From assembly GCA_963703135.1 (NCBI GenBank), contig OY969791.1, positions 46,954-110,953 on the forward strand: DNA of 64,000 bases, read 5' to 3'. This DNA comes from an uncultured Solirubrobacterales bacterium (GTDB lineage Bacteria; Actinomycetota; Thermoleophilia; Solirubrobacterales; Solirubrobacteraceae). The translations under genes and the position numbers were made by a program. Within the stretch, counting starts at the first letter, position 1, and the number at the start of each line of letters is the position of its first letter. This document shows positions 1 to 64,000 of this stretch, piece after piece. The notes beneath the pieces are model-generated. The model was not told the DNA's origin, ran no database searches, and saw only the letters and a program-made list of their open reading frames with translations.

Positions 1-798
1 GTGGGCCAAGGCCGCGAGGGTGCCGGGCAGGCGCTCGCGCGGGGGGCGTCCGGTGAGCGCCCCGATGAAGTCCTTGCGCGAGATCGCCATCAGGAGCGGG
101 CGGCCGAGCTCGTGCAGTCGGGAGAGCTCGCGCAGCAACTCGATGGTTTGGGCGGGCGTCTTGGCGAAGTCGGGGCCGGGATCGACGATCAGGCGCTCGC
201 GGGGCACGCCGGCCCGCTCGGCCGAGGCGAGGCGCTCGGAGAGGAAGCCGAGGACCTCCTCGACGACGTCGCGGTAGAGGTTGGGGTCTTGCAGGCGCTG
301 CTTGGGCGCGGCACTGGTGTGCATCACTACCAAGGCGGCGCCGGTTTGGGCGCACACCTCTGCCAGGCCCAGGTCGCGCAGGCCGCTGACGTCGTTGACG
401 ATCGCCGCCCCCGCCCCGATCGCCGCACGGGCGACAGCGGGCTTGTAGGTGTCGATCGAGACGAGCGCCTCGAATTCGCGGACTAGACGCTCGATCAAAG
501 GCACGACGCGTTCGATCTCCTCCTCCTGATCGACCGCGGGGCGGTTGGTGGCGGCCGACTCCCCGCCGACATCGAGGATGGCGGCGCCCGCGTCCAACAA
601 TTCGCCGGCCAGCCGCAGCCGGTCCTCGAGGGTGCGGTAGCGACCGCCGTCGCTGAAGGAGTCCGGCGAGGCGTTGACGACCCCCATCAGGCACGGTTTG
701 GCGCCCAACTCGAGCACATGGCCGCCCGCGTCCAGGAGATAGGCGGGCGCCGCGAGGTGCCCGCCGGCGTTCGGACACGCGGGCGTCGGCTCGCTCAC
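1..798 (-). CDS. folP: Dihydropteroate synthase (C-terminus runs off the window start)
   Basis: Absent from the supplied ORF track because there is no in-window stop. Reverse-complement translation from GTG at 798 gives VSEPTPAC..CLMGVVNASPDSFSDGG..LDVGGESA..VSIDTYK..IVNDVSG..VVMH..VDPGPDFAKT..AISRKDFIG, the DHPS pterin-binding motif series. The start overlaps the glpD stop (GTGA at 795-798). An alternative GTG start lies at 717. Confidence 0.85.
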   Translation of the reverse strand, partial: MSEPTPACPNAGGHLAAPAYLLDAGGHVLELGAKPCLMGVVNASPDSFSDGGRYRTLEDRLRLAGELLDAGAAILDVGGESAATNRPAVDQEEEIERVVPLIERLVREFEALVSIDTYKPAVARAAIGAGAAIVNDVSGLRDLGLAEVCAQTGAALVVMHTSAAPKQRLQDPNLYRDVVEEVLGFLSERLASAERAGVPRERLIVDPGPDFAKTPAQTIELLRELSRLHELGRPLLMAISRKDFIGALTGRPPRERLPGTLAALAH

Positions 799-2519
799 GG
801 GCAGCCTACGGCGCCCGAACCGCGGGCACCGCTTTCGCCGGACGGGCGGCCGGGAGCATCGCCGTGCACCAGGATCCCCTCCAAGCGGGCCTCCTCGAAG
901 AAGCGCTCGGTCTCCGAGGCCACCCGCTCGGCGCTCCAGTCGAGCTCTTGACCGAGCAGGGCCGCGACGCGCTCCACGGCGGGCCCCCGCTCGGGACCGT
1001 CTCCGACGAGCTCGCGCGCGGCGAGCAGACCGAGTCGGGTACGCCGCAGGAGCACGTCGCCGACGGAGCGGGCCTGCTCTCGGCGCGCGGCGAGCGCTAC
1101 CTCAGCCATCAGGTCGGGCAGGCCGGGCACGATCGGCTGGGCCAGCTCCTCGCGCTCGAGGGCCAGGGCGAGCGCCTCGTGGGCGCCGTAGCCGTAGCGG
1201 GCGGCCAAGGCGGCGCGAGCGTCCTCGGAGACGCCTTGGACGGAGGGCAAATCCTCGACGGAGACAGCTTGACCCAAGGGAATCTCGGCCGTGCGGCAGG
1301 GAGCGTCGCGGGCTTCGCGCTCGACGAGGCGGTCGACTGCGAGCTTGGCCATGCGCCGCCAGGTGGTTAGCTTGCCGCCGGTGATCGTGATCATGCCGCT
1401 CGAGGTCTCATACAGCTCGGCCTTGCGCGAGATGTCGACCGATTTCTTGGTGTCGCCTGTCGAGATCAGAGGCCTCACGCCCGCGTAGGCGCCGGCGATG
1501 TCGCCGGGTGAGAGGTCGGTGGCGAAGAACTCGTTGACGGCGGCCAGGAGGTAGTCGATGTCCTCGGCGGAGGGCTCGATGTGGCGCAGGGAGCCCTCGT
1601 AGTCGTTGTCGGTGGTGCCGACCAAAGTGCGCCCGAGCCAAGGCAGCGCGAAGATCGTGCGCCCCCCGGCGGCGGGGACTATTGCGCCTCCCACCAGAGG
1701 CAAGTCCTCTTGGCGCAGGGTTATGTGGGTGCCTCGACTGGGCCTGATCTGGGGCAGGTCGGCCTCGTCGTGGAGCTCGTGGGGGCGCAGCTCATCGGCC
1801 CACACCCCGGTCGCGTTGACGACGTTGGCGGCGCGTATCTCAAAGCGCTCGCCGGTCTCGCGGTCGCACACTTGGACGCCGCGCGCTTGGCCGTCGCGCT
1901 CGAGCAGGGAGGTGGCGTCCAGGCGGTTGGCGCACACCGCGCCGAAGCGCTCGGCCTCGCCGAGGACGGTCAGGACGAGGCGGGCGTCGTCGGTTTGGCA
2001 GTCGTAGAAGAGGTATCCGCTGGTCGGCTCGCGTCGCTGCAAGGCGGGCAGCAGCTCGAGCACGGCCTCGCCGGAGATCACGCGGTGGCGCTCGGGGCTC
2101 CAGGACTCGCCCTCGCCGCGACGCGCGCGCACGCGCTGGCGGTCCACCGACATGACGTCGTACAGGTTCAGGCCGACGCCCATCAGGCGGTCGGGGCGGG
2201 CCCCTTCGAAGGCGGGCACGACCAGGGGCAGGGGGTGGACCAGGTGGGGCGCCAAGGCCACCATCAGTTGGCGCTCGAGCAAGGCCTCGCGCACCAGGCC
2301 CAGATCGAAGTGCTGCAGGTAGCGAAGGCCGCCGTGGACAAGCTTTGAGGAGCGGCTGGAGGTGCCCGAGGCGTAGTCGGCGCGCTCGATCAGGGCGACG
2401 CTGTAGCCGCGCGTGGCGGCGTCCAAGGCGACACCGGCGCCGGTGATGCCGCCGCCGACGACGACCAGGTCGAACTCGTCGGTGCTCAGGGCGGCGAGCG
2501 CTTGGGCGCGGGAGATCAC
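795..2519 (-). CDS. glpD: FAD-dependent glycerol-3-phosphate dehydrogenase
   Basis: ORF 795..3101 trimmed to GTG 2519 (VISRAQ..). It carries FDLVVVGGGITGAGVALDAATRGYSVALIERADYASGTSSRSSKLVHGGLRYL, the FAD-binding fold typical of GlpD. The 194 upstream codons are Arg/Pro-rich and overlap the protease gene in another frame. Confidence 0.9.
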   Translation of the reverse strand: MISRAQALAALSTDEFDLVVVGGGITGAGVALDAATRGYSVALIERADYASGTSSRSSKLVHGGLRYLQHFDLGLVREALLERQLMVALAPHLVHPLPLVVPAFEGARPDRLMGVGLNLYDVMSVDRQRVRARRGEGESWSPERHRVISGEAVLELLPALQRREPTSGYLFYDCQTDDARLVLTVLGEAERFGAVCANRLDATSLLERDGQARGVQVCDRETGERFEIRAANVVNATGVWADELRPHELHDEADLPQIRPSRGTHITLRQEDLPLVGGAIVPAAGGRTIFALPWLGRTLVGTTDNDYEGSLRHIEPSAEDIDYLLAAVNEFFATDLSPGDIAGAYAGVRPLISTGDTKKSVDISRKAELYETSSGMITITGGKLTTWRRMAKLAVDRLVEREARDAPCRTAEIPLGQAVSVEDLPSVQGVSEDARAALAARYGYGAHEALALALEREELAQPIVPGLPDLMAEVALAARREQARSVGDVLLRRTRLGLLAARELVGDGPERGPAVERVAALLGQELDWSAERVASETERFFEEARLEGILVHGDAPGRPSGESGARGSGAVGCP

Positions 2520-2545
2520 GCTTCCAGTCTTCCAGAGCGACCTTC

Positions 2546-3694
2546 CTAGTGGCGGTGGCGGTGGCGCTTCTTGTGCTTGCGGTGCTTTGCCAAGGTGCCG
2601 ACGGGGCCGATCGCGTGACCGATGCCGGAACTCACAAAGCCCATGATTTGGCCGTTGGCGATGCGCGTGTAGACGCCCGCGTATCCCGCTTGGGCACAGC
2701 CGTTGCCGAAGTCCACGAGGCCGGCCAAGACGTAATCGAAGGGGGGGTGCGCGGGGCTGTCGCTGTCCACCACGAGCGGGCCGCCTGAGTCGCCGTAGCA
2801 GGTGTCCACGTGGGTGCGTCCCCCTCCCGCGCAGATCATCCGCGCGGTGATCGGTTGTTCGATCGTGGCGTACTGTTCTTCGCATTGGGAGTCGGACACG
2901 AGCGGCAGGTGGACGGAGCGCAAATCGGTGGGGTAGTTGGCGGGATGTCCAGGCGAGGGGTCGGTGTCGCCCCAGCCGCTGGAGGTGGCGAGGATCGCGG
3001 GGCTGCGATTCGGGTTGGCCGCGCCGGCATTTGCCTGCGGTTCCAGGGGCAGGGGCGCGATCGTGGCGAGACCGTTGATCGACGGCGTCGCGCCGGACCA
3101 TAGGGGCCGCGCCAAGGTGAGCAAGGCGATGTCGTAGTCGCTGGTGATCGGGTTGTAGTGGGAGTCGAACGTGCTTGAGGCGACCGGGTCGCGCACGGCC
3201 GTCGGTTCGGAGGCCGCGAGTGAGGTCGAACCGGCCAGCACCTCCACATCGGTGGCGTTTTCGCTCTGCCCGGCGCCGGTCACGCAGTGGGCGGCGGTGA
3301 GGACGTGGGTCGCGTCGATGATCACCCCGCCGCAGAAGAACCCGGCGGCGGGCGAGCCGGCGCGCGGGTCATAGAGGGCGACCTGAAACGGGAAGCTTGA
3401 GATCGAGGCCCCTTCCCCGCCGACGATGCTTGCTTTCGCGCGGGGCGAAGCGGCCGCGCCGCGCCTCCTCCTGGCGACCCCTCCCGTTGCGCCTGACCCA
3501 GACCTGGGGGGGGCTGCGTGCGCGCGGCCCCTCGACGCGGCCGCGCGCACGAGCGAGGGGCGAGCGCCGCCCCGGGGCGACTCGACCCCACCGCCGAAGG
3601 GACGAGCCGCCCCGGAGATCCACGCGAAGCACGCGATGGTCCCCACCACCACAATCGCGAATCGCGTTTGACCCGAGGCTATGAAGCGCTGCAT
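2546..3694 (-). CDS. Secreted trypsin-like (S1 family) serine protease with a polybasic His/Lys/Arg C-terminal tail
   Basis: IVGGEGASISSFPFQVAL..LTAAHC (His), DIALLTL (Asp) and CYGDSGGPLV (Ser) form the catalytic triad. There is an N-terminal signal/anchor FAIVVVGTIACFAWISGAA. The protein ends in AKHRKHKKRHRHRH. Confidence 0.9.
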   Translation of the reverse strand: MQRFIASGQTRFAIVVVGTIACFAWISGAARPFGGGVESPRGGARPSLVRAAASRGRAHAAPPRSGSGATGGVARRRRGAAASPRAKASIVGGEGASISSFPFQVALYDPRAGSPAAGFFCGGVIIDATHVLTAAHCVTGAGQSENATDVEVLAGSTSLAASEPTAVRDPVASSTFDSHYNPITSDYDIALLTLARPLWSGATPSINGLATIAPLPLEPQANAGAANPNRSPAILATSSGWGDTDPSPGHPANYPTDLRSVHLPLVSDSQCEEQYATIEQPITARMICAGGGRTHVDTCYGDSGGPLVVDSDSPAHPPFDYVLAGLVDFGNGCAQAGYAGVYTRIANGQIMGFVSSGIGHAIGPVGTLAKHRKHKKRHRHRH

Positions 3695-3851
3695 CGAAAT
3701 ACTGACCCCTCAGATTACTGCGTTTCCTCCCCTCAGTTGAGTGTAAGATACGATGTACTTCATTGGCAATGCGTCTTTTGTCTGAGTTGCGTACCAATTT
3801 GGCACGCGTGGCGATGCGTGCGCCGAAAGCGGGGCGGGGCGTCGGTCTCGC

Positions 3852-5327
3852 TCAGAGAGCCGACAGCTCGGCGGTGATCTCGCTCACCGCCGACTTGGCG
3901 TCGCCGAACAGCATCGAGGTCTTCGGGTCGAAGTACAGTTCGTTCTCGATGCCGGCGAAGCCGGGGTTCATGGAGCGCTTGATCACGATCACCGAACGCG
4001 AGTCGGCGACCTCGAGGATCGGCATGCCGTAGATCGGCGAGGAGGGCGTGTTCTTGGCAGCCGGGTTGGTGACGTCGTTGGCGCCGATCACCAAAGACAC
4101 GTCGGTGCGTTGGAACTCGGGGTTGGCGTCGTCCATCTCCTTGAGCTGGTCATAGGGGACGTCCGCCTCGGCAAGGAGCACGTTCATGTGGCCGGGCATG
4201 CGGCCCGCGACAGGATGAATCGCATAGCTGACCTCGACACCGCGACTCTCGAGCTCCTTGGTGAGCTCGCGTACCGCGTGCTGGGCTTGGGCGACGGCCA
4301 TGCCGTAGCCGGGCACCACAACCACGCGGTTGGCGTAGGCCAGCTGGATAGCGGCGTCGGCGGCGCTCGTGGAGCGCACCGTGCCGTCGTGGGCGCCGGC
4401 GCCTTCGGCGCCCTCGACCGCTCCCCCACCGCCGAAGCCGCCGGCCACGATCGAGGGGATCGAGCGGTTCATCGCGACCGCCATCAAGTTCGTCAGGATC
4501 GAGCCCGATGCGCCCACGATCATGCCGGCCACGATCAGGGCGGGGTTGTTGAGCGCCATGCCGGTCGCCGCGGCCGAGAGGCCCGTGAAAGCGTTCAGGA
4601 GCGAGATCACGACCGGCATGTCCGCGCCGCCGATCGGCAATACGACCGCATTGCCGAGCAGGGCGGCCACGACCAGCATGCCGATGAACAGGAGTTCGGA
4701 GTGAGCGCCCGCCACCAGGTCCACGCCGGCGGCCACCGCGAGGATCAGGAGCACCAGATTGACGATCTGCTGGGCCGGGCCCAAGGAGATCGGCCGTCCG
4801 GGAATGATTTCTTGGAGCTTGCCGAAGGCGATGTTCGATCCCCAGAAGGAAACCGAGCCGACGATCGCGGCGAACACCGAGAAGATCGCCACGTAGGTCG
4901 GCAGGGCGCCCCCGAGCCGGATCGTTTCCCCGGCGATCTCAAACGTGCGCGCGCCATAGGTGGAGCCGTGGCTGCGGAACTCGACCCAGGAGATGATCGC
5001 CACCGCGCCGCCGCCCACGCCGTTGAACAAGGCCACCATCTGGGGCATCGCGGTCATCTTCACCTGGCGCGCCGCGGGCACGCCCACGGCGACCCCGAGC
5101 GCGAGCCCCAGCGCGATCAAGCCCCAGTTGCCCTCGCCCGGGTTGAGCAAGGTCGCGATCACCGCGATCGCCATGCCGACCGCAGCGATACGGTTGCCGC
5201 GCACCGCCGTGGTGGGACCCGAGAGGCCGCGCAGGCCCTGGATGAACAGGGCGAAGGCGATTATGTAGAGGACGTAGATGAAGCTTTCGCTCTGCACGAA
5301 GCTGGTGGCGAGGGGGGCGAAGGTCAT
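3852..5327 (-). CDS. pntB: NAD(P) transhydrogenase subunit beta
   Basis: Multi-TM N-terminal half followed by the NADP(H) domain GYGMAVAQAQHAVRELTKELESRGVEVSYAIHPVAGRMPGHMNVLLAEADVPY. The start overlaps the pntAB stop by 4 nt. Confidence 0.95.
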   Translation of the reverse strand: MTFAPLATSFVQSESFIYVLYIIAFALFIQGLRGLSGPTTAVRGNRIAAVGMAIAVIATLLNPGEGNWGLIALGLALGVAVGVPAARQVKMTAMPQMVALFNGVGGGAVAIISWVEFRSHGSTYGARTFEIAGETIRLGGALPTYVAIFSVFAAIVGSVSFWGSNIAFGKLQEIIPGRPISLGPAQQIVNLVLLILAVAAGVDLVAGAHSELLFIGMLVVAALLGNAVVLPIGGADMPVVISLLNAFTGLSAAATGMALNNPALIVAGMIVGASGSILTNLMAVAMNRSIPSIVAGGFGGGGAVEGAEGAGAHDGTVRSTSAADAAIQLAYANRVVVVPGYGMAVAQAQHAVRELTKELESRGVEVSYAIHPVAGRMPGHMNVLLAEADVPYDQLKEMDDANPEFQRTDVSLVIGANDVTNPAAKNTPSSPIYGMPILEVADSRSVIVIKRSMNPGFAGIENELYFDPKTSMLFGDAKSAVSEITAELSAL

Positions 5328-5731
5328 GCGCTGCTCCCGCCGTCGCTCTTGCCCTGCCCGCCCGGGCCGGCCTGTCCACCGGAACCCGCCTGTCCGCCCG
5401 AGCCGGGGGTGCTAGCCGCGTTGTCCTCGGCCTTGGGCTTGGGGCGCGACTTGAACATGTCGAGCATCCGGTCGGTGACCAGGAAACCGCCGACGATGTT
5501 GATCGTGCCGAAAGCGACCGCGATCACGAGCAAGGCCTTGCTGAAACCGTCGAGGCCGGGCAAACCGAACAGGAGCAGCGCACCGAGCAGCACGATCCCG
5601 TGGATCGCGTTGGTGCCGCTCATGAGCGGTGTGTGCAAGGTGTTGGGCACCTTGGAGATCACGACGAAACCGATGAAGCCCGCGAGCACGAGGATCGCCA
5701 GGTTGGTCGTCAGCACGCTTGCCAGGATCAT
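5324..5731 (-). CDS. pntAB: NAD(P) transhydrogenase subunit alpha part 2 (membrane), with a Gly/Gln-rich C-terminal extension
   Basis: VPNTLHTPLMSGTNAIHGIVLLGALLL.. is typical of PntAB. It lies between pntAA and pntB with 4-nt overlaps. The tail reads TPGSGGQAGSGGQAGPGGQGKSDGGSSA. Confidence 0.9.
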   Translation of the reverse strand: MILASVLTTNLAILVLAGFIGFVVISKVPNTLHTPLMSGTNAIHGIVLLGALLLFGLPGLDGFSKALLVIAVAFGTINIVGGFLVTDRMLDMFKSRPKPKAEDNAASTPGSGGQAGSGGQAGPGGQGKSDGGSSA

Positions 5732-6924
5732 GCGCTCGCTCCCTCAGGCCCAGTCGAGCCGCTCGGCGCCGCGGCTGCCTCCACCGCGGCCTTGGCGCCC
5801 ACGCCGACGATCTCACCGTCGCGGACCGTACACGCGCCGGCCACGATCTCATCCTCGAAGTCCAGTTTCAGCTCGACCTCGCCCTTGCCCTCGCCCCCCT
5901 CGTCGATCTTTGTGACGAGCAGATCGAGTAGGGCTTGCACGTTGCGCGCGAACAGCTGGGAGGAGTGCTCGGCCATGCTGGCCGGCAGGTTCAAGGGCGA
6001 GACGATCTTCACGTCGTGCTTGACCACGGTCTGACCGGGCTCGGTCAACGCGCAATTGCCGCCGGACTCGCCGGCCAAGTCCACGATCACAGAGCCGGGC
6101 TTCATCCCTTCAACCGCCTCCGCGGTGACCAGCTTCGGAGCCGGGCGCCCAGGCACGAGCGCGGTCGTGATGACCACGTCGAAACCCTTGATCGCGTCGG
6201 TCAAGGCCTGCTGCTGCTGGGCGCGCTCGGCCTCGGTCAGCTCGCGCGCGTAGCCGCCCTCGCCGCTTGCCTCAAGACCCAAGTCCAGCCACTGGGCGCC
6301 GAGCGACTGAACCTGCTCGGCGACCTCGGGACGCACGTCATAGCCGGTCGTGCGCGCGCCCAAGCGCTTGGCGGTCGCCAGCGCCTGCAGGCCGGCCACA
6401 CCGGCGCCCAACACCAAGACCTTGGCGGGCGGGATCGTGCCGGCCGCGGTCATCAGCATCGGATAGAAACGTCCCATGTGCTCCGCGCCGAGCAGAGCCG
6501 CCTTGTAGCCGGCGATATTGCTCTGCGAGGAGAGCGCGTCCATCGACTGGGCGCGCGAGATCCTCGGGATCGACTCCATCGCAAAGGCCGTCGCTTTGGC
6601 CGCGGCGAGCGCCTTCGTGGTCTGGGGGCTCGTCAGCGGCGCCAGGAAGCCGATCAAAATCGAGCCCTGCCCGAGCAGTCCGATCTCGGCCTCGCTGGGC
6701 GGCGAGATCTTCACGACCACCTCAGAGCGCCACACCTCGCCCGTGTCGGCGGTCAACCGGGCGCCCGCGTCCTCGAAGGCGCTGTCTGGCAGGAGGGCGT
6801 CTGCGCCCGCGCCAGCCTCGACCAGGACATCAATGCCCTTGGCCTTCAACTTGGCGACGACCTCCGGGACGAGCGCTACTCGATGCTCGCCCGCGGCGGT
6901 CTCCTTCGGAACACCTACCCGCAT
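5728..6924 (-). CDS. pntAA: NAD(P) transhydrogenase subunit alpha part 1 (alanine-dehydrogenase-like)
   Basis: MRVGVPKETAAGEHRVALVPE.. plus the Rossmann motif KVLVLGAGVAGLQALATAKRLGA. Start trimmed to the ATG at 6924 (M13 of ORF 5728..6960). Confidence 0.92.
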   Translation of the reverse strand: MRVGVPKETAAGEHRVALVPEVVAKLKAKGIDVLVEAGAGADALLPDSAFEDAGARLTADTGEVWRSEVVVKISPPSEAEIGLLGQGSILIGFLAPLTSPQTTKALAAAKATAFAMESIPRISRAQSMDALSSQSNIAGYKAALLGAEHMGRFYPMLMTAAGTIPPAKVLVLGAGVAGLQALATAKRLGARTTGYDVRPEVAEQVQSLGAQWLDLGLEASGEGGYARELTEAERAQQQQALTDAIKGFDVVITTALVPGRPAPKLVTAEAVEGMKPGSVIVDLAGESGGNCALTEPGQTVVKHDVKIVSPLNLPASMAEHSSQLFARNVQALLDLLVTKIDEGGEGKGEVELKLDFEDEIVAGACTVRDGEIVGVGAKAAVEAAAAPSGSTGPEGASA

Positions 6925-7007
6925 GAAGGCCGGGAAAGTATCGGATCTGCCCGACGCCACGCAGTCCGGTCCGGGTCGGCGGGTCCTTGTGCAAGACTCG
7001 AAGCGCC

Positions 7008-7613
7008 ATGACGGTCAACCTGACGCGCATCTACACCAAGCTCGGAGACGGCGGCCAGACGCACCTGGGAGACATGAGCCGCGTCTCCAAGCTGCATCCT
7101 CGCGTGGAGGCCTATGGGACCGTGGATGAGCTCAACGCGACGATCGGCCTGGCCCTGCTCGCGCCCGGCATGCCCGGGCGCTTCGTCGAGTGGCTCGAGC
7201 GCGTCCAGAACGATTTGCTCGACGTGGGCGCCGACCTGTCGGTGCCGGGTCCCGCCGAGGAGGAGCCCGACCAGACGCGCAAGGGCCAGCAGCGCCTGCG
7301 CGTCGGCCCCGAGTACGCGGCCTGGTTGGAGCAGGTCTGCGACGAGGTCAACGCGACGCTCGCTCCTCTGCGCTCGTTCGTGATCCCCGGAGGCACGCCT
7401 GCCTCCGCCCACCTGCACATCTGCCGCACCGTCTGTCGCCGCGCCGAGCGTCGCGCGATCGCCGTTGAGGACTGCAACCCGGAGACGATCCGCTATTTGA
7501 ATCGACTGTCGGACATGCTTTTCATCCTCTCCCGCGCCGCGCGTGAGCACGAGCCGGGCTCCGAGCCACTATGGGCTCCAGGCGCGCACGGCTCCGGGCG
7601 AACGCCTTCTTAG
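7008..7613 (+). CDS. pduO: PduO-type ATP:cob(I)alamin adenosyltransferase
   Basis: MTVNLTRIYTKLGDGGQTHLGDMSRVSKLHPRVEAYGTVDELNATIGLAL.. is the N-terminal signature of PduO/MMAB-type adenosyltransferases. Start taken at the ATG at 7008. Confidence 0.85.
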   Translation: MTVNLTRIYTKLGDGGQTHLGDMSRVSKLHPRVEAYGTVDELNATIGLALLAPGMPGRFVEWLERVQNDLLDVGADLSVPGPAEEEPDQTRKGQQRLRVGPEYAAWLEQVCDEVNATLAPLRSFVIPGGTPASAHLHICRTVCRRAERRAIAVEDCNPETIRYLNRLSDMLFILSRAAREHEPGSEPLWAPGAHGSGRTPS

Positions 7614-8279
7614 ACCCGCGGTCCTGGGCCCGAGCGCGTCGCCGTCCTGCCCCGCCGCGCGCAACGCCGCGAACGCCAAGGCCGCCCAGAACGTCGCCAG
7701 CAGATAGCCGCCCACGACATCGCTCGGCATGTGCCACGCGAGCACCAGCAAAGCGCCGCCGACCGCCAGCGCGAAGACCGCTCCGACCGCGGCCACGAAG
7801 CGGCGCTCGGTTGGCGGGGCAACCAGCAAGGCACACCAAACGAGCGTGGTCGCGGCGGTCGCGTGACCGCTCGGCCACGAAGCGTTGGCGATGTATTTCG
7901 GGCCGATCTGATCGTGATGGTGGGCCAGCAGCGGCTTCAGCAGCTCTGCGCTCAGAGGCGCCAACGGCAGCAGGATCGCGACCGCCAAGGCCACCCACGC
8001 CAGGCGACGGCGCAAAGCGATGGCGACCAAGCCGATTCCCCAGGCGGCGTAGAAGGGCGGGTAGAGCAGGTCCAGCAGAGCGTTGGCGGGCGCTTCCACG
8101 AGCGGGCGATTCAGGCGCGTGAAGTCATACAAGGCGACCGCGTCCTTGACATGGGTGATCGGCACAAGCTCGGCCAAGGTCCAGGTGATCGCCAGCCCCA
8201 CCACGCACAGCCCCGCCACGAGCAGGGCCAGCCGCGCGAGGCGACGGTCGCCGGGCGGGGCGCGCACGATCATGGACAT
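7569..8279 (-). CDS. PAP2-family membrane phosphatase
   Basis: Six hydrophobic segments plus the PAP2 motifs SWPSGHATAA and AWHMPSDVVGG. It lies 110 nt downstream of, and on the same strand as, the ECF operon. Confidence 0.75.
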   Translation of the reverse strand: MSMIVRAPPGDRRLARLALLVAGLCVVGLAITWTLAELVPITHVKDAVALYDFTRLNRPLVEAPANALLDLLYPPFYAAWGIGLVAIALRRRLAWVALAVAILLPLAPLSAELLKPLLAHHHDQIGPKYIANASWPSGHATAATTLVWCALLVAPPTERRFVAAVGAVFALAVGGALLVLAWHMPSDVVGGYLLATFWAALAFAALRAAGQDGDALGPRTAGLRRRSPGAVRAWSP

Positions 8280-8388
8280 CTCAGCAGGTTAGGAGAGTCG
8301 CTTAAGGACCGCTCAAGCCCGGCGCATCGGAAACGGCCGAGCCGCTCGACGGTCGCTCCGGGTACGCGCGATCGGAGACGGCCGCGGG

Positions 8389-10032
8389 TCAGGCGGGCGC
8401 GATCGGAAACGGCTTGCCCGCGAGCGCCGCGAGCGCCTCGGCGGTCACCCATACCGGCGTTTGCGCGCTGGTGCGCGAATAGCGCACGCTCCCGTCGGGG
8501 CCAGACAGGCTCTCCAGGTAGCCGATCGGCGAGCGGCTGGCGCCTCTCTTGACAGCGCTCGGGTTCACACCGGCGGCCACCAGGCCCTGGACCGCCCAGG
8601 CCGTCGACTGGGCGTTGGATTCGCCGCCCGGCTGTTGGGGAAAGCCACCGTCGGGATTCTGGGCGCGACGCAGATAGGCCACCGCGCGAGCTGTCAGCCC
8701 ACTGTTTCGCTGCCCCGTCGCTGCCACCGCGGCCTGCAATGCCGCCGCCGTGTCGTCCACGTCCTCGCTGCCCCCGCGCCCGGCGAAACCGAAGCCACCG
8801 TCGCGATCCTGCTGCACCGCCAACCATCTCCCCGCCGAGTTCACGAGCTGATTGTCCGACGCCTTGCCGGCCACACGCAAAGCGAGAATCGCAAAGGCCG
8901 TGATGTTCACCAGGTGCGCGAACGAGCCGTCGCTCGAGCGTTCGCGACGCAAATCGGCGAGCAGCCCCCCACCGCCGAAGGCCGAGGCGGGCAAGCCGCA
9001 GGCATGCAAGGCCAGGATCGTGCGCTCATAGTCCCCGGCACCTTGCAGAGTGGAGTCCTGGCCCCGCAACGCGTCGAGCACCGAGTGCCCGCCACGCTTC
9101 AAAGTCAGCGGATTGCGACCCGCGGCCGCCAAGCCGATCGCCGCCCAGGAGGAATACAGCTCGCTGCTGCGCTGCCCCTTGGCCGCACCGAAGCCGCCGT
9201 CGCCGTTCTGGGCGCCCTCCAGGTAGGCCACGCCGCGCGAGAGCGCCGAGGAAGCGGCGCGGGCCACGCCCACGCCGGTCCTCGCGGGGGCCGGTGGCAC
9301 CAAAGCCGCGGAGTTCCGTGCCCGCAAAACGGTTGCCCCACGCGCGCGCGCAGGGTGGCCGATCGCGTACATACCCCCGCCCACCAGCGCGACCACAACA
9401 AGTGCCGCCGCGGCGGGCGGACTGACCGGCTTCCACTCGACCGTCATGCGGGCCCGCACGCGACCCAGCAGCCGCGCCAGCTCGGGCCCGAAGGCGAACC
9501 CGAACAGGAAGCTCGCCACAACATCGGTTATGTCGTAAGGCAGGGATTGGCCCGCCGTCAAAAAGAAGGCGACCGGCGTGTGGCTGGCCCCCAAAGTCCA
9601 CGTGTACACGTTCATGATCTCCTTCGCCACCAAAGCCATGACCGCGCATGCCAGCGCGATCCCAAAGCGCCCCAAGCGCCTGCCGCTGAGACGCCCAAGC
9701 GCTGCGCCTGCAAGGCCCACAAGCCCCCATGCGGCCATCTGCCAAGGCGTGTAGGGCCCCTGGCCGAGCACGATGTTCGAGGCCAGCATCCCGATCGCCC
9801 CCACCGCGAAGCCCGGGATCGGCCCAAGCGCATAGCCCACGACCAAGGTCATCGCCGTGATCGGCTTCACGTCGGGCAGCGCCACGAACGCGTCGCGCCC
9901 CAGGGCCGCCACGGCCGCCAATGTGCCGACGACCGCGGTCATGCGCGCCGTAGGTCGCGAGCGCTCATAGGCCAGCCAGCCCGCGACCAGCACGCCGAAG
10001 ACGATCGCAAAGCTCGCCACGAGCCAGCTCAC
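8389..10032 (-). CDS. ECF-transporter S-component-like membrane domain fused through an extra TM helix to a prenyltransferase/squalene-cyclase-type alpha/alpha-toroid repeat domain
   Basis: The N-terminal ~200 aa contain about six helices (VASFAIVFGVLVAGWLAY, ITAMTLVVGYALGPIPGFAVGAIGMLASNIVLG, WQMAAWGLVGLAGAALG ..). A further helix AAAALVVVALVGGGMYAI follows. After it come the repeats YLEGAQNGDGGFG, WLAVQQDRDGGFGF, YLRRAQNPDGGFPQ and YLESLSGPDGSVRY. The GTG start overlaps the ecfA stop (GTGA at 10029-10032). Confidence 0.7.
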   Translation of the reverse strand: MSWLVASFAIVFGVLVAGWLAYERSRPTARMTAVVGTLAAVAALGRDAFVALPDVKPITAMTLVVGYALGPIPGFAVGAIGMLASNIVLGQGPYTPWQMAAWGLVGLAGAALGRLSGRRLGRFGIALACAVMALVAKEIMNVYTWTLGASHTPVAFFLTAGQSLPYDITDVVASFLFGFAFGPELARLLGRVRARMTVEWKPVSPPAAAALVVVALVGGGMYAIGHPARARGATVLRARNSAALVPPAPARTGVGVARAASSALSRGVAYLEGAQNGDGGFGAAKGQRSSELYSSWAAIGLAAAGRNPLTLKRGGHSVLDALRGQDSTLQGAGDYERTILALHACGLPASAFGGGGLLADLRRERSSDGSFAHLVNITAFAILALRVAGKASDNQLVNSAGRWLAVQQDRDGGFGFAGRGGSEDVDDTAAALQAAVAATGQRNSGLTARAVAYLRRAQNPDGGFPQQPGGESNAQSTAWAVQGLVAAGVNPSAVKRGASRSPIGYLESLSGPDGSVRYSRTSAQTPVWVTAEALAALAGKPFPIAPA

Positions 10033-11885
10033 GACACTCCTCCCTGACCGACCGCTCCCTGCCCCACCGCCGCCCTACCCACCGCCGCCTGGCCCACCGC
10101 CGCCTGGCCCACCGCCGCCTGGCCCACCGCCGCCTGGCCCACCGCTCCCAGAGGCTCGGCGCGCCCCGCTTGCGAGCGGACCGCTGTCCGTCCGCGCGCG
10201 GCCAAGACATTGGCGCCCGCCTCCGGCTCCAGCGCCTCGACTGCGCCCCCGAGAATGCGGGCGGTTTCGGTCGAGAAGTACCAGCCGCCGGCCAGTAGCT
10301 CCGCGGCCGGGCCGTCCGCGATCACGCGCCCGTCCGCCAGCAGGACGGCCCGCTCGGCGCATGCCGCCGCGAACTCGGGGTCGTGCGTGGCCACGATCAC
10401 CGCCTGACCCCCTTCGGCGCGGCGACGCAACTCGGCGGCAAGCGCCGCTTTGGCCTCGCGGTCCATGCCGCGCGTGGGCTCGTCCAAGGCCAGGACCACC
10501 GGCGCATCCTCGGCCTGCTCCGGCTCGCCCTCCGGCCCCGGCCCAGCTCCCGCCCGGGCCGCATCGCCCTCCGGCGCCACGATCGCCAAGGCCAGGCGCT
10601 GGCGCTCCCCGCCGGACAGATCCCTCGGGTTGCGCTCGCCCAAGCCTGCCAGCCCCGCGGCCGCCAACGCACCTGGCGACACTTCGTCGGCGACGCGCTC
10701 GCGCAGGAAGTAATCGTTGGGGTTCTGTAGCAGCAACGCCACCCGCCCCGCCGTATCCACCCTGCCCCGCGTGGGACCCAACAGGCCCGCCGCGTGACGC
10801 AGAAGCGTCGACTTGCCCGCCCCGTTGCGTCCCATCAAAGCGACCGTCTCGCCACCTCGCACGACCAGATCGACACCGCGCAGGATCGCCGGGCCGCGCG
10901 GAATCTCATACCAAAGCCCCCTGATCGAGAGGGGCACGCCGGTCCCTCCCCCAAACCGCAAGCCCCGGCGAGGAGCGGGCTTGGCCTCTGCACCGCGGCG
11001 GCGGGACAACAAGCCGCCCCCAGGACCAGCCGCCGCCGTCACACGCTGCGCCTCGCCCTCCAGCAGCCCGCGGGCGCGCAGCGTCGCACGAGCCTGCTTG
11101 ACGCCGACCGGGGCGGGACTCAGCCCGGACAGGGCAAACAGCTTGGCGCCGGGCGTCTGTAGCGCCGGCGCCTCGCTGCGCGCCCACTCCAAGAAGTCCT
11201 TCGGCGAACCGTCGTGCGCGACGCGACCCCCGTGCATCGCGATCGCCCGGTCGGCGGCCGCCAAGCAGCGCTCCAAGCGGTGCTCGCACAGCAGGATCGT
11301 CATGTCCCACTCCTGGTTGAGCCTGCGCAACAGCCCGATCAGCTCATCGCCCGCGACCGGGTCCAGTTGCGAGGTGGGCTCGTCGAGCAGCACCACCTTC
11401 GGGCGTCCCGCAAGCGCCGCGCCCAGCGCGACCCGCTGCTGCTCGCCACCCGAGAGCTCTTGGGTGGAGCGCTCCAGCAGACGGTCGATGCCGAGCGCCA
11501 AAGCCACCTCCTCGACCCCCCTTGCCACCATCGCCGGTGTGTGGCCCCTGTTTTCAAGCGCCAGCGCCAGCTCCGCGCGCACCGAGCCCATCACCAGCTG
11601 CGTCTCCGGGTCTTGGAACAGGGCGCCCGTCAGCGCTCCCAGGCGCGCCGGGGGATGCTCGCGCGTGTCGAGTCCCTCGACCGTCACCCTGCCCGCGAAC
11701 GAGCCGCCAAAGAAGTGCGGCGCCAGACCGCACGCCGCTCTGAGCAGCGTGGACTTGCCGTGCCCCGAGAGCCCCGCCAACACGCACATCTCCCCCGGCT
11801 CGATCGTCAAGCTCACGTCGAGCAGCGCCGGAGTCTCGGCCCCCGGGTAGGTGTAGGTGACGCGCTCGAAAGCGACCGCGCTCAC
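10029..11885 (-). CDS. ecfA: Fused double ABC ATPase of an ECF transporter (EcfA-EcfA')
   Basis: Two cassettes are present. Walker A motifs are GLSGHGKST and GRNGAGKST. Signature motifs are LSGGEQQRV and LSGGERQRL. Walker B motifs are VVLLDEP and VLALDEP. Start taken at GTG 11885 (VSAVAFERVTYTYPG, GAAGGA 4-5 nt upstream). The track ORF extends to TTG 11951. Confidence 0.88.
   Translation of the reverse strand: MSAVAFERVTYTYPGAETPALLDVSLTIEPGEMCVLAGLSGHGKSTLLRAACGLAPHFFGGSFAGRVTVEGLDTREHPPARLGALTGALFQDPETQLVMGSVRAELALALENRGHTPAMVARGVEEVALALGIDRLLERSTQELSGGEQQRVALGAALAGRPKVVLLDEPTSQLDPVAGDELIGLLRRLNQEWDMTILLCEHRLERCLAAADRAIAMHGGRVAHDGSPKDFLEWARSEAPALQTPGAKLFALSGLSPAPVGVKQARATLRARGLLEGEAQRVTAAAGPGGGLLSRRRGAEAKPAPRRGLRFGGGTGVPLSIRGLWYEIPRGPAILRGVDLVVRGGETVALMGRNGAGKSTLLRHAAGLLGPTRGRVDTAGRVALLLQNPNDYFLRERVADEVSPGALAAAGLAGLGERNPRDLSGGERQRLALAIVAPEGDAARAGAGPGPEGEPEQAEDAPVVLALDEPTRGMDREAKAALAAELRRRAEGGQAVIVATHDPEFAAACAERAVLLADGRVIADGPAAELLAGGWYFSTETARILGGAVEALEPEAGANVLAARGRTAVRSQAGRAEPLGAVGQAAVGQAAVGQAAVGQAAVGRAAVGQGAVGQGGVS
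10048..10152 (-). repeat. 15-bp in-frame tandem repeat (4 perfect and about 3 degenerate copies of CCCACCGCCGCCTGG on the + strand) encoding (AAVGQ)n at the EcfA C-terminus
   Basis: Perfect copies at 10078-10092, 10093-10107, 10108-10122 and 10123-10137. Degenerate copies flank them. The ecfA frame translates the region as GAVGQAAVGQAAVGQAAVGQAAVGRAAVGQGAVGQGGVS. Confidence 0.95.
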
Positions 11886-11922
11886 GGGATCCTTCGATCG
11901 GATCGACCGGTTCCAGACGAGT

Positions 11923-12828
11923 TCACGGCTCGATGCCCCTGCGGTCCGCAAATGGAGCGAGGATCGCGAGCGCCAGCACCAACGCGAGCGCAGCCGTCTC
12001 GCCGGCGGCCGCCGCTTTGATTTCGGGGTAGGCCTCGAATGCGGCGAATCCCGCCAATCGCGCCGCCAGCGCGAGGGCCGCCACGGCGAGGGCCGAGGTC
12101 GCGAACGCCAGATCGTGGCGCGACCACGGGATCGGTCTGCGCTGGGCGCGTCTGCCCTCGGCGAAGCCTCGCAGCTCCAAGGTCGCCGCCACGTCCATGG
12201 CGCGGTCCAAGGAGGAGGACAAGATTGCGCTCACGAGGGTGCCCTGCGTGCGCGCGCGCGAAAGACGGCCCTCTCCGCGCGTGCGCGTGGGCCGGGTCCT
12301 CTGCGCTTCTGCGAGCCGACGCGCGTCGCCGGCCAACACGGGGACCATGCGGGTCGCCAGCGACGCCGTCAGCGCCGAGCGAAACGAGAGTCTGCGCACG
12401 CCCCGCAGCAGCTCGTCCGGATCGACCGCCAAGCTGCCCAAGGTCGTGGCCAGCATCAACAGCGACACCTTCAGCGCGATCACCACGCCATAGACGAGCG
12501 CCTCGACCGTCAAGTTTCCCTGGCCGAAAGGCCCCAAATCGCCGAGCCGCGCGAACACGGTCAAACCGTCCCGCGACACAAGCACGTTCACGACGACGAT
12601 CGGCAGCGCCACGATCGCCGCCATCCGCAGCGAGCGCAAGACCTGAGGACCCACGCCCGCCGCCGCGCCCGCTGCCACGATCGCGCCCAGCTCGGCTGCC
12701 AACACGAACGGGCTTTCGCTAGCGAGCGCGGCCACGATCAAGGCGGCTGTCCAGGCCGCTCCCACGCTCGCGCGCGTGGCGTGCAACGGGCTCGCCAAGC
12801 GCCTATAGAAGAGGGTGTCCCCGATCAC
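11923..12828 (-). CDS. ecfT: ECF transporter transmembrane (T) component, CbiQ/EcfT family
   Basis: C-terminal 302 codons of ORF 11923..13734. The protein is a multi-TM protein with LSFRSALTASLATRMVPVLAGDARRLAEAQRTR.. and SLDRAMDVAATLELRGF, typical of CbiQ/EcfT. The GTG start at 12828 overlaps the upstream stop (GTGA). The remainder of the 603-aa ORF is an out-of-frame overlap with the DUF4430 gene. Confidence 0.8.
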   Translation of the reverse strand: MIGDTLFYRRLASPLHATRASVGAAWTAALIVAALASESPFVLAAELGAIVAAGAAAGVGPQVLRSLRMAAIVALPIVVVNVLVSRDGLTVFARLGDLGPFGQGNLTVEALVYGVVIALKVSLLMLATTLGSLAVDPDELLRGVRRLSFRSALTASLATRMVPVLAGDARRLAEAQRTRPTRTRGEGRLSRARTQGTLVSAILSSSLDRAMDVAATLELRGFAEGRRAQRRPIPWSRHDLAFATSALAVAALALAARLAGFAAFEAYPEIKAAAAGETAALALVLALAILAPFADRRGIEP

Positions 12829-13766
12829 GGTGTCGGCACCGGGCGCGCCGTGCCGTCGGCTTCCAGCGCCAGCGCGAAACGGTCGTGGAGCGCCGCTTCG
12901 GAGAAAGCCGCCGCCGCGTGTTCCACCCCGTTCGCGTCGGTGCCTGTGACCACCCACAGTGGCTCCTCTTGGGCGTAGCGAGTGGCGGCCACCAGGCCCC
13001 CTCCCGCGCCCAGCGTCTTGGTCCTGTGTCCCTGCGCGTCGAGCAGGCTCAAGGAATGCCCGTCGCCCGCAAAGCGCGCATACACCCCGCTTGCGCCCGG
13101 CCCCCGCTCGATCGCCTCGCTCGCCGGCGTGGCCCTCACCGCCTGCCAAGGCCCGACCAGCACCCGCAACGTTTCCGGCTCGTCTCCCGGGCCGATCCCC
13201 GCGATCGCGGCCGGCACGCCCGCGGCACGCAGTCGGGCGACCACCGTCTGGCAGGCCTTGCCTTGCACTTCGGCGCATTCCACGCGCACCGGCAACCGCT
13301 TGCCTTCGCTGCCGTTCACGAACGGCTCCGGAAAAGACCCGACGACCGCCGGCACGTCCTCGGTTTGGCTCCAGTCGTGCAGGTCCCACCAGATGTGGTC
13401 GCCCGCGTGGACATCTGTGCCGGCCCCGCCCTTGGGCGCCTCGATCCCGTTGACGTAATAGAACCAGTCGACCGGTTCCCCTCCCTGCGTGGTGCCCGCA
13501 CGCCCGTCGATGCTCTGCACGAAGCCGCCCCCGTACCTGGTCGTGACCTGGTGGTTGCGCATCAACAGGCTCATGACCGTCTCCTGGCCGCTCACCTTCG
13601 GCGCCCCTTGGCCTCCGAGCGGCTTGGCGCCGAAGTCTTCGGTCACGCTCAGGTGGATCGCGCTCGGCGTGGCGCCCGGCCCGATCCCGCAGCCGCCGAC
13701 AGCCGCCGCCACCAGGCCGAGCGCAACCGCCCAAATCGGGCGCCTACTTGACATAAAAGACGACAT
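12825..13766 (-). CDS. Lipoprotein with an N-terminal DUF4430-like (transcobalamin beta-domain-like) module
   Basis: Signal peptide with lipobox (LGLVAAAVGGCG). The DUF4430-style block is TVMSLLMRNHQVTTRYGGGFVQSIDGRAG..VDWFYYVNGIEAPKGGAGTDVHAGDHIWWDLHDW. An alternative ATG lies at 13754. Confidence 0.7.
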   Translation of the reverse strand: MSSFMSSRRPIWAVALGLVAAAVGGCGIGPGATPSAIHLSVTEDFGAKPLGGQGAPKVSGQETVMSLLMRNHQVTTRYGGGFVQSIDGRAGTTQGGEPVDWFYYVNGIEAPKGGAGTDVHAGDHIWWDLHDWSQTEDVPAVVGSFPEPFVNGSEGKRLPVRVECAEVQGKACQTVVARLRAAGVPAAIAGIGPGDEPETLRVLVGPWQAVRATPASEAIERGPGASGVYARFAGDGHSLSLLDAQGHRTKTLGAGGGLVAATRYAQEEPLWVVTGTDANGVEHAAAAFSEAALHDRFALALEADGTARPVPTP

Positions 13767-15003
13767 GGCTCACGCCGGGGACGAGCTTGGTGAATTCTCC
13801 CGCGTCGTTGACCGCCTTGACGTCGTACACGTAGCGACCCCTCGGCAGAGCCGCCGGCAGCAGATAGCTGAACGACTCGGTGTCGCCCACCATAAAGAAC
13901 CTCTTCGTCCCGCAACGACTGGTCACAAAGCGTCCCTTCGAGCCGCTGAAGGCAAAACAGCGTTTGCCCTTACGCCGCGCCAAGCTGATCCGCACTTCCT
14001 TGAGCGAGCCGCCCGCAGGCACGCTGACCGTGCCGTTGAGGATCCTCGGGGCTTTGCGCTTGGAGTACACGCGTCCCGGCTTGATCCCCGTCACCCTCGG
14101 GTAGGAGCTGACATGCGGCAGGCGGATCGTTGGGCAGCTGGCCGAGCCGGCGGCAGCAACGGCACACTCGACCGGTGGTTTGCCGGGCCCAAGCGGTCCT
14201 CCGCACGACGCCGAAGCAGACGCGGTAGCACACGCGACCGTCGGCGCGCAGACGCCATCGTCGCCGTTATGCACGCAGATCGTCGCCTCGGTGCGCACCG
14301 CCGGTGGGCCAGTCGCGGCTCCGTTGACCCGCAGTGTGTAGGAGCCCGCACCGATGAACTTCAGTGTCGCGTGACCTTGCGAATCGGTAGTCGCTTCGGC
14401 CCCGTCCCCAACCACGCTCGCGCCGACCGCAGGCGAGGGTTCGCCCTTGGCGTTGTACTGCTTCACGCTCACCGCAGTCGCTTCGCCGACGTTGGCCGTG
14501 GTGGGCGCTTCGATCTCTAGTGGCGTGGGGTTCGGTGGGCAGGCAGAGCCTTCGCATTCGACCAAAAGCAATACGTTTGCACCGGGCGCCAGTTCGACGC
14601 CACATACTCCGTGTTCTGTTTGAAAAACGTCGTTCAACCAGAACGACCAGAAGTAGTTTGCGTTCGAACCAAGTTCGAAGGGGTGACTCTCGCCCCCGAT
14701 CATTTCGACCGAGTAGCCGACTTCATCACCAAACCACTTGCCGCCCCAATTGCCGGCAGTCGCCAGCTGTAGCGCGCCAGCGGCGCTGGTGCCCGGACAC
14801 GAGTCAGCTTCGTTGCCGTCCTTGACGACAGGCGTCGTCGTGGTAGTGACGAGCGTCGGCGGAAGCTTTGTTTCGCTTAGCCCCTCAACCCTGACGGTGA
14901 CCTGGGCGGGCATCCCGGCGGCAAGCGCGCGGGCCGGGACGAACAGACAAAAGAGCGCGACAGCGAGGACCGCCGAGCGCGAGCAAATACGAGCTTGAGA
15001 CAT
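13744..15003 (-). CDS. Secreted protein: N-terminal DUF4430-like module plus two beta-sandwich (Ig/CarboxypepD_reg-like) regions; first gene after the riboswitch
   Basis: Signal peptide SAVLAVALFCLFVPARALAA. The next block, QVTVRVEGLSET..SAAGALQLATAGNWGGKW..GYSVEMIGGES..NYFWSFWLNDVFQ..ELAPGANVLLLVEC, resembles DUF4430. The ATG at 15003 has GAAAGGGG 8 nt upstream. The track ORF begins at TTG 15012. Confidence 0.65.
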   Translation of the reverse strand: MSQARICSRSAVLAVALFCLFVPARALAAGMPAQVTVRVEGLSETKLPPTLVTTTTTPVVKDGNEADSCPGTSAAGALQLATAGNWGGKWFGDEVGYSVEMIGGESHPFELGSNANYFWSFWLNDVFQTEHGVCGVELAPGANVLLLVECEGSACPPNPTPLEIEAPTTANVGEATAVSVKQYNAKGEPSPAVGASVVGDGAEATTDSQGHATLKFIGAGSYTLRVNGAATGPPAVRTEATICVHNGDDGVCAPTVACATASASASCGGPLGPGKPPVECAVAAAGSASCPTIRLPHVSSYPRVTGIKPGRVYSKRKAPRILNGTVSVPAGGSLKEVRISLARRKGKRCFAFSGSKGRFVTSRCGTKRFFMVGDTESFSYLLPAALPRGRYVYDVKAVNDAGEFTKLVPGVSHVVFYVK

Positions 15004-15039
15004 TGCAGCCAACCCCTTTCCACGAGGGCTTTGTGGGCT

Positions 15040-15205
15040 TGTGGTCGGAGGCAGGTTTCCTGGCTCCCGGGCCTACCCTCCGCGCCTTCCCGATCCGCCG
15101 AGCGGCCGATCAGTGGCTGCGCTTGCGCGCCGCGTCTGGCATCCCCGGTCACAGTGGCGGGTCCGCGCCGGATTCGCACCGACTTCCCTTTCCACCGACC
15201 TTTGA
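15040..15205 (-). promoter_or_regulatory. Cobalamin (AdoCbl) riboswitch aptamer
   Basis: The minus-strand RNA reads GGUCGGUGGAAAGGGAAGUCGGUGCGAAUCCGGCGCGGACCCGCCACUGUGACCGGGG ... GGGAGCCAGGAAACCUGCCUCCGACC. It has the conserved GGGAA/GGUG/AAUCC/CCCGCCACUG core (+ strand 15151-15190). It has a B12-box-like AGCCAGGAAACCUGCC (+ strand 15050-15065). The closing helix is GGUCGG/CCGACC. A downstream CCCU..AGGG pairing could mask the SD of the first gene. Confidence 0.85.
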
Positions 15206-15265
15206 ACGCCCGTCATCCTACACCCGCGCGCGGCCGTCGCGCCCCTGAGAGCCGGGAGCGCTTGG

Positions 15266-16522
15266 CTACAGCGTTCCGAGGTCTGCGTCGAGACTCACAA
15301 GCACGGCGCGCTGCTCCTCGTCAAGCGTCGTGCGGGCCTTGATCAAACGGCGCGCATGGTCCAGATCATCGGAGCGCCCAAACGTGAGCGCCGCGCGCAC
15401 GCGTCCCTGCTGTAGATAGAAGGTCGTGAACTTGCCCTCCTCGTAGGAGCCGCGCACGAGCTCCTCGTCCCACTCGTAGGCGGGACCCACGTACTCCAGC
15501 TCGCCCCAATCGCCGAGCACCGAATAAAAATAGGGGACGACCTCGTGGGGCACGTCTCCGCCGAGCATGTTCAAAGCGGCGGTCTTGCCGTGGTTGAAGG
15601 CCACGTCCCAGTGCTCGATGCGCACATGAGTGTCGTGTATCGGCGAGTCGTACTCGGCGATGTCCCCGGCCGCGAAAATCCCCGGCGCCGAGGTCTCAAG
15701 GCGCGAGGAGCAGACCACGCCGCCCCGCTCGCCGATCTCAAGACCGGCGCGCTTGGCCAAGGCCACGTCCGGCGTGACGCCGGCGCCCACGACCACCGCT
15801 TCGGCCGGCAGTTCCAGGCCGGCGCTCGTCACGACCTTGCCCACGCGCCCCTCCCGGCCGGGGCGCTCCTCAGCCTCGAAGCGCTCGAGCTCGTCGGAGC
15901 CGATCACCTCGATTCCATGCGATTCGAGCAGTCCTTGAAAGAAGCGTCCCGCGCGCTTGCCGAAACCTCGTTCCAAGGTCGCCTGCTCCTGCATCACGAT
16001 CGTCGCCCGCTTGCCCATCAAGGTCAGCGAGGCGGCGACCTCGCAGCCGATGTAGGAGCCGCCGATCAGCACCACCCGCTCGGCGTCGGCGACACCCTCG
16101 CGGATCGCATCGGCGTTGCCGAGCGTGCGCAGGTAGTGGATCTGATCTAGCTCGCAGCCAGGCACGTTCAGGCGGCGCACATTGGCCCCGGTCGCGATCA
16201 AGGCCTTCTCGAAGCGCAATTCCTGCTTGTCGGAGAGCTTGACCGTGCGCGACTCCAAGTCCAAGGACATCGCGCTCGTGCGCCTCAGCAGCTCGACTTT
16301 CTGCTCTGCCCACCAGTCCTCGGGTCTGAACAGCGGCTCCTCGCGACTCTCCTCGCCGCGCAGATAGCCCTTCGAGCACTCCGGCCGGTTGTACGGCGAG
16401 TCGGGCTCGCGTCCCACGAGCACGATCTCCCCCTCGGCGCCGGACTCTCGCAGCCAGCGCGCGCAGTTGGCCGACGCCAAGCCGCCACCGATCAGCAGAA
16501 ACTCCACCTCGCGCGTGCTCAT
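15266..16522 (-). CDS. FAD/NAD(P)-dependent oxidoreductase, ferredoxin-reductase (pyridine nucleotide-disulfide oxidoreductase) family
   Basis: MSTREVEFLLIGGGLASANCARWLRESG (FAD fold), VVLIGGSYIGCEVAASL (NAD fold) and GIFAAGDIAEY are present. ATG at 16522. The gene starts 14 nt after the stop of the CwlT-like gene. Confidence 0.85.
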   Translation of the reverse strand: MSTREVEFLLIGGGLASANCARWLRESGAEGEIVLVGREPDSPYNRPECSKGYLRGEESREEPLFRPEDWWAEQKVELLRRTSAMSLDLESRTVKLSDKQELRFEKALIATGANVRRLNVPGCELDQIHYLRTLGNADAIREGVADAERVVLIGGSYIGCEVAASLTLMGKRATIVMQEQATLERGFGKRAGRFFQGLLESHGIEVIGSDELERFEAEERPGREGRVGKVVTSAGLELPAEAVVVGAGVTPDVALAKRAGLEIGERGGVVCSSRLETSAPGIFAAGDIAEYDSPIHDTHVRIEHWDVAFNHGKTAALNMLGGDVPHEVVPYFYSVLGDWGELEYVGPAYEWDEELVRGSYEEGKFTTFYLQQGRVRAALTFGRSDDLDHARRLIKARTTLDEEQRAVLVSLDADLGTL

Positions 16523-16536
16523 TCTTGATTGCCACC

Positions 16537-17763
16537 TTACAACCCCGGCGGATGCCTGACCGACCAGTGCGCCCAAGTCGGGATGCGATCCAAGATGCGC
16601 CAGCGGGGTCCGTCTTGGTCGCGATTGGGCCCCACGTCGGTGCCGTTGTGGGAGGTGTCCAAGCGCAGGCCCGCGATAGTCATGAACACGTGGGCCGTGG
16701 GAGCGTCGGTGGCGTAGATCGTGACCCAGCGGCCGGGCCCCGGCGCACCCCAGTGCACGTAGTCCTGGGCCAGCGGGTTCTCACGCAAAATTTCTCCGAT
16801 CGGGCGCACCCCTGAGCGGTACAGCACGAAGTTGACGGTGCTCGAGCAGTCCTCGTCCAGGGCGCCCCTCGGGTCTGGATGGCCGTCGGGCCCATACGGC
16901 AGTTCCTGTAGCTCGTTACCCGCGATCACCATCGCCTGCACGACACTCGGCGCACCTTCGGGCACGAGCGCCACATGGCCGTCGCCGGGCGAGAGCACCG
17001 CTTGTTCGCCCGCCGTGAACTGAACGTCGCCCACGCCGGGCCATTCGCCGATCGACACTTCCCGCCCGGACGTCGTGCCGAGGGGCGCGGATCCTCGGTA
17101 CAGCGAGGCCCAATGCTCGACCTCCTGCACGTACCAATTCGCGTGGTTGTAGGCGAATATCGCCTGCTTGTAGTCGCCCGGCGCACCCGCGGCGCGCAGA
17201 TAGTTGGCCATCGAGAAGATCGCGTCGGCCGCGTCCCAGCGATCGGCCCGCCCGTCGCCGTCGCCGTCCACCCCGTACTCCCGCCAGGTCGAAGCCAGGA
17301 ACTGAGCGGGCCCGCCCGCGCCGGCCGAGTTGACCGCACCCTCCCTGGTGCAGGACGGATCGGGGTCGCGCCCGTGGTCGCACTCCACCTTGCCGATCCC
17401 GGCCAAGATCGCCCAGTCCAAGCCGTAGCGCCGCGCCGCTTCGGTGTAGAGCCTCAGGTATTCGGGTGGGATTTCCGCGCGCGCCCTGGCCGAGGGCCCA
17501 TATTCGCCGCCGCTGCCGCCCCGCGATTCCGTCGTGAGTCCGACGGTCACACCGACCATCGCGGCGCTTGCGATCAAAACGACCAAGCCCACGCCCACAA
17601 CGATCAGCAACCCCAGGACGAGACGCGCACCGAGACCGTGCCACGTGCGCTGCGAGCCCCGTCCCCGGGAACCGCGCACGCCCGGCTCGAGGATCGCCCC
17701 GGCATTCACTCGGACGCTCCCGGCTCTCGCGGCTTCCCCGGCCCTCGCGAATGCGTCTCCCAC
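16537..17763 (-). CDS. Two-domain cell-wall hydrolase (lytic transglycosylase/SLT-like plus NlpC/P60-like), CwlT/TcpG/VirB1 analogue
   Basis: N-terminal membrane anchor LVLGLLIVVGVGLVVLIASAAMV. The SLT-like block is YGLDWAILAGIGKVECDHG..AGGPAQFLASTWREYG..YNHANWYV. The C-terminal DEDCSSTVNFVLYRSG..AHVFMTIAG provides a Cys/His pair. Start uncertain, as the ORF overlaps the upstream gene by 58 nt. Confidence 0.75.
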   Translation of the reverse strand: MGDAFARAGEAARAGSVRVNAGAILEPGVRGSRGRGSQRTWHGLGARLVLGLLIVVGVGLVVLIASAAMVGVTVGLTTESRGGSGGEYGPSARARAEIPPEYLRLYTEAARRYGLDWAILAGIGKVECDHGRDPDPSCTREGAVNSAGAGGPAQFLASTWREYGVDGDGDGRADRWDAADAIFSMANYLRAAGAPGDYKQAIFAYNHANWYVQEVEHWASLYRGSAPLGTTSGREVSIGEWPGVGDVQFTAGEQAVLSPGDGHVALVPEGAPSVVQAMVIAGNELQELPYGPDGHPDPRGALDEDCSSTVNFVLYRSGVRPIGEILRENPLAQDYVHWGAPGPGRWVTIYATDAPTAHVFMTIAGLRLDTSHNGTDVGPNRDQDGPRWRILDRIPTWAHWSVRHPPGL

Positions 17764-20306
17764 CCCAACTGGCGCTTGCGCCTGGCCGCAACCTCACGGG
17801 CATCGTCCATCACGCTCGAGCGTTGCGACTCGGGCCGCACGCCAACGGGGACACGATCGATCTGGGCGGCGCTCACGGGAAAGCTGCTCGGAGGCCGGCC
17901 GGCCGGCGCCTCTCGCCCGCTCCGCCTCGCGTGTCCAGTCTGCGCCGCTCGCCCAGCCTGCCCGGTTCGCGCCGCCTGCCCGCCTTGCGCGGTCTGCACA
18001 GGGATGCCCGACGGCGGGGTCGATCGACCCGCGTGCTTGGCCAAGCTTGCGGCCGAAGCGATCTCGACTGCGTCCACCTCAGGATCGACCATCCCCAAGG
18101 CAAGCAGTCGGTGGCGCGCGTGCTCGCGGTCGACCCGCTGCTCGCGAACGCCGAGCTTCGCCGCCCTGCGCGTGTCCCCGTTCGCTAGCGCCTTCTGGCG
18201 CTCGCACCGCAACCGCTCCATGCGATGCCCGTGAGCCATCGATTCCACTCCGCCGGAGGACCCCGCCTTTGCCGGCGCCGCCTCGACGCCGGCCTGCGGG
18301 CCGCTCGATCGGCGCCTACCGGGAAGCGATGCGCCGGCCGGTCGCCGACTCTTGCGGTGTCGCTTACGTTCGCCTGAGATGCCGTCCGCGCCAGCTTCCC
18401 TCTCGCCGGCCTCGTCGGCCCCTCTTCGCTTGTCCGCGCCGAAGCCCTCGTCGCGTCCCCGCGACCGGGAACCCGAACCGGGGGAGGAGCCGCCGCCAGT
18501 GTTCCCTTGCACGGTCGCGGGAGGCTTCGTCGGCGAGCCGACAAGAGGCTCGACCTCAGGTGGGGGCTGCCTGCGCTTTCTGTGCTCGGCAATCGGCTTC
18601 GTCAGCCTGTTGCGCGTCTCCAACGCCTCCCCCATGCGCCGAGCCATCGAACGATGCGGCGGCTGAGGGTGTCTGCGGCTTGCCTCGGCGGCCCACCCGA
18701 GCGTCTGATGGCGCTTGAGGAAGATGCCCCACCAGAAGGCCGAAATCAGAAGCCATTGCACCCACCACCCCAGGATCGTGAGGCTCAACAGCAACTTCAT
18801 CATCATCAACACGACGCCCAGCAGAAACGAATAGGTGAGCTTGGCGATCAGCGCCTCCAACAACTTCAAGGCCCAGCCGCGAAAGGCCGAGCGGCCGCCG
18901 TCGCCGAGCGCCGGCGCCAGGACCGCGGCGGGCGCCAGCAATAGGAAGAACAGCCCCACCACCGCGGCGCCCAGCAACCGCAACGCCAGGAATCCCAACA
19001 GCAACAACATTCCCAAAGCGCCCAGCCAGATCGCGAACAGGCCGATCACGCGTGAGCCCGTGCCCTTCTGCGAGCGGAATTCGGCCTGCGCCGAGGTTGG
19101 GCCCCGACAGGCGTCGGCCGAATCGCCGCCGCCGCAAAGAACGTTGAGCAGCGTGCCCGCTTTCGTGGAGGAGTTGCGAGCCGCTTCATTGGCGGGGAGC
19201 GCCAGGAACAGCTCTCCGTTGGTCTGCGCTTCTCGCAACAGCGCCGCGCTCGCAAACAGCGTTCGTGACCCCTGACCCGCCCCTGCCGGGCAGCCGTCCC
19301 GGCATCCGCTCTTGGCTTCCTCGCTCTTGGCGATCCTCAGGCCGGCTGTGCGCAAGGCGCCGTCCAGCTGACCTGTGTCCTCACACCATCCAACGTCGCC
19401 GAACTCCAAGTAGCACCACGGCGTCGCAACGACACTGCCGAAGACCACCTGCATGCTGTCGGCCAGCGTGCGATCCGCGTGCTCGGGACTCCCGCTCGCA
19501 ACGGCCGCCATCGTGCCGAGTCCGGCCTGGTTGGTCCATTGCTCGACCGCCCCGACCGTGCCCGCCGGCTCGGCCATCACCCACAGGCCGCCCGCCATCA
19601 TTGCGAACATCGCCAGCGCCTGGCCGAGCGTCTCCGCGACCTGACGCCTGACCAGGCCGTGATACACGACCAAGACCGAGGCGATCGCGAGCACGATCGC
19701 GAGCCACGGTTCGGTGAAGCTCATACGCGCGTTGCGCAACGCTCCCGTCACCTGACTCAGCAGCGCCCCGCTCAACAGATCAAGCGAATAGCACCACTCG
19801 AACATCACCACCAGTCCGTGCGTGGCCGCCACGAGCGCCAGCCAGCCATACTGAGCGAAATCGTCGATCGTCGCCGACATGTCGTTGCCCCACTTGCCGA
19901 CGCCCGTGTCGATGTTCACGTCGAAGGCGTAATCGTTGGTCGGATCGGGTGCCGCCACGAAGCTGTCCGTTTCACAACTGCGCCGCTGAGCCGCCGAAAG
20001 GCCGCTCGGTTCGCGACACAGGGGGCTGTCCAAGCCGTTGCCGGCAAGCGGATCGCCGCCGCTCGCGGGCGCCGAGGCCGAGGCTTCAGCGCCGTGCGGG
20101 CTTCCTGAGCCGAGCACCGGCCCGCCAGGTGCGCGCGGGGCGCCCCTGTCGGTGCTCGTCGTCGGGCGCACGGCCGCAAGCGCACGCGCGGGAGCGCCAC
20201 GCGCGGGAGCCCCCGGCAGCACAAGCGCGGCCGCCGCAACCGTCGCAAACGCACGAGCGAGCAGCCGCGAAGATGACACGCACCCGGCGCCCAACGCCCT
20301 TGACAC
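17706..20306 (-). CDS. Polytopic membrane protein, VirB6/TrbL/ConG/TcpH-like, with a ~336-aa basic disordered C-terminal tail
   Basis: Signal-like N-terminus, the block DYAFDVNIDTGVGKWGNDMSATIDDFAQYGWLALV, and at least 6 TM segments up to residue ~530. An Arg/Gly/Ser/Pro-rich tail follows. The GTG start lies 2 nt after the VirB4-like stop. Confidence 0.65.
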   Translation of the reverse strand: MSRALGAGCVSSSRLLARAFATVAAAALVLPGAPARGAPARALAAVRPTTSTDRGAPRAPGGPVLGSGSPHGAEASASAPASGGDPLAGNGLDSPLCREPSGLSAAQRRSCETDSFVAAPDPTNDYAFDVNIDTGVGKWGNDMSATIDDFAQYGWLALVAATHGLVVMFEWCYSLDLLSGALLSQVTGALRNARMSFTEPWLAIVLAIASVLVVYHGLVRRQVAETLGQALAMFAMMAGGLWVMAEPAGTVGAVEQWTNQAGLGTMAAVASGSPEHADRTLADSMQVVFGSVVATPWCYLEFGDVGWCEDTGQLDGALRTAGLRIAKSEEAKSGCRDGCPAGAGQGSRTLFASAALLREAQTNGELFLALPANEAARNSSTKAGTLLNVLCGGGDSADACRGPTSAQAEFRSQKGTGSRVIGLFAIWLGALGMLLLLGFLALRLLGAAVVGLFFLLLAPAAVLAPALGDGGRSAFRGWALKLLEALIAKLTYSFLLGVVLMMMKLLLSLTILGWWVQWLLISAFWWGIFLKRHQTLGWAAEASRRHPQPPHRSMARRMGEALETRNRLTKPIAEHRKRRQPPPEVEPLVGSPTKPPATVQGNTGGGSSPGSGSRSRGRDEGFGADKRRGADEAGEREAGADGISGERKRHRKSRRPAGASLPGRRRSSGPQAGVEAAPAKAGSSGGVESMAHGHRMERLRCERQKALANGDTRRAAKLGVREQRVDREHARHRLLALGMVDPEVDAVEIASAASLAKHAGRSTPPSGIPVQTAQGGQAARTGQAGRAAQTGHARRSGREAPAGRPPSSFPVSAAQIDRVPVGVRPESQRSSVMDDAREVAARRKRQLGWETHSRGPGKPREPGASE

Positions 20307-20308
20307 GC

Positions 20309-22777
20309 TTACGCTCCGGACACTTGCGGCGTGGTCGAGAAGGCACGCAACAAAGACGGCACCACGACCTCGACCTGGATCGCCTCGACGCGTCCGCGGT
20401 GATCGCGAAACAAACAGCGTCCCGCCTCGAATTCGAGCAGGCGCTCACGGGCGCGACGATCCTCGGGATCCAACCCCAGCAGGGTCAGCGCGCGCGAGGC
20501 CTCGAGCTCCGAACGCATACCGAACACGAATGTCGCCCCAAGCAGATTCTCAAGCGATTCACGCTCGCCGACCAAGGCGTCGGTGACCAATTGCGTGCTG
20601 ATGATCGGGACCGCCAGCTCGGAGCGACCCATGCGCTGCAACGAGGCCAGCAGCGTGCGTCCGACCGGGTCGCCCAAGAGCCGCCATCCCTCGTCGAATG
20701 AGAACAACTTCAAGCGTTCGCGCTCGCTCGACATCAGATGTGTGGCGAACATCGCGATCAGGCGCACTATCTGCTGACCGACACGCTCGGCCTGGGTGTA
20801 CTCCGAGCGCGGCGTGCCCGGCTCGGGCCCCGGCAAGTCGCGGATCGGCAGATAGGTGACCTGCGCTTGGCCGACAGGCGCCAACTTCGTGCTCGGATCG
20901 GCAAAGCCCAACTGGGTGAGCCCTGAGCGCGCATAGATCTCGAGCGTCTTTGCGACTTGTCTGTCGACCTCGTCGCCTGAGGCGAGCGCCCGCACCACCT
21001 CCAAGCAGGTCGGCTGGCGCGAGCGGCCCAGCACGCGATCCACTCCGCCGAGAATCGCCGTCTCCCAAGAGGGATCTGCCCGCCCCGGCAGCAGGTCACA
21101 CAAGAAGGAGACCGTCGCGTCGTGGCGCAAATGTTCGGGCGCCACTCTCAGCGGATCGAGCATTCCCCGCAGGGCGGGGTCTGGGCGCAAGGCGATCGTC
21201 TCGGTGTGGGGAGCGACCTCCTCCAAGAGGTGAAAGCGATGGTCGCCCTTCGGATCGCAATCGATCACCCGGGCGCCGCCCAGAAAAGCCTCGTACTTGA
21301 GCTTCTGGGCGAGCGTCGTCTTGCCCGATCCGAGCGCCCCGACGCTGAGGATCGTCGTGTTTCGATCGCTCTCCGAGCCCTCGCGCAAGTTCAAGCGCAC
21401 CGCGTGGCGCGAGCCGGAGAGCGTGTGACCCAGGTAATAGCCTCGCCGCGAGCCGACGGCATGTGTGGCTGTCGGCATCGCCGCCGCGACCTGCTCGAGC
21501 GTGAGGGTGTCCTCATAGCCGGCGACACGTGTGCGCTGGGCCGGAAGGTGCTGGAGAAACAGCTCCAACTGGTCGCCGAGCGGTCGGTGCAGGCGGATCT
21601 CACCGTAGGCGCGCCGGCAGAGCTCCACCCGCTCGGAGAGCTCCTGCTCGCTTCCCGCTCCGATCGCGATCGCGAGCGTCGCCTTCAGCAACGGCGGGCG
21701 ACTGGAGGCCTGTAGGTAGGCGAGCAGGTCGCGGGCCTCCTGGGTGCGCTGGTAGCCCAGGTCTGAGACGCCCTGCTCGCCGTCGGACTCGGCCCTTGCG
21801 ATCTGGTCGGCGTCCTGAACCCGACGGCGCGCCACACGCAGCGCGAGCTCGTTGGGCAAGAAGCGGGCGTTCAGCGAAAGGTCGACGTCGAAGGGCAGGC
21901 TTTCGACGGGAGCGAACATCAGCTCCACCCGCGCACCGGGAAACGAAGCCTGCTCGGGAAGTGCGCCCAGCACGAGCAGCGCCTGCCAGCTCTCGCCCAA
22001 CTCGGACTCGATTCGCAGCGAGCGCCCGCGATGTTCGACATAGCCGTCCATCCAGCGCGTCACGTCGCCCTCCAAGGGGGCCAACAGCGCCTCGCCGTTG
22101 CGTTCGAACACGAGTGCCCGCGGCTCGTGCAGGCCGTCGAGCACGGGCTCGCCGAGCCCTCGGCAAAACGCGCGACGCACGAGCCACTGCAGCTCCACGC
22201 CTCGTGCCGGTCGCACCGAGAGAAAATCCTCCAGTCGAGCGTGAGCCCGGTCGGCGCGGACGCGCACGCTCTCCAGCTCGGACGCTTTCAAAACTCCGCC
22301 CTCGCGGGCAAAAAGAGCGCCTCTCAGGGACTGAAACCACTCGCGGGGATGGCGCTCGACGGCGCGGGAGACATACGAGGCGACGTCCCGCTCGGGGTCG
22401 CGCAAGCTGACGAGCAGAAACAGGGAAGGCTCTGCCCCGCGGACCTGCTCCAGACGTTGTGCGTGCTCGGCGAGATAGCGCTCGCGGGCGCTCCCGTGCG
22501 CGCCCGGCGCGGCCGTCTCCTCCAGATCGGCCAGGTACCCGTCCACATCCCAAGGCTTGGCCACACGCACGATCTGGACATCCGCTTCGATCGCGTCGAG
22601 CGCACCCAGCAGCGCAAGCAACCGGCTGCGCTTGGCCTCCTCGGAGAGCCACTCATAGGAGGCGGTCTGAACCGCGAATGCCGCCCACGGGTCGTTCAGG
22701 CCCGAGGCGAAAACACAGTTCCCATAGACAAAGGAGATGGGAGGGCGCAGTTCAACGCACCCCCACGCGTGTTCCAC
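20309..22777 (-). CDS. VirB4/ConE/TcpF-type type IV secretion ATPase
   Basis: 822 aa. Walker A is ILSVGALGSGKTTLAQKL and Walker B-like is RLKLFSFDEGWRLLGD. It sits between the VirB3-like and VirB6-like genes, as in Gram-positive conjugation modules. Confidence 0.8.
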   Translation of the reverse strand: MEHAWGCVELRPPISFVYGNCVFASGLNDPWAAFAVQTASYEWLSEEAKRSRLLALLGALDAIEADVQIVRVAKPWDVDGYLADLEETAAPGAHGSARERYLAEHAQRLEQVRGAEPSLFLLVSLRDPERDVASYVSRAVERHPREWFQSLRGALFAREGGVLKASELESVRVRADRAHARLEDFLSVRPARGVELQWLVRRAFCRGLGEPVLDGLHEPRALVFERNGEALLAPLEGDVTRWMDGYVEHRGRSLRIESELGESWQALLVLGALPEQASFPGARVELMFAPVESLPFDVDLSLNARFLPNELALRVARRRVQDADQIARAESDGEQGVSDLGYQRTQEARDLLAYLQASSRPPLLKATLAIAIGAGSEQELSERVELCRRAYGEIRLHRPLGDQLELFLQHLPAQRTRVAGYEDTLTLEQVAAAMPTATHAVGSRRGYYLGHTLSGSRHAVRLNLREGSESDRNTTILSVGALGSGKTTLAQKLKYEAFLGGARVIDCDPKGDHRFHLLEEVAPHTETIALRPDPALRGMLDPLRVAPEHLRHDATVSFLCDLLPGRADPSWETAILGGVDRVLGRSRQPTCLEVVRALASGDEVDRQVAKTLEIYARSGLTQLGFADPSTKLAPVGQAQVTYLPIRDLPGPEPGTPRSEYTQAERVGQQIVRLIAMFATHLMSSERERLKLFSFDEGWRLLGDPVGRTLLASLQRMGRSELAVPIISTQLVTDALVGERESLENLLGATFVFGMRSELEASRALTLLGLDPEDRRARERLLEFEAGRCLFRDHRGRVEAIQVEVVVPSLLRAFSTTPQVSGA

Positions 22778-23360
22778 GTCCCAGAGCGATCACCTGGCCT
22801 TTGGCGAGCGTTCCCCGGGAAGGCAATTCGCCGATCGTCATCTCCGGTCGACCGAGCAAACGCCCGACGGCGCCCACGCGCCACTCCAAGCGTCGGTGAG
22901 CAACCGTCACAAGGACGGCTCCGGGACCGGAGTAGCGGAACCTGCGCAGGCGCGCGTCCGAGCCATCGGGGAGATACAGCAGAGGCGGCGCGTACCAGCG
23001 CTGTCCGGCTTTGAAGCACTCGCTCGAACGACACACCCGCAGGCCGGCCAGATGACGCGGCCCGCACGCGAAGCCAAGCAGCGCGCGAAGCGTCAGATGA
23101 GCAGGCCTTCCCTCGATCCGGATCATCGTCAATATCGCCGCGGCGCCGCCGGGCAATCCCAGATCGCGGATGTACCAAGGCGCGAGCTTGACGATCGCGC
23201 CGAGCAGCGGCAGCGCACCGATCGCAACGATCAGGGCGACCAGCCCCAGGAAATAGACGATGCCCCGCAAGGGCACACCGCCGGGGTTGAGGCGCAGCCG
23301 GTCGATGCGGTAGATGCGACGCTCGAGGTCGAACACCCTCCGGTAGGAGCGGATTTCCAT
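22752..23360 (-). CDS. TcpE/PrgI/ConD (VirB3-like) family membrane protein
   Basis: MEIRSYRRVFDLERRIYRIDRLRLNPGGVPLRGIVYFLGLVALIVAIGALPLLG matches the TcpE-type pattern (Y..F....RIY.ID followed by two TM helices). It lies immediately upstream of the VirB4-like gene. Confidence 0.6.
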   Translation of the reverse strand: MEIRSYRRVFDLERRIYRIDRLRLNPGGVPLRGIVYFLGLVALIVAIGALPLLGAIVKLAPWYIRDLGLPGGAAAILTMIRIEGRPAHLTLRALLGFACGPRHLAGLRVCRSSECFKAGQRWYAPPLLYLPDGSDARLRRFRYSGPGAVLVTVAHRRLEWRVGAVGRLLGRPEMTIGELPSRGTLAKGQVIALGRGTRVGVR

Positions 23361-23405
23361 GGGATTGGCTTTGCGAGGACTCAGGGCGGGCGCCCTTCGG
23401 CCGGC

Positions 23406-23684
23406 TCAGGACGCCCCGAACAGGGAATTGACGGTGTCGTGCAGGACGTTCACCCCGGCCGGCGTGGCGAGCAGGATCGCAAGCAGACCGATCGCGAAGA
23501 TGCCTGCCGCCTCCTTGAAGTCTCGTCTGAAGGCGAGCACGATCGAGGCGATCGCGAAGCCCAGCGCGATCAGGCTCATCGCGACCTTGCGCCCGGTCTC
23601 GCCGGCCTTGGTGGCCGCCGATTCAAGCGAGGCTCCTCCTTCGCTTGCCGCCATCAGTGCGTGAATCGTGTGCAGCGTGTGCAT
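23406..23684 (-). CDS. Small two-TM membrane protein (ConC / VirB2-like position)
   Basis: 92 aa with two hydrophobic helices (VAMSLIALGFAIASIVLAF, GIFAIGLLAILLATPAG). A strong SD (AAGGAG) lies 7 nt upstream of the ATG. Confidence 0.6.
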   Translation of the reverse strand: MHTLHTIHALMAASEGGASLESAATKAGETGRKVAMSLIALGFAIASIVLAFRRDFKEAAGIFAIGLLAILLATPAGVNVLHDTVNSLFGAS

Positions 23685-23750
23685 TGCAACTCCTTCGCTT
23701 TGGTGTTTGTGAAATCGATTGGTAGGCGCGTGGAGAAAGCCGCGGCAGAC

Positions 23751-24608
23751 CTAGCCGTCGGGATCTGTCTGGATGGCCGCTATCTCCCAGCGGCCCGCTC
23801 GGGAGACCACGTCGAGTTCGTAGGCGAGCGTGTATGTGGCGCCGCGCCCGTCGCGGGCGCGGACCTGTGCGACCACGGCGCGCCCGGCGGCGCTCCAGGC
23901 GAGACTGTCGAGGGTCTGCATGCTCAGCGCCGCCCCCGGCAGTGAGACGTGCGCGCCGGCGAGCAGATCGGCGTCGAGCTCCGAGCCCGCGCCCGCCAGG
24001 TAGTTGCGCAACGCCCGCTTGACCACGGTCGCAAGCGGCGCGTTTTCCACTTCTGGCAATTCGCGCGCGGACGCGGCGCCGGTCCAGGCCGGCGCTCCGA
24101 CCAGCGCGGGATACCCGGCGAGCGCCAGGCTGCCGTCTGGACCGCGCTCGACGGCGACGGTCAGATAGAGAAGACCGTCGCTGTCTGTCTGCGCCGCGAC
24201 CGTGTAGAGGCGATCGCCGGCCGGGGCGAATCGTGCTTGGACCACTTCGCTCCACAGCACCCGCTGCTCGCCCCGTTCGGGCGGTTGCAAGCCCGCTTCG
24301 GTTTCCATCGAGGCGTTCAGATAAGGCGCGAGCGCACGCCTCCGAGCTTCGAGGTCGCTGGAGTTCCAGCTGAGATAGACGCGGGCAAAGAGAGACGCGA
24401 AGCCTTCGGCGGCCCGGTCCAGCGGCACCCCGCTCGATAGCGCCGCATGAGGGCTCGGAGGCTTGGGTGGAGCGATCGCATAGCGCGCGCTCGCGAGCAG
24501 TCCGAGAGCCGCCGCGCCCTGAACGAGGATGCGCGGCAGGCTGCCGGCCAGGCGTATCCGCCACAGCGGGCGGGGCGTGAGCTTGACCGATGCGTGCGGA
24601 GCGCTCAC
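23751..24608 (-). CDS. TcpC/ConB (VirB8-like) family conjugal-transfer-type protein
   Basis: N-terminal TM (ILVQGAAALGLLASARYAI) followed by two repeated NTF2-like halves (FASLFARVYLSWNSSD.. and VVKRALRNYLAGAGSELD..), as in TcpC-family proteins. Confidence 0.6.
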   Translation of the reverse strand: MSAPHASVKLTPRPLWRIRLAGSLPRILVQGAAALGLLASARYAIAPPKPPSPHAALSSGVPLDRAAEGFASLFARVYLSWNSSDLEARRRALAPYLNASMETEAGLQPPERGEQRVLWSEVVQARFAPAGDRLYTVAAQTDSDGLLYLTVAVERGPDGSLALAGYPALVGAPAWTGAASARELPEVENAPLATVVKRALRNYLAGAGSELDADLLAGAHVSLPGAALSMQTLDSLAWSAAGRAVVAQVRARDGRGATYTLAYELDVVSRAGRWEIAAIQTDPDG

Positions 24609-24612
24609 GAGT

Positions 24613-25224
24613 TCAACGCTCGAACTCGAACTCTGCGCCGGCTGGGGCCGAGGCCGCCGTGGGCGATGGGGACTCGGTCGGGGCGTCCACCCTCACGTCC
24701 GCGGTCGCCTTGGCACGGCGAGCCACAACTGTTTGCCGCGCTTGGGCGGACGGAGTAGCCGTCGAGCCGCCACCTGGACCGTCCGCGACGCCGGGGAGCG
24801 AGCTTTCGGGAGTACCCGCGGGACTCGCCGGGCGCTCGTTCGATCGAGCTTGCAAGTCTGGCCTCGCACTGGAGGCTCCCGGCGCTCGGCGCTCCGAGCC
24901 GGAGCTTGCCGGCGGTATCGGGTGAGCGGCTGAGGGCGCCGACGCGCCGGCTCCCGGCGGAGAACTCTGGCCGTGCAGATGGGAGACGACCAGTCCGCCC
25001 GCCCCGATAGCCGCGCCCAGCAGCAACCCGACTCCGATCAAGCGGGGCCCGCGCGAGCGCGCGCCGGGCGCCGGGACTCCCACCTCGGGGGCCCTCCCGA
25101 GGAAATCGCTCTCCGGTTCATCGTGCGGAGGCTCGGTCTCCCCCGCCGGGTGGCCGTCGGAGACGTACTCGTCTTGGCCGTAGACGCAATAGACCTGACG
25201 TGGGGCGCGGCGCCAAAGACTCAT
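24613..25224 (-). CDS. Single-pass membrane protein with a Pro/Ser/Ala-rich extracytoplasmic tail (possible anti-sigma-like partner)
   Basis: A ~60-aa acidic cytoplasmic N-terminus, the TM LIGVGLLLGAAIGAGGLVV, then a low-complexity tail. Its stop lies 4 nt upstream of the TcpC-like start. Confidence 0.5.
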   Translation of the reverse strand: MSLWRRAPRQVYCVYGQDEYVSDGHPAGETEPPHDEPESDFLGRAPEVGVPAPGARSRGPRLIGVGLLLGAAIGAGGLVVSHLHGQSSPPGAGASAPSAAHPIPPASSGSERRAPGASSARPDLQARSNERPASPAGTPESSLPGVADGPGGGSTATPSAQARQTVVARRAKATADVRVDAPTESPSPTAASAPAGAEFEFER

Positions 25225-25393
25225 CGCGCTTTTCCCGAGCGGAGGGCGCAGGTCACGCAGGCGACCGGGAGCGAGGATGGGGAGAAATCCCGCTCCCGGC
25301 CGCTTGCATGCGAACGGGAAGCGCCGGTCGATCGTCTCGGCAACCGATCTCCAGCGTCCCGAGGGACGCGCCTATGTGGGGGGCGAGGGGTTT

Positions 25394-26125
25394 TCATAGG
25401 TGTGTCCCTGCCTTCTCATCCGACGTGCGGAGGAAAGCGGGACACGCTCTCACCACGGATCGTGCGGCTGCAGTGGGATCGATCTCGCCCTGCTCGGCGA
25501 GCAGCCGGGCCAGCCTCGCGCGGGCGCGCTGGGCGACCTTGCGGTACTTCTCCTGCGACCAGCCGTGCGAGCGACAGAATTCCTCGCGAGTCTCGCGACC
25601 CACGAGCTGGCTCTTGAGCACCGAGCGCTGGTCGGGCGAGAGCCTGCTCGCGAGGCGGCAGATCAGAGCGAGGTCGTGGCGCGCCAGCGCGAGACGCTCG
25701 ACGTCGGCGCGAGCGTCCATCAGTTCGAGACCGCCTTCCCAGGCCCCTAGTGGCAGCGCCGTGGCCACGGCGGCCTCGATCGGGCTGCGTCCGCCCAGGG
25801 CACGACGACGATCTTGGATGCGCGAGGCGAAGCGTTGCTCGAGCGCGTTGGCGATGTGGGCGCGAGCGGAGAACGCGCTGTCGCGCTTGGCTCGCTTGAG
25901 CAACTCGAGCGTGGCCTGGCTGTAACAGTCCTCCAGGTCCTCCCTGGTGAGCCGGTGTCGATGGGCCGCCAGCAGTGTCTCGCGTCTTGCGCCGACGACT
26001 AGGGCCACCGTCTCGGTGGGGTCCGCCGGCGCTTGTCGGGCGAGGCCTCCGAGACGTTTGAAGCTCTCTTGTCGGGTAGACACGTAAGCATGTCGGTGCG
26101 AGTGGCCCCCACACCCCCCTCCCAA
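25394..26125 (-). CDS. Sigma-70-family (ECF-like, regions 2 and 4) transcription factor
   Basis: Region-2-like LTREDLEDCYSQATLELLKRAK. Region-4 HTH-like LSPDQRSVLKSQLVGRETREEFCRSHGWSQEKYRKVAQRARARL. Start uncertain. An alternative GTG at 26008 would remove the overlap with divergent yihY. Confidence 0.65.
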   Translation of the reverse strand: MGGGCGGHSHRHAYVSTRQESFKRLGGLARQAPADPTETVALVVGARRETLLAAHRHRLTREDLEDCYSQATLELLKRAKRDSAFSARAHIANALEQRFASRIQDRRRALGGRSPIEAAVATALPLGAWEGGLELMDARADVERLALARHDLALICRLASRLSPDQRSVLKSQLVGRETREEFCRSHGWSQEKYRKVAQRARARLARLLAEQGEIDPTAAARSVVRACPAFLRTSDEKAGTHL

Positions 26126-26983
26126 TTTCTGCGTGCGCGGCTGAACGCGCTCGATGAGTTCCAGCAGCGCCGGCCGGTGCTTGGCTTCGTGGTCGCCGTG
26201 TTCAAGCGCTTCGACGACGATCAGGCGAGCCAGCTGGGGGCGCTGATCGCCTATTACGGGTTCTTCTCGCTATTTCCCTTGCTGCTGGTGTTCGTGACGG
26301 TGCTGGGGTTCGTGCTGGAAGGCAGCCCGGCCACCCAGGAAAGCGTGGTGCACTCGACGCTCAGCCAGTTCCCGGTGATCGGCAACCAGTTGCAGCAGAA
26401 CGTCCATTCGTTGACGGGCAGCGTGCCGGCGCTTGCGATCGGGCTGCTCGGGGCGACGTTGGCGGGCCTCGGCATCACCGGCGCGGCCCAGAGCGCCTTC
26501 AACAAGGTGTGGGAGATCCCCCGTTCGCATCAGCTCGGGTTTTTGGCATGGCGCGTGCGCGGCGTGGGGATGCTTGTGGTGTTCGGCCTGCTGACGATCG
26601 TCTCGACTGTCGCCGCCGGCTATGTGACCGCTCAGACTACGGGCGCGCTCGCGCTGCTCGGCGGCATAGTCGTCGCCTTTGCGGCGAACCTGCTGTTGTT
26701 CTTTGCGGTCTTCCGGCTGCTGACCTCAGAGGAGGTGGCGACCCGCGAGCTCCTTCCGGGTGTGGTTGTGGCGGCGATCCTGTGGCAAGTGCTGCAGCAC
26801 GTTGGCGGTTTCTATGTGGAGCATGTGGTGCGCCACGCCAAGGAGACCTCGGGCTTGTTCGCGTTCGTGCTTGGGCTGCTGACCTGGCTTTATCTGGGCG
26901 GTCAGGTGACCGTTTTGGCGGCCGAGGTGAACGTCGTGCGCGCGCGGCGCCTGTGGCCGCGGCGCCTGTTCTCGGCGCCTTGA
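26090..26983 (+). CDS. yihY: YihY/BrkB-family membrane protein
   Basis: FKRFDDDQASQLGALIAYYGFFSLFPLLLVF.. followed by six TM segments is typical of YihY/virulence factor BrkB. ATG at 26090 chosen; the ORF begins at 26033. Confidence 0.8.
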   Translation: MSVRVAPTPPSQFLRARLNALDEFQQRRPVLGFVVAVFKRFDDDQASQLGALIAYYGFFSLFPLLLVFVTVLGFVLEGSPATQESVVHSTLSQFPVIGNQLQQNVHSLTGSVPALAIGLLGATLAGLGITGAAQSAFNKVWEIPRSHQLGFLAWRVRGVGMLVVFGLLTIVSTVAAGYVTAQTTGALALLGGIVVAFAANLLLFFAVFRLLTSEEVATRELLPGVVVAAILWQVLQHVGGFYVEHVVRHAKETSGLFAFVLGLLTWLYLGGQVTVLAAEVNVVRARRLWPRRLFSAP

Positions 26984-26986
26984 GGC

Positions 26987-27015
26987 CTCTCCAGCCGGCT
27001 GAGGAGATGTTTTTT
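26987..27015 (+). terminator. Possible intrinsic terminator after yihY
   Basis: An imperfect GC hairpin (CTCTCCAGCC/GGCTGAGGAG) is followed by TTTTTT at 27010-27015. Such a T-run is rare in this GC-rich window. Confidence 0.4.
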
Positions 27016-27069
27016 GGGACGTTGTGCCTGCGTGTCTCGATGCCGGGCCGGTGCCGCAAGTAACAGGAC

Positions 27070-27097
27070 TTGACGAGCGCCCACGGCGCGCTATACT
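27070..27097 (+). promoter_or_regulatory. Sigma-70-like promoter upstream of lon
   Basis: TTGACG (27070-27075), a 16-nt spacer, then TATACT (27092-27097). It lies 23-38 nt upstream of the lon start candidates. Confidence 0.5.
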
Positions 27098-27134
27098 AAC
27101 TACACTTTCGTAAGCACATATGGAGCGTATAGCG

Positions 27135-29489
27135 ATGGCTTCGACACCCTCATCTTCATCCGGCGGCGTCCCGTCGCCCGAGCAGCAAGCAAAGCCGGTG
27201 CTGCGCCTGATCCCACTCGACGACACGGTCGTGTTCCCGAGCATGGGCATCACGCTCACGGTCGACGTGGGCGACGACGAGCGCGTGGTCTTGGTGCCGC
27301 GCCACGAGAACGAGTTCCTGGAGGTCGGCACGATCGCCGAGGTCTCCGAGCAGTTGCGCCTACCGGGAGGCGCCCACGCGGTCGCCCTCTCCGGCGAGCA
27401 CCGCGCGCTGATCGGCGCCGCCCAGACGGGCCCCGAAGGAGAGTTGCGCGTCGAGGTGGACGAGCGCCCCGACGACGTGCCTGTGGACAAGCGCACCCGC
27501 GAGCTCGAGCGCGAATACCGCGCCGTGGTCGAGGAGATCCTCGAGCTACGCGGCGACGACGGGCGCATCGCGGCGTTCCTGCGCGCGATCGTGGAGCCCG
27601 GCCCCTTGGCGGACTCCGCCGGCTACTCCCCCAACCTGACCTACGAGCAGAAGGTCGAGCTGCTGCGCACGCTTGGCGTGACCGATCGGCTGGAGCTGGC
27701 TGTCAAGCTGCAACGCGACAGCCTGGCTGAGCTGCAGGTGCGCAAGCGCATCCGCGAGGACGTGCAAGAGGGCGCCGACAAGCAGCAGCGCGAGTACTTC
27801 CTGCGCAAGCAGATGGAGTCGATCCGCAAGGAGCTCGACGAAGACGAGACGTCGATCGTCGAGGAGTACAAGGCCAAGATCGAGGGCGCCGAGATGCCCG
27901 AGGATGTCCAGGAGCAGGCCCTGAAGGAGCTGGGCCGCCTGGAGCGGATGGGCGAGCAGACGGGCGAGTCCTCGATGATTCGCACCTACCTGGACTGGCT
28001 GATCGCGGTGCCTTGGAGCAAGCGCTCGGAGGAGCACCTCGATCCCGTGGCGGCGCGCGAAGTGCTGGACGCCGACCACGAGGGCTTGGAAGACGTAAAG
28101 GACCGCATCACCGAGTACCTGGCTGTGCGCAAGTTGCGCCAGGACCGCGGCATCGAGGCCGACCCCAAGTCGGGGGCGATCTTGACGTTGATCGGACCCC
28201 CGGGCACCGGCAAGACCTCGATAGGCGAGTCGATTGCACGTGCGACCGGACGCGAGTTCGTGCGCATGTCCCTTGGCGGCGTACGCGACGAGGCAGAGAT
28301 CCGCGGACACCGGCGCACCTACATCGGCGCCCTGCCGGGACGATTGGTCCGTGCCCTGCGCGACGCCGGCACGATGAACCCGGTGATCCTGCTCGACGAG
28401 GTCGACAAGGTCGGCGCCGACTGGCGCGGCGACCCATCGGCCGCGCTGCTCGAGGTGCTCGACCCGGCCCAGAACCACTCCTTCCGCGACCACTACCTGG
28501 ACGTGGAGCTGGACCTGAGCCAGGTCATGTTCATCGCCACCGCCAATGTGGCAGACACGATCCCCGGGCCGCTGCTCGACCGCATGGAGGTGATCCGCTT
28601 CGACGGCTACACCTCCGAGGAGAAGCTCGCGATCGCCAAGGGCTACCTATGGCCGCGCCAACGCGACCGCAACGGTCTGCGCGAGGACGAGGTGAATGTC
28701 TCCGATGAGGTGCTGCGCACGATCGTGAGCGAGTACACGCGCGAGGCGGGTGTACGCAACCTCGAGCGGGAGCTGGGCACGGTCTTGCGCAAGACGGCCA
28801 CAAGGATCGCCTCGGGCGAGGTGGAGCCACCTGTGGAGATAACCCTTGAGACCGTGCGCGACGCGCTCGGACGCCAGAAGTTCTTCCAGGAGTCGGCGGC
28901 ACGTACGGCTACACCGGGCGTGGCGACGGGTCTTGCCGTCACGGGCACCGGCGGCGACGTGCTGTTCGTCGAGGCCACGGCGATGAAGGGCAGCGGCTCG
29001 AGCGGCAACGGATTGGTGCTCACCGGGCAACTGGGCGACGTGATGAAGGAGTCGGCGCGAATCGCCCTCTCCTACGTGCGCGGCCACGCCGAGGATCTCG
29101 GCATCGATCCTGCGGCGTTTGAGAACAGCGAGTTCCATGTGCACGTACCGGCTGGCGCGATCCCCAAGGATGGCCCCAGCGCGGGCGTGACGATGGTCAC
29201 GGCACTCGCCTCGCTGCTCTCGGAGCGGCCGGTGAAGCACACGGTGGGGATGACCGGCGAGGTCACCTTGCAGGGTCGCGTGTTGCCGATCGGCGGGCTC
29301 AAGCAGAAGGTGCTTGCCGCCCACGCGGCAGGACTGACCGACGTGATCCTGCCGGAGCGAAACCGCGGCGATCTGGACGACATCCCCGAGGAGGTTCGCG
29401 AGCAGATGAGCTTTCACCCGGTGATGAGCATCGACGAAGTGCTCGACGTCGCTTTGGAGCCGGCACCCACGGTCGCCCAGGTCTCCTGA
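27135..29489 (+). CDS. lon: ATP-dependent Lon protease
   Basis: LON N-domain (LRLIPLDDTVVFPSMGITL), Walker A LIGPPGTGKTS, and the proteolytic domain PKDGPSAGVTMVTAL with the catalytic Ser. ATG 27135 has GGAGCG 8 nt upstream. An alternative ATG lies at 27120. Confidence 0.95.
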   Translation: MASTPSSSSGGVPSPEQQAKPVLRLIPLDDTVVFPSMGITLTVDVGDDERVVLVPRHENEFLEVGTIAEVSEQLRLPGGAHAVALSGEHRALIGAAQTGPEGELRVEVDERPDDVPVDKRTRELEREYRAVVEEILELRGDDGRIAAFLRAIVEPGPLADSAGYSPNLTYEQKVELLRTLGVTDRLELAVKLQRDSLAELQVRKRIREDVQEGADKQQREYFLRKQMESIRKELDEDETSIVEEYKAKIEGAEMPEDVQEQALKELGRLERMGEQTGESSMIRTYLDWLIAVPWSKRSEEHLDPVAAREVLDADHEGLEDVKDRITEYLAVRKLRQDRGIEADPKSGAILTLIGPPGTGKTSIGESIARATGREFVRMSLGGVRDEAEIRGHRRTYIGALPGRLVRALRDAGTMNPVILLDEVDKVGADWRGDPSAALLEVLDPAQNHSFRDHYLDVELDLSQVMFIATANVADTIPGPLLDRMEVIRFDGYTSEEKLAIAKGYLWPRQRDRNGLREDEVNVSDEVLRTIVSEYTREAGVRNLERELGTVLRKTATRIASGEVEPPVEITLETVRDALGRQKFFQESAARTATPGVATGLAVTGTGGDVLFVEATAMKGSGSSGNGLVLTGQLGDVMKESARIALSYVRGHAEDLGIDPAAFENSEFHVHVPAGAIPKDGPSAGVTMVTALASLLSERPVKHTVGMTGEVTLQGRVLPIGGLKQKVLAAHAAGLTDVILPERNRGDLDDIPEEVREQMSFHPVMSIDEVLDVALEPAPTVAQVS

Positions 29490-29502
29490 GGGAGTCCTTG
29501 GG

Positions 29503-29826
29503 ATGTCGCGCCCCGCTCGCAGATGTCAGCCGGTGCCCTTGGAGGTTCGCCAGGCGGCGGACCTCCTGGAGCGCCGCTGGCAGCTTTCGATCATTTACGC
29601 GGCTTTGACGGGGGCGTTGCGCTTCAACGAATTCGCGGAGGCGGTCGCCGGCATCTCCCCGCGGATGCTCTCCGAGCGCCTGCGCGACCTGGAGAGCGCG
29701 GGGCTGTTGGAGCGCACGGTGCTGCCCACCAGCCCACCCACGGTCGAGTACCGCTTGACCACCCGCGGCCGGCGCCTGGCGCCGGTGATCGAGGCGATGC
29801 GCGCCTACGCCGAGAGCGTCGGCTGA
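29503..29826 (+). CDS. HxlR-family winged-helix transcriptional regulator
   Basis: LLERRWQLSIIYAALTGALRFNEFAEAVAGISPRMLSERLRDLESAGLLERT is the HxlR signature. Confidence 0.85.
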   Translation: MSRPARRCQPVPLEVRQAADLLERRWQLSIIYAALTGALRFNEFAEAVAGISPRMLSERLRDLESAGLLERTVLPTSPPTVEYRLTTRGRRLAPVIEAMRAYAESVG

Positions 29827-31451
29827 GAGACGAGATCCCCCTCGTGGCAGCCGGCGGCGTCCAGGGCGGCGCCAACCAGCTGCCCGCCCTCGCAGTCTTC
29901 GGCGCTGACGGCTCGCTGAGGGTTGCGCACGCCGACGGCGCCGGCCACGCCTCCGGCCGCCACGAGGAACGCCGCGATCCCCATGCCCAGGTGGAAGCTG
30001 TCAAGCGAAGCTTCGTCGGCGGCCTGCGTGATCGCGCGAGCCTGGACTCGCGGTAGGCCGCTTGTGTCGGGACGACCGAGCGGTAGTCGCTTGGCTTCGG
30101 CGACCGCCGCCTTGGCGGGCGGGCCGAGCGGACGACCCGCGAGGTTGCTTTCCAAGCCCGAGACGAACGAGGCCGCCACCGCGGCGCCCACCGACGCGGT
30201 GCCGAGCAAGCCCGCCACGCGCGCCACCGCATTGTTCACGGCCGAGGCGATCCCGGCCTGCCCGGTATCCACGCCCGCAAGCACCGCGGCGGTGAGCGGA
30301 GCGACCGTCATCGAGAGGCCCAGCGAGAACACGAGTATGCCCGGGAGCACGTCTCTGACGTAGTCGACGTGCACACCGATCCGCTGAAACAGGAGCAGCC
30401 CCAAGGCGGCCACAAGCGGACCGAAGCCCATGAAAAAGCGCGGTCCGTGGCGATCGGCCAGCCCGCCGAAGCGCTTTGAGAAAGCGAACATGACGAGCGT
30501 CGCGGGCAGCGTCGCCAGACCGCTTTGCAGCGGGGTGTAGCCACCGATCTGCTGCAGGAAGATCGTCAAAAAGAAAAACAGGATCGCCAAGCCCGCGTAC
30601 ATCGCGAACGTCTCGATGTTGCCGGCCGAGAAGTTGCGCCGGCGAAAGAGCGCGAGCGGCAGCATCGGGTCGCGGCTGCGTGCCTCGTGCACGACGAAGC
30701 ACACAAGCAAAGCGACCCCCGCCACGAATGGCACGACGACGCCTGGGCTACCCCAACCGAGACGAGGCTGCTCGATCAGCGCAAATACGGGTCCTCCGAG
30801 ACCGAGCGCACACAGCACACCGCCCAGCACGTCGATCTGGCGGGCGCCTTCGCGACGCGGCTCGGCCGGGGGAATCGCGACCAAGATCAAGACGACGCAG
30901 ACGGCGACGAAAGGCAGGTTGATCAAGAAGATCGCACGCCAGGAGAACAACTGGATCAGCTCGCCTCCCGCGAGCGGTCCCAGCACTGTGGCGATCCCGC
31001 CCCAAGCCGTCCAACTGCCGATCGCCGGACCGCGCTCGGACTCCTTGAAGGTCGCCACGATCACCGCCAAGGCGCTCGGCGTGAGCAGAGCCCCGGCCAC
31101 ACCTTGAAGGGCCCTTGCCGCGATCAAAGCTCCGATCGTGGGAGCCAATGCGCACAGCAGCGAAGCGGCCCCGAAGCCCCCCACCCCGAGCGCGAAGATG
31201 CGTCGCTCGCCGTACAGGTCTCCGAGCGATCCTCCAATCAAGATCAGCGACCCGAGCGTGAGCAAGTAGGCGTTGACGACCCACTGCTGGGCCGCCAACC
31301 CGCCGCCCAGGTCGCGCTGGATCGTCGGTAGCGCCACGTTCACCACGGTGCTGTCCAGCAGCGCGATTGCCGAGCCGAGGATGCAGGCGACGAGCGTGAG
31401 CCGCTTGCGCAGGGCGACATCCGCAGCCACACGACTCGCGATCGAGCTCAT
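29805..31451 (-). CDS. MFS transporter, DHA2 (EmrB/QacA, 14-TM) family
   Basis: LDSTVVNVALPTIQRDLGG.. and about 14 hydrophobic segments over 548 aa. It is convergent with hxlR, with a 22-nt 3' overlap. Confidence 0.85.
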   Translation of the reverse strand: MSSIASRVAADVALRKRLTLVACILGSAIALLDSTVVNVALPTIQRDLGGGLAAQQWVVNAYLLTLGSLILIGGSLGDLYGERRIFALGVGGFGAASLLCALAPTIGALIAARALQGVAGALLTPSALAVIVATFKESERGPAIGSWTAWGGIATVLGPLAGGELIQLFSWRAIFLINLPFVAVCVVLILVAIPPAEPRREGARQIDVLGGVLCALGLGGPVFALIEQPRLGWGSPGVVVPFVAGVALLVCFVVHEARSRDPMLPLALFRRRNFSAGNIETFAMYAGLAILFFFLTIFLQQIGGYTPLQSGLATLPATLVMFAFSKRFGGLADRHGPRFFMGFGPLVAALGLLLFQRIGVHVDYVRDVLPGILVFSLGLSMTVAPLTAAVLAGVDTGQAGIASAVNNAVARVAGLLGTASVGAAVAASFVSGLESNLAGRPLGPPAKAAVAEAKRLPLGRPDTSGLPRVQARAITQAADEASLDSFHLGMGIAAFLVAAGGVAGAVGVRNPQRAVSAEDCEGGQLVGAALDAAGCHEGDLVSQPTLSA

Positions 31452-31505
31452 TGCTGCACGGTAGCCGCCCCGCCCTGCTCTTGGCCGAGATCCTGCGATC
31501 GAGGT

Positions 31506-32045
31506 CTAGTCTGTCGCGGCAAGCAACGCCCAGGCGGCCTTGCCTTCGCGCTCGGCCTTCACCACGATCCCCTCGGCCTGGAGACGACGAAGGTTCCCGT
31601 TGACGTTTGGAGCGCTCATCGCCGTCACGACGACCAGCTCGCCCACGGTGTGGGAGCCGTGATCCAGGGCGCCTAAGATCGCCTCGCGAGCCGCACCGCG
31701 CGCGGCTCGCTCGGGCTTGGGCTCGAGCTGCGACGCAGACTCGGAATTCGCCTCGGATCGCAAGCGAGACTCGGCCCTCGCATTGGGCTTGGCGGCGGGC
31801 ACAGTCTTCGCCTTGGGCGTGGCCGGGGAGCGTCGCGAGCGGGTCGCCGGAACACGCTTTCCAGTGCGTGCGCCGACCGCTGCCTTCCCAACGGTTCGAG
31901 CCGGAGGCTCGACACCGTTCCGATGCTCCTCCAGGAGGGCGTTCGCCGCATCGAGCAGGCGCTGTTGCTCGGCCAACAGCGGACGCAACTCCCGCAGACG
32001 CTCGTCGATTTCGAGGCGGATTGTGCTCAACAAGTCGGCGGCCAT
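31506..32045 (-). CDS. Winged-helix DNA-binding protein with an N-terminal coiled-coil and a basic linker
   Basis: ATG at 32045 with GGAAGGA 5 nt upstream. N-terminal helix MAADLLSTIRLEIDERLRELRPLLAEQQRLLD. C-terminal wHTH ILGALDHGSHTVGELVVVTAMSAPNVNGNLRRLQAEGIVVK. Confidence 0.6.
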   Translation of the reverse strand: MAADLLSTIRLEIDERLRELRPLLAEQQRLLDAANALLEEHRNGVEPPARTVGKAAVGARTGKRVPATRSRRSPATPKAKTVPAAKPNARAESRLRSEANSESASQLEPKPERAARGAAREAILGALDHGSHTVGELVVVTAMSAPNVNGNLRRLQAEGIVVKAEREGKAAWALLAATD

Positions 32046-32156
32046 ACGTGTCCTTCCAGGGTCAGTTTGTTCTCGGGCGGAGCATTTTCTCAAGCGAATC
32101 CTGCTTGACTCGCGCCACCTCCGCGACATCGACACAATCGGGGCGATCGGTGCCAG

Positions 32157-32645
32157 TTAGGTTGACTGCTCCGGATTCTCAGAGTCGTGAGCGGTTCGCT
32201 CGGTGGCGCTTGGCGCTGACGGCGTATCGGGAACAGGAACGGGAACGACTTCGAGGCCGTCGATGCCATTGAAGTCCGTTGGGTTGCAGGTATAGACCGG
32301 CAGGGCGTTGGCTACAGCCGTGGCGGCGATCATCGCGTCGTAGGTTCGCGCGGTGGTCTTGCGACCCGCGCGCCGCAATGAGGCAGCCACGCTACCGAAG
32401 GCCCGCGCAGCATCCGCGTCGAATGGCAGCGGCTCGAAATCTGTCTCGGCTTGCTGGAGTTGTGTTTGACGGGCGGCACGTTCGCTCTCCTCCTTGGCGA
32501 CCAGTGGACCAACCGAAAGCTCGGCGAGTGTCACTGACGTGATGAGCGGTTCGGCGGGGAGCGTCTTCGCGTCCGTGAGCTTCTCAAGAAGGATGACCGT
32601 CGATGTGTCCAGGATCCCGCGCGAGTGGAGCGGCTCCTCGCTCAC
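32157..32645 (-). CDS. vapC: PIN-domain toxin, VapC family
   Basis: ILDTSTVILLE.. supplies the first acidic PIN residue, followed by ..YDAMIAATAVANALPVYTCNPTDF. There is a 4-nt overlap with the upstream antitoxin. Confidence 0.8.
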   Translation of the reverse strand: MSEEPLHSRGILDTSTVILLEKLTDAKTLPAEPLITSVTLAELSVGPLVAKEESERAARQTQLQQAETDFEPLPFDADAARAFGSVAASLRRAGRKTTARTYDAMIAATAVANALPVYTCNPTDFNGIDGLEVVPVPVPDTPSAPSATERTAHDSENPEQST

Positions 32646-32878
32646 AAGCTTGAGTCCAGCAGTCGCTCGACATCTTCACGAAATATCACTGGGTCTACAG
32701 ACGGCAGCCGTCGCCAGCGACTCAACAGCGCCTCCGCCGACAGTCCGCGAGGCGATATAGCCCGCAGCTCAGCGACAGCCTTACCCGAGCGCGTGATCGT
32801 GATTTGCTCTCCACGCGCAGCGCGATCCACCACATCGCCGCCGTGGTTACGCAAATCCCGGATGCTGACGTCAGCCAT
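32642..32878 (-). CDS. vapB: Phd/YefM-type antitoxin (VapB partner)
   Basis: MADVSIRDLRNHGGDVVDRAARGEQITITRSGKAVAELR is the classic Phd/YefM N-terminus. ATG at 32878 (M40 of ORF 32642..32995). Confidence 0.8.
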   Translation of the reverse strand: MADVSIRDLRNHGGDVVDRAARGEQITITRSGKAVAELRAISPRGLSAEALLSRWRRLPSVDPVIFREDVERLLDSSL

Positions 32879-32884
32879 ACGACT

Positions 32885-32908
32885 GAGTGTATCACGCGTG
32901 ATACACTC
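32885..32908. promoter_or_regulatory. Perfect 24-bp palindrome (putative antitoxin operator overlapping a -10-like TACACT)
   Basis: GAGTGTATCACG|CGTGATACACTC. It ends 7 nt upstream of the antitoxin ATG on the minus strand. Confidence 0.6.
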
Positions 32909-32995
32909 GCTAGTCGAAGCGTACCCAGACCGTCCAGTAGCCGCAGTGGGGGCACAGGAGGACCAGCCCTCCTCCCGATTCCACCCAGAACTCAA

Positions 32996-33069
32996 TCGGG
33001 GCGGCCGGATTTGAACCGGCGACCCCCTGCTCCCAAAGCAGGTGCGCTACCAAGCTGCGCCACGCCCCG
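32996..33069 (-). tRNA. tRNA-Pro (anticodon UGG)
   Basis: The minus strand reads CGGGGCG TG GCGC AGCTTGGTA GCGC A CCTGC TTTGGGA GCAGG GGGTC GCCGG TTCAAAT CCGGC CGCCCCG A. This is a full cloverleaf of 74 nt with anticodon TGG. No CCA is encoded. Confidence 0.93.
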
Positions 33070-33112
33070 ATGACTACTAAGAGTAGACGCCGCTGCTAGC
33101 CTCCGCGCCGCG

Positions 33113-34369
33113 ATGGCCGACATCCAACCTCTGCGCGCGCTCCATTACGACAAGTCGGTCGTCGGCGAGCTTGCCGACGTTACCTCGCCGCCCTATGACG
33201 TGATCGACTCCGCTCAGCGCGAGACGCTGCTCGAGCGCTCGCCGTTCAATGTGGTCGCCGTCGACCTCCCCAAAGGCGAGCCCGATCCATACAAGGCCGC
33301 GGGCGATCTGTTCGAGGCATGGCAGATGCAGGGCGTGGTCGTTCGCGACCCCGAGCCTGCGCTATGGGCCCACACCCAGACCTACACCGGTCCCGACGGT
33401 CAAGCCAGGACACGCAAGGGCTTTTTTTGCCGGGTACGAATCGAGGGCTATGGTCCGGGACGGGTACGCCCCCACGAGCGAACGCATCCCGGTCCCAAGG
33501 AGGATCGGCTGCGCCTGATGAGGGCGACACGCGCGAACCTCTCCCCCATCTTTTCCTTGTACTCGGACCCCGAGAACGCCGCCTGGCATGCACTAGAGCC
33601 GGCCACGCAAGCCTCGACCTGGGGCGAAGTGAGCGATGCCGACGGCACCACCCACCGCTTGTGGCGCGTCGGCGACCCGGCCACGATCGCCGCCGTGCAG
33701 GCCGCCACACGCGAGGCCGAGCTCTTGATCGCCGACGGGCATCATCGCTATGAGACATCCGAGGCCTACGCCCAAGAGGTTGGCGGCGAGGGCGAGCACC
33801 GCTACATCCTCATGTGCTTGGTCGCGCTCGAGGACCCCGGCCTGACCGTGTTCCCCACGCACCGCCTGATCCGCGACCTCGACCAGCCGCGGCGCGAGGC
33901 CCTGCGCGAGGCGATCAAGCGCGACTTCGACATGCGCGAGGTTCCGCTCGACCAACTGGCCCCGCCGCCGGGAGGCGGCCCGCTGGAACTCGGCTACATC
34001 GACTCCCACCACCAGGCCCCTTACCGCCTCGCCCTCAAGAACCAAGCGATCGCCGACGCGGCGCTGCCCACCTTCTCCGAGGCATACCGCCAACTCGACA
34101 CGGGCGTCCTCGAGGCCCTCATTCTCAAGGGCGCGCTTGGCCTCTCCGACAATGACATCTCCCACTTCAACGGCCTCTTCTATGCGCGCAGCGACGCGGA
34201 GGCGATCGAGCTGGTGCGCTCGGGCGAGTACGAAGGCGCGTTCCTGATGCGACCCACGCCGGTCCGGCAGGTCCAGGACATTGCCGCCTCCGGAGAGAAC
34301 ATGCCGCCCAAGTCCACCTTCTTCTACCCCAAGCTCCTGACCGGCTTGCTGTTCAACCCCCTGTCCTAG
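33113..34369 (+). CDS. DUF1015-family protein
   Basis: MADIQPLRALHYD..VTSPPYDVID..IADGHHRYE.. is characteristic of DUF1015. Confidence 0.8.
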   Translation: MADIQPLRALHYDKSVVGELADVTSPPYDVIDSAQRETLLERSPFNVVAVDLPKGEPDPYKAAGDLFEAWQMQGVVVRDPEPALWAHTQTYTGPDGQARTRKGFFCRVRIEGYGPGRVRPHERTHPGPKEDRLRLMRATRANLSPIFSLYSDPENAAWHALEPATQASTWGEVSDADGTTHRLWRVGDPATIAAVQAATREAELLIADGHHRYETSEAYAQEVGGEGEHRYILMCLVALEDPGLTVFPTHRLIRDLDQPRREALREAIKRDFDMREVPLDQLAPPPGGGPLELGYIDSHHQAPYRLALKNQAIADAALPTFSEAYRQLDTGVLEALILKGALGLSDNDISHFNGLFYARSDAEAIELVRSGEYEGAFLMRPTPVRQVQDIAASGENMPPKSTFFYPKLLTGLLFNPLS

Positions 34370-34435
34370 CGCGATGTCGTCGATACCATGGAAGGAGAGG
34401 GTGCTGTGACAACCCGATCGGAAGGGGTTGCAGTG

Positions 34436-34849
34436 ATGAAGGCCAGTGTCAGACGTAAGGATTCGGCGTTCAAACACACCGTCCAAGTACGCGATCACCA
34501 GTTGACCGTGGATGAGCCCTTGGAGTCAGGCGGCGAGGACGCCGGCCCCGACCCCCAAGAGCTCCTAGCCGTGAGCCTAGCCTCGTGCACGGCGATCACG
34601 ATGGAGATGTACGCGGCGCGCAAGGGCTGGGACATCGGCAAAGTCGAGGTCGACGTCCAATACTCCCCCGCCGAGCGGGGCTGCCCGACCAAGTTCGACG
34701 TGGTCCTGCGCCTGCCCGAGGACCTGCCCGAGGAGCAGGTCGAGCGCCTCCAGGTGATAGCCGCCAAGTGTCCGGTGCACCGCACCTTGGACGGCGAGGT
34801 CATGTTCTTGGAGCGAGTCGAGCGCACCCGCGCGGTCGCGGAGGCGTGA
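34436..34849 (+). CDS. OsmC/Ohr-family protein
   Basis: GPDPQELLAVSLASCTAITMEMYAARKGW..KCPVHRTL is typical of OsmC. ATG at 34436. Confidence 0.8.
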   Translation: MKASVRRKDSAFKHTVQVRDHQLTVDEPLESGGEDAGPDPQELLAVSLASCTAITMEMYAARKGWDIGKVEVDVQYSPAERGCPTKFDVVLRLPEDLPEEQVERLQVIAAKCPVHRTLDGEVMFLERVERTRAVAEA

Positions 34850-35433
34850 CCTCCGCGTCGGCCCTAGCCGCAGTTCTGCTGGAGCTCGACTCCCACGCAC
34901 AGCCCGCCACCGACGACCAGGTCGCAGCCGCAGTCCTGGTGGCGCTCTATGAGGACCCCCAAGGCGACTTGCGAGTGGTGCTCACCAAGCGCCGCGCCGA
35001 CCTGCGCCGTCACGCCGGCGAGATCTCCTTTCCCGGCGGGCGCCGCGACCCCGAGGACAGCTCCTTGAGCGAAACTGCTTTGCGCGAGGCCGAAGAGGAG
35101 ATCGGGGTGGCGCGATCGGATGTGACTCTGGTGGGTGCGCTCGAACGCACCTCCACGTTCGTGACCAACTACGCGATCCACCCCTTCGTGGGCCTGCTCG
35201 ACGGGAGTCGTTCGTGGCGAGCCTCGGAGCTCGAGGTGGACAGCGTGCTCGAGCCGACCTTGAGCGCAGTCAGAGCAGGCGCCACGCGCACACGCGTGGA
35301 ACGCCGCGGGTTCGCTTTCCAGACCGATGCCTACGTGTTCGACGGCGAGCTGGTGTGGGGCGCCACCGCTCGAATCCTCGAGGACTTGCTCACTCGCACC
35401 GGGGCACTGCTCGACCGCCGCGCCATCGGCTGA
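34846..35433 (+). CDS. NUDIX hydrolase (CoA pyrophosphatase-like)
   Basis: Nudix box GGRRDPEDSSLSETALREAEEEIGV preceded by LTKRRADLRRHAGEISFPGG. The GTG at 34846 overlaps the OsmC stop (GTGA). Confidence 0.85.
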   Translation: MTSASALAAVLLELDSHAQPATDDQVAAAVLVALYEDPQGDLRVVLTKRRADLRRHAGEISFPGGRRDPEDSSLSETALREAEEEIGVARSDVTLVGALERTSTFVTNYAIHPFVGLLDGSRSWRASELEVDSVLEPTLSAVRAGATRTRVERRGFAFQTDAYVFDGELVWGATARILEDLLTRTGALLDRRAIG

Positions 35434-35507
35434 CGCGGCGGTCGCGCGCCCGAGTCCAGAGGGGTGGACCCGAAGTGCTCTGAAGCGCCGACCCGTCTCC
35501 GGAGCTC

Positions 35508-36350
35508 CTATGCCCCCGTCGCGACCGGGACGCCGACCAGGCTCCCCCACTCAGTCCACGAACCGTCGTAGTTCTTGACGTGCTCGGTGCCCAGCAGCTC
35601 GTGCAACACGAACCAAGTATGGGCCGAGCGCTCGCCGATCCTGCAATAGGCGATCACATCCTTGCCGTCGAGCACGCCCTTTGACCCATACAGTTCGCGC
35701 AAATCCTCGGCGCTCTTGAAAGTGCCGTCCTCGTTGACCGCCTGCGCCCACGGAATCGAAGCGGCGCCGGGGATGTGTCCGGCGCGCTGGGCGCCCTCCT
35801 GCTCATAGCCGCTCGGCGAGATGATCTCGCCCGCGAACTCGGCCGGCGAACGCACATCGACGAGGTTGGTGGAGTCGTCGATGGCCGCAAGCACCTCGTC
35901 GCGGCGCGCCCTGATCGTGTCGTCCCCCGGCTCAGCCGTGAAACCAGCGGGCGCATAGCTCGGCACGTCGGTGCTCGTCGGTCGCCCGTCGGCGATCCAC
36001 TTTTCGCGCGGCCCATTGAGCAACAGGACCTTGTCGTGGCCGTAGTACTTCAAATACCAGTAGGTGTACGCGGCGAACCAGTTGTTGCGATCGCCATAGA
36101 GCACGATCGTGTGCTCGTCGGAGATGCCTCTGCTCGCGAACAGGGCCCCGAACTCCTCGGCTCCCAAGAAATCGCGCCTGACCGGGTCCTGCAGGTCGAG
36201 CTTCCAGTCGAAGCCGATCGCGCCCGGAATGTGGGCCTCGGCGTACAGCTTGGGGTTCTCGTCCACCTCGACGATCCGAATCCCCTCGTCACTGAGGTGC
36301 TCCTCGAGCCAGTCCGCCTCGACAAGCACATCCTTCGCGTATCCGGACAA
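35508..36350 (-). CDS. sseA: Thiosulfate/3-mercaptopyruvate sulfurtransferase (tandem rhodanese)
   Basis: VEADWLEEHL..HIPGA and the active-site loop AYCRIGERSAH. TTG start at 36350 with AGGAGG 9 nt upstream. The longer track ORF adds an Arg-rich extension. Confidence 0.85.
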   Translation of the reverse strand: MSGYAKDVLVEADWLEEHLSDEGIRIVEVDENPKLYAEAHIPGAIGFDWKLDLQDPVRRDFLGAEEFGALFASRGISDEHTIVLYGDRNNWFAAYTYWYLKYYGHDKVLLLNGPREKWIADGRPTSTDVPSYAPAGFTAEPGDDTIRARRDEVLAAIDDSTNLVDVRSPAEFAGEIISPSGYEQEGAQRAGHIPGAASIPWAQAVNEDGTFKSAEDLRELYGSKGVLDGKDVIAYCRIGERSAHTWFVLHELLGTEHVKNYDGSWTEWGSLVGVPVATGA

Positions 36351-36414
36351 TTCTGCCGTCCTCCTATGTAGAAGCCTCGCACCTAAAAGTAGATCGGCTT
36401 TTAGGGGTATAGGC

Positions 36415-36795
36415 TCAGGATAGCGCTCTCGCCGGCTTCCCACCCTCCCCCCGCAGGAGACCCTCGATCGCGGCCCGCGCCTGCTCCAACCAAGCATCCA
36501 CGTCGCCCGGATCGAGGGTCAAGACGGCCAAGGGGATCGAGTTGCGCGCTGCTGTCTCCGATAGCTCTCGCTCCCGGCCCGCCGCTTGATAGAGGAAACC
36601 GCGCATCGAGCTGTCGACCGCGCCGGCGAGAAAGCGCTCCGGCGAGGAGCCCTCGAGCCAACAGACGATCGCGACATGCTCCAAAGCCCCCCGGTCGCTG
36701 CGATCGCCGAGACTCGCCACGTGGCCTTCCCGCTCCAGCGCGCCCACCAGCGCCGTGGCGCTCGGCCCGCCCCCCACGATCAAGAATCTCGCCAC
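36415..36795 (-). CDS. Hypothetical protein (short Rossmann-like N-terminus)
   Basis: MARFLIVGGGPSATALVGALEREGH.. over 126 aa. I recognise no family. Coding status rests on ORF length and position only. Confidence 0.4.
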   Translation of the reverse strand: MARFLIVGGGPSATALVGALEREGHVASLGDRSDRGALEHVAIVCWLEGSSPERFLAGAVDSSMRGFLYQAAGRERELSETAARNSIPLAVLTLDPGDVDAWLEQARAAIEGLLRGEGGKPARALS

Positions 36796-37313
36796 GCGCC
36801 AATCCTACGGCGAATTATGGCCGGGCCGTGGATGGGATGCGCCGCACTTGAGCGCAGGCGTGCTGGTTGCACGTCGAGCATCACGGGCGGCGCAGCACGC
36901 CGCGGAATGGCCATAACAGTGGGCGCCGCGGCCGGTGGGGACCGCGGCGCCCAGTCGAGGAGACCGGCAAGTCGATCGCACGATGAGGCATGCGCGGGGC
37001 GCCGCGGGAGAGGTTGGGTAACGACGCCCCGGTGGACCCCTATGTGCGATCGTGCTCAGTCACTCACGCTCTTGCGATTTGTCATCACCTTTCAGGCGGA
37101 GAACCGTCCTCCCCGCCCGGTTGTCAGCAAGAGAACACAACGTATGTAAACACATATTGAGGGATATGTCAAGGGCGGTCTCTTTGTGTCTTGCCAAGGA
37201 GCCTCGGCGCCCTCGAGAGCGGGTGACCAGCAAGCCGAGGCGGGCCCTGGACAACCGCCCGCAAAAGCCGCCTGCGGCCCTCATCTGGACGCCTCGAATA
37301 GCATCCGAGTCCG

Positions 37314-38714
37314 ATGCCCGAGCAGCCCCTACAGACCACTGACGTCGTGACGATGGACAAGATCGTCGCGCTGTGCAAGCGCCGCGGCTTCATCTTCCCC
37401 TCCTCGGAGATCTACGGGGGGGTCGGCTCGACCTACGACTTCGGCCACTACGGAGTGCTCCTGAAGGGCAACGTCAAGGGCGAGTGGTGGCGCGCCATGC
37501 TGCAACAGCGCGATGACATCGTGGCGCTCGACTCGGCGATCCTCCAACACCCGCGCGTCTGGGAGGCCTCGGGGCATCTGGCCGGCTTCACCGATCCTCT
37601 CGTCGATTGCAAGACCTGCGGCCAGCGCTTCAGAGCCGACCATCTCGCCGAACTGCCCTGTGGGCGCAAGCCCTCCAAGCACCCCGGCGAGACCGACGAG
37701 TGCGACCTGACCGACGCACGAGACTTCAACCTGATGTTCGAGACCACTATCGGACCGGTCAAGGAGTCGGGTTCTGTCGCCTACCTGCGCCCCGAGACCG
37801 CTCAAGGGATCTTCGTCAACTTCAAGAACGTGCTCCAGTTCTCCCGCAAGAAGCCCCCTTTCGGGATCGCCCAGATCGGCAAGTCCTTCCGCAACGAGAT
37901 CACGCCCGGCAACTTCATCTTCAGGACGCGCGAGTTCGAGCAAATGGAGATGGAGTTCTTCGTGCCGCCGCCCGAAGCCCAAAAGTGGTTCGAGCACTGG
38001 CTGTCCGAGCGAATGCGCTGGTACACCTCCTTGGGGCTGCGCCCCGACCACATACGCCTGCGCGCCCACGCCGACGACGAGCTCTCCCACTACTCCTCCG
38101 GCACCTCCGACGTGGAGTACCTGTTTCCGATCGGCTGGTCCGAGCTCGAGGGAATCGCCAACAGGGGCGAATTCGACCTCAAACAACACGCCGAGTTCTC
38201 AGGCGAGAAACTCGAGTACTTCGACCAGGTCTCCGGCGAGCGCTACGTGCCTCACGTGATCGAGCCCGCCGCCGGCGCCGACCGTGCGACCTTGGCTTTC
38301 CTCGTGGACGCCTACGACGAGGAAGTCGTGCCCGCGTCCAGCGAGGGCGCCAAGGAGGAGACCCGCACGGTCCTGCGTCTGCACCCGCGCTTGGCGCCGG
38401 TCAAGGTCGCTGTGATGCCGCTTGTCAAAAAGGACGGACAACCCGAGCTCGCACGCGCCATCTACGAAGACCTGCGTGGGCGCATGCAGGCAGAGTACGA
38501 CGAGGGTGGCTCGATCGGCAAGCGCTACCGCCGCCAGGACGAAATCGGCACGCCGTGGGGCGTGACGGTCGATCACCAGTCGCTCGACGACCAAACCGTG
38601 ACCCTGCGAGACCGCGACTCGCTCGAGCAGATTCGCATTCCGATCGACAAGCTTGCCGGCGAGCTCGAAACCCGCCTCGCCTCGACTTGGCGAACACCCA
38701 AGCTGAAAGCATAA
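37314..38714 (+). CDS. glyQS: Glycine--tRNA ligase (dimeric class II)
   Basis: LCKRRGFIFPSSEIYGG..YDFGHYG..FRNEITPGNFIFRTREFEQMEMEFF..RYRRQDEIGTPW are the canonical GlyRS motifs. Confidence 0.95.
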   Translation: MPEQPLQTTDVVTMDKIVALCKRRGFIFPSSEIYGGVGSTYDFGHYGVLLKGNVKGEWWRAMLQQRDDIVALDSAILQHPRVWEASGHLAGFTDPLVDCKTCGQRFRADHLAELPCGRKPSKHPGETDECDLTDARDFNLMFETTIGPVKESGSVAYLRPETAQGIFVNFKNVLQFSRKKPPFGIAQIGKSFRNEITPGNFIFRTREFEQMEMEFFVPPPEAQKWFEHWLSERMRWYTSLGLRPDHIRLRAHADDELSHYSSGTSDVEYLFPIGWSELEGIANRGEFDLKQHAEFSGEKLEYFDQVSGERYVPHVIEPAAGADRATLAFLVDAYDEEVVPASSEGAKEETRTVLRLHPRLAPVKVAVMPLVKKDGQPELARAIYEDLRGRMQAEYDEGGSIGKRYRRQDEIGTPWGVTVDHQSLDDQTVTLRDRDSLEQIRIPIDKLAGELETRLASTWRTPKLKA

Positions 38715-38722
38715 GGAGAGAG

Positions 38723-39883
38723 ATGGACTTCGACCTGACCGACGAGCAACAGCTGATCAAGCAGACCGCCCGCGAATTCACCGACAAGGAGATCGTGGAG
38801 CAGGCCAAGCTGAACGCCCGCAACCACCACTTCGACCTCGACCTGGTCAAGAAGATCGCCGACCAAGGCTATTTGGGAGCGATCGTGCCACGCGAGTATG
38901 GCGGCGCGGGCCTCGGCTACCTGGACTACGGCCTCGTCGTCGAGGAGATCGGCCGGGGCTGCTCCTCGGTGCGAACGGTCATCTCGGTCCAGACCTCGCT
39001 CGTCTGCTCAGCCATCCTCAAGTGGGGAGGAGAGGAGCAGAAGCGCCACTATCTGCCCAAGCTCTGCTCGGGCGAATGGCTCGGCTGCTTCGGGCTCACA
39101 GAGCCTGACACCGGCTCGGACGCCGCCAAACAGAAGACGCGCGCCAAGAAGACCGACTCCGGCTGGGTCATCAACGGCGCCAAGATGTGGATCTCGATGG
39201 GCAACTACGCCAAGGTGGCCCTCATCTTCGCCCAGACCGACCCCGAGAAGGGCCACCGGGGCCTGGCCTGCTTCATGGTCGATACCGACCAGCCCGGCTA
39301 TCAAGCGTCCACGATCGAGCACAAGATGGGCCTGCACGCCTCCGACACCGCCTCGATTGCCTTGGAAGATGTCGAGGTCACCGACGATCAGATGCTGGGC
39401 GAGATAGGCGACGGCTTCAAGGTGGCCATGTCCGCGCTCGACTCCGGCCGCTACTCGGTCGCCGCGGGCTGCGTGGGCATCTGCCAAGGGTGTGTCGAGG
39501 AGTCGGTCAAATACGCCAAGGAGCGCGAGCAGTTCGGCCAGCCGATCGCCTCCTTTCAGCTCGTGCAAGCGATGATCGCCGACATGGTCTTGAAGACCGA
39601 TGCGTCGCGGATGCTCGTGTGGCGCGCCGGCTTCCTCAAGGACCGGGGGCGCCCGAACACCTTGGAGACGAGCGTCGCCAAGCTGCACGCCACCGAGGCC
39701 GCCGTCGAGTGCTCAAACACCGCCATCCAAGTCCACGGCGGCGCGGGCTACGTCGACGATCATCCGGTCGAGCGGTACTTCCGCGACGTGCGCGTGACGA
39801 CCCTGTATGAGGGGACTTCGCAGATCCAGAAGCTCATCATCGGGCGGGCGATGACCGGCATCAACGCGCTGGTGCCGTCCTAA
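38723..39883 (+). CDS. Acyl-CoA dehydrogenase
   Basis: MDFDLTDEQQLIKQTAREFTDKEI..GLTEPDTGSDA..QVHGGAGYVDDHPVERYFRDVRVTTLYEGTSQIQ. ATG at 38723 with AAGGAG upstream. The track ORF 37607..39883 is artefactually extended. Confidence 0.93.
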   Translation: MDFDLTDEQQLIKQTAREFTDKEIVEQAKLNARNHHFDLDLVKKIADQGYLGAIVPREYGGAGLGYLDYGLVVEEIGRGCSSVRTVISVQTSLVCSAILKWGGEEQKRHYLPKLCSGEWLGCFGLTEPDTGSDAAKQKTRAKKTDSGWVINGAKMWISMGNYAKVALIFAQTDPEKGHRGLACFMVDTDQPGYQASTIEHKMGLHASDTASIALEDVEVTDDQMLGEIGDGFKVAMSALDSGRYSVAAGCVGICQGCVEESVKYAKEREQFGQPIASFQLVQAMIADMVLKTDASRMLVWRAGFLKDRGRPNTLETSVAKLHATEAAVECSNTAIQVHGGAGYVDDHPVERYFRDVRVTTLYEGTSQIQKLIIGRAMTGINALVPS

Positions 39884-40043
39884 GCGCCTGACACCCACGG
39901 CTGCTGGAGCTGGCTCCGACAGCTGTCAGCAAGCACGTCCGCCGCGCCGGTTATCGTCCTCGCGAGTACACGTACGAGTTGATCGCCGAAACGTACGCGC
40001 TACTTGTCAGACGCAGAGAGCAAGGGAAGCGGGGACGACCAAT

Positions 40044-40229
40044 ATGGCTGAACCAAGAGATATACGAGCTCGTAAGACGCGTGACCGCTTGGCCCGATTG
40101 AGGCCCGTATACGGCTACTGGCTCCCACAGGGAATGTCGGCCGAGCAGCTGATGCGCGATCGTGACGAGCTGCTCCGCAGCGAGGGGATCGATCTCGATC
40201 CGCCGCCTTTGTCTGAGAACGAGAAATGA
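40044..40229 (+). CDS. Hypothetical 61-aa protein in a lower-GC intergenic island
   Basis: MAEPRDIRARKTRDRLARLRPVYGYWLPQGMSAEQLMRDRDELLRSEGIDLDPPPLSENEK, preceded by GGGAAGCGGGGA. I recognise no family. Confidence 0.3.
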   Translation: MAEPRDIRARKTRDRLARLRPVYGYWLPQGMSAEQLMRDRDELLRSEGIDLDPPPLSENEK

Positions 40230-40322
40230 AGCCGTGGCTCGCGTGATGCAGATAAAGCACGCCACTATTAGCGAATCAGTAGCGCACTGCCGACGACTCA
40301 GCTGCCGGTAGGCTGACCAGCC

Positions 40323-41705
40323 ATGGACAGCGCCCAAACGATCGCGATTGTCGGCGCAGGCACAATGGGCGCCGGCATCGCCCAACTTGCCTGCAAGAGC
40401 GGCGCGCAGACTCTGCTGCACGACCCATTCCCAGACGCTCTTACGCAAGGCGCCGAGAACGTGCGGGCGGGGCTGGGCAAGGAAGCCACCAAGGGCAAGC
40501 TGACAGCAGAAGAGGCAGATGCCGCGGCGACACGGTTGCAGCCGGTAGACAGCCTGGAGAGCCTCGCGCCCTGCGATCTGGTGATTGAGGCCGCGCCCGA
40601 GCGCTTGGACGTCAAGCACGAGCTGTATGGGCGCCTGTCGCGAATCGTGAGCGAGAAGTGTGTGCTCGCCAGCAACACGTCCTCGCTGCCGATCACAGCC
40701 GTAGCCGCCGGCGCCACCCACCCCGAGCGGGTCGTGGGCATGCACTTCTTCAACCCGGCTCCGCTCATGCGTCTGCTCGAGGTCATCGCCGGCACCCTCT
40801 CGGACGAACGCTCGCTTGCGCTCGCCCATGCGACCGGCCTGGCGATGGGCAAGGACGTGATCAGGGCAGCAGACGTGCCTGGCTTCATCGTCAACCGCTG
40901 TAACCGGCCCTTCGGCCTGGAGGCCTTGCGCCTGCTTCAAGAGCGGGTGGCAGACGTCGAGACGATCGACCGGATCGTGCGGATCGGCGGAGGCTTTCGC
41001 ATGGGCCCTTTCGAGTTGAGCGATCTCGTGGGCGTGGACACCGGCTTCGATGTCTCCAAGAGCTTCTACGAGCTGAGTTTCGGCGAGCCACGCTGGCGTC
41101 CCTCCCCGATCCAAGCCCAACGCGTCGCCGCCGGCCTGCACGGGCGAAAGAGCGGGCGCGGCTACTACGACTACACGGGCGAAGCTCCCCACCGCGCCCC
41201 CGACCCCGATCCGCCCGCCGCCACGGCGGATGCGATCGTGGAAGGCGACGGCCCTGTTGCAGATGCCTTGCGCGCGCTCGCCACGGGCGCCTCTGGGCCA
41301 CGGATCAAGGTCGAAGGCCTCGGCGGGACCGTCGAGGGCGAGCCGTTCCATGCGATCGTCCCCCTGAAGCTCGTGGAGGTCTCCGGAGAGGCGAGCGAAC
41401 TCGCCTTCAATGGCCTCGGCCTTCACACCGAGCGCGTCCACGCAGCTCCCGGCGGAGTGCTCGCCCGGATCGTCTGCCAGCTGATCAACGAGTCGGCTTT
41501 CGCCCTCGGCGAAGGCGTGGGCAGCGCCGAGGACATCGACAAGGGCATGATGCTCGGCCTGAGCCATCCCCGTGGCCCGTTCGCCTGGATGGAGCAGATC
41601 GGCCCGGGCCTCGTGCTCGCCGCCCTCGAAGTCCTGAACGACGCCTACCGCGAGGAGCGCTATCGCCCGGCGCCGGCCTTGCGTCGTCTAGCCGCTAGGT
41701 CGTAG
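40323..41705 (+). CDS. 3-hydroxyacyl-CoA dehydrogenase family protein (extended C-terminal domain)
   Basis: IAIVGAGTMGAGIAQLA (NAD fold), SNTSSLPIT, GMHFFNPAPLMRLLEV, PGFIVNR. Confidence 0.9.
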   Translation: MDSAQTIAIVGAGTMGAGIAQLACKSGAQTLLHDPFPDALTQGAENVRAGLGKEATKGKLTAEEADAAATRLQPVDSLESLAPCDLVIEAAPERLDVKHELYGRLSRIVSEKCVLASNTSSLPITAVAAGATHPERVVGMHFFNPAPLMRLLEVIAGTLSDERSLALAHATGLAMGKDVIRAADVPGFIVNRCNRPFGLEALRLLQERVADVETIDRIVRIGGGFRMGPFELSDLVGVDTGFDVSKSFYELSFGEPRWRPSPIQAQRVAAGLHGRKSGRGYYDYTGEAPHRAPDPDPPAATADAIVEGDGPVADALRALATGASGPRIKVEGLGGTVEGEPFHAIVPLKLVEVSGEASELAFNGLGLHTERVHAAPGGVLARIVCQLINESAFALGEGVGSAEDIDKGMMLGLSHPRGPFAWMEQIGPGLVLAALEVLNDAYREERYRPAPALRRLAARS

Positions 41706-42717
41706 GGCCGGCAGCAGGCGCTGCCCACTGGGCCTCGGCCAAATCGCCGAGCGGCATACCTTCGGGCGTGGGCACCTCGGGGGTGTCGCGTAGATACCAC
41801 TCTGCGTCGAGCGCAGCCTGACAGCCCGATCCGGCCGCCGTGATCGCCTGACGGTAAGTGTGGTCCACGAGATCCCCGGCCGCGAACACGCCGGGCCGAT
41901 TGGTTCGAGTCGAACGACCCTCGACCTTCACGTAACCGTTCTCGTCGAGATCGATTTGGCCCTCCACCAGTGCGGATTGGGGCTCGTGGCCGACGGCGAT
42001 GAACGCGCCGGTGATCGAAACGTCGCGACGCTCGCCGGTTTGCGTGTTGAGGAGCTTGGCGACACTCAACGCGCCGTTCTCGCCCGGCTCGAAGCGCTCG
42101 ACCGCGTAGGGCGTGAGCAACTCGATATTGGCCTGCTCACGAGCGCGCTGGAGCATGATCTTCGAGGCCCTGAACTCGTCGCGACGGTGCACCACGGTGA
42201 CCTTTGTGGCGAACTTTGAGAGGAAGATGGCCTCCTCCATAGCGGAGTCCCCGCCACCCACGATGATCGTGTGAGCATCCTTGAAGAAAGCCGCGTCGCA
42301 GGTGGCGCAGTAGGAGACGCCGCGACCCGAGAGCTCCTCCTCGCCGGGGATCCCGAGCTTCTTGTGCTCGGCGCCCATCGCGAGAATGACGGTGCGCGCC
42401 CGGTGCTCCTCATCGCCGACCCACACCTTGTGCACGCCGCCGACCTCCTTGGACAGCTCGACTCGCTCGACTTGGTCTGTCTCCAGCGCAGCGCCAAAAC
42501 GCTCGGCCTGCTCGCGCAGCTTGCTCATCAGCTCGGGGCCCTCGATCCCTGCCGGGAAGCCGGGATAGTTCTCGACGTCGGTCGTCTGCTGCAGGAGTCC
42601 ACCCCAAGCGAAACCCTCGACTACCAGCGGAGCCAGGTTCGCGCGCGAGGTGTAAAGAGCGGCCGTGTAACCGGCCGGCCCGCTGCCGATGATGATCGTG
42701 TTCTCGACGTCCGCCAT
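41695..42717 (-). CDS. trxB: Thioredoxin-disulfide reductase
   Basis: IIIGSGPAGYTAALY, redox-active CATCDAAFF, VVGGGDSAMEEA, GVFAAGD. Confidence 0.95.
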   Translation of the reverse strand: MADVENTIIIGSGPAGYTAALYTSRANLAPLVVEGFAWGGLLQQTTDVENYPGFPAGIEGPELMSKLREQAERFGAALETDQVERVELSKEVGGVHKVWVGDEEHRARTVILAMGAEHKKLGIPGEEELSGRGVSYCATCDAAFFKDAHTIIVGGGDSAMEEAIFLSKFATKVTVVHRRDEFRASKIMLQRAREQANIELLTPYAVERFEPGENGALSVAKLLNTQTGERRDVSITGAFIAVGHEPQSALVEGQIDLDENGYVKVEGRSTRTNRPGVFAAGDLVDHTYRQAITAAGSGCQAALDAEWYLRDTPEVPTPEGMPLGDLAEAQWAAPAAGPTT

Positions 42718-42858
42718 CCGATTTGCCGTCCCTTTAGGGTTGTTTTCCGCTCGAACGGGCGAGCGCTGTCACTTCAAGGTAGCCAATCGGGCGATCTCTC
42801 GCCAGTCGTCAACTACCTACAGGACTCTCGCTTTACTTTGTAAAGTATAGCACCGTTG

Positions 42859-44013
42859 CTAGGCGTGGAGAGGTCCTGCCGCTTCTATCGACTTCGTCGG
42901 AGAACTCACCGGCGCCGCCTCAGACGCCTGCTCCACACGCCAACGCGCGACGGTCCGACGCAACTGGAAGAAGGCGATCGCGCCGGGAACCGTCGGCAAC
43001 CAGAAGGAGATCGCTCGGTAGGAGAGGACCGCCAAGACAGCCAGGTTGAAATCGACGCCGAACGCGACCAGAGCCCCGATCATGCCCCCCTCGACACCCC
43101 CCAATCCACCCGGGAGCGGCAACAAGTTGCCGGTCATCCCGATGAAGTAGGCCATCAGGATCACTGTGAACGGCGGTGGCGAGCCAAAAGCGTGGAAACA
43201 GGCCCACAACACGCCGATGTCAAAGCCCCACCATGCAAGCCCCCCCAGAAGCCCGACGTCGCGGGAGCGGATCAAATCGATCGCGGTGCGCACTCCGCTG
43301 GCCGCGAGTGCCGGAACAGTGGCCGCGCGAGCCACCCAGTGGGCAACCCGACCAGAGCCGACCGCCCAACGGGCCAGGCGCCGCTCGATGTCACCCGGCA
43401 ACAGCGCCATTGCCCCGACAATCACGAACAGAGTCCCCGCGACGGCCGCGGGGACGATCGTGATCGCGAACGATCCGCCACCCGGGAGCAAGCCGATACC
43501 GAGGCCGATCCCCCCGATCAGCACGGCGGCCGCATAGATCACGTACAGCAGCACCATGAACGCGACCATTCGGCAGGCGACCAGGCGCGGCTCCATGCCC
43601 GAGCGCCGCAGAGCCCAAGCTGTGAGGGCGACGCCGCCGGCGCCGGCAGCCGCGAACAGCCGCGTGGCGGCAAGCCCGGCCATCGTGATCTGGTAGCTCT
43701 CGCGCCAGCCGATCGGGCTCGCACCGCGCACGAAAACAGCTCGGAAAAGCACCACGTAGCCGCCAAACGAGCAGATCTCGAGCAGGACGCCGATCATGAT
43801 CCACCACGTGTCCCCTCGCTCTATCCGATGAGCGGTGCCGCTCAAGCCGGCCAGCTTGGGGAGCACGAAATACAGGAATGCGACGGCAGAGAGGACGAAC
43901 AGGCCGAAGGCGATCGCGCTGCGACGCGTGACCGGCACGATCGGCATCTGCTCCTCCCCAGGGACCTCCCGCGGGTCGACCGGAGCGTTCCCGTGCGTCT
44001 CGGCCGTCGTCAT
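42859..44013 (-). CDS. Flippase-like / lysylphosphatidylglycerol-synthase TM-region (UPF0104) family membrane protein
   Basis: ATG at 44013 (MTTAETHGN..), about 8 TM segments, and the C-terminal GNLLPLPGGLGGVEGGMIGALV typical of this family. ATGA overlap with the upstream PAP2-like gene. Confidence 0.65.
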   Translation of the reverse strand: MTTAETHGNAPVDPREVPGEEQMPIVPVTRRSAIAFGLFVLSAVAFLYFVLPKLAGLSGTAHRIERGDTWWIMIGVLLEICSFGGYVVLFRAVFVRGASPIGWRESYQITMAGLAATRLFAAAGAGGVALTAWALRRSGMEPRLVACRMVAFMVLLYVIYAAAVLIGGIGLGIGLLPGGGSFAITIVPAAVAGTLFVIVGAMALLPGDIERRLARWAVGSGRVAHWVARAATVPALAASGVRTAIDLIRSRDVGLLGGLAWWGFDIGVLWACFHAFGSPPPFTVILMAYFIGMTGNLLPLPGGLGGVEGGMIGALVAFGVDFNLAVLAVLSYRAISFWLPTVPGAIAFFQLRRTVARWRVEQASEAAPVSSPTKSIEAAGPLHA

Positions 44014-44960
44014 CGCCCAGCCTCCTGCGCGCACGCCTCGATGGCCGCAACAGCGCCGGCGATTCGCTTGAGCGCCGGAGCAGCTGCGGGCGCCGCACGC
44101 CGGATCGCCGTCGTGAGCGCGGCGCCGGCGATCAAGTCCACGACATAGTGCTCGCCCAAGTAGACCAGCGCGAAGCCGAGCGTGGCCGTATAGCCCCATC
44201 CCAAGGCGCCCGCCACCGGCCCGGTCTCGGAGAGAAGCTGGGCGGCCATCATCGACGTGGCAAAGTGCAAAGACGGCATCGCGGCCAAAGGATTGCCTCC
44301 AAGAACACTGTAAAGGGGGCCCCAGCCGTCTTTCCAAAAGAACTCGCCGTATTCGACCATCATGCGCCGCACGGCCACCTCGTGGCGGTGCCCGTCGAAT
44401 TCATCGTGACGCGCCACGTCACCCGCCGCATACCACGGCGGCGCAGTCGGCAACACCCAATAGATCATCGCGCCGATGTCGAACACCGCATAGGTCATCA
44501 CCGCCGAGCGATCGAAGCGGCGAGGGTGGCGCAACATGACATAGACGAGCGCCCCGTGGGGCACCATGAACCAGATCCAATGGGCCCACACGAGCACCTT
44601 GTCGCCGAGACGCCATTGGCCTCGTGCCAGGCGTCTCTGTAGACGTACGGTGGGTAGCTCGCCGAGGCCGAGCACGCGATCGATCGCGATTGGATAATCG
44701 ACCAACACCCGCTCTACTTGGGCGCCCTCGTCGTCATGGGGAGTCTTGTAGGCAGCCAGATAAGCCCACATCTGTAGAGAGCAAACGGCGACGTCGCGTG
44801 CGCGCGAGCGCCGTACGGCCACGCACAGACCCACAGGCGCGGCGAACGCGACAGTCTGTGCAACCAAAGGAGGCGTGGAGAGGCGCTTGCGCACGAGCGG
44901 CGCCATCACACCCGCGGCCACGACACCCCAGGCGGCTGTCCTGATGACCCTCGACCGCAC
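44010..44960 (-). CDS. PAP2_3 (Aur1/Ipt1-like) family membrane protein
   Basis: Polytopic, with the motifs AAMPSLHFATSMM and VYLGEHYVVDLIAGA characteristic of the PAP2_3 lipid phosphotransferase/phosphatase group. Confidence 0.6.
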   Translation of the reverse strand: MRSRVIRTAAWGVVAAGVMAPLVRKRLSTPPLVAQTVAFAAPVGLCVAVRRSRARDVAVCSLQMWAYLAAYKTPHDDEGAQVERVLVDYPIAIDRVLGLGELPTVRLQRRLARGQWRLGDKVLVWAHWIWFMVPHGALVYVMLRHPRRFDRSAVMTYAVFDIGAMIYWVLPTAPPWYAAGDVARHDEFDGHRHEVAVRRMMVEYGEFFWKDGWGPLYSVLGGNPLAAMPSLHFATSMMAAQLLSETGPVAGALGWGYTATLGFALVYLGEHYVVDLIAGAALTTAIRRAAPAAAPALKRIAGAVAAIEACAQEAGR

Positions 44961-45032
44961 GGGGCGCTGAGTATATGACGCGGTCCGGCAGGTCCCTCTG
45001 CGTCGGCGCCGTCCGTCAGGTCCTATGGGCCG

Positions 45033-45785
45033 CTATGCGGCCGTACCGGCCTCGTCCCGCTCGCGCATGCGGCGCTCGGCCTCGGCCACCAGCGCCTGCA
45101 CCACCTGGCTGGCCTCGTCCGCCTCGGGATGCCACTGCACGCCGAGCACGAAACGCCGGTCGGGCAGCTCGATTGCCTCGGTGAGGCCGTCCATCGCAGA
45201 GCAGCCGCTGATCTGAAGACCCTCGCCCAAGCGACCGACGCCCTGATGGTGGTGAGACTTGGTCGCATGGTGGGTCTCCCCTGCGGCGCGCGCGGCCAGC
45301 GTACCCTCAACCAAGTCCACGTCATGGTCGGCGCCGTCGAAAGTGCCTGGAAACCTCAGATGTTCGTGATGGCCGAAATGCTCGGGCAGATGCTGTAGCA
45401 GGGTGCCGCCGAACGCCACGTTGATCAGTTGCATTCCGCGACAGATGCCGAGCACCGGCAGGTCACGCTCGATTGCGGCGCGCACCAGCGCGATCTCAAA
45501 TCGATCACGCTCGGGCACGGTCTCGACCGTCTCTGGATGAGCCGCCTCGCCGTAGCTGGCCGGGTCGATATCGACGCCCCCGGCGAGCACCAGTCCGTCG
45601 AGCAGGTCCAACGCTTCGCTTGGATCTTCCACGAGCACCGAGTCGGGAGGCAACATCACGACAAGCGCACCGGCCCGCTGCACCGCCTGGACGTAGCTGC
45701 GCGCAAGCAAGACCGCCTCCTGGTCCCAAGTGCCCCAGCGGGCACGCTCGAGGGCAGTGCATATGCCGATCACGGGCCTTCTCAT
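45033..45785 (-). CDS. Class I glutamine amidotransferase / gamma-glutamyl-GABA hydrolase-like (peptidase C26)
   Basis: PVLGICRGMQLINVAFGGTLLQHL supplies the nucleophile Cys, and ..HHQGV..GVQWHPE the His/Glu. Confidence 0.85.
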   Translation of the reverse strand: MRRPVIGICTALERARWGTWDQEAVLLARSYVQAVQRAGALVVMLPPDSVLVEDPSEALDLLDGLVLAGGVDIDPASYGEAAHPETVETVPERDRFEIALVRAAIERDLPVLGICRGMQLINVAFGGTLLQHLPEHFGHHEHLRFPGTFDGADHDVDLVEGTLAARAAGETHHATKSHHHQGVGRLGEGLQISGCSAMDGLTEAIELPDRRFVLGVQWHPEADEASQVVQALVAEAERRMRERDEAGTAA

Positions 45786-45811
45786 GGCCCACACCATAAA
45801 CTCCCGGCGCG

Positions 45812-46609
45812 ATGCACATGGACACAGTCAACGTGAGGATCGACCAAGGTGCGGCCACGATCGAGCTGAATCGGCCCGAGGCGCTCAACGCTTGGAACAA
45901 GCAACTCGGAGAAGACCTGCTCGCCGCTTTGACCCACGCCGGCGAGGACGAATCGGTACGGGCCGTGCGCATCACCGGCGCGGGACGCGCCTTCTCCTCG
46001 GGCGCGGACCTGAGAGACATCAGCGGCGATGACCTCACACCCGAGGGACGACCAAACGTCTATGGGGCGCTGACCGAGCGCTACCACCCGATCATGCACG
46101 CCATCCGCGAGATGGGAAAGCCCGTGGTCGCGGCCGTGAACGGCGGAGCGGTCGGCATCGGCTGCTCGCTTGCGCTTTGCTGCGACTTGGTGGTGGCATC
46201 CCAGAGCGCCTACTTCCTGCTCGCGTTCGTGAACATCGGCCTGGCACCCGACGGGGGCTCCTCGCTGTTCGTGCCTGCACGCATCGGGATGGCGCGGGCG
46301 GCAGAGATGGCAATGCTGGGCGAGCGCTTGAGTGCCCCCAAGGCACTCGATTGGGGGCTTGCCAACCGCGTATTCGCCGACGAGGACTTCGAGCGCGAGA
46401 GCGCGGCGCTCACCACCCGCTTGGCGCTCGGCCCCACCCGCTCCTATGCCGCCAGCAAGCGCCTGCTCAACGAGCGCATGTATGCGGGCATGGAGGAGCA
46501 GCTCGAGTTGGAGGCCACCTTGCAGCAGGAGATGGCTGGCAGCGACGATTTCATCGAGGGCGTGAGCGCCTTCCTGGCCAAGCGCCCGGCGCGCTTCGCG
46601 GGACGTTGA
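45812..46609 (+). CDS. Enoyl-CoA hydratase/isomerase family protein
   Basis: ELNRPEALNAW..RAFSSGADL..KPVVAAVNGGAVGIGCSLALCCDL..AFLAKRPARF. Confidence 0.9.
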   Translation: MHMDTVNVRIDQGAATIELNRPEALNAWNKQLGEDLLAALTHAGEDESVRAVRITGAGRAFSSGADLRDISGDDLTPEGRPNVYGALTERYHPIMHAIREMGKPVVAAVNGGAVGIGCSLALCCDLVVASQSAYFLLAFVNIGLAPDGGSSLFVPARIGMARAAEMAMLGERLSAPKALDWGLANRVFADEDFERESAALTTRLALGPTRSYAASKRLLNERMYAGMEEQLELEATLQQEMAGSDDFIEGVSAFLAKRPARFAGR

Positions 46610-46715
46610 AGGGCCCTCCCGCACACCGGATCGCCTCTTCGGACCGGGCTCGCGAGCGTGTTCCGGTGGTTGGGCAAGCGCATTCCGTCCTCGCCTGAAT
46701 AGAATCCCGCCCGCC

Positions 46716-47555
46716 TTGCATCAGCTCCTCGCCACAGCTCTAGCGTTCTTCACCCCCCAGTCGGGCGGGTCGCCCAACGCCGACAAGATCAACGATCTCT
46801 ACAAGATCACCCTCTACGCGGCGCTTGTGATCTTCGTGCTCGTCGAGGGCGCGCTCGGATATGCGCTGTGGCGCTTCCGAGCCCGCAAGGGCGCCATCGC
46901 GGCTCAGATCCACGGCAACACACGCCTTGAGATCGGATGGACGGTAGGCGCGGCCGTAATCCTGCTGGCGCTTGCGGTGCTGACGTTGGCCAAGCTCTCC
47001 TCGATCCAGGACCCGGTCGACTCAAGCGCCGAAGGCGAACACCTGGTGAGCGACGGCTCGCGTCTGTATGCGAGCAACACACCGAAGCTTCCGCCCAACG
47101 GCAAGTCCTTGAAAATCACCGTGGTGGGACGACAGTTCGTGTGGCAGTACGTGTATCCCGGCGCAAGCGAAGCCGACGGGCTCGGCGCGCCGTACTCCTA
47201 CCAGGAGATGGTCGTTCCTACCAACACCACCGTCACGCTCGACATCGTCTCCGCCGACGTGGTCCACTCCTGGTGGGTTCCCCAGCTCGGCGGCAAGTTC
47301 CAAGCGGTGCCCGGCTATCACAACTACACCTGGTTCAAGATCGAAAAACCGGGCATCTTCAGGGGCCAGTGCGCGCTGATCTGCGGACGCGGCCACGCGC
47401 GCATGACCGCCACCGTCAAGGCGGTTCCGCCGGCCCAATTCGAAGCTTGGCTTGCCTACCAAAAGAAGCTGATCGCCGAAGCCAATGCCGAAGCCAAGGT
47501 GGCACGCGCCAAGCTCGGCAAGCAGGTCGGTGCGGGCCAGGTGGAGAACCCGTGA
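46716..47555 (+). CDS. ctaC: Cytochrome c oxidase subunit II (copy 1)
   Basis: Two TM helices plus the CuA domain DVVHSWWVPQLGGKFQAVPG..GQCALICGRGHARM (H, C-x3-C-x3-H-x2-M). TTG start. Confidence 0.88.
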   Translation: MHQLLATALAFFTPQSGGSPNADKINDLYKITLYAALVIFVLVEGALGYALWRFRARKGAIAAQIHGNTRLEIGWTVGAAVILLALAVLTLAKLSSIQDPVDSSAEGEHLVSDGSRLYASNTPKLPPNGKSLKITVVGRQFVWQYVYPGASEADGLGAPYSYQEMVVPTNTTVTLDIVSADVVHSWWVPQLGGKFQAVPGYHNYTWFKIEKPGIFRGQCALICGRGHARMTATVKAVPPAQFEAWLAYQKKLIAEANAEAKVARAKLGKQVGAGQVENP

Positions 47556-47635
47556 GGCAGGCTCGCTCCTCTTTCGCTGCCTCCCAGACGCAGTCCCGCC
47601 GAACTTCCCAGCCAGGACATTAGGAGACCCGCTCG

Positions 47636-49348
47636 ATGGCCACCTACGCAGCCCCAGCCCCCCAGATAGTCGCCCATGAGGCCAAGGCCGAGCCGAAGGG
47701 TTGGGCCAGCTGGATCACGACAACCGACCACAAGCGGATCGGGATCATGTACATGGTCACAACTTTCGTGTTCTTCATCTTGGGCGGCGTCGAGGCCTTG
47801 TTGATCCGCCTACAGCTGGGTTTGCCCAACAACACACTGGTATCCCCCCAGATCTACAACCAGCTGTTCACGTTGCACGGGACCACGATGATCTTCCTGT
47901 TCGTGGTGCCGATGATGGCCGGCCTGGCCAACTACTTCGTGCCTTTGATGATCGGCGCGCGGGATATGGCCTATCCGCGCCTGAACGCACTCTCCTACTG
48001 GCTTCTGCTGGCTGGTGGCCTGGTGTTCTACGCCTCGATCTTCTGGAATCCGCCGGAAGCAGGATGGACGAGCTACGTGCCGCTGTCGGGCATCAACTAT
48101 TCGCCCGGAGGCGGCCAGGACGCTTGGATCTACTTGATCCACCTGACGGGCCTCTCCTCGATCATCGGCGCGATCAACTTCTACGCGACGATCGCCAACA
48201 TGCGCGCCAAGGGCATGAGCTGGGGCCGCCTGCCGCTATTCATCTGGGCGATCTTGACCTACTCGATACTGCTGATCTTCGCCCTGCCTGTGATCGCCGC
48301 CGCGGTCACGATGCTGTTGACCGACAGGCACTTCGGCACCCACTTCTTCGATCCGGCAAACGGCGGCTCGGCGCTGCTCTGGCAGCACATGTTCTGGTTC
48401 TTCGGACACCCCGAGGTCTACATCATGGTGCTGCCCGGGTTCGGGATCGTCTCGGAGATCCTGCCCGTGTTCGCACGCAAGCCAATCTTCGGCTACAAGG
48501 CGATCGCGGCCTCCACCGTGGCGATCGCGTTCCTGGGCTTCTTGACCTGGGCGCACCACATGTTCACGACGCCGATCCCGGAGGCGATCCTGATCTTCGT
48601 GATGATGAGTTCGTTCTTGATCGCGGTGCCCACGGGCGTGAAGATTTTCAACTGGATCGCGACCCTTTGGGAGGGGACGATCGAATTCAAGACGCCCCTG
48701 CTGTTTTGCGTCGGCTTCATCGCGCTGTTCATCATCGGCGGCATCTCGGGCGTGTTCTTGGCCGTGTTCCCTGTCGATTGGCAGCTCAACGAAACCTACT
48801 TCGTGGTCGCCCACATCCACTTCGTGCTGATGGGCGGCGCCGTGTTCACGATCTTCGCGGCGATCTATTTCTGGTTCCCCAAGATCACGGGGCGAATGAT
48901 GAGCGAGGGCCTGGGCAAGCTCAGCTTCTGGCTGATGTTCTTCGGCTTTCTGGCGACCTTCCTGATCCAGCACGTGATCGGACTCGACGGCATGCCCAGA
49001 CGTGTCTATGAGTACGACAACGTGGGCAATCTGGCGCTTTACAACCTGATCTCCACGATCGGCTCGTTCATTCTCGCCGTGGGCATCCTTGCGACGATCG
49101 TCAACGTTGTGCGTAGCCTCAAGCACGGGGCGATCGCCGGGCCGGACCCTTGGAAGGCCAACAGCTTGGAGTGGTTCACGCAGTCTCCTCCGCCCACCAA
49201 CAACTTCGACGTCGTCCCGCTGGTGCGCTCGTATGAGCCGATGAAGGACATCCGGCGCGAGATCGAGCAGCGCACCACGGGCGGTCCCGGCTGGGCCGGA
49301 CAGGCATCGCCGACAGTACCGAGCGGCGCCACCCAAGTCGGCGTGTGA
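47636..49348 (+). CDS. ctaD: Cytochrome c oxidase subunit I (copy 1)
   Basis: TTDHKRIGIMY..LFTLHGTTMIFL..WFFGHPEVYI..WAHHMF..HFVLMGG are the canonical heme-copper oxidase motifs. Confidence 0.95.
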   Translation: MATYAAPAPQIVAHEAKAEPKGWASWITTTDHKRIGIMYMVTTFVFFILGGVEALLIRLQLGLPNNTLVSPQIYNQLFTLHGTTMIFLFVVPMMAGLANYFVPLMIGARDMAYPRLNALSYWLLLAGGLVFYASIFWNPPEAGWTSYVPLSGINYSPGGGQDAWIYLIHLTGLSSIIGAINFYATIANMRAKGMSWGRLPLFIWAILTYSILLIFALPVIAAAVTMLLTDRHFGTHFFDPANGGSALLWQHMFWFFGHPEVYIMVLPGFGIVSEILPVFARKPIFGYKAIAASTVAIAFLGFLTWAHHMFTTPIPEAILIFVMMSSFLIAVPTGVKIFNWIATLWEGTIEFKTPLLFCVGFIALFIIGGISGVFLAVFPVDWQLNETYFVVAHIHFVLMGGAVFTIFAAIYFWFPKITGRMMSEGLGKLSFWLMFFGFLATFLIQHVIGLDGMPRRVYEYDNVGNLALYNLISTIGSFILAVGILATIVNVVRSLKHGAIAGPDPWKANSLEWFTQSPPPTNNFDVVPLVRSYEPMKDIRREIEQRTTGGPGWAGQASPTVPSGATQVGV

Positions 49349-49425
49349 GAGCACGCCGCGTCTGGCACGCTTACCAGCGGTAGAGTTCGCGGTGTGATGC
49401 AGGTTTCTGGCAGTCCGGGGTCGCG

Positions 49426-50364
49426 GTGATGGAGAGCACCAGCACGTCCACCTACGTTCCGCAGAGCAGTGGCGCGATCGCCGCACCGCTCGCTCCCCCG
49501 CACTCAGGGACGCGCCAGCTGATCGGCGACTATCTCGAGCTGACCAAGCCGAAGGTGCAGTCGCTGCTGCTGCTGACGACGATCACGACGATGCTTGTCG
49601 CCGGCGAACCCTCGGTCGCGTTGATCGCCTTGACGTGTCTCGGTGGCTACCTCTCGGCCGGCGGCGCGGGAGCCGTGAACCACTGGTTCGACCGCGACAT
49701 CGACGCACGCATGGCGCGCACGGCCAACCGCCCGGTGCCCTCGGGCAGGGTCTCCCCCACGGCAGCTTTGATTTTCGGTTGCACCTTGGCGGCGCTTTCG
49801 TTCTTGGAGCTCTCGCTCACGGTGAACACGCTGGCCGCGAGCCTTTCGCTGGCGGGCTTCTTGGGCTATGTGTTCGTTTACACGATCTGGCTCAAGCGTC
49901 GAACGCCGCAAAACATCGTGATCGGAGGCGCCGCGGGGGCCGTACCTCCACTGGTGGGCTGGGCCGCGGTCACGGGCTCGGTCAACGGTATCGCGGTGCT
50001 TCTCTTCTTCATCGTCTTCTTCTGGACGCCACCTCACTTCTGGGCGCTGTCGCTGTTGATGAAGGGCGAGTACGAGAAGGTCGGCGTGCCGATGATGCCG
50101 GTGGTGCGCGGCGAGGCCGAGACACGCCGGCAGATCCTGCTCTACACCGTGCTGCTCTACGCCGTCACCCAGCTGCCGTTCTGCGCTGGAGGTTTCGGCG
50201 GCATATATCTCGTCGCCTCGCTGCTGCTCGGCCTCGGTTTCATCGCGGGCGCCGTGCGCCTTTACCGCCGAGCGGACCGGCGCAGCGCGCTACAGCTGTA
50301 TCTGTTCTCGCTGGCCTATCTGGCGTTGCTGTTCTGCGCGATGGTCGCCGACGCCAAGCTGTAG
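49426..50364 (+). CDS. ctaB: Protoheme IX farnesyltransferase (heme O synthase)
   Basis: LELTKPKVQSLLL..NHWFDRDIDARMARTANRPVPSGR..FFWTPPHFWALS. Confidence 0.93.
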   Translation: MMESTSTSTYVPQSSGAIAAPLAPPHSGTRQLIGDYLELTKPKVQSLLLLTTITTMLVAGEPSVALIALTCLGGYLSAGGAGAVNHWFDRDIDARMARTANRPVPSGRVSPTAALIFGCTLAALSFLELSLTVNTLAASLSLAGFLGYVFVYTIWLKRRTPQNIVIGGAAGAVPPLVGWAAVTGSVNGIAVLLFFIVFFWTPPHFWALSLLMKGEYEKVGVPMMPVVRGEAETRRQILLYTVLLYAVTQLPFCAGGFGGIYLVASLLLGLGFIAGAVRLYRRADRRSALQLYLFSLAYLALLFCAMVADAKL

Positions 50365-50470
50365 GGGCGCGCCGGCCCGCCCGACTCCGAGCGGCCACCG
50401 CCGATGGGCCTCGCGAAGCGACGCCGTGTCAAGACCAACACGACGGCCCTCGGGATATACTGCCGGCCGC

Positions 50471-50581
50471 ATGGATCGTCGCCTCGCCAAGAAGAACATC
50501 CGTACCGGCCTGATCGTGGCGGCCATCTGCATGTTCATGTTCGGCATCTCCTTCGTGGTCGCCGCGGCCTATATCTCGTGA
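50471..50581 (+). CDS. Unlisted 36-aa single-TM micro-ORF (oxidase small assembly/subunit-like)
   Basis: My own translation is MDRRLAKKNIRTGLIVAAICMFMFGISFVVAAAYIS. Its TGA overlaps the GTG of the next ORF (GTGA at 50578-50581). It is below the track's length cut-off. Confidence 0.45.
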   Translation: MDRRLAKKNIRTGLIVAAICMFMFGISFVVAAAYIS

Positions 50582-50805
50582 GCCCGCTCGACCCGGAGAT
50601 CCCCCCGGCGGGTGAGGAGGTCCACCTCCCGGGCCCGACGCTGCTGCCCCTGTTGACCGCGGCCGGTATCACCTTGGCGGTCGTCGGCATCACCGTCAGC
50701 GCGATCCTGTTGATCGGCGGCTCGATCTTGACGATCGTGTGCGTGATCCGCTGGATCATGGACACGCGTCGCGAAATCAACGAGCTTCCGCTCGACCACC
50801 ACTGA
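50578..50805 (+). CDS. 75-aa two-TM membrane protein associated with the oxidase operon
   Basis: VSPLDPEIPPAGEEVHLPGPTLLPLLTAAGITLAVVGITVSAILLIGGSILTIVCVIRWIMDTRREINELPLDHH. GTG start within track ORF 50404..50805. Confidence 0.55.
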   Translation: MSPLDPEIPPAGEEVHLPGPTLLPLLTAAGITLAVVGITVSAILLIGGSILTIVCVIRWIMDTRREINELPLDHH

Positions 50806-50983
50806 GCACCTCCTAAACGCGCCGACGGCTGCCCGCGAAGGCAATTGACAGGCCGGCGAAGGGCTCGGCCGCGCTGGCGGGGTCGGGGCACAGGTGAGGC
50901 GCCGCGCGCGGTTCGCCTACCACGCGCGGCCCCGACGGAAGGCGGCGCTCGCATCCCCTACGAGCCGCCGGCCTTCCCCTCTC

Positions 50984-51397
50984 TCACCCCACGGCTGCGC
51001 TCGCCGGGACAGGGCAGATGGCTCCCTCGTCCGTCCAGCAGCGCACGACGTCGCGCACGGAGAGGATCCCCATTGTCTCCCCATGCTCGACGACGATCAG
51101 GTGGCGAAAGCCGCCGCGCACCATTGCGGCGGCGGCTTGCTCCAAAGACCAGTTGGGCTCGGCGAACACGACATCCCTTGTCAGGTGGTCTGCGACCAGC
51201 TCGACATCGGGGTTCTCGCCGGCGCCGATCGAGGTGAGCACGTCACGCTCGGTGAGGATGCCCGGACCGCCGGCATCGGGGTCGATCACGACCGCGGCGC
51301 CCACGTGGCGCTCGGACATCGAGCGCGCGGCGTCGCGCAAAGTGTGGCCGGGACCCACGGTCAAGACCATCGGGCTCATACCGTCTCTCACCTGCAT
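50984..51397 (-). CDS. CBS-pair domain protein
   Basis: MQVRDGMSPMVLTVGPGHTLRDAARSMSERHVGAAVVID..GILTERDV.. repeated as a second CBS motif (..FRHLIVVEHGETMGILSVRDV). Confidence 0.85.
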   Translation of the reverse strand: MQVRDGMSPMVLTVGPGHTLRDAARSMSERHVGAAVVIDPDAGGPGILTERDVLTSIGAGENPDVELVADHLTRDVVFAEPNWSLEQAAAAMVRGGFRHLIVVEHGETMGILSVRDVVRCWTDEGAICPVPASAAVG

Positions 51398-51624
51398 GGC
51401 GTTCGCCTCCTTCCTTTCCCTGGATCGCCGCTTGCAACGATTGCCTCAATGTATTGCGTTATGCGCTCCCCGTCAAGCTTGGATCGCGTGCCGCTCAATT
51501 ACCCGCGGGGAGCCGCCCAAACCCCGCGCAGGGCATTCATCGTCGCCAGGCATTAGGATCACGCCTCCGATGCCTAGGTTCATTCCAGAGGGGCACGCGA
51601 CGAACACGCGGGGAGGCGTGCGCG

Positions 51625-52371
51625 GTGGTCTCTAGGCGCTCCATTGTGGGGGCGGCCGTAGCGGGTCTGATCGCCACCGCGATCGGGATCGCGCTCAGCT
51701 ATGCGATCCACTGGTTCCCGGTCCAAGCCTCAACCCAGGCGCACAACACCGACGCCTTTTACCACGTGCTCGTGATCGCCTCGGTGCCGATCTTCGTACT
51801 CGTCGTCACGGTGATCCTGTACTCCGTCTGGAAGTTCCGCATGAAGCCCGGCCAGGAGCTACAGGACGGCCCGCCGATCCACGGCAACACGCGCTTGGAG
51901 GTCCTGTGGACGGCGATCCCGGCGGCCTTGCTGCTCGGACTCGTCTCCTACTCGTTCGTGGTCTTGCACGAAAACGAAAAGAAGCCGGCCGGCCCCGAGA
52001 TGGTGGTCAACGTGACCGGACAGCAGTTCGCCTGGTCCTATGAATACCCGCGCTCGGTCACCGGCGGCGCGCCTTTGAAGACGACCAAGCTGTACGTGCC
52101 CAACAACGAGTCGGTCAAGTTCGAGATCAAATCGCTCGACGTGATCCACGCCTTCTGGATTCCTGCGTTCCGCCTACAGATCGACGCCGTGCCGGGGATC
52201 ACGACCAGCTATCGCGCGACGCCGGACAGGCTCGGCTCCTACCCGGTCGTCTGCAACCTGCTTTGTGGGGTGGGCCACGGCCTGATGCGCTCGACGATCC
52301 ACGTCGTGGCCCCGACCGCCTTCCAAGCCTGGCTCAAAGCCCAGACAAGCGCTCCTTCGAGCGGGGCCTGA
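51625..52371 (+). CDS. ctaC: Cytochrome c oxidase subunit II (copy 2)
   Basis: GTG at 51625 with GGGGAGG 8 nt upstream. Two TM helices. The CuA domain is DVIHAFWIPAFRLQIDAVPG..VVCNLLCGVGHGLM. Confidence 0.85.
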   Translation: MVSRRSIVGAAVAGLIATAIGIALSYAIHWFPVQASTQAHNTDAFYHVLVIASVPIFVLVVTVILYSVWKFRMKPGQELQDGPPIHGNTRLEVLWTAIPAALLLGLVSYSFVVLHENEKKPAGPEMVVNVTGQQFAWSYEYPRSVTGGAPLKTTKLYVPNNESVKFEIKSLDVIHAFWIPAFRLQIDAVPGITTSYRATPDRLGSYPVVCNLLCGVGHGLMRSTIHVVAPTAFQAWLKAQTSAPSSGA

Positions 52372-52431
52372 ATGTAAGGTGAGGGATGCAATGGGGATAA
52401 GGGTCGCTGCGATGGTCGGGAGAGGGCGCTG

Positions 52432-54351
52432 ATGGCCGCCAAGTTGCGCGCGCCAGGGCTCTACCGCGCGTTCTTCGCGTTCTTCGTGGGCATCGCCTTC
52501 GCGGCCGGGCTGACCTGGCTGGTGCGGATGGCCACTGGCCACTCCACCTATCACCATTTCTTCAGCGAGGAACCGATCATGGCGGTCTCGCTGATCACGG
52601 CGCCGATCTTCTTCTTGGTCGGCTTGGGCGGCTTCGACTACTGGATCTATTGGGCCTCCGGTCGACCCACACGGCCCGAGGATCACTCGAGCCACGGGGC
52701 CACCAGCTGGAAGGACTACTTCAGGATCAACACCGATCACAAGGTGATCGGCATTCAATACACCGTCACCGCCTTCTTCTTCCTGTTCGTGGGCGGCTTG
52801 ATGGCGATGCTGATGCGCATTCAGCTGGCTCAGCCGGGCGCGGAGTTCGTGAGCGCCAACACCTACAACGGACTGTTCTCGGTACACGCCTCGCTACTCA
52901 TCTTCCTGTTCGTGATCCCGGTCTTCGCGGGCCTGGCCAACTACGTCCTGCCGCTGATGATCGGCGCGCCGGACATGGCCTTCCCGCGCCTGAACGCTCT
53001 CTCCTACTGGCTCTTGCCACTGGCGGGCCTGATGATGCTGCTGAGCTTTGCGGCGCCGGGCGGGGCATTCGCCGACGGTTGGACCGCATACGCGCCGCTG
53101 TCGATCGACGCTCCGATCGGCCAGGATTTCTTCTCGGTCGGCGTCCAGTTCGCAGGCGCCTCCTCGATCATGACCGCGCTGAACTTCCTGGTCACGATCA
53201 TCACGATGAGGGCGCCGGGGATGAGCTTCTTCCGGATGCCCTTGCTCGTGTGGGCCAACTTCGCGACCTCCCTGCTGGTGGTGATCGCGACCCCGTTCAT
53301 CGCGGCCTCCCAGTTCTTCGTGCTGCTCGACCGAGGCCTCGGCTTCAACTTCTTCGACGCCGGCAAGGGTGGGGACGTGCTCATGTATCAGCACGTCTTC
53401 TGGTTCTACTCGCACCCGGCCGTCTACATCATGATGCTGCCCGGCTTCGGCATCATCAGCGAAATCATCGCCGTGAAGGCACGCAAACCAATCTTCGGCT
53501 ACCGCATGATGGCCTTCTCGCTCTTGGCGATCGTGGGTCTGGGCTTCACCGTGTGGGCCCACCACATGTTCACCTCGGGCATGGCCGCCTGGATCAGGAT
53601 CCCGATGGCGATCACGACCTGCATCATCGCGGTGCCCACCGGGATCAAGATCTTCTCCTGGCTTGCGACCCTGTGGCGTGGGATCTTGCACCTGGACACG
53701 CCGATGCTCTTCTCGCTCGGCTTCCTCGTGACCTTCACGCTGGGTGGCATCAGCGGCGTGATGCTCGCGATGGTCGTGTTCGACATCCACGTGAGCGCCA
53801 GCTACTTCATCGTCGCGCACATCCACTACGTGCTGTTCGGCGGCTCGTTGATGACGATCTTCGCGGGCGTCTACTACTGGTTCCCAAAGATGACCGGGCG
53901 CATGTACGACGAGCGCCTGGGCAAGTGGCACTTCTGGAGCACCTTCATCTTCTTCAACCTGACCTTCGGCCCGATGCACGTGCTCGGCCTCCAGGGGATG
54001 CCGCGCAGGGTGCCCACATATGCAGCCAAGTTCGCCGACCTCAACCTGCTGATCTCGATCGCGAGCTTCGGGCTGGGGCTGACCACGCTGATCTTCCTCT
54101 ACAACATGGTCACCAGCTGGCGCGGCGGCCCGCGCGCGACCAACAACCCATGGCGCGGCATGACGATCGAGTGGCAGGTCTCCTCGCCGCCGCCGGTGTT
54201 CAACTTCGACCGTATCCCGACCGTGGTGGGCGGCCCCTACGAGTACGGCGTGCCCGGCGCGGTACACGGCACTTTCGCTCCCGCCCCGGTCCCAGCCACA
54301 GTCGGCGGCGCGGCAGGCGGCTCAGGCGTCGTCCACAGGCACACCGAGTGA
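52432..54351 (+). CDS. ctaD: Cytochrome c oxidase subunit I (copy 2) with a ~70-aa N-terminal two-TM extension
   Basis: NTDHKVIGIQY..LFSVHASLLIFL..WFYSHPAVYI..WAHHMF..HYVLFGG. These are preceded by about 100 residues containing LYRAFFAFFVGIAFAAGLTWLV and IMAVSLITAPIFFLVGLGGFDYWIYW. Confidence 0.9.
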   Translation: MAAKLRAPGLYRAFFAFFVGIAFAAGLTWLVRMATGHSTYHHFFSEEPIMAVSLITAPIFFLVGLGGFDYWIYWASGRPTRPEDHSSHGATSWKDYFRINTDHKVIGIQYTVTAFFFLFVGGLMAMLMRIQLAQPGAEFVSANTYNGLFSVHASLLIFLFVIPVFAGLANYVLPLMIGAPDMAFPRLNALSYWLLPLAGLMMLLSFAAPGGAFADGWTAYAPLSIDAPIGQDFFSVGVQFAGASSIMTALNFLVTIITMRAPGMSFFRMPLLVWANFATSLLVVIATPFIAASQFFVLLDRGLGFNFFDAGKGGDVLMYQHVFWFYSHPAVYIMMLPGFGIISEIIAVKARKPIFGYRMMAFSLLAIVGLGFTVWAHHMFTSGMAAWIRIPMAITTCIIAVPTGIKIFSWLATLWRGILHLDTPMLFSLGFLVTFTLGGISGVMLAMVVFDIHVSASYFIVAHIHYVLFGGSLMTIFAGVYYWFPKMTGRMYDERLGKWHFWSTFIFFNLTFGPMHVLGLQGMPRRVPTYAAKFADLNLLISIASFGLGLTTLIFLYNMVTSWRGGPRATNNPWRGMTIEWQVSSPPPVFNFDRIPTVVGGPYEYGVPGAVHGTFAPAPVPATVGGAAGGSGVVHRHTE

Positions 54352-54364
54352 GAGGGATGGGTCG

Positions 54365-55213
54365 ATGACGGAAATACTGGTAGTGGCCAACCGCACGCTC
54401 GGCGGCGAGAAGCTGCTCGAGACGGTGCGCGAGCGCGCCGCCGCGGGCGACGTGAGCTTCCGACTCGTCGTTCCGCAGACCAAGCCTTCGGCGGGCCTGA
54501 TCTTCCACGACGAAACGGTGCGGGAATCGGCCCAGGTACGCATCGATCTGGCGACTTCGCTGCTGGCCAGCGAGGGCATCGCGGCAACCGGCGAAGTCGG
54601 CGACGCCGACCCCTTCCTGGCGACGATGGACGCCATCGCCCAGCAGCGGCCCGACGAGGTCATCGTCTCCACCCATCCCGCCACGCAGTCGGGATGGCTG
54701 CGCAGAGATCTGATCGAGCGCATACAGAGGGCCTCGGGACTGCCGGTCGAGCACATCGTCGTGGACCTCGCCCAAGAGGGTCTGCCGTTCGGCGTGACTT
54801 TGGTCGTGGCGCACAAGACCTCCAGCGGCGACGAGCTGATCGAGCGCCTTTCGGCCAAGGCCACCGGCGAGGAGCGCCACCTGTTCATCGCCGTCGTCCC
54901 CCAACAGGACCGCAGCGGCGCCGCCCACCGTGAGGCGCGCATCCGCCTCGCAGCGATGCTCGAACGACTCGATGGGGCCGGGCTCTTGAGCGCCGGCATG
55001 ATCGGCGATCCGGACCCCTACACGGCGGTTATGAACGCGCTGGAGCTCTTCCAAGTCAATGACATCGTGATCTCCACGCTGCCCAAAGAGCGCTCGGGGT
55101 GGCTGCGCAGCGATCTGATCGGGCGTGTTCGCCACGCGACCCCCGCGCCGGTTGAGCACGTGGTCGTCGACGCGGGCGCCACCGTGGCAGGCGCCACAGG
55201 CGGGGAGGCCTGA
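54365..55213 (+). CDS. Tandem-duplicated alpha/beta (USP-like?) domain protein of unknown function embedded in the oxidase operon
   Basis: The two ~135-aa halves align. ILVVANRTLGGEKLLETVRER..FRLVVPQ matches TLVVAHKTSSGDELIERLSAK..FIAVVPQ. GDADPFLATMDAIAQQRPDEVIVSTHPATQSGWLRRDLIERI..PVEHIVVD matches GDPDPYTAVMNALELFQVNDIVISTLPKERSGWLRSDLIGRV..PVEHVVVD. The start is 14 nt after the ctaD2 stop, and the stop overlaps the ctaE start (TGATG). Confidence 0.75.
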   Translation: MTEILVVANRTLGGEKLLETVRERAAAGDVSFRLVVPQTKPSAGLIFHDETVRESAQVRIDLATSLLASEGIAATGEVGDADPFLATMDAIAQQRPDEVIVSTHPATQSGWLRRDLIERIQRASGLPVEHIVVDLAQEGLPFGVTLVVAHKTSSGDELIERLSAKATGEERHLFIAVVPQQDRSGAAHREARIRLAAMLERLDGAGLLSAGMIGDPDPYTAVMNALELFQVNDIVISTLPKERSGWLRSDLIGRVRHATPAPVEHVVVDAGATVAGATGGEA

Positions 55214-55839
55214 TGGAGGCCGCCAGCATCGCTCACGCAGGCGGGCACGACGCCCACGCGGGCGACCATCACGGTCCCCCGATCGCCAACCGCAGCTCGC
55301 GCGTGGAGCCGCAGCTGCTGGGGATGCTGCTTTTCATCATTTCCGAGGTGATGGTCTTCGGCGCGTTCTTCACGGCCTACTTCTTCATCAGGGTGGCCCA
55401 GGGCGACCCCTGGCCCGCGCCGGGCACGCATCTGCCCCTGGAAGTGGCGGGCGTGAACACGGCGATCCTGGTGTCCTCCTCGTTCACGTTGCACTGGGCC
55501 GAGCAGGCCTTGAAGAAAGGCAACCATTTCGGGCTGAAGGCGGGAATGTTGACCACCTTCCTGCTCGGTTGCGCGTTCTTGTTCATCCAGATCAACGAGT
55601 ACGCCAACATCGGCTTCGCTCCCCAAGATCAAGCCCAGGCGACGATCTTCTATTCCTTGACCGGCCTGCACGGCGCCCACGTGTTCATCGGACTCGTGCT
55701 GCTCCTGATCGTGACCATCAGAGCGTTCCGGGGCCACTACTCGCCCGAGGAGCGCCGCGGCGTCGAAATCCCCGGTATCTACTGGCACTTCGTGGACATC
55801 ATGTGGATAGTCGTCTACACAACGGTCTACGTGATCTGA
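55213..55839 (+). CDS. ctaE: Cytochrome c oxidase subunit III
   Basis: LGMLLFIISEVMVFGAFFTAYF..YSLTGLHGAHVFIGL..IYWHFVDIMWIVVY. Confidence 0.92.
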   Translation: MEAASIAHAGGHDAHAGDHHGPPIANRSSRVEPQLLGMLLFIISEVMVFGAFFTAYFFIRVAQGDPWPAPGTHLPLEVAGVNTAILVSSSFTLHWAEQALKKGNHFGLKAGMLTTFLLGCAFLFIQINEYANIGFAPQDQAQATIFYSLTGLHGAHVFIGLVLLLIVTIRAFRGHYSPEERRGVEIPGIYWHFVDIMWIVVYTTVYVI

Positions 55840-55957
55840 CGGTCGTGGACACGGCGCATTCCGGCGTCCTCAGCCGCTTGTGTGCAGAGCACACGGCGCG
55901 GCCTGCGTCCTTGGACTGCTTGGTCCACAACCGTCAGACGCTTTCCTGGAGATCATT

Positions 55958-56068
55958 TTGCTGAACCCTCTGCGCAGCGAGGACGAGGCTTTTCGCTTCC
56001 TGCTCTACGCGATCGCTGTGATCGCGGCGATCGTCGTTGCGATCTTGGTCTTGCGCGCGGTCCTCTAG
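55958..56068 (+). CDS. Possible 36-aa single-TM micro-ORF after ctaE
   Basis: A TTG start preceded by GGAG with a 6-nt spacer gives LLNPLRSEDEAFRFLLYAIAVIAAIVVAILVLRAVL. It lies inside track ORF 55880..56068. Confidence 0.35.
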   Translation: MLNPLRSEDEAFRFLLYAIAVIAAIVVAILVLRAVL

Positions 56069-56077
56069 GACCGTCGG

Positions 56078-56842
56078 CTACTTGACGGTCAGCGTGCCGA
56101 ACATCCCGGCCGCACGGTGGCCGGGGGCCTGACAGAAGAAGGTGTAGGTGCCCGGCTTGAGCGTGACTTTGATCAAAACGGTGCCCTTGCTCACAAACTG
56201 GCTGGCGGCAAGCACCGAACCTTTGGCTGTGGCGCCCCCGGCTCCCGCTTCCACCGCAATGTTGTGGGAGACGCCCGACATGTTGGGCATCGAGATCGAG
56301 ACCGATCCGGGTTCGGCGTTGGCCTTATTGGTGAGATAGGCAAGCTGGCCGGTCGGATCGGCCGGGATTTCAAGCTTGCCGCCCTTCTCGACCGCGGGCT
56401 TGCCCGATCCGGGCGCCTTGACGGCGCTTGCGAGCAGGCCCGTGTCCTGACCGGGCCTGTCGACCGATTGGGCGACATAAGCCGCGATGCTCGCGAGCTC
56501 GGTCCCGCTGGCCAGGCCGCTCGGCATCGCTCCGAAGCGGTTGGGATTCTGGACCTGGCCTTCGACGGCGGTCTGCACCGAACTGCGGCGCAGGCCTTCG
56601 CTCAGATCAGCCCTGAATGCTTCGTCCAAGTTCGGTCCCACGTTGCCCTTCGTGTTGGCGCGGGCGAGCGTGTGGCAGGAGCCGCACTTGGCGACGAACT
56701 GCTGCTTGCCCGCGATCAAATCGGCGTCTTCGCCGCGCTTGGCCGCGCCGCAGCCACAGACGCCGACCAGCAGGCAGCCGGCGGCCAGCAGAGCACCGAA
56801 GCGGCGCGCGCGAGACCCACGATGACTCGTCCCCAAAGACAT
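56078..56842 (-). CDS. Lipoprotein fusing a mono-heme cytochrome c domain to a type-1 (blue) copper cupredoxin domain
   Basis: ATG at 56842. Lipobox LLAAGCLLVGVCGCG. Heme motif KCGSCHTL with distal GAMPSG. The C-terminal HNIAVEAG..YTFFCQAPGHRAAGMFGTLTVK provides the His, Cys-x4-His-x4-Met ligand set. Confidence 0.8.
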   Translation of the reverse strand: MSLGTSHRGSRARRFGALLAAGCLLVGVCGCGAAKRGEDADLIAGKQQFVAKCGSCHTLARANTKGNVGPNLDEAFRADLSEGLRRSSVQTAVEGQVQNPNRFGAMPSGLASGTELASIAAYVAQSVDRPGQDTGLLASAVKAPGSGKPAVEKGGKLEIPADPTGQLAYLTNKANAEPGSVSISMPNMSGVSHNIAVEAGAGGATAKGSVLAASQFVSKGTVLIKVTLKPGTYTFFCQAPGHRAAGMFGTLTVK

Positions 56843-56855
56843 CAGCGCCGAAACT

Positions 56856-58310
56856 CTATCCAAAGGGTCGGGCGACGGGCTCCCCGAGCGCAGCGGCGAC
56901 CACGCTCCGGGCAACTCCCTGCCAAGACCAGCGCTCTCGTACCGTCGAGACGAGCGCTTGGCGGGTCTGTGCCTGGAGCTGGGCATCGGCCGACAGCCAG
57001 CCCACGATTCGCTCGGCGATCGCCTGCGCGGCGTGCTCGTCGATCGGAAACGAGAGCCACGGGGCGGCCTGCCGGGGCACGTGTTCGCCAAGTGTGTTGC
57101 TCACCTCGGCCAAGCCCGAATGGGCGGCGCTGATCGGCAGGACACCACAGGCCGCGGCCTCCGCGGCGACCATTCCGAAAGCCTCGGGGAAGATGCTCGG
57201 GACGACCAGCGCCTGGCACAACGCGAGCACGTGGTAGAGCTCGTCGTGTTCGAGGCGGCCCGTGAAGATCGCCCGCTCGCCCAGCGGCTCCGCCTGGGCC
57301 TGGAAGCGCTCGGCGTCCGAGCCGAAGCCGATCACCACCAGCAGAGCTTTCGGGCGGCGCTCCAGGACCATCGACCAAGCATCGAGCAGGAGCTCCACAC
57401 CCTTGGCCGCGATCAGCTTGCCGACGAAGGCGACCACTTCTCCCCCGCCTTCGGGAGTGGAGCGCCGTGCAGCCAGCACGCGCTCGAGCGCGTCCGCGAT
57501 GGCCGGCTCGTCGCGGGAGAAGGCGTCGTCGCTCTCGCCGCTGGCACCAGCCTGGCCCGCGCGGAGTTGAGCGATCAGCGCGCTCAACTCGACCTCCGCC
57601 TGCTCGGGCTCGCGCGGGACGAAGCGCTCCACGTCAACGCCAGGCGGACCGAGCCGGGTGCGAGCCCTGATCGAGCCGGCCCCCTCATCCTCCTCGCCCA
57701 GAGCCTCCCACAGGCTCTCGGCGGTATGCCTGGAGCCGACCAGCACCGTGCGGGCCTGAGCGAGGCCCTCGCGGGCGTAGCCGAGGAAGCGCTCCGGCTG
57801 CGCCTTGACCGTGTACTCGAGCGCGCTGCCGTGGACCTTCACGGCGTAGGGAACCCGCCCCCCGAGCGCGCGGGCGAGGATCGCCGGGCCCATCACCAGG
57901 TGGTTGGCCAAAGCCACGTCTGGGCGCACCGACTCGAGAAGCTCGCGCACAGCCTCCACGTTTGCCTGCACGTAAGCGGCGACCTCGGCATCGGTGCAGT
58001 CGGCAAACGCCTTGGCTTCGATGCCCTCGTAGCGATCCTGCACGTAGACGGGCAGCAGACCGCCGATATCTGGCCGGTACACGGTGCAAGGCGCACCCTC
58101 GCCGGCCGCCTCTTTCAGGGATCTCAGCACCAGCCTGCCGCTGTCCCAGTCCCCCGCGGCGTCCACGAACGGTTGGCGCTCCGGGTGGCGCTCCTGGCAG
58201 AGCAGGTGCACCTCGTGTCCCAGCCGTGTCAAAGCGTCTGCCAAGCGCGCGTTGTAGACGTTGGAGCCGGTCCCGCTCAGCAGGTAGCCATGGAAGATAA
58301 GGATGCGCAA
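56856..58310 (-). CDS. Glycosyltransferase family 4 (GT-B)
   Basis: MRILIFHGYLLSGTGSNVYNARLADAL..HLL.. and the C-terminal VVPSIFPEAFGMVAAEAAACGVLPI (E-x7-E region). Confidence 0.85.
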   Translation of the reverse strand: MRILIFHGYLLSGTGSNVYNARLADALTRLGHEVHLLCQERHPERQPFVDAAGDWDSGRLVLRSLKEAAGEGAPCTVYRPDIGGLLPVYVQDRYEGIEAKAFADCTDAEVAAYVQANVEAVRELLESVRPDVALANHLVMGPAILARALGGRVPYAVKVHGSALEYTVKAQPERFLGYAREGLAQARTVLVGSRHTAESLWEALGEEDEGAGSIRARTRLGPPGVDVERFVPREPEQAEVELSALIAQLRAGQAGASGESDDAFSRDEPAIADALERVLAARRSTPEGGGEVVAFVGKLIAAKGVELLLDAWSMVLERRPKALLVVIGFGSDAERFQAQAEPLGERAIFTGRLEHDELYHVLALCQALVVPSIFPEAFGMVAAEAAACGVLPISAAHSGLAEVSNTLGEHVPRQAAPWLSFPIDEHAAQAIAERIVGWLSADAQLQAQTRQALVSTVRERWSWQGVARSVVAAALGEPVARPFG

Positions 58311-58355
58311 GCCCTTGAGCCTATCCGGCTGGACGCTCCGCTAAAGTGCGCGAGC

Positions 58356-58625
58356 GTGACTGCCAATCAGCTCTATCGCCTGCGCACCCCTTCGACGGGT
58401 CGCGAGGTGCTGCTCGAAGCCGTCCCCGGCGAGATCTACCGCGATCGCGATACCGGCGAGGAGATGGAGATCGTGGGGAAGGTCCTCCCGCTGGCCCCGG
58501 ACCCCTCGAAGCTGCCTTGGGCCGTTGAGAATCTGCGCTTCTGTCCCTGGTGCGACCAGCTCGCCCAGAAGGATCTCAACGATTGCCCGACCTGCGGCCG
58601 GCGCATGGGCCCCTTGGGCGCGTGA
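58356..58625 (+). CDS. Small zinc-ribbon protein
   Basis: The last ~89 codons of track ORF 56958..58625 read VTANQLYRLRTPSTGREVLLEAVPGEIYRDRDTGEEMEIVGKV..FCPWCDQLAQKDLNDCPTCGRRM (CxxC-x10-CxxC). The start is uncertain. Confidence 0.5.
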   Translation: MTANQLYRLRTPSTGREVLLEAVPGEIYRDRDTGEEMEIVGKVLPLAPDPSKLPWAVENLRFCPWCDQLAQKDLNDCPTCGRRMGPLGA

Positions 58626-59050
58626 GCGGCGACCGCACCCGTGGCCGCCTGATAGCGCTCGGCGCGAGCGCCCTGATCGTCCTCGGCGGCCTCGGCCTGT
58701 CCGCGTGCGGTGGCAGCAAAGTCTCCGAAGAGGTGCCCAAGAGCACCCCCGAAATCATCCCGCCCAACGACACCTCGGCGGAAAAGCAGGCGACCGAAAC
58801 GACCTCCACGTCGACCACCGCCACGACGTCCACCACCCCCACGACCACCGGCAGCGAAGAATCCTCGAGCTCGAAAGGGGAATCGGGCGGTACGGCCTCC
58901 GAAGAAAAATCGGAATCCGCCGAAAGCGGCGCCGCCGGCGGCACCTCCGCCGGCGAATCGGAAAAAGCGTCCTCTGAAAAATCCTCCGAAAGCACCGAAA
59001 AAGCTTCTTCGGGGGGCGTCGGTTCCAGCGGCGGCGCCAGCGCGCCCTAG
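58622..59050 (+). CDS. Ser/Thr/Glu-rich low-complexity lipoprotein
   Basis: The GTG overlaps the upstream stop (GTGA). Lipobox LIVLGGLGLSACGG. It continues ..TETTSTSTTATTSTTPTTTGSEESSSSKGESGG.. Confidence 0.6.
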   Translation: MSGDRTRGRLIALGASALIVLGGLGLSACGGSKVSEEVPKSTPEIIPPNDTSAEKQATETTSTSTTATTSTTPTTTGSEESSSSKGESGGTASEEKSESAESGAAGGTSAGESEKASSEKSSESTEKASSGGVGSSGGASAP

Positions 59051-59112
59051 CCTAGAGTCCCCCCGCCCGATTTTCCGATTCGCCTACTCGTGCGCGGCGG
59101 CTGGGGACGCGA

Positions 59113-59787
59113 TCAGGGAGTGGAAATCAGAGTCGCGCTGTAGGTCAGCCGCGCGGTCTGATAGAGGCAGTAGTACTGGACGTTGGATCCGACGGTCACC
59201 TGCGAGGTTTGAGTGCCGGTCGTGGTGCATTGCGCCTTGGCGCGGCTCGCTCGCCACGAGGTCGCCTTGCCGAAGCCGAGTGCCAAGGCGGGTGCCCACG
59301 AAGGCACGGTCAGGGCCACGATGTCGCCCTTCTTGACCGGCAAGGTCGTGGCCAGCGGAAACTGGGCGGTCTTGCCGAAGTACGGTTCGAGTGGCACCAC
59401 CGGGCTTTGGCTGATCAGCTTGTAGGTCAATTTGGGGCTCTTCTGGGCCCTCAAGATCGCGATTCCCGCCGACGCGGGCCCACCCTCATTCGCGTTGAAG
59501 TACTTGATCTGGGTGGCTGTCGGCTTGCCCAAGCTGATCGTCCAGGCCACGATCGTGCCCGCGCGCGGGGCCGCCTCGAGGTTGTTGTTGGTTTCGACCT
59601 TGACCTGAAAGCCGGTGGTACGGCTCACCGCCAGGCAGGAGGGCGTGGGGCAGCTGGGAACGGTCGCGGGCGTCGTTTCGGGGATCACGCCGACTTCGGA
59701 AAGGGTGGCAAGCGACCCCGCGGGCAGCACCAGAGCCAGCCCGCAACCGGCGGCGATCGTTGTTATGAGGCGTTTGATGTGGACCAT
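59113..59787 (-). CDS. Secreted hypothetical protein (beta-rich)
   Basis: ATG at 59787. Signal peptide MVHIKRLITTIAAGCGLALVLPAGSLA. I recognise no family. Confidence 0.6.
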   Translation of the reverse strand: MVHIKRLITTIAAGCGLALVLPAGSLATLSEVGVIPETTPATVPSCPTPSCLAVSRTTGFQVKVETNNNLEAAPRAGTIVAWTISLGKPTATQIKYFNANEGGPASAGIAILRAQKSPKLTYKLISQSPVVPLEPYFGKTAQFPLATTLPVKKGDIVALTVPSWAPALALGFGKATSWRASRAKAQCTTTGTQTSQVTVGSNVQYYCLYQTARLTYSATLISTP

Positions 59788-59857
59788 TTCAACAAGAACA
59801 CGGACAAGGCGACGATGTAGCGGTTCGACGTCCACACCCGTTTTCCCCCTTTTGTAG

Positions 59858-60277
59858 TCAGGGCAGCTCGGCTGTGAGCGCCGCGGCAGCGGAGGCTATC
59901 TCAGCGGGATCTCCCGGCGCGGGCACCCAAGGCAGCTTCAGCGGGTCCCCCAAGTAGCGCGGGACCACATGGATGTGGAAGTGGAACACGGTCTGCCACG
60001 CCGCCGCGCCGCACGAGTTGATCAGGTTGACCCCGTCGGCGCCGAGCCCCCGCGTGGCCCGGCGCGCCAAACGTTGAGCCGCCGCGCTCACGACCGCGAG
60101 CTCCCGCGGGTCGATGCTGAGCAGATCGACGGTGTGCTTGCGGGGGATCGCGAGCGCATGCCCACGCGTGGCCGGATTGATGTCCATGAAGGAGATCGTG
60201 TGCTCGTCTTCCTCAACGATCGTCGCCGGTAGCTCACCGGCCACGATCTTGCAGAAGATGCAGTCGGGGTCGCTCAT
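59858..60277 (-). CDS. HIT-family nucleotide hydrolase
   Basis: MSDPDCIFCKIVAGELPATIV..INPATRGHALAIPRKH..VFHFHIHVVPRY (histidine triad). ATG at 60277. Confidence 0.92.
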   Translation of the reverse strand: MSDPDCIFCKIVAGELPATIVEEDEHTISFMDINPATRGHALAIPRKHTVDLLSIDPRELAVVSAAAQRLARRATRGLGADGVNLINSCGAAAWQTVFHFHIHVVPRYLGDPLKLPWVPAPGDPAEIASAAAALTAELP

Positions 60278-60288
60278 CGCGACCAATC

Positions 60289-61725
60289 CTAGTGTGCGCG
60301 CCTTTGCACGAACGCCGAGGCCTGCTCGCGACTCTCCACAACGCCCGCGTACTGGGCGCACGCGAGCTCCTCCAATAGCTCGCCCACACGCGGACCCGGA
60401 GCGATCCGCAAGAGCGCCGCCACCTCGTCGCCGCGCAACAGCGGTTTGGGAGGGCCGTCCGAGCGCCACCGCAGCGCGTCGTCGAGCATCGACCGAGCCA
60501 AGGCCACGTGGGATTCGATCGCCTGCTCGGACTTGGCTCCGCGCGTGGCCAGCCGATCGCACACCGACAGCAGCGTCACGTCCACCTCGACTGGATCGCA
60601 CGCGCGCAGATAGGCATAGACGCTCGTGCGGGCCAACGGCTGGGGCTCGTGCACGAGAAAGCCAAGACGCAGGTGATGGCGAACGAGAGCCGCCACGTGT
60701 TCGCGCAAACGCACGCTCGTCCGCAGGCGCGCCAGCACCTCGCGCGCCAGGTCGGCCCCTTGGGCATCGTGTCCGATGAAGGTCACACGGCGGTCGAACG
60801 GGCGCACGGCCCTGGTGGCCGGCTTGGCGGCATCGTGCAGCAGCGCCCCCCAGCGCAGGGCCTCGCCGCGAGTCATCTCATCGGCGAGGGGCTCGGAGAG
60901 CAGGGCGAGCACCGGCTCTCGACGCTCGCCCCCGAGCGCGGCGCCCGGCTCCGAGAGCTCCCAGCCCCGGGCCGTCGTGAGCGCGATCGCGCGCTCGAAC
61001 ACCTCCAGCGTGTGCCCATACACGTCGCGATGGTGAAAGCGGCTCTGCTCGACCTCGCGCATCGCCTCGAGCTCGGGCAGCACCAAGGCGCTCGCGCCCA
61101 GCCGGCTCATCGACTCGAGCCCCTCCAGTGCGCCCGGGGAGGCAACGATTCGTCGCAGCTCCAGAAATATCCGCTCGGGAGAAACCTCGCCGAGGCGACG
61201 TGCCTGCTCGCGCGCGGCGGCGAGCGTCTGCGGGTCGGCCGTGAGATCGAGCTCGGCGATCACCCGCACCAGGCGCAGCACCCGCAGCGGATCTTCCGCG
61301 AAAGCCGCAGGGCCGGCACAGCGCAGGCGTCCGGCCCGTAGGTCGGCGAGCCCTCCGAGCGGGTCGATCGGATCCCCTCCGCCCAAGGGCTCGGCGATCG
61401 CGTTGATCGTGAAGTCCCTCAATGCCAGGTCCGCCTCCAGCGAGCCGCCGCGCATGCCCTCCACATCGATCTGCCAGGCGCCGCCACGCGCGACCACGCG
61501 CCAAGCTCCAAACTCCTCGGACAGCGGAAAGCAGGCGGCCCCGGGACCAACCCGCTTGGCCTGCCTGGCGATCGCGCGCGCGGCCCCGGCCGGGTCGCCG
61601 TCGATCACCACATCCAGATCGACGACTGGACGGCCGAGCACGCGATCGCGCACGGCGCCACCCACGATCCAGGCTCGCTGATCGCCAAGCGCGGCGACGA
61701 CGATCTCCAGCGCCTCGGCGCTCAT
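60289..61725 (-). CDS. cca: CCA-adding enzyme / poly(A) polymerase-family tRNA nucleotidyltransferase with an HD domain
   Basis: AWIVGGAVRDRVLGRPVVDLDVV..DFTINAIA..HHRDVYGHTLEV..LLHDAAKP. The ATG at 61725 overlaps the alr stop (ATGA). Confidence 0.88.
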   Translation of the reverse strand: MSAEALEIVVAALGDQRAWIVGGAVRDRVLGRPVVDLDVVIDGDPAGAARAIARQAKRVGPGAACFPLSEEFGAWRVVARGGAWQIDVEGMRGGSLEADLALRDFTINAIAEPLGGGDPIDPLGGLADLRAGRLRCAGPAAFAEDPLRVLRLVRVIAELDLTADPQTLAAAREQARRLGEVSPERIFLELRRIVASPGALEGLESMSRLGASALVLPELEAMREVEQSRFHHRDVYGHTLEVFERAIALTTARGWELSEPGAALGGERREPVLALLSEPLADEMTRGEALRWGALLHDAAKPATRAVRPFDRRVTFIGHDAQGADLAREVLARLRTSVRLREHVAALVRHHLRLGFLVHEPQPLARTSVYAYLRACDPVEVDVTLLSVCDRLATRGAKSEQAIESHVALARSMLDDALRWRSDGPPKPLLRGDEVAALLRIAPGPRVGELLEELACAQYAGVVESREQASAFVQRRAH

Positions 61726-62978
61726 CGATCTTGAGTGACGGGATGACCGGCCCGTTTGTCGACGGGATCGGCGTCCCGGTCCCCGAGGGGACGGCCGGCG
61801 CGATTGCCGGCGGGATCGCCGTCGCGGTGATAGACGCGCGGCACCCGCGCGGTCAGGGCACACGTGACCTCATAGTTGATCGTGCCGATCCTTCGCGCCA
61901 GCTCCTCGGCGGTCACTCGCTGCTCTCCACGCACCCCGATCAAGACGGCCTCCTGGCCGCGAAGCTCGCCCGGATCCGCGGCTCCGGCCAGATCGACCGT
62001 CAGGTTGTCCATGCTCACCGTCCCCACGATCGGCGCTCGGCGACCGCCGATCAGCACCTCGGCGTTGTCGGAGAAAGCGCGACGCCAACCGTCGCCATAG
62101 CCGATCGGCAGCACTCCTAGCATCGTGTCGCGCTCGGCGACGAAGCGCCGTCCGTATCCGGCGCTCTGCCCTCGCGCACACCGCTTGACCTCGGCGACAT
62201 AAGAGGCCAGCTCGAGCGCCGGCTCTAGCCCCGCGGAGTCGGGATCGCGACCGAAGGGATCCATCCCATAGACGGCTATGCCGCAGCGCACCATGTCGAA
62301 GTGGGCTCGCTTCTCGCGCAACACCGCCGCGCTGTTGGCGCCGTGGACGAGGACGTGGGGATGGGCCGCCTTGACCTCTCGGGCCCACGCAGCGAACAGG
62401 TCGAGCTGCTCCTCGAAGAAGGGGTCCTCGCGATCGTCGGCGGTGGCGAAATGAGTCATCGCACCGATCAGCTCCACGCCCACCGCGCTCGCTGCCGCCG
62501 CGACCGTGCGCGAGGCCTGCGCGGGATCGCGCGTGCCAAGCCGCCCCATGCCGCTGTCGAGCTTCACATGCACCTTGCCCCCGCCCGCCCTGGCAAGCGC
62601 ATCCACATCCTGCTCGCGCCACACCACGACCTCGGCGTCCACCCGCACCGCTTCGGCCAGCTCAACCGGGCTCAAGGCTCCCATCACGAGAATCGGGACG
62701 TCGCGAAAGCCGGCCTCGCGCAACTCGACGGCCTCGCGAGCACCGGCCACGGCCAGCCGAGTGGCGCCGCCCGCCAGCGCAGCGGCGGCGCTTGCAGCGG
62801 CGCCGTGCCCGTATCCGTCGGCCTTGACGACCGCACACAGCTGAGATCCCTCCCCCAGCTCGGCTCGCAGACGAGCGCAATTGCGCTCGATCGCGGCCAG
62901 GTTCACGCGAGCGAGGGCCCTACGCGCGCTCACGCCGACTCCGCTCACGCCGACCCCGCTCGTGCCCATCTCACTCAC
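61722..62978 (-). CDS. alr: Alanine racemase
   Basis: ARVNLAAIERNCARL..LCAVVKADGYGHGA (PLP Lys)..GYGDGW..VSMD. The exact start is uncertain (62978 or 62969). Confidence 0.93.
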   Translation of the reverse strand: MSEMGTSGVGVSGVGVSARRALARVNLAAIERNCARLRAELGEGSQLCAVVKADGYGHGAAASAAAALAGGATRLAVAGAREAVELREAGFRDVPILVMGALSPVELAEAVRVDAEVVVWREQDVDALARAGGGKVHVKLDSGMGRLGTRDPAQASRTVAAAASAVGVELIGAMTHFATADDREDPFFEEQLDLFAAWAREVKAAHPHVLVHGANSAAVLREKRAHFDMVRCGIAVYGMDPFGRDPDSAGLEPALELASYVAEVKRCARGQSAGYGRRFVAERDTMLGVLPIGYGDGWRRAFSDNAEVLIGGRRAPIVGTVSMDNLTVDLAGAADPGELRGQEAVLIGVRGEQRVTAEELARRIGTINYEVTCALTARVPRVYHRDGDPAGNRAGRPLGDRDADPVDKRAGHPVTQDR

Positions 62979-63024
62979 GCCCCGCCTGGCCCATGCGCGT
63001 CCGGCCGGTAGTTGGCTGCGCCGG

Positions 63025-64000
63025 TCATGACGGCAACCGCCGAGCCGCCGGCAAAGCCGCGATCACGTCCGTCGCGATCACGCCGTCGGGCGAGCCCTGA
63101 CGACGCGCTGCCTCGCGTCCGGCCTCGGCGTGCAGATAGGCGCCGCATGCCGCCGCCTCGAACGCATCGAGGCCTTGGGCAAGCAGCGCGGAGATCGTGC
63201 CCGAGAGGACGTCGCCGGTGCCGGCACTCGCCAGGGCGGGACTCGCTCCTGGGTTGACCGCGACCCGACCGTCGGGCGCCGCCACGAGCGTGTCATCGCC
63301 CTTGAGCAGGACCACCGCGCCGGCCTGTTGGGCCGCCGCGCGAACGTGAAGCAGGCGTGCCCGCTCGACCTCCTCGGAGTCGAGTCCCAACAGGCGCCCC
63401 AGCTCGCCCGCGTGGGGTGTGAGCACAGTGGCTGCGCGACGGCCTGCCAGCTCGCCGATGTGTCCCGCATGGGCGTTCAAACCGTCGGCGTCGAGCACCA
63501 TCGGGATCTCGGCCTCGCCCGCAAGGGCGCGCGCGAGCGCGGCCGCGCCCGGCTCGCGTCCCAGGCCGGGACCGAGCGCGAGCGCATGGGCGCGACCCAG
63601 CGCGTCCACAGCCCTGTCGAGGCCGTCCGGGAGCAGCGAGCCGTCTCGGTCCTCCAACCCGAGGGTCATGACCTCCATCAGCTGCACGTCGAGGATCTCC
63701 GCCAAGCTGCCTGGAACGCAGGCGGTGACATATCCCGCGCCGGCCCTCATGCAGGCAAGCGAGGCCATCGCCGGGGCGCCCATCAGGCCCCGCGAGCCGC
63801 CAAGCACGACCACGTGGCCACTGGTGAACTTGGTCGAGGCGGCGCCCCTGCTCGGCAAGAGGGCAAGCACATTCGCTCCGATCAGCCCGATGTCAGTCTG
63901 TAGCGGCGCGCCGCGCGGAATGCCGATGTCGATGACGAGCGTCTCTCCCGCATGGCGCTTGCCCGGATGCACCCACAGCCCGGGCTTGGCCGTGTGGAAG
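63025..64000 (-). CDS. nnr: ADP-dependent NAD(P)H-hydrate dehydratase domain (probably bifunctional Nnr; N-terminus beyond the window end)
   Basis: SGHVVVLGGSRGLMGAPAMASLACMRAGAGYV..VLDADGLN..LTPHAGELGRLL..VLLKGDDTLVA..GTGDVLSG. The frame stays open to the window edge. Confidence 0.88.
   Translation of the reverse strand, partial: FHTAKPGLWVHPGKRHAGETLVIDIGIPRGAPLQTDIGLIGANVLALLPSRGAASTKFTSGHVVVLGGSRGLMGAPAMASLACMRAGAGYVTACVPGSLAEILDVQLMEVMTLGLEDRDGSLLPDGLDRAVDALGRAHALALGPGLGREPGAAALARALAGEAEIPMVLDADGLNAHAGHIGELAGRRAATVLTPHAGELGRLLGLDSEEVERARLLHVRAAAQQAGAVVLLKGDDTLVAAPDGRVAVNPGASPALASAGTGDVLSGTISALLAQGLDAFEAAACGAYLHAEAGREAARRQGSPDGVIATDVIAALPAARRLPS

Follow-up and report, generated by a model that had tools for sequence, protein, structure and literature searches.

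A 64,000-nt stretch of DNA from a soil actinobacterium (the window) carries an operon, controlled by a riboswitch, that probably encodes a dedicated ECF importer of the group-I style, with cobalamin or another corrinoid as substrate and with an extracytoplasmic capture layer. Directly downstream of the riboswitch lie five co-directional genes on the minus strand, with overlapping or near-abutting junctions. Their order is g1, g2, EcfT, a fused EcfA-A' and g5, a fusion of an S-component and a toroid. The reading as a corrinoid ECF importer, already proposed in a first-pass annotation of this DNA, is supported by the riboswitch, the complete T/A-A'/S module and an S-component that, among solved structures, matches CbrT only. 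It is further backed by the recurrence of the riboswitch at related loci, by riboswitch-led pairs of g1-like and toroid genes and by an adjoining PduO-type gene.

The cobalamin riboswitch proved genuine. Its aptamer (RF00174; 15033..15218, minus strand), which has a P6 extension, was found in an Rfam search of the window with 81.0 bits (E 2.3e-18; gathering score 31.5), the match spanning the whole model, positions 1-189. Alignment to the RF00174 consensus accommodates all elements quoted earlier, i.e., the core GGGAA..GGUG..AAUCC..CCCGCCACUG, the B12 box GAGCCAGGAAACCUGCC and the helix GGUCGG/CCGACC, which is P1. When tested with Rfam, nine of nine related loci contained RF00174 aptamers at 64-89 bits, and nhmmer detected the aptamer in 70 of the 70 related loci that extend far enough upstream. 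About 15 nt upstream of P1, the hexamer TAGGAT (15215..15220, minus strand) resembles a -10 element; nearly all 70 related loci have a TAnnnT element (TAGGAT, TAGTAT, TAACAT) at the same position, between variable flanks. This hexamer is a putative promoter element, and transcription would probably start at this conserved -10 element, immediately 5' of the aptamer.

The expression platform AGCCCACAAAGCCCUCGUGGAAAGGGGUUGGCUGCAAUG (15001..15042, minus strand) contains the Shine–Dalgarno (SD) sequence GGAAAGGGG at 15013-15021 and ends with the ATG start codon of g1 at 15001-15003. This stretch of about 45 nt is almost invariant across 70 genomes. No terminator was found when the interval from aptamer to start codon was searched, and the expression platform alone does not fold better than shuffled sequence (z 0.51). 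As there is no terminator and the SD-bearing stretch is invariant, ligand binding most likely masks the SD. Control of the operon would then take place at the level of translation, the riboswitch turning the importer operon off once coenzyme B12 suffices. The SD could be masked by a local hairpin, with CCCU/AGGG or AGCC/GGCU pairing, or else by the usual kissing loop between L5 (CCC) and L13.

Within the operon, g1 and g2 overlap by 23 nt, and the g2/EcfT and EcfA-A'/g5 junctions each consist of a GTGA overlap. At the EcfT/EcfA-A' junction, the choice of start codon decides between a 37-nt gap and a 29-nt overlap. The overlaps would translationally couple the downstream genes. Six genes had been counted initially, but the range 8389-15205 holds five; the sixth co-directional gene, encoding a PAP2-family membrane phosphatase (7569..8279, minus strand; PF01569, 47 bits), falls outside it, 109 nt 3' of g5. 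This gene is syntenic in most of 80 loci and absent from the split operon of one relative (L081), and its membership of the operon is uncertain. Convergent with it, and overlapping at the 3' ends, is the gene of a PduO-type ATP:cob(I)alamin adenosyltransferase (6987..7613, plus strand; PF01923, 199.6 bits, E 5e-59), a neighbour outside the operon that occurs at the same place in 75 of the 80 loci. Gene order is kept in every complete locus among the 80 Solirubrobacterales genomes; since all comparative evidence comes from this one order, synteny by itself counts for little as independent evidence.

The ECF core is complete. EcfT, the transmembrane coupling subunit (11923..12828, minus strand), belongs to the CbiQ family (PF02361, 66.8 bits) and starts with a GTG that overlaps the stop codon of g2. 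The fused EcfA-EcfA' ATPase (10029..11885 or 10029-11951, minus strand) has two ABC_tran domains and scores 245 and 237 bits against the ECF ATPase models TIGR04520 and TIGR04521, so that both assignments made in the first-pass annotation hold. A GTG start at 11885 is preceded by the SD sequence GAAGGA, with the reading frame open up to 11951, and the C-terminal tail is encoded by a 15-nt tandem repeat (10042-10149). The third component is g5 (8389-10032, minus strand), which combines an S-domain with a toroid of the Prenyltrans/SQHop_cyclase type. The claimed S-component fusion stands by virtue of homology to CbrT, although not by the Pfam route: all S-component matches of g5 remain under their gathering scores, and a family profile is therefore required to show the homology. 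Among 177,635 PDB sequences, the profile of the S-domain (residues 1-196; 9445..10032, minus strand) has 6fnp_A, the CbrT chain of ECF-CbrT, as its sole match (E 1.8e-11, 164 residues aligned; identity of 6FNP taken from PMC5997447). The S-domain carries one additional N-terminal helix.

These data bear on the substrate. Conceivably the system imports heme or another non-corrin tetrapyrrole, the transcobalamin-like accessory proteins scavenging that molecule, as proposed for the similarly built lsa1836-1840 system of Lactobacillus sakei, whose deletion is reported to change the heme content of the mutant (bioRxiv 10.1101/864751). We consider this very improbable, given that, at all related loci examined, a cobalamin riboswitch precedes the operon, that the only solved relative of the S-domain is a B12 S-component, that a cobalamin adenosyltransferase gene adjoins the operon, and that neither a gene nor a regulator related to heme showed up beside it.

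The S-fold of g5 is followed by a seventh helix (residues 208-223) and a disordered, Arg-rich linker (224-259; together 9256..9411, minus strand), both delineated in the AF2 model, in which the linker has a pLDDT below 50. Charge and hydropathy counts give six Arg and no acidic residues in the linker after helix 7, an unusual composition for a segment outside the cell. The subsequent alpha/alpha-toroid domain (residues 260-547; 8389..9255, minus strand; PF00432, 50 bits) is modelled with pLDDT mostly above 90, and 80-89 in a few 10-residue blocks. It is predicted to be extracytoplasmic, and its stand-alone orthologues have RR-type signal peptides.

By sequence and structure, the toroid best matches drimenyl diphosphate synthase, small squalene-hopene-cyclase-like proteins, MstE and prenyltransferase beta subunits; in Foldseek, the top ranks go to class II terpene cyclases of the monodomain type and to prenyltransferase beta subunits. 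The domain could thus be an exported enzyme rather than a binder. Working on the external side of the membrane, it might use polyprenyl (di)phosphates as a monodomain class II terpene cyclase or as a prenyltransferase-like catalyst, perhaps together with PAP2, whose gene is downstream in most loci. The sequence DVDDTA at residues 424-429 corresponds to the class II cyclase motif DxDDTA and is invariant in one alignment (A1). However, DxDD[TS] is kept in only 55 of 150 family representatives, and riboswitch-linked orthologues have GIDDTA (L081) or GIDETA (L082). PAP2, moreover, is missing from the split operon. To our knowledge, terpene cyclases have no link to B12. The toroid is fused to or encoded beside a B12-type ECF system with DUF4430 proteins, and a cobalamin riboswitch precedes it even at loci lacking a neighbouring transporter. 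A catalytic role is, all in all, distinctly unlikely.

The split and stand-alone relatives tie the accessory proteins to B12 in their own right. In L081, the g1-like protein, toroid, DUF4430 protein, T, AA' and S-component (216 aa) are all encoded by separate genes behind RF00174. Two metagenome contigs (L082 and L083) have RF00174 before g1-like and toroid genes only, with no ECF genes adjacent. As the two gene pairs are near-identical, they effectively count as one independent case; a riboswitch before these genes, with no transporter adjacent, nevertheless links the accessory proteins themselves to B12.

Both remaining proteins are exported. The lipoprotein g2 (313 aa; 12825..13766, minus strand) has a lipobox Cys within L-A-G-C-G-L-G, which is kept in most of the homologues listed, a DUF4430 domain at residues 62-130 (13377-13583, minus strand; PF14478, 47.1 bits, E 3e-12, cutoff 23.8 bits) and a C-terminal domain to which no type was assigned. 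The secreted g1 (419 aa; 13744..15003, minus strand; AF2 pLDDT 83.5) consists of a signal peptide (residues 1-30), a divergent DUF4430-like domain (34-151; 14551-14904, minus strand), an Ig-like domain (160-245), a Cys-rich disordered linker (254-298) and a C-terminal beta-sandwich (301-419). The DUF4430 block of g1, a putative assignment, finds its support at the family level only: 43 of 68 homologues match PF14478, and hhalign aligns the g1 profile (92-146) onto that of g2 (76-127) with E 8.4e-5 but a probability of only 60%. The initial description of two signal-peptide proteins with DUF4430-like blocks is accordingly correct for export and for g2, while g1 of the window does not reach the Pfam thresholds for DUF4430. 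The proposed kinship of DUF4430 to the transcobalamin beta domain was borne out, since PF14478 lands on the beta domain of human transcobalamin (residues 334-406; sequence identity verified against PDB 7qbf_A; see also PMC4350170).

Across genomes, g1 varies much more than its operon neighbours (31-76% identity, vs. 56-93% for g2) and is mosaic between near-identical genomes, and operons differ in having two or three DUF4430 paralogues. Together with the g1-like and toroid pairs lacking an adjacent transporter, this variability would fit exported proteins that do another B12-linked job at the surface while the ECF core imports corrinoids, without delivering substrate to it. Corrinoid hoarding or competition, cell-wall retention, ligand removal or exchange, or a role as variable surface proteins under phage or other selection are examples. 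We regard this as unlikely. Hundreds of genomes have toroid and S-component covalently joined, an arrangement for which direct hand-off is the simplest explanation, and the tight overlapping junctions argue for a stoichiometric complex and against non-delivery.

In the favoured reading, that of a corrinoid importer with an outside capture layer, EcfT and the fused EcfA-A' would form the motor, and the CbrT-like S-domain would move the corrinoid across the membrane. Three parts would be located outside: the toroid, tethered to the S-domain via the extra helix and a flexible linker of about 35 residues, the g2 lipoprotein and the secreted DUF4430-Ig protein g1. The DUF4430 domains, possibly with the toroid, would catch scarce corrinoid and pass it to the S-domain, and the neighbouring PduO enzyme would adenosylate it after import. 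The term capture protein is thus a predicted role; a literature search found no binding measurements on bacterial DUF4430 or toroid proteins. ECF S-components normally bind their substrate themselves, without a binding protein, and are thought to topple within the membrane; the compatibility of toppling with a tethered 290-residue domain is not obvious.

Tethering itself is known from the type I ABC importers GlnPQ and OpuA, in which substrate-binding domains are fused to the membrane subunit. The concept is alike, as an extracytoplasmic binding domain is joined in cis to the translocating subunit, but the transporter class is unrelated and the tethered domain has a different fold. The eukaryotic carriers transcobalamin, intrinsic factor and haptocorrin combine a DUF4430 beta domain, as in g2 and the g1 family, with an alpha domain that is an alpha/alpha toroid, the fold class of the g5 C-terminus. 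Here, in contrast, the halves are on separate polypeptides, the toroid is membrane-tethered and corrinoid binding is putative. The likeness of the toroid to the alpha domain is not supported beyond fold class: PF01122 is not matched, hhalign gives E values of only 0.085-0.23, and the alpha domain is absent from the Foldseek top 50. For g2, the profile did not reach transcobalamin or intrinsic factor among PDB sequences, and hhalign against human transcobalamin was not significant.

Among the closest characterized systems is ECF-CbrT of Lactobacillus delbrueckii (PDB 6FNP), for which transport of cobalamin and cobinamide was shown experimentally (Santos et al., 2018; PMC5997447). Both systems have a homologous S-component, an EcfT and EcfA/A' motor and a pduO neighbour, the present locus echoing the nrdJ-cbrS-cbrT-pduO cluster, in which the function of cbrS is not stated (PMC5997447). 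Unlike CbrT, whose module is shared between S-components, the present operon encodes its own ECF module, with A and A' fused, extra N- and C-terminal helices and a 290-residue toroid on the S-component, two co-encoded DUF4430 proteins and an RF00174 riboswitch, whereas the CbrT paper mentions no riboswitch (PMC5997447).

By description, the same parts list occurs in the "ECF-like" lsa1836-1840 system of L. sakei, where secreted transcobalamin beta-like and alpha-like (toroid) proteins accompany an S-component, T and a fused AA' (Verplaetse et al., bioRxiv 10.1101/864751). The toroid protein resembles geranylgeranyltransferase and the transcobalamin alpha domain by HHpred, and the authors, who assign the system to heme and report no riboswitch, propose that the extracellular proteins feed the ECF S-component (bioRxiv 10.1101/864751). 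The L. sakei toroid is a protein of its own, as in L081, whereas the present one shares a polypeptide with the S-component, and the present operon adds a second, larger DUF4430-Ig protein. An ECF system with a putative SBP-like layer would depart from the textbook, but its presentation as unheard-of was overstated, as precedents exist; a database annotation already reads [quoted passage not shown]. The design of riboswitch, ECF importer and exported transcobalamin-related proteins is real and rarely studied, with published precedents, and its apparent novelty lies in the toroid-S fusion and the additional DUF4430 paralogue.

The locus is securely identified as a CbrT-type ECF importer operon headed by a cobalamin riboswitch, with exported DUF4430 proteins and an S-component fused to a toroid domain; its substrate is most likely a corrinoid. 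The first-pass annotation had proposed a riboswitch-led importer operon with exported proteins, and this description stands with small corrections to the gene count and to g1. The riboswitch itself (RF00174, 15033-15218, minus strand) is the sole one found by Rfam. Its alignment spans the full model (positions 1-189 of 189) and reaches 81.0 bits, with E 2.3e-18 and a gathering threshold of 31.5 bits, which bears out its earlier assignment. The core, GGGAA..GGUGCGAAUCC..CCCGCCACUG, and the B12 box GAGCCAGGAAACCUGCC match the consensus with high posterior probability, and the core motifs, B12 box and GGUCGG/CCGACC closing helix that had been recognized by eye all lie within the alignment. RF00174 is found upstream of g1 in six out of six diverse loci, and an nhmmer profile detects the riboswitch in all 70 loci whose sequence covers the upstream region.

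A transcription-terminator model of the switch is rejected, as the stretch that separates the aptamer from the start codon has no terminator. In 70 genomes, hardly any change is seen in the 45 nt that run from the P1 end up to the ATG and contain the Shine–Dalgarno (SD) sequence GGAAAGGGG, whereas the adjoining coding sequence diverges. The missing terminator and this near-invariant platform together make translational control the likely mode of the switch. Three pairings could possibly mask the SD: the CCCU/AGGG pairing proposed at first reading, an AGCC/GGCU hairpin showing GGGG in its loop, and a kissing loop between GGGG and the CCC of L5. Since the platform does not vary, covariation cannot pick among them, and the isolated platform folds no better than shuffled sequence, its stability not being unusual. 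At the 5′ end, a -10-like hexamer, TAGGAT (15215-15220, minus strand), is seen by eye in the aligned loci. Nearly all of the 70 related loci have a TAnnnT here, with the same spacing of ~15 nt upstream of P1. A scan for the sigma-70 consensus found no promoter; the conserved element is the probable -10 box, so that the first ~10 nt of the Rfam match would probably be promoter rather than RNA. Directly upstream of this promoter lies a gene for a ferredoxin-NAD(+) reductase-like flavoprotein (15266-16576, minus strand), which is syntenic in most related loci.

The genes behind the riboswitch are tightly packed on the minus strand, in a window with a G+C content of 67.6%. The secreted protein g1 (13744-15003) overlaps the lipoprotein g2 (12825-13766) by 23 nt, and GTGA overlaps join g2 to EcfT (11923-12828) and the fused EcfA-A′ to g5 (8389-10032). 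The ORF of EcfA-A′ starts at 11951, with an alternative GTG at 11885 that has a good Shine–Dalgarno sequence upstream. A co-directional run of six genes had been claimed; the run is there, but the count is not, as five genes lie inside the range assigned to it and a gene for a PAP2-family membrane phosphatase (7569-8279, minus strand) lies beyond it, 109 nt past g5. The PAP2 gene trails the operon in most Solirubrobacterales loci (80 genomes). Convergent with it, with a 3′ overlap of ~45 nt, is a gene for a PduO-type ATP:cob(I)alamin adenosyltransferase (6987-7613, plus strand; PF01923, E 5e-59), which occupies this position in 75 of the 80 related loci. A tRNA gene elsewhere in the window (32996-33069, minus strand; RF00005, 67 bits) has no relation to the operon. 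Across the 80 Solirubrobacterales genomes, every contig long enough to show it has the gene order g1, g2, T, AA′, S-toroid. The scan of the genome collection gave Solirubrobacterales alone, because the peptide patterns used were lineage-specific, and looking up the clusters of distant representatives yielded hardly any names, so that the gene-context evidence is from this order.

The EcfT, fused EcfA-A′ and S-component that had been claimed are all borne out. EcfT matches PF02361 (CbiQ family) with 66.8 bits (cutoff 25). EcfA-A′ contains two ABC_tran stretches and scores 245 bits with TIGR04520 and 237 bits with TIGR04521, both under the equivalog cutoffs, a result that a fused protein would be expected to give. 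Its C-terminus is an AVGQA-type repeat tail, encoded by a 15-nt tandem repeat of 7.2 copies (10042-10149, minus strand) directly before the start of the S-component; the alignment with the near-identical genome L034 is also broken in this region. As a single sequence, the S-component of g5 gives Pfam scores of 23 and 20 bits, both under the cutoffs. A profile of 27 S-domains has a single match in the whole PDB, 6FNP chain A (E 1.8e-11, 164 residues), which is ECF-CbrT, an experimentally characterized transporter of B12 and cobinamide (PMC5997447). We infer from this homology that the S-domain of g5 is of the CbrT type; given the riboswitch and the gene context, its substrate would be a corrinoid.

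Both exported proteins had been described as carrying DUF4430-like blocks behind a signal peptide. For g2 this holds, with a PF14478 (DUF4430) score of 47.1 bits against a gathering score of 23.8, and its lipobox cysteine, Cys27, is kept in most of the homologues listed. For g1 it holds at the level of the family: the protein of the window has a signal peptide but itself gives no PF14478 match, whereas 43 of 68 homologues do. In a profile-profile comparison, g1 residues 92-146 align on the DUF4430 core of g2 with an E of 8.4e-5, at an hhalign probability of only 60%. The confident AF2 model of g1 (pLDDT 83.5) has an N-terminal domain followed by an Ig-like domain, then a disordered linker rich in Cys, and ends in a beta-sandwich. 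Foldseek with the whole model returns just generic Ig/FN3 tandem matches and is therefore uninformative on the N-terminal domain.

The kinship of DUF4430 to the transcobalamin beta domain, stated in the first-pass annotation, is confirmed on human transcobalamin-2 (the sequence used is identical to PDB 7qbf_A), in which PF01122 covers residues 1-305 and PF14478 residues 334-406, the latter with 25.0 bits. This agrees with the literature (PMC4350170). Neither single-sequence searches of the PDB, by g1 or by g2, nor one with a profile of g2 turned up a meaningful match, and the g2 profile against human transcobalamin was not significant.

The two exported proteins vary to a different extent, with identities across the 80 genomes of 31-76% for g1 vs 56-93% for g2. 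Within g1, the stretch 14083-14745 (residues about 87-307) has no blastn match in L034; the flanks of this stretch have 92-95% DNA identity, and the DUF4430-like core (residues 91-150) is only 47% identical. Such a mosaic pattern suggests diversifying selection or allele exchange acting on a surface protein. Moreover, g1 and g2 are separated by an additional gene in the related locus L031 (5385-6356, plus strand) and in about 10 more loci (L039, L042, L044, L047, L054, L062, L064, L067, L076 and L080). By eye, it encodes a signal peptide, a third DUF4430-like domain and an Ig-like domain; operons thus carry two or three DUF4430 paralogues, depending on the genome.

Past the S-fold, g5 continues with an additional helix at residues 208-223, which a disordered linker joins to an alpha/alpha toroid (260-547), modelled with a pLDDT mostly above 90 and of 80-89 in a few blocks. 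The toroid matches PF00432 with 50 bits and has an alpha/alpha fold with PFTB-type repeats. In a 90% clustered database, 5,691 relatives of the fusion protein reach E ≤1e-5, the best being from named Solirubrobacteraceae; a 50% identity library has 5,786 matching clusters, which include both full-length fusions and toroid-only proteins. Membership of NCBIfam NF053823 (SCO2321 family membrane protein) is rejected, the score of 88.6 bits being below the cutoff of 300 and due to the toroid repeats alone. No match to the toroid was found by tblastn in 72,556 plasmids.

As to its location, the Arg-rich loops of g5 alternate as expected for an S-fold that ends in the cytoplasm, like known S-components, in which case the extra helix would place the toroid outside the cell. 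Two stand-alone toroid orthologues start with RR-type signal peptides, which supports an extracytoplasmic location, although the linker after helix 7 of g5 is Arg-rich, in mild conflict with it. That this exported layer would capture corrinoid outside the cell is a well-supported inference.

A minor alternative is that the toroid is an enzyme, resembling a class II terpene cyclase or a prenyltransferase. Its best matches in sequence and structure are indeed class II terpene cyclases and prenyltransferase beta subunits (in Foldseek, 8paj/8pak match at E 1e-7, and target-normalised TM-scores go up to 0.62), and residues 424-429 read DVDDTA (8761-8778), identical to the catalytic DxDDTA of squalene-hopene cyclases. 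This motif is invariant among close relatives, but DxDD[TS] is present in just 55 of 150 family representatives, the central Asp being kept in about 84%, and riboswitch-linked orthologues have GIDDTA (L081, a relative with unfused toroid and S-component) or GIDETA (L082, a metagenome contig). Moreover, instead of isoprenoid-pathway genes, the toroid is accompanied by a B12 riboswitch, ECF and DUF4430 genes, PAP2 being the sole possible isoprenoid link at the operon.

Among the related loci, L081 is an informative exception to the conserved arrangement. Behind RF00174, it has separate genes for a g1-like protein, a 320-aa toroid, DUF4430, CbiQ, AA′ and a 216-aa S-component; one lineage thus has toroid and S-component as a fusion and another has them apart. 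Two metagenome contigs, L082 (6690-8915) and L083 (925-3150), have RF00174 followed by a g1-like gene and a toroid gene with an 11-nt overlap, and no ECF genes near these pairs. The pairs are near-identical and therefore count as one independent case. Their place behind RF00174 indicates that the accessory proteins are themselves under B12 control. Next to the pair are copper- and iron-related genes in L082; in L083 it is a Zn/Mn ABC system with Fur.

The toroid is not classed as a homologue of the transcobalamin alpha domain: it does not match PF01122 up to E 10, its hhalign E-values against human transcobalamin (0.23 and 0.085) are not significant, and the alpha domain is absent from its Foldseek top 50. 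'Alpha-like' is therefore taken as shared fold class only. A tentative, rather improbable extension of corrinoid capture is that the toroid might pair with a DUF4430 protein, g1 or g2, to enclose the corrinoid, as a two-piece bacterial 'transcobalamin' tied in cis to an ECF transporter. The closure would be like that made by the two domains, alpha and beta, of transcobalamin, intrinsic factor or haptocorrin. If true, this would be an ECF importer depending on an extracytoplasmic binding module and would offer a living model of what the bacterial ancestor of animal B12 carriers was like, of which the g1-like/toroid pair with its own riboswitch (L082/L083) would be the minimal version. The family is the only bacterial place with the transcobalamin beta-domain fold beside an alpha/alpha toroid under B12 control, a pairing that bears on the origin of those carriers. 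A natural fusion, a natural split form and a stand-alone two-gene module give clean experimental handles.

ECF transporters are taught as ABC importers that do not need a binding protein. A capture layer outside the cell on a B12 ECF transporter, partly fused to the S-component, would qualify this rule, and the tethered domain would raise a mechanical question for an S-component that topples. No biochemical study of a bacterial DUF4430 member was found in the searched papers that mention DUF4430, nor one of the accessory proteins of the fusion family, and the prenyltransferase-like fusion goes unmentioned in a survey published in 2024 on the S-component fold. The idea of feeding an ECF transporter from outside is not new. 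A nrdJ-cbrS-cbrT-pduO cluster is noted in the CbrT paper (PMC5997447). One precedent source places a DUF4430 protein beside the gene of a B12-dependent ribonucleotide reductase in L. rhamnosus, and the origin of the annotations cbrS and 'additional lipoprotein' is taken from secondary mentions. In L. sakei, lsa1836-1840 encodes an S-component, a fused AA′, T and two secreted transcobalamin beta-/alpha-like proteins, which Verplaetse et al. propose to feed the S-component with heme as substrate (bioRxiv 10.1101/864751). The likeness to the operon described here is in the parts list with its secreted proteins, whereas the proposed substrate is heme there and a corrinoid in our reading. New here, in a known but barely studied kind of system, are the fused toroid-S architecture and the extra DUF4430-Ig paralogue.

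Follow-up and report, generated by a model that had tools for sequence, protein, structure and literature searches.

A putative riboswitch-controlled corrinoid ECF importer of Solirubrobacterales with an S component fused to an alpha/alpha toroid

We analyzed a window of 64,000 nucleotides from the genome of an uncultured Solirubrobacterales bacterium and lean toward the view that one of its operons encodes a riboswitch-controlled group I ECF importer for corrinoids, in which an alpha/alpha toroid tethered to the S component would join with DUF4430 partner proteins to sandwich the corrinoid and hand it off to the S component. Literature searches yielded no description of a covalent S component-toroid fusion, and this feature seems to be undescribed; the rest of the arrangement has already been predicted. 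Reports from 2007 and 2019 already place toroids with DUF4430 partners beside ECF genes, and the novelty claimed in a preliminary description of this DNA is thereby narrowed to the covalent fusion.

RESULTS

A conserved gene joins an S component to an alpha/alpha toroid

The open reading frame at 8389..10032 (minus strand) encodes a protein of 547 aa, exactly as first described, and its GTG start overlaps the stop codon of the preceding ATPase gene as GTGA. Database searches returned 5691 matches to this protein, the best 120 of which align over the full length at 69 to 96% identity, and relatives are encoded in 321 genome records, the best 80 of which all belong to Solirubrobacterales. The fusion is a real, conserved gene, and its assignment as a CbrT-like S component joined to a toroid draws on the open reading frame, Pfam matches, homologs, an AlphaFold2 (AF2) model, and an alignment with CbrT.

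When the profile of the S-component core was compared with the PDB, the sole match was chain 6fnp_A (CbrT; E 9.1e-24), with profile positions 26-196 aligning to CbrT residues 6-175 over the full length. Entry 6FNP is ECF-CbrT, and CbrT has been shown experimentally to be an S component for cobalamin and cobinamide (PMC5997447). This match bears out the earlier reading of the N-terminal part as a true S component and places it in the cobalamin/cobinamide-specific CbrT family. The window protein itself falls slightly under the gathering cut-offs of both Pfam ECF-ribofla_trS and ECF_trnsprt; among diverse members, ECF_trnsprt is matched by 16 of 16 and ECF-ribofla_trS by 15 of 16.

The AF2 model contains eight transmembrane helices (residues 2-25, 29-48, 56-69, 71-89, 96-116, 122-149, 153-195, and 207-223). 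Six of these lie inside the span aligned with CbrT (residues 26-196; 9445..9957, minus strand), so that model and alignment together predict a six-helix core flanked by an extra helix on each side. The first (residues 2-25; 9958..10029, minus strand) is an AF2 helix that precedes the start of the CbrT alignment at residue 26; the second (residues 207-223; 9364..9414, minus strand) is seen in both hydropathy and the AF2 model. Both have low AF2 confidence (pLDDT 43-66). Only a single extra helix had been expected; that helix, AAAALVVVALVGGGMYAI, was found after the core at residues 207-224, whereas the total of seven helices gives way to eight. The protein begins M-S-W, with S2 and W3 invariant among 101 sequences, and this N-terminus is predicted to lie outside the cell.

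Beyond the last helix, an Ala/Pro/Arg-rich tether (residues 224-256; 9265..9363, minus strand) is predicted to be disordered, with pLDDT below 50 and a length that differs across the alignment. It leads to the alpha/alpha toroid (residues 257-540; 8413..9264, minus strand), which was delimited from an AF2 model with pLDDT above 90, Foldseek, and profiles. The toroid has QW-like repeats, and all four repeats listed in the preliminary description were recovered within it, at residues 270-282, 403-416, 453-466, and 505-518. A typical CbrT-family S component stands alone, has a length of ~180-200 aa, and keeps both termini in the cytoplasm; because the fusion has 547 aa, an extra helix at either end, and a 285-aa C-terminal domain, it is a derived form and not a typical representative of that family. 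Membership in the SCO2321 family (NCBIfam NF053823) was considered and ruled out, the score being 88.6 bits in three partial stretches against a cut-off of 300; the fusion is related to that family through its toroid, yet is not a member.

A cobalamin riboswitch heads the operon

The fusion is the fifth gene of an operon with the order betaA, betaB, EcfT, EcfAA', and fusion, headed by a cobalamin riboswitch aptamer (RF00174; 15033..15218, minus strand; Rfam 81 bits, E 2e-18) that ends ~30 nt before the ATG and Shine-Dalgarno sequence of the first gene. RF00174 was detected upstream on the same strand in nine of nine related loci using Rfam, and our own covariance model found the riboswitch in every one of the 70 related Solirubrobacterales loci whose upstream DNA is long enough. 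Surveying the fusion next to RF00174 thus indicates that corrinoid control is universal among its relatives (70/70 such loci). A scan of the locus for promoters and terminators gave nothing usable in this high-GC DNA.

Directly upstream of the fusion, joined by overlapping stop and start codons and kept in related loci, are the genes for an EcfT of the CbiQ family (11923..12828, minus strand; PF02361, E 1.8e-18), whose GTG start overlaps the betaB stop codon, and for a fused EcfA-EcfA' ATPase (10029..11951, minus strand; alternative GTG start at 11885). The latter has two ABC domains, with ABC_tran found twice and matches to both the ECF_ATPase_1 and ECF_ATPase_2 models. Its C-terminal tail is encoded by a 15-nt tandem repeat. 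Gene order is conserved across the related loci.

The gene 110 nt downstream of the fusion encodes a PAP2-family membrane phosphatase (7569..8279, minus strand; PF01569, E 2e-12) and may be part of the operon; by tblastn, PAP2 lies downstream in 76 of 80 loci, mostly immediately after the fusion. We also considered PAP2 as a part of the machine on account of P0245, an 816-aa protein that runs S component, toroid, and PAP2, and rejected it: the PAP2 topology would be inverted in such a chain, and an internal Met corresponds to the usual gene start, so P0245 is probably a read-through product. Convergent with these genes is one for a PduO-type cob(I)alamin (corrinoid) adenosyltransferase (6987..7613, plus strand; TIGR00636, 168 bits against a cut-off of 108), which keeps its position and orientation in 75 of 80 loci.

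The operon encodes two exported DUF4430-like proteins

DUF4430-like proteins are encoded separately in the same operon as the fusion, as had been proposed; one carries a signal peptide and the other a conserved LAGC lipobox. The claim that DUF4430 itself occurs twice stands for betaB, a 313-aa lipoprotein (12825..13766, minus strand) identified by Pfam and by the lipobox of its orthologs. Its DUF4430 (transcobalamin C-terminal-like) domain occupies 13377-13583 (minus strand; PF14478, E 3.3e-12, 47 bits), and 61 of 70 orthologs have a lipobox-like motif near the start, mostly LAGC.

For betaA the same claim must be softened to DUF4430-like. This exported protein of 422 aa with a signal peptide (13744..15012, minus strand; the ATG at 15003 is likely the true start) had no Pfam match of its own even at E<=10, and a BLASTP search with its N-terminal domain returned no match. 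A divergent DUF4430/SLBB-like beta-grasp domain is nonetheless assigned at 14533-14913 (minus strand) from ortholog annotation and hhalign, because some full-length orthologs carry PF14478 and the domain matches that of betaB (Prob 84%, E 8e-6). The AF2 secondary structure runs bb-a-bb-b-b and continues into two beta sandwiches, which correspond to two Ig-like domains; in a Foldseek search with the AF2 model of the whole protein, matches to Ig/FnIII tandems dominate, and these do not inform on the N-terminal domain.

DUF4430 is the family of the transcobalamin (TC) beta domain: residues 334-406 of human TC match PF14478 at 25 bits, above the cut-off of 23.8. Direct hhalign comparisons of the betaA and betaB domains with the TC beta domain are weak (E 0.04-0.16), so the link is drawn through the shared Pfam model.

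A different fusion occupies the same locus in two relatives

At the syntenic locus of two other Solirubrobacterales genomes (L081 and L082), the toroid is instead joined to the betaA DUF4430 protein, and the S component, homologous to the fusion core (hhalign Prob 98%, E 3e-13), is encoded as a separate protein. These loci have the same riboswitch and the same pnt and PduO neighbors and are without PAP2. This alternative architecture ties S component, toroid, and DUF4430 to each other. Single-chain DUF4430-toroid fusions in relatives have the order beta then alpha. Related toroids also occur in giant multi-toroid surface proteins (P0289, P0291, and P0355).

The toroid resembles terpene cyclases more closely than transcobalamin

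The toroid fold is confirmed by the high pLDDT of the model and by Foldseek matches to alpha/alpha toroids, the top ones being class II terpene cyclases, both monodomain and others, and prenyltransferase beta subunits. The best fold matches are 8pak and 8paj, squalene-hopene cyclase (SHC) entries of 342-347 residues (TM 0.63), and the type II terpene cyclase MstE. Pfam matches are to Prenyltrans (2e-12) and SQHop_cyclase_C (4e-10), and the toroid profile matches SHC with an E value of 4.3e-44. No match to PF01122 (Cobalamin_bind) was obtained at E<=0.01, a model that human TC matches at 4e-114; TC, intrinsic factor (IF), and haptocorrin were absent both from the top 50 Foldseek matches obtained in the PDB with the model of the whole fusion and from the 60 toroid profile matches listed. 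Given the SHC match, its DVDDTA motif, and these absences of Cobalamin_bind and of TC, IF, and haptocorrin, the toroid has far closer kin among the class II terpene cyclases than in transcobalamin.

The motif spans residues 424-429 (8746-8763, minus strand) and is identical to the catalytic motif of squalene-hopene cyclase. D424, D426, D427, and T428 are invariant in the 101-sequence alignment, and among more diverse family members the central Asp and the Thr alone are invariant. The most conserved residues of the toroid are D426, T428, and SNAQST at 472-477.

A remote relationship to transcobalamin is also detectable. Compared by hhalign with the alpha domain of TC, IF, and haptocorrin, the toroid gave E values of 1.1e-4 (Prob 56%) and 4.3e-5 (Prob 69%) over ~185 collinear columns, against 0.13-0.57 for control pairs of non-matching domains; the alignment used for TC, IF, and haptocorrin comprised five sequences validated against PDB chains, and a three-mammal TC alignment, too thin as a profile, gave 0.023. 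Invariant positions of the TC family have conserved counterparts in the toroid (VDT-AMA versus DVDDTAA, and ST--A-Q-L versus STAWAVQGL). The hhalign match may reflect mere shared superfamily ancestry. The idea of a split transcobalamin therefore holds for the DUF4430 half, which belongs to the TC beta-domain family, and much less for the toroid, whose role as a transcobalamin alpha half is weakly supported by the collinear match to the carriers and countered by its closer kinship with terpene cyclases.

What the toroid may do

Judged from gene context and homology, the toroid probably helps the two exported partners to catch B12. It is unlikely, though far from negligible, that the toroid of a corrinoid ECF importer does not bind the ligand and serves instead as a docking platform or spacer for corrinoid-binding DUF4430 proteins, or as an envelope anchor for the S component. 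Homology to a known B12-binding domain reaches the family level for the DUF4430 half alone, the similarity of toroid and TC is remote, the multi-toroid surface proteins suggest a structural or adhesive use, and solo DUF4430 proteins are common according to the SLBB survey (PMC1796856). However, toroid and DUF4430 co-occur repeatedly, fused in either order; both TC domains contact the ligand, as stated in that survey (PMC1796856); and D426, T428, and SNAQST 472-477 align with invariant motifs of the TC family.

We consider it improbable that the toroid is an enzyme, in which case it would act as a monodomain acid catalyst of the class II terpene cyclase type or would bind isoprenoid lipids, perhaps jointly with PAP2. 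The supposed target would be a polyprenyl lipid or the corrinoid itself, and the invariant DVDDTA, the QW-like repeats, the fold and profile matches to 8pak/8paj, MstE, and SHC, and the downstream PAP2 gene, of a lipid-phosphate phosphatase family, in 76 of 80 loci would all suit such an activity. The toroid shares QW repeats, the alpha/alpha fold, and the DxDD(TA) acid motif with class II terpene cyclases and departs from them in location, which for these enzymes is on the cytoplasmic side, and in isoprenoid-pathway context. Its predicted site is extracytoplasmic, and the context of B12 riboswitch, ECF genes, DUF4430, and PduO has no isoprenoid link. Moreover, the motif may be structural, with only the central Asp and Thr invariant in the wider family and V-D-T retained in the TC family; PAP2 is absent from the L081/L082 architecture; and synteny in this clade is kept generally, beyond the operon.

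The evidence points to a corrinoid substrate

A substrate other than cobalamin, namely heme, another tetrapyrrole or corrinoid-related compound, or incomplete corrinoids or lower-ligand precursors only, appears quite improbable. Heme uptake has been argued for a homologous gene set of Lactobacillus sakei (bioRxiv 10.1101/864751), CbrT also carries cobinamide (PMC5997447), and Burroughs et al. leave "B12 or its precursors" open (PMC1796856). Against this stand the cobalamin riboswitch strictly conserved before the operon, the homology of the S core to CbrT (E 9e-24), and the adjoining adenosyltransferase gene, three features that point to corrinoids and do not separate cobinamide from cobalamin. 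The position of PduO next to the fusion operon parallels the nrdJ-cbrS-cbrT-pduO cluster of Lactobacillus delbrueckii (PMC5997447), and this neighbor lends support to corrinoid salvage.

An outward-facing toroid is predicted

As the preliminary description had argued from helix parity, the toroid very likely sits on the outer side of the membrane: the CbrT alignment predicts a cytoplasmic C-terminus for the core, a single transmembrane helix follows, related toroids carry Sec or lipoprotein signal peptides, and the betaA and betaB partners have export signals of their own. The argument survives the eighth helix because only the cytoplasmic C-terminus of the core matters. The tether helix has a hydropathy of ~2.0 over 19 residues, and the segment is hydrophobic in homologs, though its sequence is variable. 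Because Arg residues flank it on both sides, the positive-inside rule alone is ambiguous here. Homologous toroids with 45-55% identity are found behind cleavable signal peptides, behind lipoboxes, or in one chain with a signal peptide and DUF4430.

That helix 207-223 fails to span the membrane, or that the core has a different topology, leaving the toroid cytoplasmic and unrelated to extracellular capture, is very hard to credit: the Arg-rich sequence on both sides of the helix, its low pLDDT, and the metagenomic P0245, in which the toroid runs into a PAP2 domain whose first helix is expected to begin in the cytoplasm, are outweighed by the CbrT alignment, the hydropathy of the 19-residue segment, and the export signals of the homologous toroids, P0245 being a single representative most simply explained as read-through of adjacent genes.

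DISCUSSION

We favor an arrangement in which a corrinoid ECF importer of group I, with a module dedicated to it, would be turned off by B12 through the riboswitch. Its CbrT-family S component would have gained one transmembrane helix at each end, the C-terminal one probably derived from the signal anchor of a toroid protein that was once separate; this helix would return the chain across the membrane and place the ~285-aa toroid outside on a flexible tether of ~33 residues. There the toroid would pair with the beta-grasp DUF4430 domain of the exported partners, the lipoprotein and the secreted protein with Ig-like spacers, and a corrinoid would be held between them as it is between the two domains of transcobalamin. 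With the toroid tethered to the S component, the captured corrinoid would be freed right above the S-component pocket; import would then be driven by the EcfT/EcfAA' module, and the cofactor could afterward be adenosylated by the neighboring PduO-type enzyme. Gene content, regulation, family assignments, conservation, and the alternative fusions are observations, whereas the topology, the binding of a corrinoid by toroid and DUF4430, and its transfer are inferred. Several points weigh against this explanation: the one homologous operon studied so far, that of L. sakei, was connected by its authors with heme and not with B12, the toroid is closest to terpene cyclases, the positive-inside rule is ambiguous at the tether helix, both extra helices have low pLDDT, and two extra transmembrane helices and a tethered domain must fit the toppling of the S component.

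We propose, as a tentative formulation, a bipartite transcobalamin-like ECF capture device, in which corrinoids would be gripped outside the cell between the tethered toroid and a DUF4430 protein, either lipoprotein or secreted, and passed to the S pocket. The toroid of such a device could be joined to the transporter or to the DUF4430 partner. Among bacteria the device would be a membrane-bound equivalent of the B12 carriers of animals, to which it may also be related by descent.

To our knowledge, little is known of how Gram-positive bacteria scavenge picomolar B12, and we know of no characterized ECF importer of B12 other than ECF-CbrT, which works without accessory proteins. This locus suggests that an extracytoplasmic capture stage has been added across a whole order of abundant soil Actinobacteria. 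The S component-toroid fusion offers a clean experimental handle, with the putative capture domain and the translocating subunit on one polypeptide, and the toroid-DUF4430 fusion at the syntenic locus is an independent line of genomic evidence for a joint action of the three parts. By textbook definition, ECF importers operate without an extracytoplasmic binding protein. If binding proves true, this rule would have to be qualified, the 2007 prediction that bacterial toroid and SLBB proteins bind B12 would receive its first test, and the result would bear on the proposal that transcobalamin-type carriers arose in bacteria; if there is no binding, a conserved extracellular DVDDTA toroid requires another explanation.

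Comparison with known systems

ECF-CbrT of L. delbrueckii (6FNP; PMC5997447) shares with the present system the core family, energization by EcfT, EcfA, and EcfA', a corrinoid link, and a nearby pduO. CbrT, however, has 182 aa and nothing beyond its six helices, and it draws on a shared housekeeping ECF module (group II), whereas the module described here is dedicated and riboswitch controlled, its ATPases are fused, and its S component has an extra transmembrane helix at each end, a 285-aa domain predicted to be extracytoplasmic, and exported DUF4430 partners.

Two earlier reports come close. Verplaetse et al. described an ECF operon of L. sakei with separate exported TC-alpha-like and TC-beta-like proteins (bioRxiv 10.1101/864751). 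This gene set, Lsa1836-1840, likewise comprises an S component, a fused AA' ATPase, a T component, a TC-beta-like protein, and a TC-alpha-like protein, with extracellular scavenging preceding ECF transport; its alpha-like protein, likened to TC by description, is separate and secreted, its authors propose heme as the substrate and state that cobalamin-binding residues are missing from their S component, and the description that we saw does not mention a riboswitch. Burroughs, Balaji, Iyer, and Aravind predicted in 2007 that bacterial SLBB/DUF4430 and alpha/alpha-toroid proteins encoded beside CbiO and CbiQ scavenge B12 (PMC1796856). Their proteins resemble ours in the toroid-SLBB/DUF4430 pairs, the paralogous SLBB proteins per operon, and the CbiO/CbiQ-like neighbors, and differ in that the toroid is fused to SLBB, in either order, or to surface-anchoring domains; the consulted part of that paper mentions no fusion to an S component and assigns neither a riboswitch nor CbrT.

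Mammalian TC, IF, and haptocorrin (PF01122 plus PF14478) likewise combine an alpha/alpha toroid with a beta-grasp domain of the shared DUF4430 family, and their toroids are remotely and collinearly similar to the one described here. They are single soluble chains, alpha then beta, taken up by receptor-mediated endocytosis, whereas here the halves are split over two or three genes, one encoding a transporter subunit, and the toroid lies outside PF01122 and is structurally nearer to terpene cyclases. Class II terpene cyclases (SHC, 1GSZ/1SQC; 8PAK/8PAJ; MstE, 6SBB) are the best matches in sequence and fold and share the QW-like repeats and DVDDTA; in contrast to them, the present protein has a single toroid, predicted to be extracytoplasmic, that is fused to a vitamin transporter and has no isoprenoid context.

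In the group I ECF systems CbiMNQO and NikMNQO, the S component carries an additional helix at its extracellular N-terminus and has accessory transmembrane partners, and in CbiM the metal is ligated by this N-terminus itself; we know of no large ectodomain in these systems. Type I ABC importers such as GlnPQ and OpuA, which are not ECF transporters, carry domains of the classical substrate-binding-protein fold covalently tethered to a membrane subunit, and in this respect they resemble the fusion described here, with its putative capture domain likewise joined to the subunit in the membrane.

Results

The open reading frame at positions 8389 to 10032 (reverse strand), encoding a 547-amino-acid product, is present as the preliminary description had it and is a real gene; its GTG start codon and the stop codon of the ATPase gene upstream of it overlap in the sequence GTGA, and a ribosome-binding site (GGGAGGAG) precedes this start. 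A protein search recovered 5691 relatives, the best 120 of which are full length (69 to 96% identity) and annotated only as [quoted passage not shown] or "ECF substrate-specific component." Relatives are encoded in 321 genome records; each of the top 80 is a Solirubrobacterales MAG, and the closest locus (L034) reaches 95% identity to the fusion in the best aligned segment.

The operon is headed by a cobalamin riboswitch (RF00174; 15033 to 15218, reverse strand; 81 bits with Rfam), followed on the same strand by betaA (422 aa, with a divergent DUF4430/SLBB-like domain and two Ig-like domains), betaB (a 313-aa DUF4430 lipoprotein; domain match, 3e-12), EcfT, a fused EcfAA', and the S-toroid fusion. 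Rfam found the riboswitch in all 9 divergent related loci, and a covariance model that we built from these 9 recovered it in 70 of 80 related loci, missing it only in ten truncated contigs that extend less than 2.3 kb upstream. These ten contigs lack betaA and betaB as well; each of the two genes occurs in the other 70 loci. The aptamer ends about 30 nt 5' of the first start codon, which suggests that control acts at the ribosome-binding site. In some loci, e.g., L031 (about 2590 to 3356, forward strand), a third exported DUF4430-like paralog lies between betaA and betaB. The C terminus of the fused EcfAA' has an (AVGQA)n tail encoded by a 15-nt tandem repeat (10042 to 10149, reverse strand; 7.2 copies, 87% matches) that sits just before the S-component start codon.

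Convergent with the operon is a gene for a PduO-type cob(I)alamin (corrinoid) adenosyltransferase (6987 to 7613, forward strand; TIGR00636, 168 bits against a cutoff of 108), found at the same position in 75 of the 80 loci, an adjacency that resembles the cbrT-pduO cluster of L. delbrueckii. It overlaps by about 45 nt the 3' end of a PAP2-family membrane phosphatase gene (7569 to 8279, reverse strand), which starts 110 nt beyond the end of the fusion gene; a PAP2 match follows the fusion gene in 76 of the 80 loci, mostly immediately. The first PAP2 motif of the window protein looks degenerate (KPLLAHHH versus KxxxxxxRP). A metagenomic protein joining S component, toroid, and PAP2 in one chain (P0245, 816 aa) is probably a read-through. 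Beyond the adenosyltransferase gene lie the pntAA/pntAB/pntB transhydrogenase genes (3852 to 6960, reverse strand), and upstream of the riboswitch is a gene for a ferredoxin-reductase-like FAD oxidoreductase (15266 to 16576, reverse strand), matched in 59 of the 80 loci.

An AF2 model of the fusion built with 101 sequences (mean pLDDT, 79.5) has helices at residues 2 to 25, 29 to 48, 56 to 69, 71 to 89, 96 to 116, 122 to 149, 153 to 195, and 207 to 223, then a disordered stretch (224 to 256) and an all-helical domain, the toroid (257 to 540; pLDDT above 90). A profile built from the first 200 residues of 16 diverse fusions, searched against the whole PDB, had a single match, 6fnp_A (E, 9.1e-24), residues 6 to 175 of which align with positions 26 to 196; 6FNP is ECF-CbrT, the ECF transporter for cobalamin and cobinamide that has been characterized experimentally in L. 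delbrueckii (PMC5997447). Given this sole match over these positions, the core is a six-helix CbrT-family S component, preceded by helix 2 to 25 and followed by helix 207 to 223. Six helices plus one had been counted before; the model and the CbrT alignment bear out the helix after the core but add an N-terminal one that had been overlooked. Pfam DUF6580 (PF20221, unknown function) matches the CbrT-like core (residues about 30 to 185) in 8 of the 16 diverse fusions (best E, 4e-8), and this family may thus consist of S components related to CbrT.

In S components of the CbrT type the N and C termini are both cytoplasmic, and the Arg-rich loops of the core (22 to 32, 114 to 121, and 186 to 206) alternate with uncharged loops in agreement with this. 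Because one further hydrophobic helix follows (207 to 223; hydropathy about 2.0), the toroid would lie outside the cell, a placement also supported by exported homologous toroids and exported operon partners. Toroid homologs at 45 to 55% identity include stand-alone proteins whose signal peptides are of the Sec or lipoprotein type, and some follow a signal peptide and a DUF4430 domain within one chain; betaA has a signal peptide, and 61 of 70 betaB orthologs have a lipobox-like motif near the start, mostly LAGC. The N terminus of the fusion, M-S-W (residues 1 to 3; 10024 to 10032, reverse strand), does not vary among 101 homologs; it precedes the extra transmembrane helix and is predicted to lie outside the cell. 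In CbiM/NikM the substrate pocket is entered by the extracellular N terminus, and by analogy M-S-W may take part in substrate binding or gating.

The proposal that the toroid and the separate DUF4430 proteins form a split transcobalamin (TC) holds better for one half than for the other. Residues 334 to 406 of human TC (sequence validated as identical to PDB 7qbf) match Pfam DUF4430 above the gathering score, and betaB scores more strongly on the same model. betaA has no Pfam match, but it aligns with betaB (hhalign Prob 84%, E, 8e-6), and some full-length betaA orthologs carry PF14478; the beta half is thus well supported by sequence comparison. The alpha half is less clear, its nearest relatives being class II cyclases. 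By sequence profile the toroid is nearest to squalene-hopene cyclase (SHC; E, 4e-44) and other class II cyclases, and by fold (Foldseek) to SHC entries of 342 to 347 residues, drimenyl-diphosphate synthase, SHC, and prenyltransferase beta subunits; TC, intrinsic factor, and haptocorrin were not among the fold or profile matches listed, and Pfam Cobalamin_bind had no match in the toroid. The domain retains QW-like repeats and a DVDDTA motif (residues 424 to 429; 8746 to 8763, reverse strand), invariant in the close family, with D426 and T428 invariant in the diverse set; the catalytic acid motif of SHC has the same sequence.

Against a five-sequence alignment of TC, intrinsic factor, and haptocorrin (sequences validated), the toroid aligned over about 185 collinear columns (hhalign E, 1.1e-4; Prob 56%), and against their alpha domain alone at E 4.3e-5 (Prob 69%); control comparisons of non-matching domains gave E values of 0.13 to 0.57. 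DVDDTA falls on the invariant V-D-T of the three carriers, and their invariant V-D-T-x-A-M-A, S-T-x-x-A-x-Q-x-L, and Q-x-L-P-x-L-x-x-K have conserved toroid counterparts (DVDDTAA and STAWAVQGL for the first two; the third motif lies at the end). We read this likeness as true but remote superfamily homology; it does not establish the toroid as a specific TC-alpha ortholog.

A search with one single-chain DUF4430-Ig-toroid protein recovered about 20 clusters of such fusions, including three named Solirubrobacteraceae. The two loci examined, from two other Solirubrobacterales genomes, share their chromosomal neighborhood with the window: the PduO adenosyltransferase gene and pntAA/AB/B are their neighbors too. 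Here the order is riboswitch (115 bits with our own covariance model), a betaA DUF4430-Ig protein fused to the toroid (L081, 8001 to 9593; L082, 8001 to 9623; both forward strand), a membrane-anchored DUF4430-like protein (in L081 it has 287 aa, a Pro-rich linker, and a transmembrane anchor at the C terminus), CbiQ, EcfAA', and a stand-alone S component; PAP2 is absent from this arrangement. The S component (259 to 285 aa) is homologous to the window core (hhalign Prob 98%, E, 2.8e-13), has an N-terminal extension, and lacks the extra C-terminal helix and the toroid. The toroid is therefore fused to one of two partners, the transporter subunit in the window and the DUF4430 protein in L081 and L082, and this alternation, the strongest genomic argument here, suggests that S component, toroid, and DUF4430 proteins are one functional unit. 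Giant metagenomic proteins have three to five tandem toroid copies (P0289, 1786 aa; P0291; P0341; P0355).

Discussion

Most likely, the window system would be a dedicated, B12-repressed ECF corrinoid importer, in which the exported DUF4430 proteins and the tethered toroid would hold the corrinoid between them outside the membrane and let it go beside the CbrT-like pocket. Since stand-alone toroid homologs with N-terminal signal peptides exist and the toroid is partly similar to the 405-position NCBIfam "SCO2321 family membrane protein" model, the tether helix (207 to 223) would most simply derive from the signal anchor of a toroid protein that was formerly separate.

A rival reading makes the toroid a mere docking scaffold. 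In another it is a cyclase-like enzyme, as its nearest relatives might suggest, possibly linked to PAP2; the conservation of the oxidoreductase and pnt genes indicates that gene order in this clade is kept beyond the operon, which weakens arguments from synteny alone, such as that for PAP2. A third has a substrate other than corrinoid, e.g., heme, which has been claimed for L. sakei; the CbrT-like core and the cobalamin riboswitch speak against it. A cytoplasmic toroid has little support beside its exported homologs; the charge around the tether helix is ambiguous, with Arg on both flanks.

The searchable literature yielded no toroid fused to an S component, nor two extra helices on an S component, strict riboswitch control, or a toroid whose fusion partner alternates at the same locus. 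The S-toroid fusion overturns nothing yet; for specialists it is a clean system in which to test whether ECF transport can include an extracytoplasmic capture stage. Burroughs et al. 2007 (PMC1796856) describe bacterial SLBB domains of the TC C-terminal clade fused to alpha/alpha toroids, with paralogs in one operon adjoining CbiO- and CbiQ-like genes, and predict B12 scavenging. Verplaetse et al. (bioRxiv 10.1101/864751) describe an ECF operon of L. sakei in which the TC-alpha-like and TC-beta-like proteins are separate and exported, and they draw the same scheme of capture followed by transport, with heme as the substrate. The capture concept is therefore already published, and we rate the S-toroid system as a variant of a published but only predicted kind.

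Follow-up and report, generated by a model that had tools for sequence, protein, structure and literature searches.

The closest described counterparts of the system reported here are three Gram-positive conjugation machineries: the Tcp system of pCW3 (TcpC-D-E-F-G-H), the Con system of ICEBs1 (ConB-C-D-E-G and CwlT) and orf13-17 of Tn916. They share with our module both component families and gene order, namely a TcpC/VirB8-like protein, a small protein with two TMs, a TcpE-like protein, a TcpF/VirB4 ATPase (~820 aa), a VirB6-like polytopic protein and a hydrolase acting on the wall; the analogy to ICEBs1 and Tn916 drawn in the first-pass annotation of this DNA thus stands, and extends to pCW3. 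Unlike these three systems, the module has no coupling protein (TcpA/ConQ or VirD4), no MOB-T relaxase, no integrase and no att sites at its locus. It also differs from MPF-FA conjugation modules by its fixed chromosomal site and apparently vertical inheritance, by a level of identity to plasmid-borne ATPases that does not exceed 27%, and by its own sigma-like gene and structured RNA, neither of which turned up in those mobile relatives that were inspected.

Several type IV secretion systems (T4SSs) of a more distant kind are functional without a coupling protein (T4CP) or relaxase. The ComB system of Helicobacter is said to take up DNA without a coupling protein, and the Trw system of Bartonella reportedly mediates adhesion, likewise without one. 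Bordetella Ptl, which exports toxin, and Brucella VirB also work without a T4CP (cited in PMC12102498). All four are driven by VirB4 and serve in uptake, export or as surface structures, but they are outer-membrane-spanning MPF-T systems with a VirB7/9/10 core, and their sequence relation to the module is restricted to VirB4. Within actinobacterial chromosomes, the Streptomyces cmdABCDEF cluster (SCO4126-4131) and the clusters of SCO6878-6881 type resemble the module in being fixed T4SS-like operons that combine membrane proteins with an ATPase related to VirB4; the cmd cluster is developmentally regulated, and plasmid transfer works without it (PMC2782261). The protein families are nevertheless different, since Cmd-type clusters encode a short (~420-aa) VirB4-like ATPase, SCO6880, SCO6881, DUF6112 and a VirD4-like protein.

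According to a 2025 review, nearly all known functions of Gram-positive T4SSs are DNA transfer, the exceptions being Streptococcus suis 89K and the Patescibacteria (PMC12857230). The latter, for instance Southlakia epibionticum, are the precedent for a lineage-wide co-opted T4SS in monoderms (PMC12102498, PMC12857230). As in the case of our module, their system is chromosomal, widespread in its lineage, equipped with its own VirB4 clade and devoid of a nearby relaxase; both systems are read as co-opted and non-conjugative, and a small subunit similar to VirB2 may be present in either. The Patescibacteria system, however, is of MPF-FATA descent with VirB2-like pilin arrays, whereas the module is MPF-FA-like (TcpC/TcpE/TcpF), and T4CP homologues are present in most Patescibacteria genomes, whereas none is found at the module locus. 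The hosts are also very different: ultrasmall epibionts for which the T4SS is essential for epibiotic growth on the one hand, and Actinomycetota of soil, whose chromosomes measure ~3 Mb, on the other. We consider it likely that the module is a domesticated, conjugation-derived MPF-FA (Tcp/Con-type) T4SS, captured once by an ancestor of one Solirubrobacterales lineage and inherited vertically since then as a chromosomal operon. If it indeed serves a non-conjugative purpose without a coupling protein, it would follow that of the Patescibacteria as only the second monoderm T4SS co-opted by a whole lineage, and would be the first of Tcp/Con type.

Gene content of the module and its surroundings

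The module lies on the minus strand at positions 16537-26125 of the window, that is, the whole 64-kb stretch of DNA analysed; all features given below are on this strand. Eight packed, co-directional genes encode, in this order, an ECF-like sigma factor, a single-pass membrane protein, TcpC, a two-TM protein of 92 aa (p92), a TcpE-like protein, TcpF/VirB4, a VirB6/ConG-like protein and a lytic transglycosylase. All eight ORFs are present where the first-pass annotation had placed them, but the starts of the sigma and hydrolase genes had to be corrected. That annotation described the genes as tightly packed and translationally coupled; four of the seven junctions are tight or overlapping, and gaps of 45, 66 and 169 nt occur at the remaining three. 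The TcpC-p92 and p92-TcpE gaps are unconserved, with the exception of the strongly conserved p92 Shine-Dalgarno sequence (GAAGGAG). Internal promoters in these two gaps were considered and rejected, this Shine-Dalgarno sequence being the only element kept.

The TcpF/ConE-type VirB4 ATPase (822 aa; 20309-22777) matches PF12846 (AAA_10) with 160.7 bits (cutoff 27.5) and NF052333 (TcpF) over residues 240-819 (E=1e-53). Its Walker A and B motifs are intact, and they are kept in 74 (GALGSGKT) and 77 (FSFDEGW) of 79 orthologues; a PDB sequence search with this protein gave nothing at E≤0.01. The TcpC/ConB/Orf13-type (VirB8-like) bitopic protein (285 aa; 23751-24608) matches PF12642 over residues 70-276 (41.4 bits, cutoff 27) and was found in 77 of 79 comparison loci. 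An overlapping frame at 23623-24564 was discarded as a GC-rich shadow ORF with no family match. The family assignments proposed earlier are therefore borne out above cutoff for VirB4 and TcpC, while the profile matches of TcpE, VirB6/ConG and the sigma factor fall below the curated cutoffs. Thus, the TcpE/ConD-like membrane protein (202 aa; 22752-23360) reaches 21.9 bits with PF12648 (cutoff 29.9, E=2.6e-4); the gene was found in 78 loci, and the orthologues at the outgroup loci L086 and L091 carry TcpE matches. At the position of ConC/TcpD, p92 (23406-23684) has two hydrophobic helices and a topology similar to that of VirB2/TrbC pilins. Its core is 63-95% identical between species, and 14 of 25 members give weak matches to PF04956 (TrbC/VirB2; best E=0.002). 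The single-pass membrane protein (203 aa; 24613-25224) was assigned to no family by profile searches. It has a conserved cytoplasmic N-terminal motif (LWRRAPREVYRVYGEDEYL), followed by a variable linker and a variable outer part, and in 72 loci the RNA described below is followed by an ORF that ranges from ~110 to 430 aa (160-290 in most cases) and as a rule has this motif and a single predicted TM. Such a protein could possibly be an anti-sigma-like or adaptor protein.

The VirB6/ConG/TcpH-like polytopic protein (866 aa; 17706-20306) has six predicted TM segments, an outer loop (~230-420) that is rich in Cys, and a C-terminal tail (~560-866) that is basic and disordered. The protein matches NF046089 (CD3337/EF1877 mobilome membrane protein) with 53 bits (cutoff 120, E=2e-14), and its orthologue at locus L086 matches PF04610 (TrbL). 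This protein is hypervariable between near-identical genomes: in the comparison with L001, dS is 1.04 and dN 0.29, against a dS of ~0.06-0.20 for the neighbour genes. Such hypervariability points to an exposed, possibly cell-cell, interface. The ConG gene is missing from the locus in three species (L006, L027 and L033), so certain lineages may do without the canonical channel or may have moved it elsewhere.

The cell-wall hydrolase (16537-17709) starts with GTG 17709, in a GTGA start/stop overlap with the ConG stop codon, and consists of an N-terminal TM, an MltB/Slt35-like lytic transglycosylase core and a C-terminal Cys/His domain. Of the two catalytic halves previously proposed, the SLT half is well founded (SLT_2, 56 bits; matches to MltB/Slt35 structures), but the NlpC/P60 half is seen in motifs only (PYG..GHPD, DCSS and HVF): this C-terminal domain is conserved and its motifs are common to a mobile-element orthologue, but searched alone it has no match in Pfam and no PDB profile match. 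In an AlphaFold2 model based on 40 close homologues, pLDDT is below 50 over residues 209-389.

On one side the module is flanked by YihY/BrkB and Lon. On the other, a ferredoxin-reductase-like FAD oxidoreductase (15266-16522; Pyr_redox_2, 203 bits, and Reductase_C) begins 14 nt downstream of the hydrolase stop codon, and is followed by a cobalamin riboswitch (15033-15218) and an ECF-transporter cluster. The reductase adjoins the module in 66 loci and may be co-transcribed with it. These housekeeping flanks, the GC content (0.68-0.70 in the module, 0.66-0.70 in the flanks) and the lack of mobility genes are all as the first-pass annotation had reported. No T4CP, relaxase or integrase was detected among ~50 ORFs tested across the window, and the search for att sites or flanking repeats in the same 64 kb yielded only short direct repeats at chance level. 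The sole tRNA gene of the window (Pro, 32995-33070) is ~7 kb from the module, beyond lon, and there is no tRNA junction at the module edges. The GC content, repeat and tRNA data together led us to reject a recent island.

The sigma-like gene, its upstream region and a structured RNA

The first gene of the module (25394-26083) encodes a divergent ECF-type sigma-like factor and was found in 71 of the 80 loci compared. The protein matches TIGR02937 (sigma70-ECF) over nearly its full length with 27.4 bits (cutoff 42.9, E=2e-6), and 11 of 16 orthologues match the same model. Its description as a sigma-70-like factor is consistent with the fact that only sigma models were matched, but the protein is divergent and remains below the family cutoffs. 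Pfam gave no significant match (r2 and r4 included), a PDB profile search matched the sigma-4 part of ECF sigma structures only marginally (E=0.45), and hhalign found no match to an approximate sequence of E. coli RpoE. Sigma genes are also present beside two mobile relatives, L084 and L217.

The longest ORF of this gene extends to 26125, but its most likely start, judging from the sequence, is GTG 26083, which gives a protein of 229 aa. Conservation at the 5' end of the long ORF shows no codon pattern, third positions and rare codons being kept as well as all others, which argues for a constraint on the nucleotides and not on the protein. This region (26071-26125) contains the blocks TTGGGAGGGGGGT, 17 nt, CGACAT, 6 nt and GTGTCTACCCGAC, each at least 90% conserved over 72 loci. 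Their spacing would suit a -35 and a -10 element as well as leaderless translation from GTG 26083, and the blocks are a putative promoter. The window contains one exact copy of this motif and no second copy beyond chance.

Downstream of the sigma gene and ahead of the structural genes, we found a conserved structured RNA motif of ~170 nt (25244-25423), which covers the sigma stop codon and the 169-nt intergenic gap and had been overlooked in the first-pass annotation. It occurs once per locus in 75 loci. Across these loci, 97% of its 37 pairs are canonical, and compensatory changes affect 20 pairs, against 7.4±1.5 in shuffled alignments (0 of 500 shuffles); the predicted fold has an MFE of -89.9 kcal/mol (z = -4.8). 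The motif contains the GCGGCCGGGAGC/GCUCCCGGUCGC helix, a long 3' hairpin whose loop is CUCCCC, and a P1 whose loop is rich in C; GUCCC and GGGAC segments may pair in alternative ways. The G-U pairs support transcription of the RNA from the operon strand. Between positions 15000 and 28000, the sole match to Rfam 15 at E≤1 is the unrelated cobalamin riboswitch mentioned above. The motif has no other copy in the window and is missing from the mobile relatives L081-L088. In 119 metagenome stretches that contain it, all recognisable neighbour genes are genes of the module locus. We therefore propose this RNA as a new, undescribed candidate cis-regulator, confined to the module locus as far as seen; its conservation and that of the promoter-like blocks suggest a regulatory role for both. 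The trigger of such a locus-specific RNA could reveal when the machine is used.

Conservation and relatives in mobile contexts

Relatives of the ATPase were found in 451 species genomes. The best 80 of these 451, which constitute the 80 loci compared here, are all MAGs of one order, the Solirubrobacterales, and their ATPases are 74-98% identical to the VirB4 of the window. The module genes are colinear in 68 of the 80 loci, and 64 of the 80 share both the YihY and the ferredoxin-reductase flanks. All eight module genes have dN/dS values below 0.5 (range 0.08-0.45); VirB4 (0.08-0.15) is comparable to Lon (0.04-0.15), and the reductase is in the same range. The two comparisons which the first-pass annotation had suggested, of synteny in related species and of dN/dS, thus both gave positive results, with the same site and order in 64-68 of the best 80 loci and purifying selection on every module gene.

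In the VirB4 tree, the ATPases of the locus form a single short-branched monophyletic clade within a set of relatives that are no more than 50% identical. The nearest of these outside relatives (41-50% identity) share the full TcpC-small-TcpE-VirB4-ConG-hydrolase core, and those with readable flanks have SSB, Toprim/primase, DnaB and ParA nearby (the contigs of P0121, P0128 and P0131 are too short to show any). Among these readable flanks, L086 is the only case with a VirD4-type T4CP beside the relative of the module. As for the module itself, relatives of the T4CP, primase, ParA and DnaB are absent from the window and from ±10 kb around the module in the 80 genomes, and a tblastn search with the L086 T4CP gave no match in the window or the 80 loci. 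Another match of the ATPase, with 27% identity, is to a Nonomuraea 'plasmid' (H7) whose record is unannotated.

Function of the module and alternative explanations

The domesticated machine favoured by the first-pass annotation is supported over a decayed remnant by the fixed site and order, the purifying selection and the single ATPase clade apart from relatives in mobile contexts. One fixed site in many Solirubrobacterales species of soil, purifying selection, a sigma-like factor of its own and a structured RNA make it probable that the host has adopted the module for a function of its own. The parts kept would be the VirB4/TcpF motor, the TcpC, TcpE and ConG membrane components, the small two-helix subunit and the peptidoglycan hydrolase, while the coupling protein, relaxase, replication/partition genes and integrase would be gone from the locus. 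Expression appears to be integrated into that of the host: the conserved promoter-like region would drive the ECF-like sigma gene, the module would be under the control of its own sigma factor, and the structured RNA would most likely gate transcription or translation of the structural genes. The hydrolase is then expected to open the wall and VirB4 to power assembly and translocation, so that the machine would move a macromolecule across the envelope for the benefit of the host and not for its own transfer. Possible roles include DNA uptake or exchange, contact-dependent delivery and the building of a surface structure. In its most specific form, our proposal is that a lineage of free-living soil Actinomycetota has a vertically inherited, coupling-protein-independent Gram-positive T4SS with such a non-conjugative role (surface-filament assembly in the last case), switched on by a dedicated ECF-like sigma factor and a ligand- or factor-responsive RNA; this form is tentative, and we would put its chances at somewhat under one half. 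The locus offers a clear case from nature in which a Tcp/Con-type machine lacking local mobility genes is maintained by selection in numerous species of a soil order that is abundant and for the most part uncultured. Two questions thereby come within reach: the use of such a machine when no coupling protein is encoded in cis, and the way in which an apparatus of mobile elements is wired into host regulation.

The module could instead still conjugate, transferring chromosomal DNA or mobilisable elements between cells, with a relaxase and a coupling protein encoded at other places; the latter could be the VirD4-type protein of the Cmd/SCO6880-type cluster or come from a resident ICE. VirD4-type T4CPs are indeed common in Solirubrobacteraceae MAGs, where those listed are 54-71% identical to the T4CP of the mobile relative L086, and in three assemblies (L214-L216) they are part of a syntenic chromosomal cluster. 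The hypervariability of ConG would also fit a cell-cell recognition or exclusion interface, such as ConG and YddJ of ICEBs1 are said to form. Moreover, a T4CP gene far from virB4 is not unusual (PMC12102498). However, these T4CPs belong to a separate T4SS type, the Cmd/SCO6880-type, with its own ATPase. In the L215 cluster, for instance, the VirB4-like ATPase is short and accompanied by membrane proteins of the SCO6880, SCO6881 and DUF6112 families, and in L217 a system of this type lies with a TrwC relaxase in surroundings that resemble an ICE (all four assemblies are outside the 80-locus set). Furthermore, none of the 80 genomes has a relaxase or oriT candidate close to the module. We thus regard conjugation in trans as unlikely.

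It is less probable still that the module exports no cargo and has an envelope or cell-cycle role (septation, chromosome partition or wall remodelling), as in the case of Streptomyces CmdABCDEF. The presence of a wall hydrolase and of the basic disordered ConG tail would agree with such a role, and the Streptomyces cmd cluster affects sporulation and chromosome segregation (PMC2782261). Nonetheless, the proteins of the window match none of the SCO6880, SCO6881 and DUF6112 models, and the genuine Cmd-type cluster exists as a separate locus in the Solirubrobacterales. To our knowledge, sporulation is also not known in this order. Finally, a decaying ICE remnant without current function, which the missing T4CP, relaxase and integrase and the three losses of ConG might suggest and which had been the other reading of the first-pass annotation, has almost no probability left, since it is contradicted by the synteny and dN/dS values, the intact ORFs in the same order and at the same site in 64-68 species-level genomes, the kept ATPase motifs, the conserved regulatory DNA and RNA and a GC content equal to that of the flanks.

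Gene content and conservation of the T4SS locus

The eight consecutive genes proposed in the first-pass annotation are all present on the minus strand, at 16537-26125, in a window with a GC content of 0.62-0.73. The series opens with an ECF-like sigma factor (25394-26083; TIGR02937, E=2e-6), whose orthologues match sigma models only (TIGR02937 in 11 of 16). It continues with a single-pass membrane protein (TM protein, 24613-25224) without any family match in profile searches and with TcpC (23751-24608; PF12642, 41.4 bits against a cutoff of 27); an ORF at 23623-24564, also considered as TcpC, was rejected as a shadow frame overlapping this gene. The remaining genes encode a 92-aa protein with two helices (p92, 23406-23684; all family matches below threshold), a TcpE-like protein (22752-23360; PF12648, 21.9 bits, under the cutoff), a VirB4/TcpF ATPase (20309-22777; AAA_10, 160.7 bits; NF052333 TcpF, E=1e-53 in a profile search), a polytopic VirB6/ConG-like protein (here ConG, 17706-20306; E=2e-14, under the cutoff, to the mobilome membrane protein model NF046089) and a hydrolase (16537-17709). 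TcpE and VirB4 overlap by 26 nt and ConG and the hydrolase by GTGA; 2 nt separate VirB4 from ConG and 4 nt the TM protein from TcpC, and the other gaps measure 45, 66 and 169 nt.

The SLT half of the supposedly two-domain hydrolase stands (SLT_2, 56 bits; MltB/Slt35 structures matched), whereas its NlpC/P60 half is represented by motifs only: PYG..GHPD, DCSS and HVF are conserved and common to one mobile-element orthologue, with no confirmation from Pfam, PDB profiles or an AlphaFold2 model. Among p92 members, 14 of 25 weakly match the TrbC/VirB2 pilin and one matches CagC; the N-terminus is signal-peptide-like in some species. The TM protein usually has one predicted TM segment, and the sole part kept across species is an N-terminal motif of ~20 aa, LWRRAPREVYRVYGEDEYL, the remainder being fast-evolving; it may be an anti-sigma-like or adaptor protein.

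Close relatives of the VirB4 ATPase number over 1,000, the organism-named ones all from Solirubrobacterales/Solirubrobacteraceae MAGs; when each species was represented by a single genome, 451 genomes were found to encode a relative. The 80 best matches among these (74-98% identity) all come from Solirubrobacterales, many on chromosomes of ~3 Mb. As located by tblastn with the window proteins, the common order is Lon(-), YihY(-), sigma, [TM protein], TcpC, p92, TcpE, VirB4, ConG, hydrolase, ferredoxin reductase (FdR) and the B12-riboswitch cluster. The core is colinear in 68 of the 80 loci and both flanks are kept in 64, most of the others being on contigs too short to judge. Median amino-acid identity is 88% for Lon, 78% for VirB4, 75% for FdR, 74% for p92, 69% for the hydrolase, 57% for TcpC, 54% for TcpE, 53% for sigma and 51% for ConG. 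Pairwise dN/dS of VirB4 (0.08-0.15) is near that of Lon (0.04-0.15); FdR gives 0.10-0.28, the remaining module genes 0.09-0.49 and the TM protein up to 0.56. Of 79 VirB4 orthologues, 74 retain Walker A and 77 retain Walker B. The FdR-like gene (15266-16522, minus strand) starts 14 nt past the hydrolase stop, a position kept in 66 loci, and may be co-transcribed with the operon.

ConG behaves differently from its neighbours. Between the window and its near-identical (~98%) relative L001, ConG has a dS of 1.04 and a dN of 0.29, against a dS of 0.06-0.20 for neighbouring genes, suggesting either that the allele was replaced or that an exposed protein is under diversifying selection. Three related species (L006, L027, L033), all within one subclade of the tree, have no ConG gene at the locus. 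Its C-terminal ~300 aa form a basic, disordered tail.

A structured RNA and a promoter-like region

Conservation in the 169-nt gap past the sigma gene far exceeds that of the surrounding proteins. The gap corresponds to a structured RNA of ~170 nt (25244-25423, minus strand) that separates the sigma-like gene from the T4SS genes; nhmmer finds it as a single copy, with constant position and orientation, in each of the 75 loci covering it. An alignment of 72 sequences folds into a multi-helix structure of 37 pairs in which 97% of cells are canonical, with compensatory double changes at 20 pairs versus 7.4±1.5 in shuffles (0/500); in slid controls pairing falls to ~41%. Canonical pairing is 98.5% versus 89% for the reverse strand, which is penalized by G-U pairs; this indicates that the RNA is transcribed from the operon strand. 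For the window copy, the folding energy is -89.9 kcal/mol (z = -4.8). Rfam 15 holds no match at E≤1, and a covariance-model search detects a single copy in the window and no copy in the mobile relatives searched. When metagenome contigs were scanned for an exact pattern, 120 stretches came back, 119 with the motif; all recognisable neighbouring genes belong to the module locus, and 77 stretches have sigma upstream and TcpC downstream. Thus, in the genomes and metagenomes searched, the RNA is known from this locus only. It has a long GC-rich 3' hairpin with a CUCCCC loop, a C-rich P1 loop and four GUCCC/GGGAC segments; the loops and the alternative pairings open to these segments suggest a switch.

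Upstream of the sigma gene, three blocks are conserved at the nucleotide level (26071-26125, minus strand): TTGGGAGGGGGGT, 17 nt, CGACAT, 6 nt, GTGTCTACCCGAC. Their spacing is promoter-like, and their arrangement implies a leaderless sigma start at GTG 26083. The site occurs once in the window; its G-rich -35-like block is unusual. None of the other intergenic stretches of the operon is conserved except the p92 ribosome-binding site, a strongly conserved Shine-Dalgarno sequence.

Origin and relation to known systems

In a neighbour-joining tree, the locus-associated VirB4 ATPases form one short-branched clade amid long-branched relatives. An exhaustive search of cluster representatives gave outside VirB4 relatives at 41-50% identity, which also have the TcpC-small-TcpE-VirB4-ConG(-hydrolase) core (31-61% identity) and, where flanks are known, neighbours such as SSB, Toprim, DnaB, ParA and TnpB; plasmid-borne relatives (Bacillus, Nocardiopsis, Streptomyces) are at most 27% identical. 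Of the mobile-element proteins beside these relatives, none has a counterpart in the window or in the ±10 kb searched around each of the 80 loci. The module has the VirB4, TcpC and hydrolase components of MPF-FA (Tcp/Con-type) systems and probably also the TcpE and VirB6-like ones, but no coupling protein (T4CP) in the window, and by its features it is not an ICE. The finding is real, and these comparisons taken together indicate that the transfer module of a conjugative element was probably captured once, lost its mobility genes and was then inherited vertically under selection. The first-pass preference for domestication over decay is thus well supported by colinearity, VirB4 dN/dS and the single clade.

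The main alternative, that the module is conjugation machinery with a coupling protein acting in trans, we consider unlikely. One outside relative (L086) does lie beside a VirD4-type T4CP, and a search with this protein returned many VirD4-type proteins, the organism-named ones from Solirubrobacteraceae MAGs. Their context is a different system, made up of [ECF sigma], DUF6112, SCO6881-family and SCO6880-family (301 bits) proteins, the VirD4-like protein and a short ATPase resembling VirB4; judging from these neighbourhoods, T4CPs therefore exist in the order as parts of another machine. This cluster, of the type of Streptomyces cmdABCDEF/SCO6878-6881, is syntenic amid housekeeping genes in L214, L215 and L216 (at about kb 4.5 to 12.2 of each) and partial in L212, its ECF sigma being divergent; in L217 its surroundings are ICE-like and include an adjoining TrwC relaxase. 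Streptomyces deleted for the cmd cluster show disturbed sporulation and chromosome segregation, with plasmid transfer unaffected (PMC2782261). Taken as a whole, the comparisons of the module with its relatives fit neither decay nor a recent island.

In a domesticated machine, VirB4 would power a membrane conduit formed by TcpC, TcpE, ConG and p92, the hydrolase would breach the cell wall, and the sigma factor and RNA would time expression. Working T4SSs lacking a T4CP, Ptl and Brucella VirB, are mentioned for diderms in PMC12102498. Among monoderms, the nearest known case of co-option across a whole lineage is the T4SS of Patescibacteria (PMC12102498, PMC12857230), which is FATA-derived, whereas the module is Tcp/Con-type, belongs to a free-living actinomycetote and differs in regulation.

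The surrounding window

The reported lack of mobility functions holds for the whole 64 kb: the ~50 ORFs tested across it are housekeeping genes (PntAB, an ECF transporter, Lon, YihY, a class II aminoacyl-tRNA synthetase, two cytochrome oxidase operons, alanine racemase and others), with no T4CP, relaxase or integrase among them. Nor is there a repeat or tRNA junction, direct repeats in the window being short and at chance level and the one tRNA gene lying ~7 kb from the module. A cobalamin riboswitch (15033-15218, minus strand, 81 bits) precedes a minus-strand gene at 13744-15012 with a weak CarboxypepD_reg-like domain, followed by a DUF4430/ECF-transporter cluster; this gene is 68% identical to its L001 counterpart, whereas the flanking FdR, DUF4430 and ABC genes are 90-96% identical. 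Two cytochrome c oxidase sets, COX2+COX1 (46716-49348) and COX2+COX1+COX3 (51454-55839), lie less than 10 kb apart on the plus strand.
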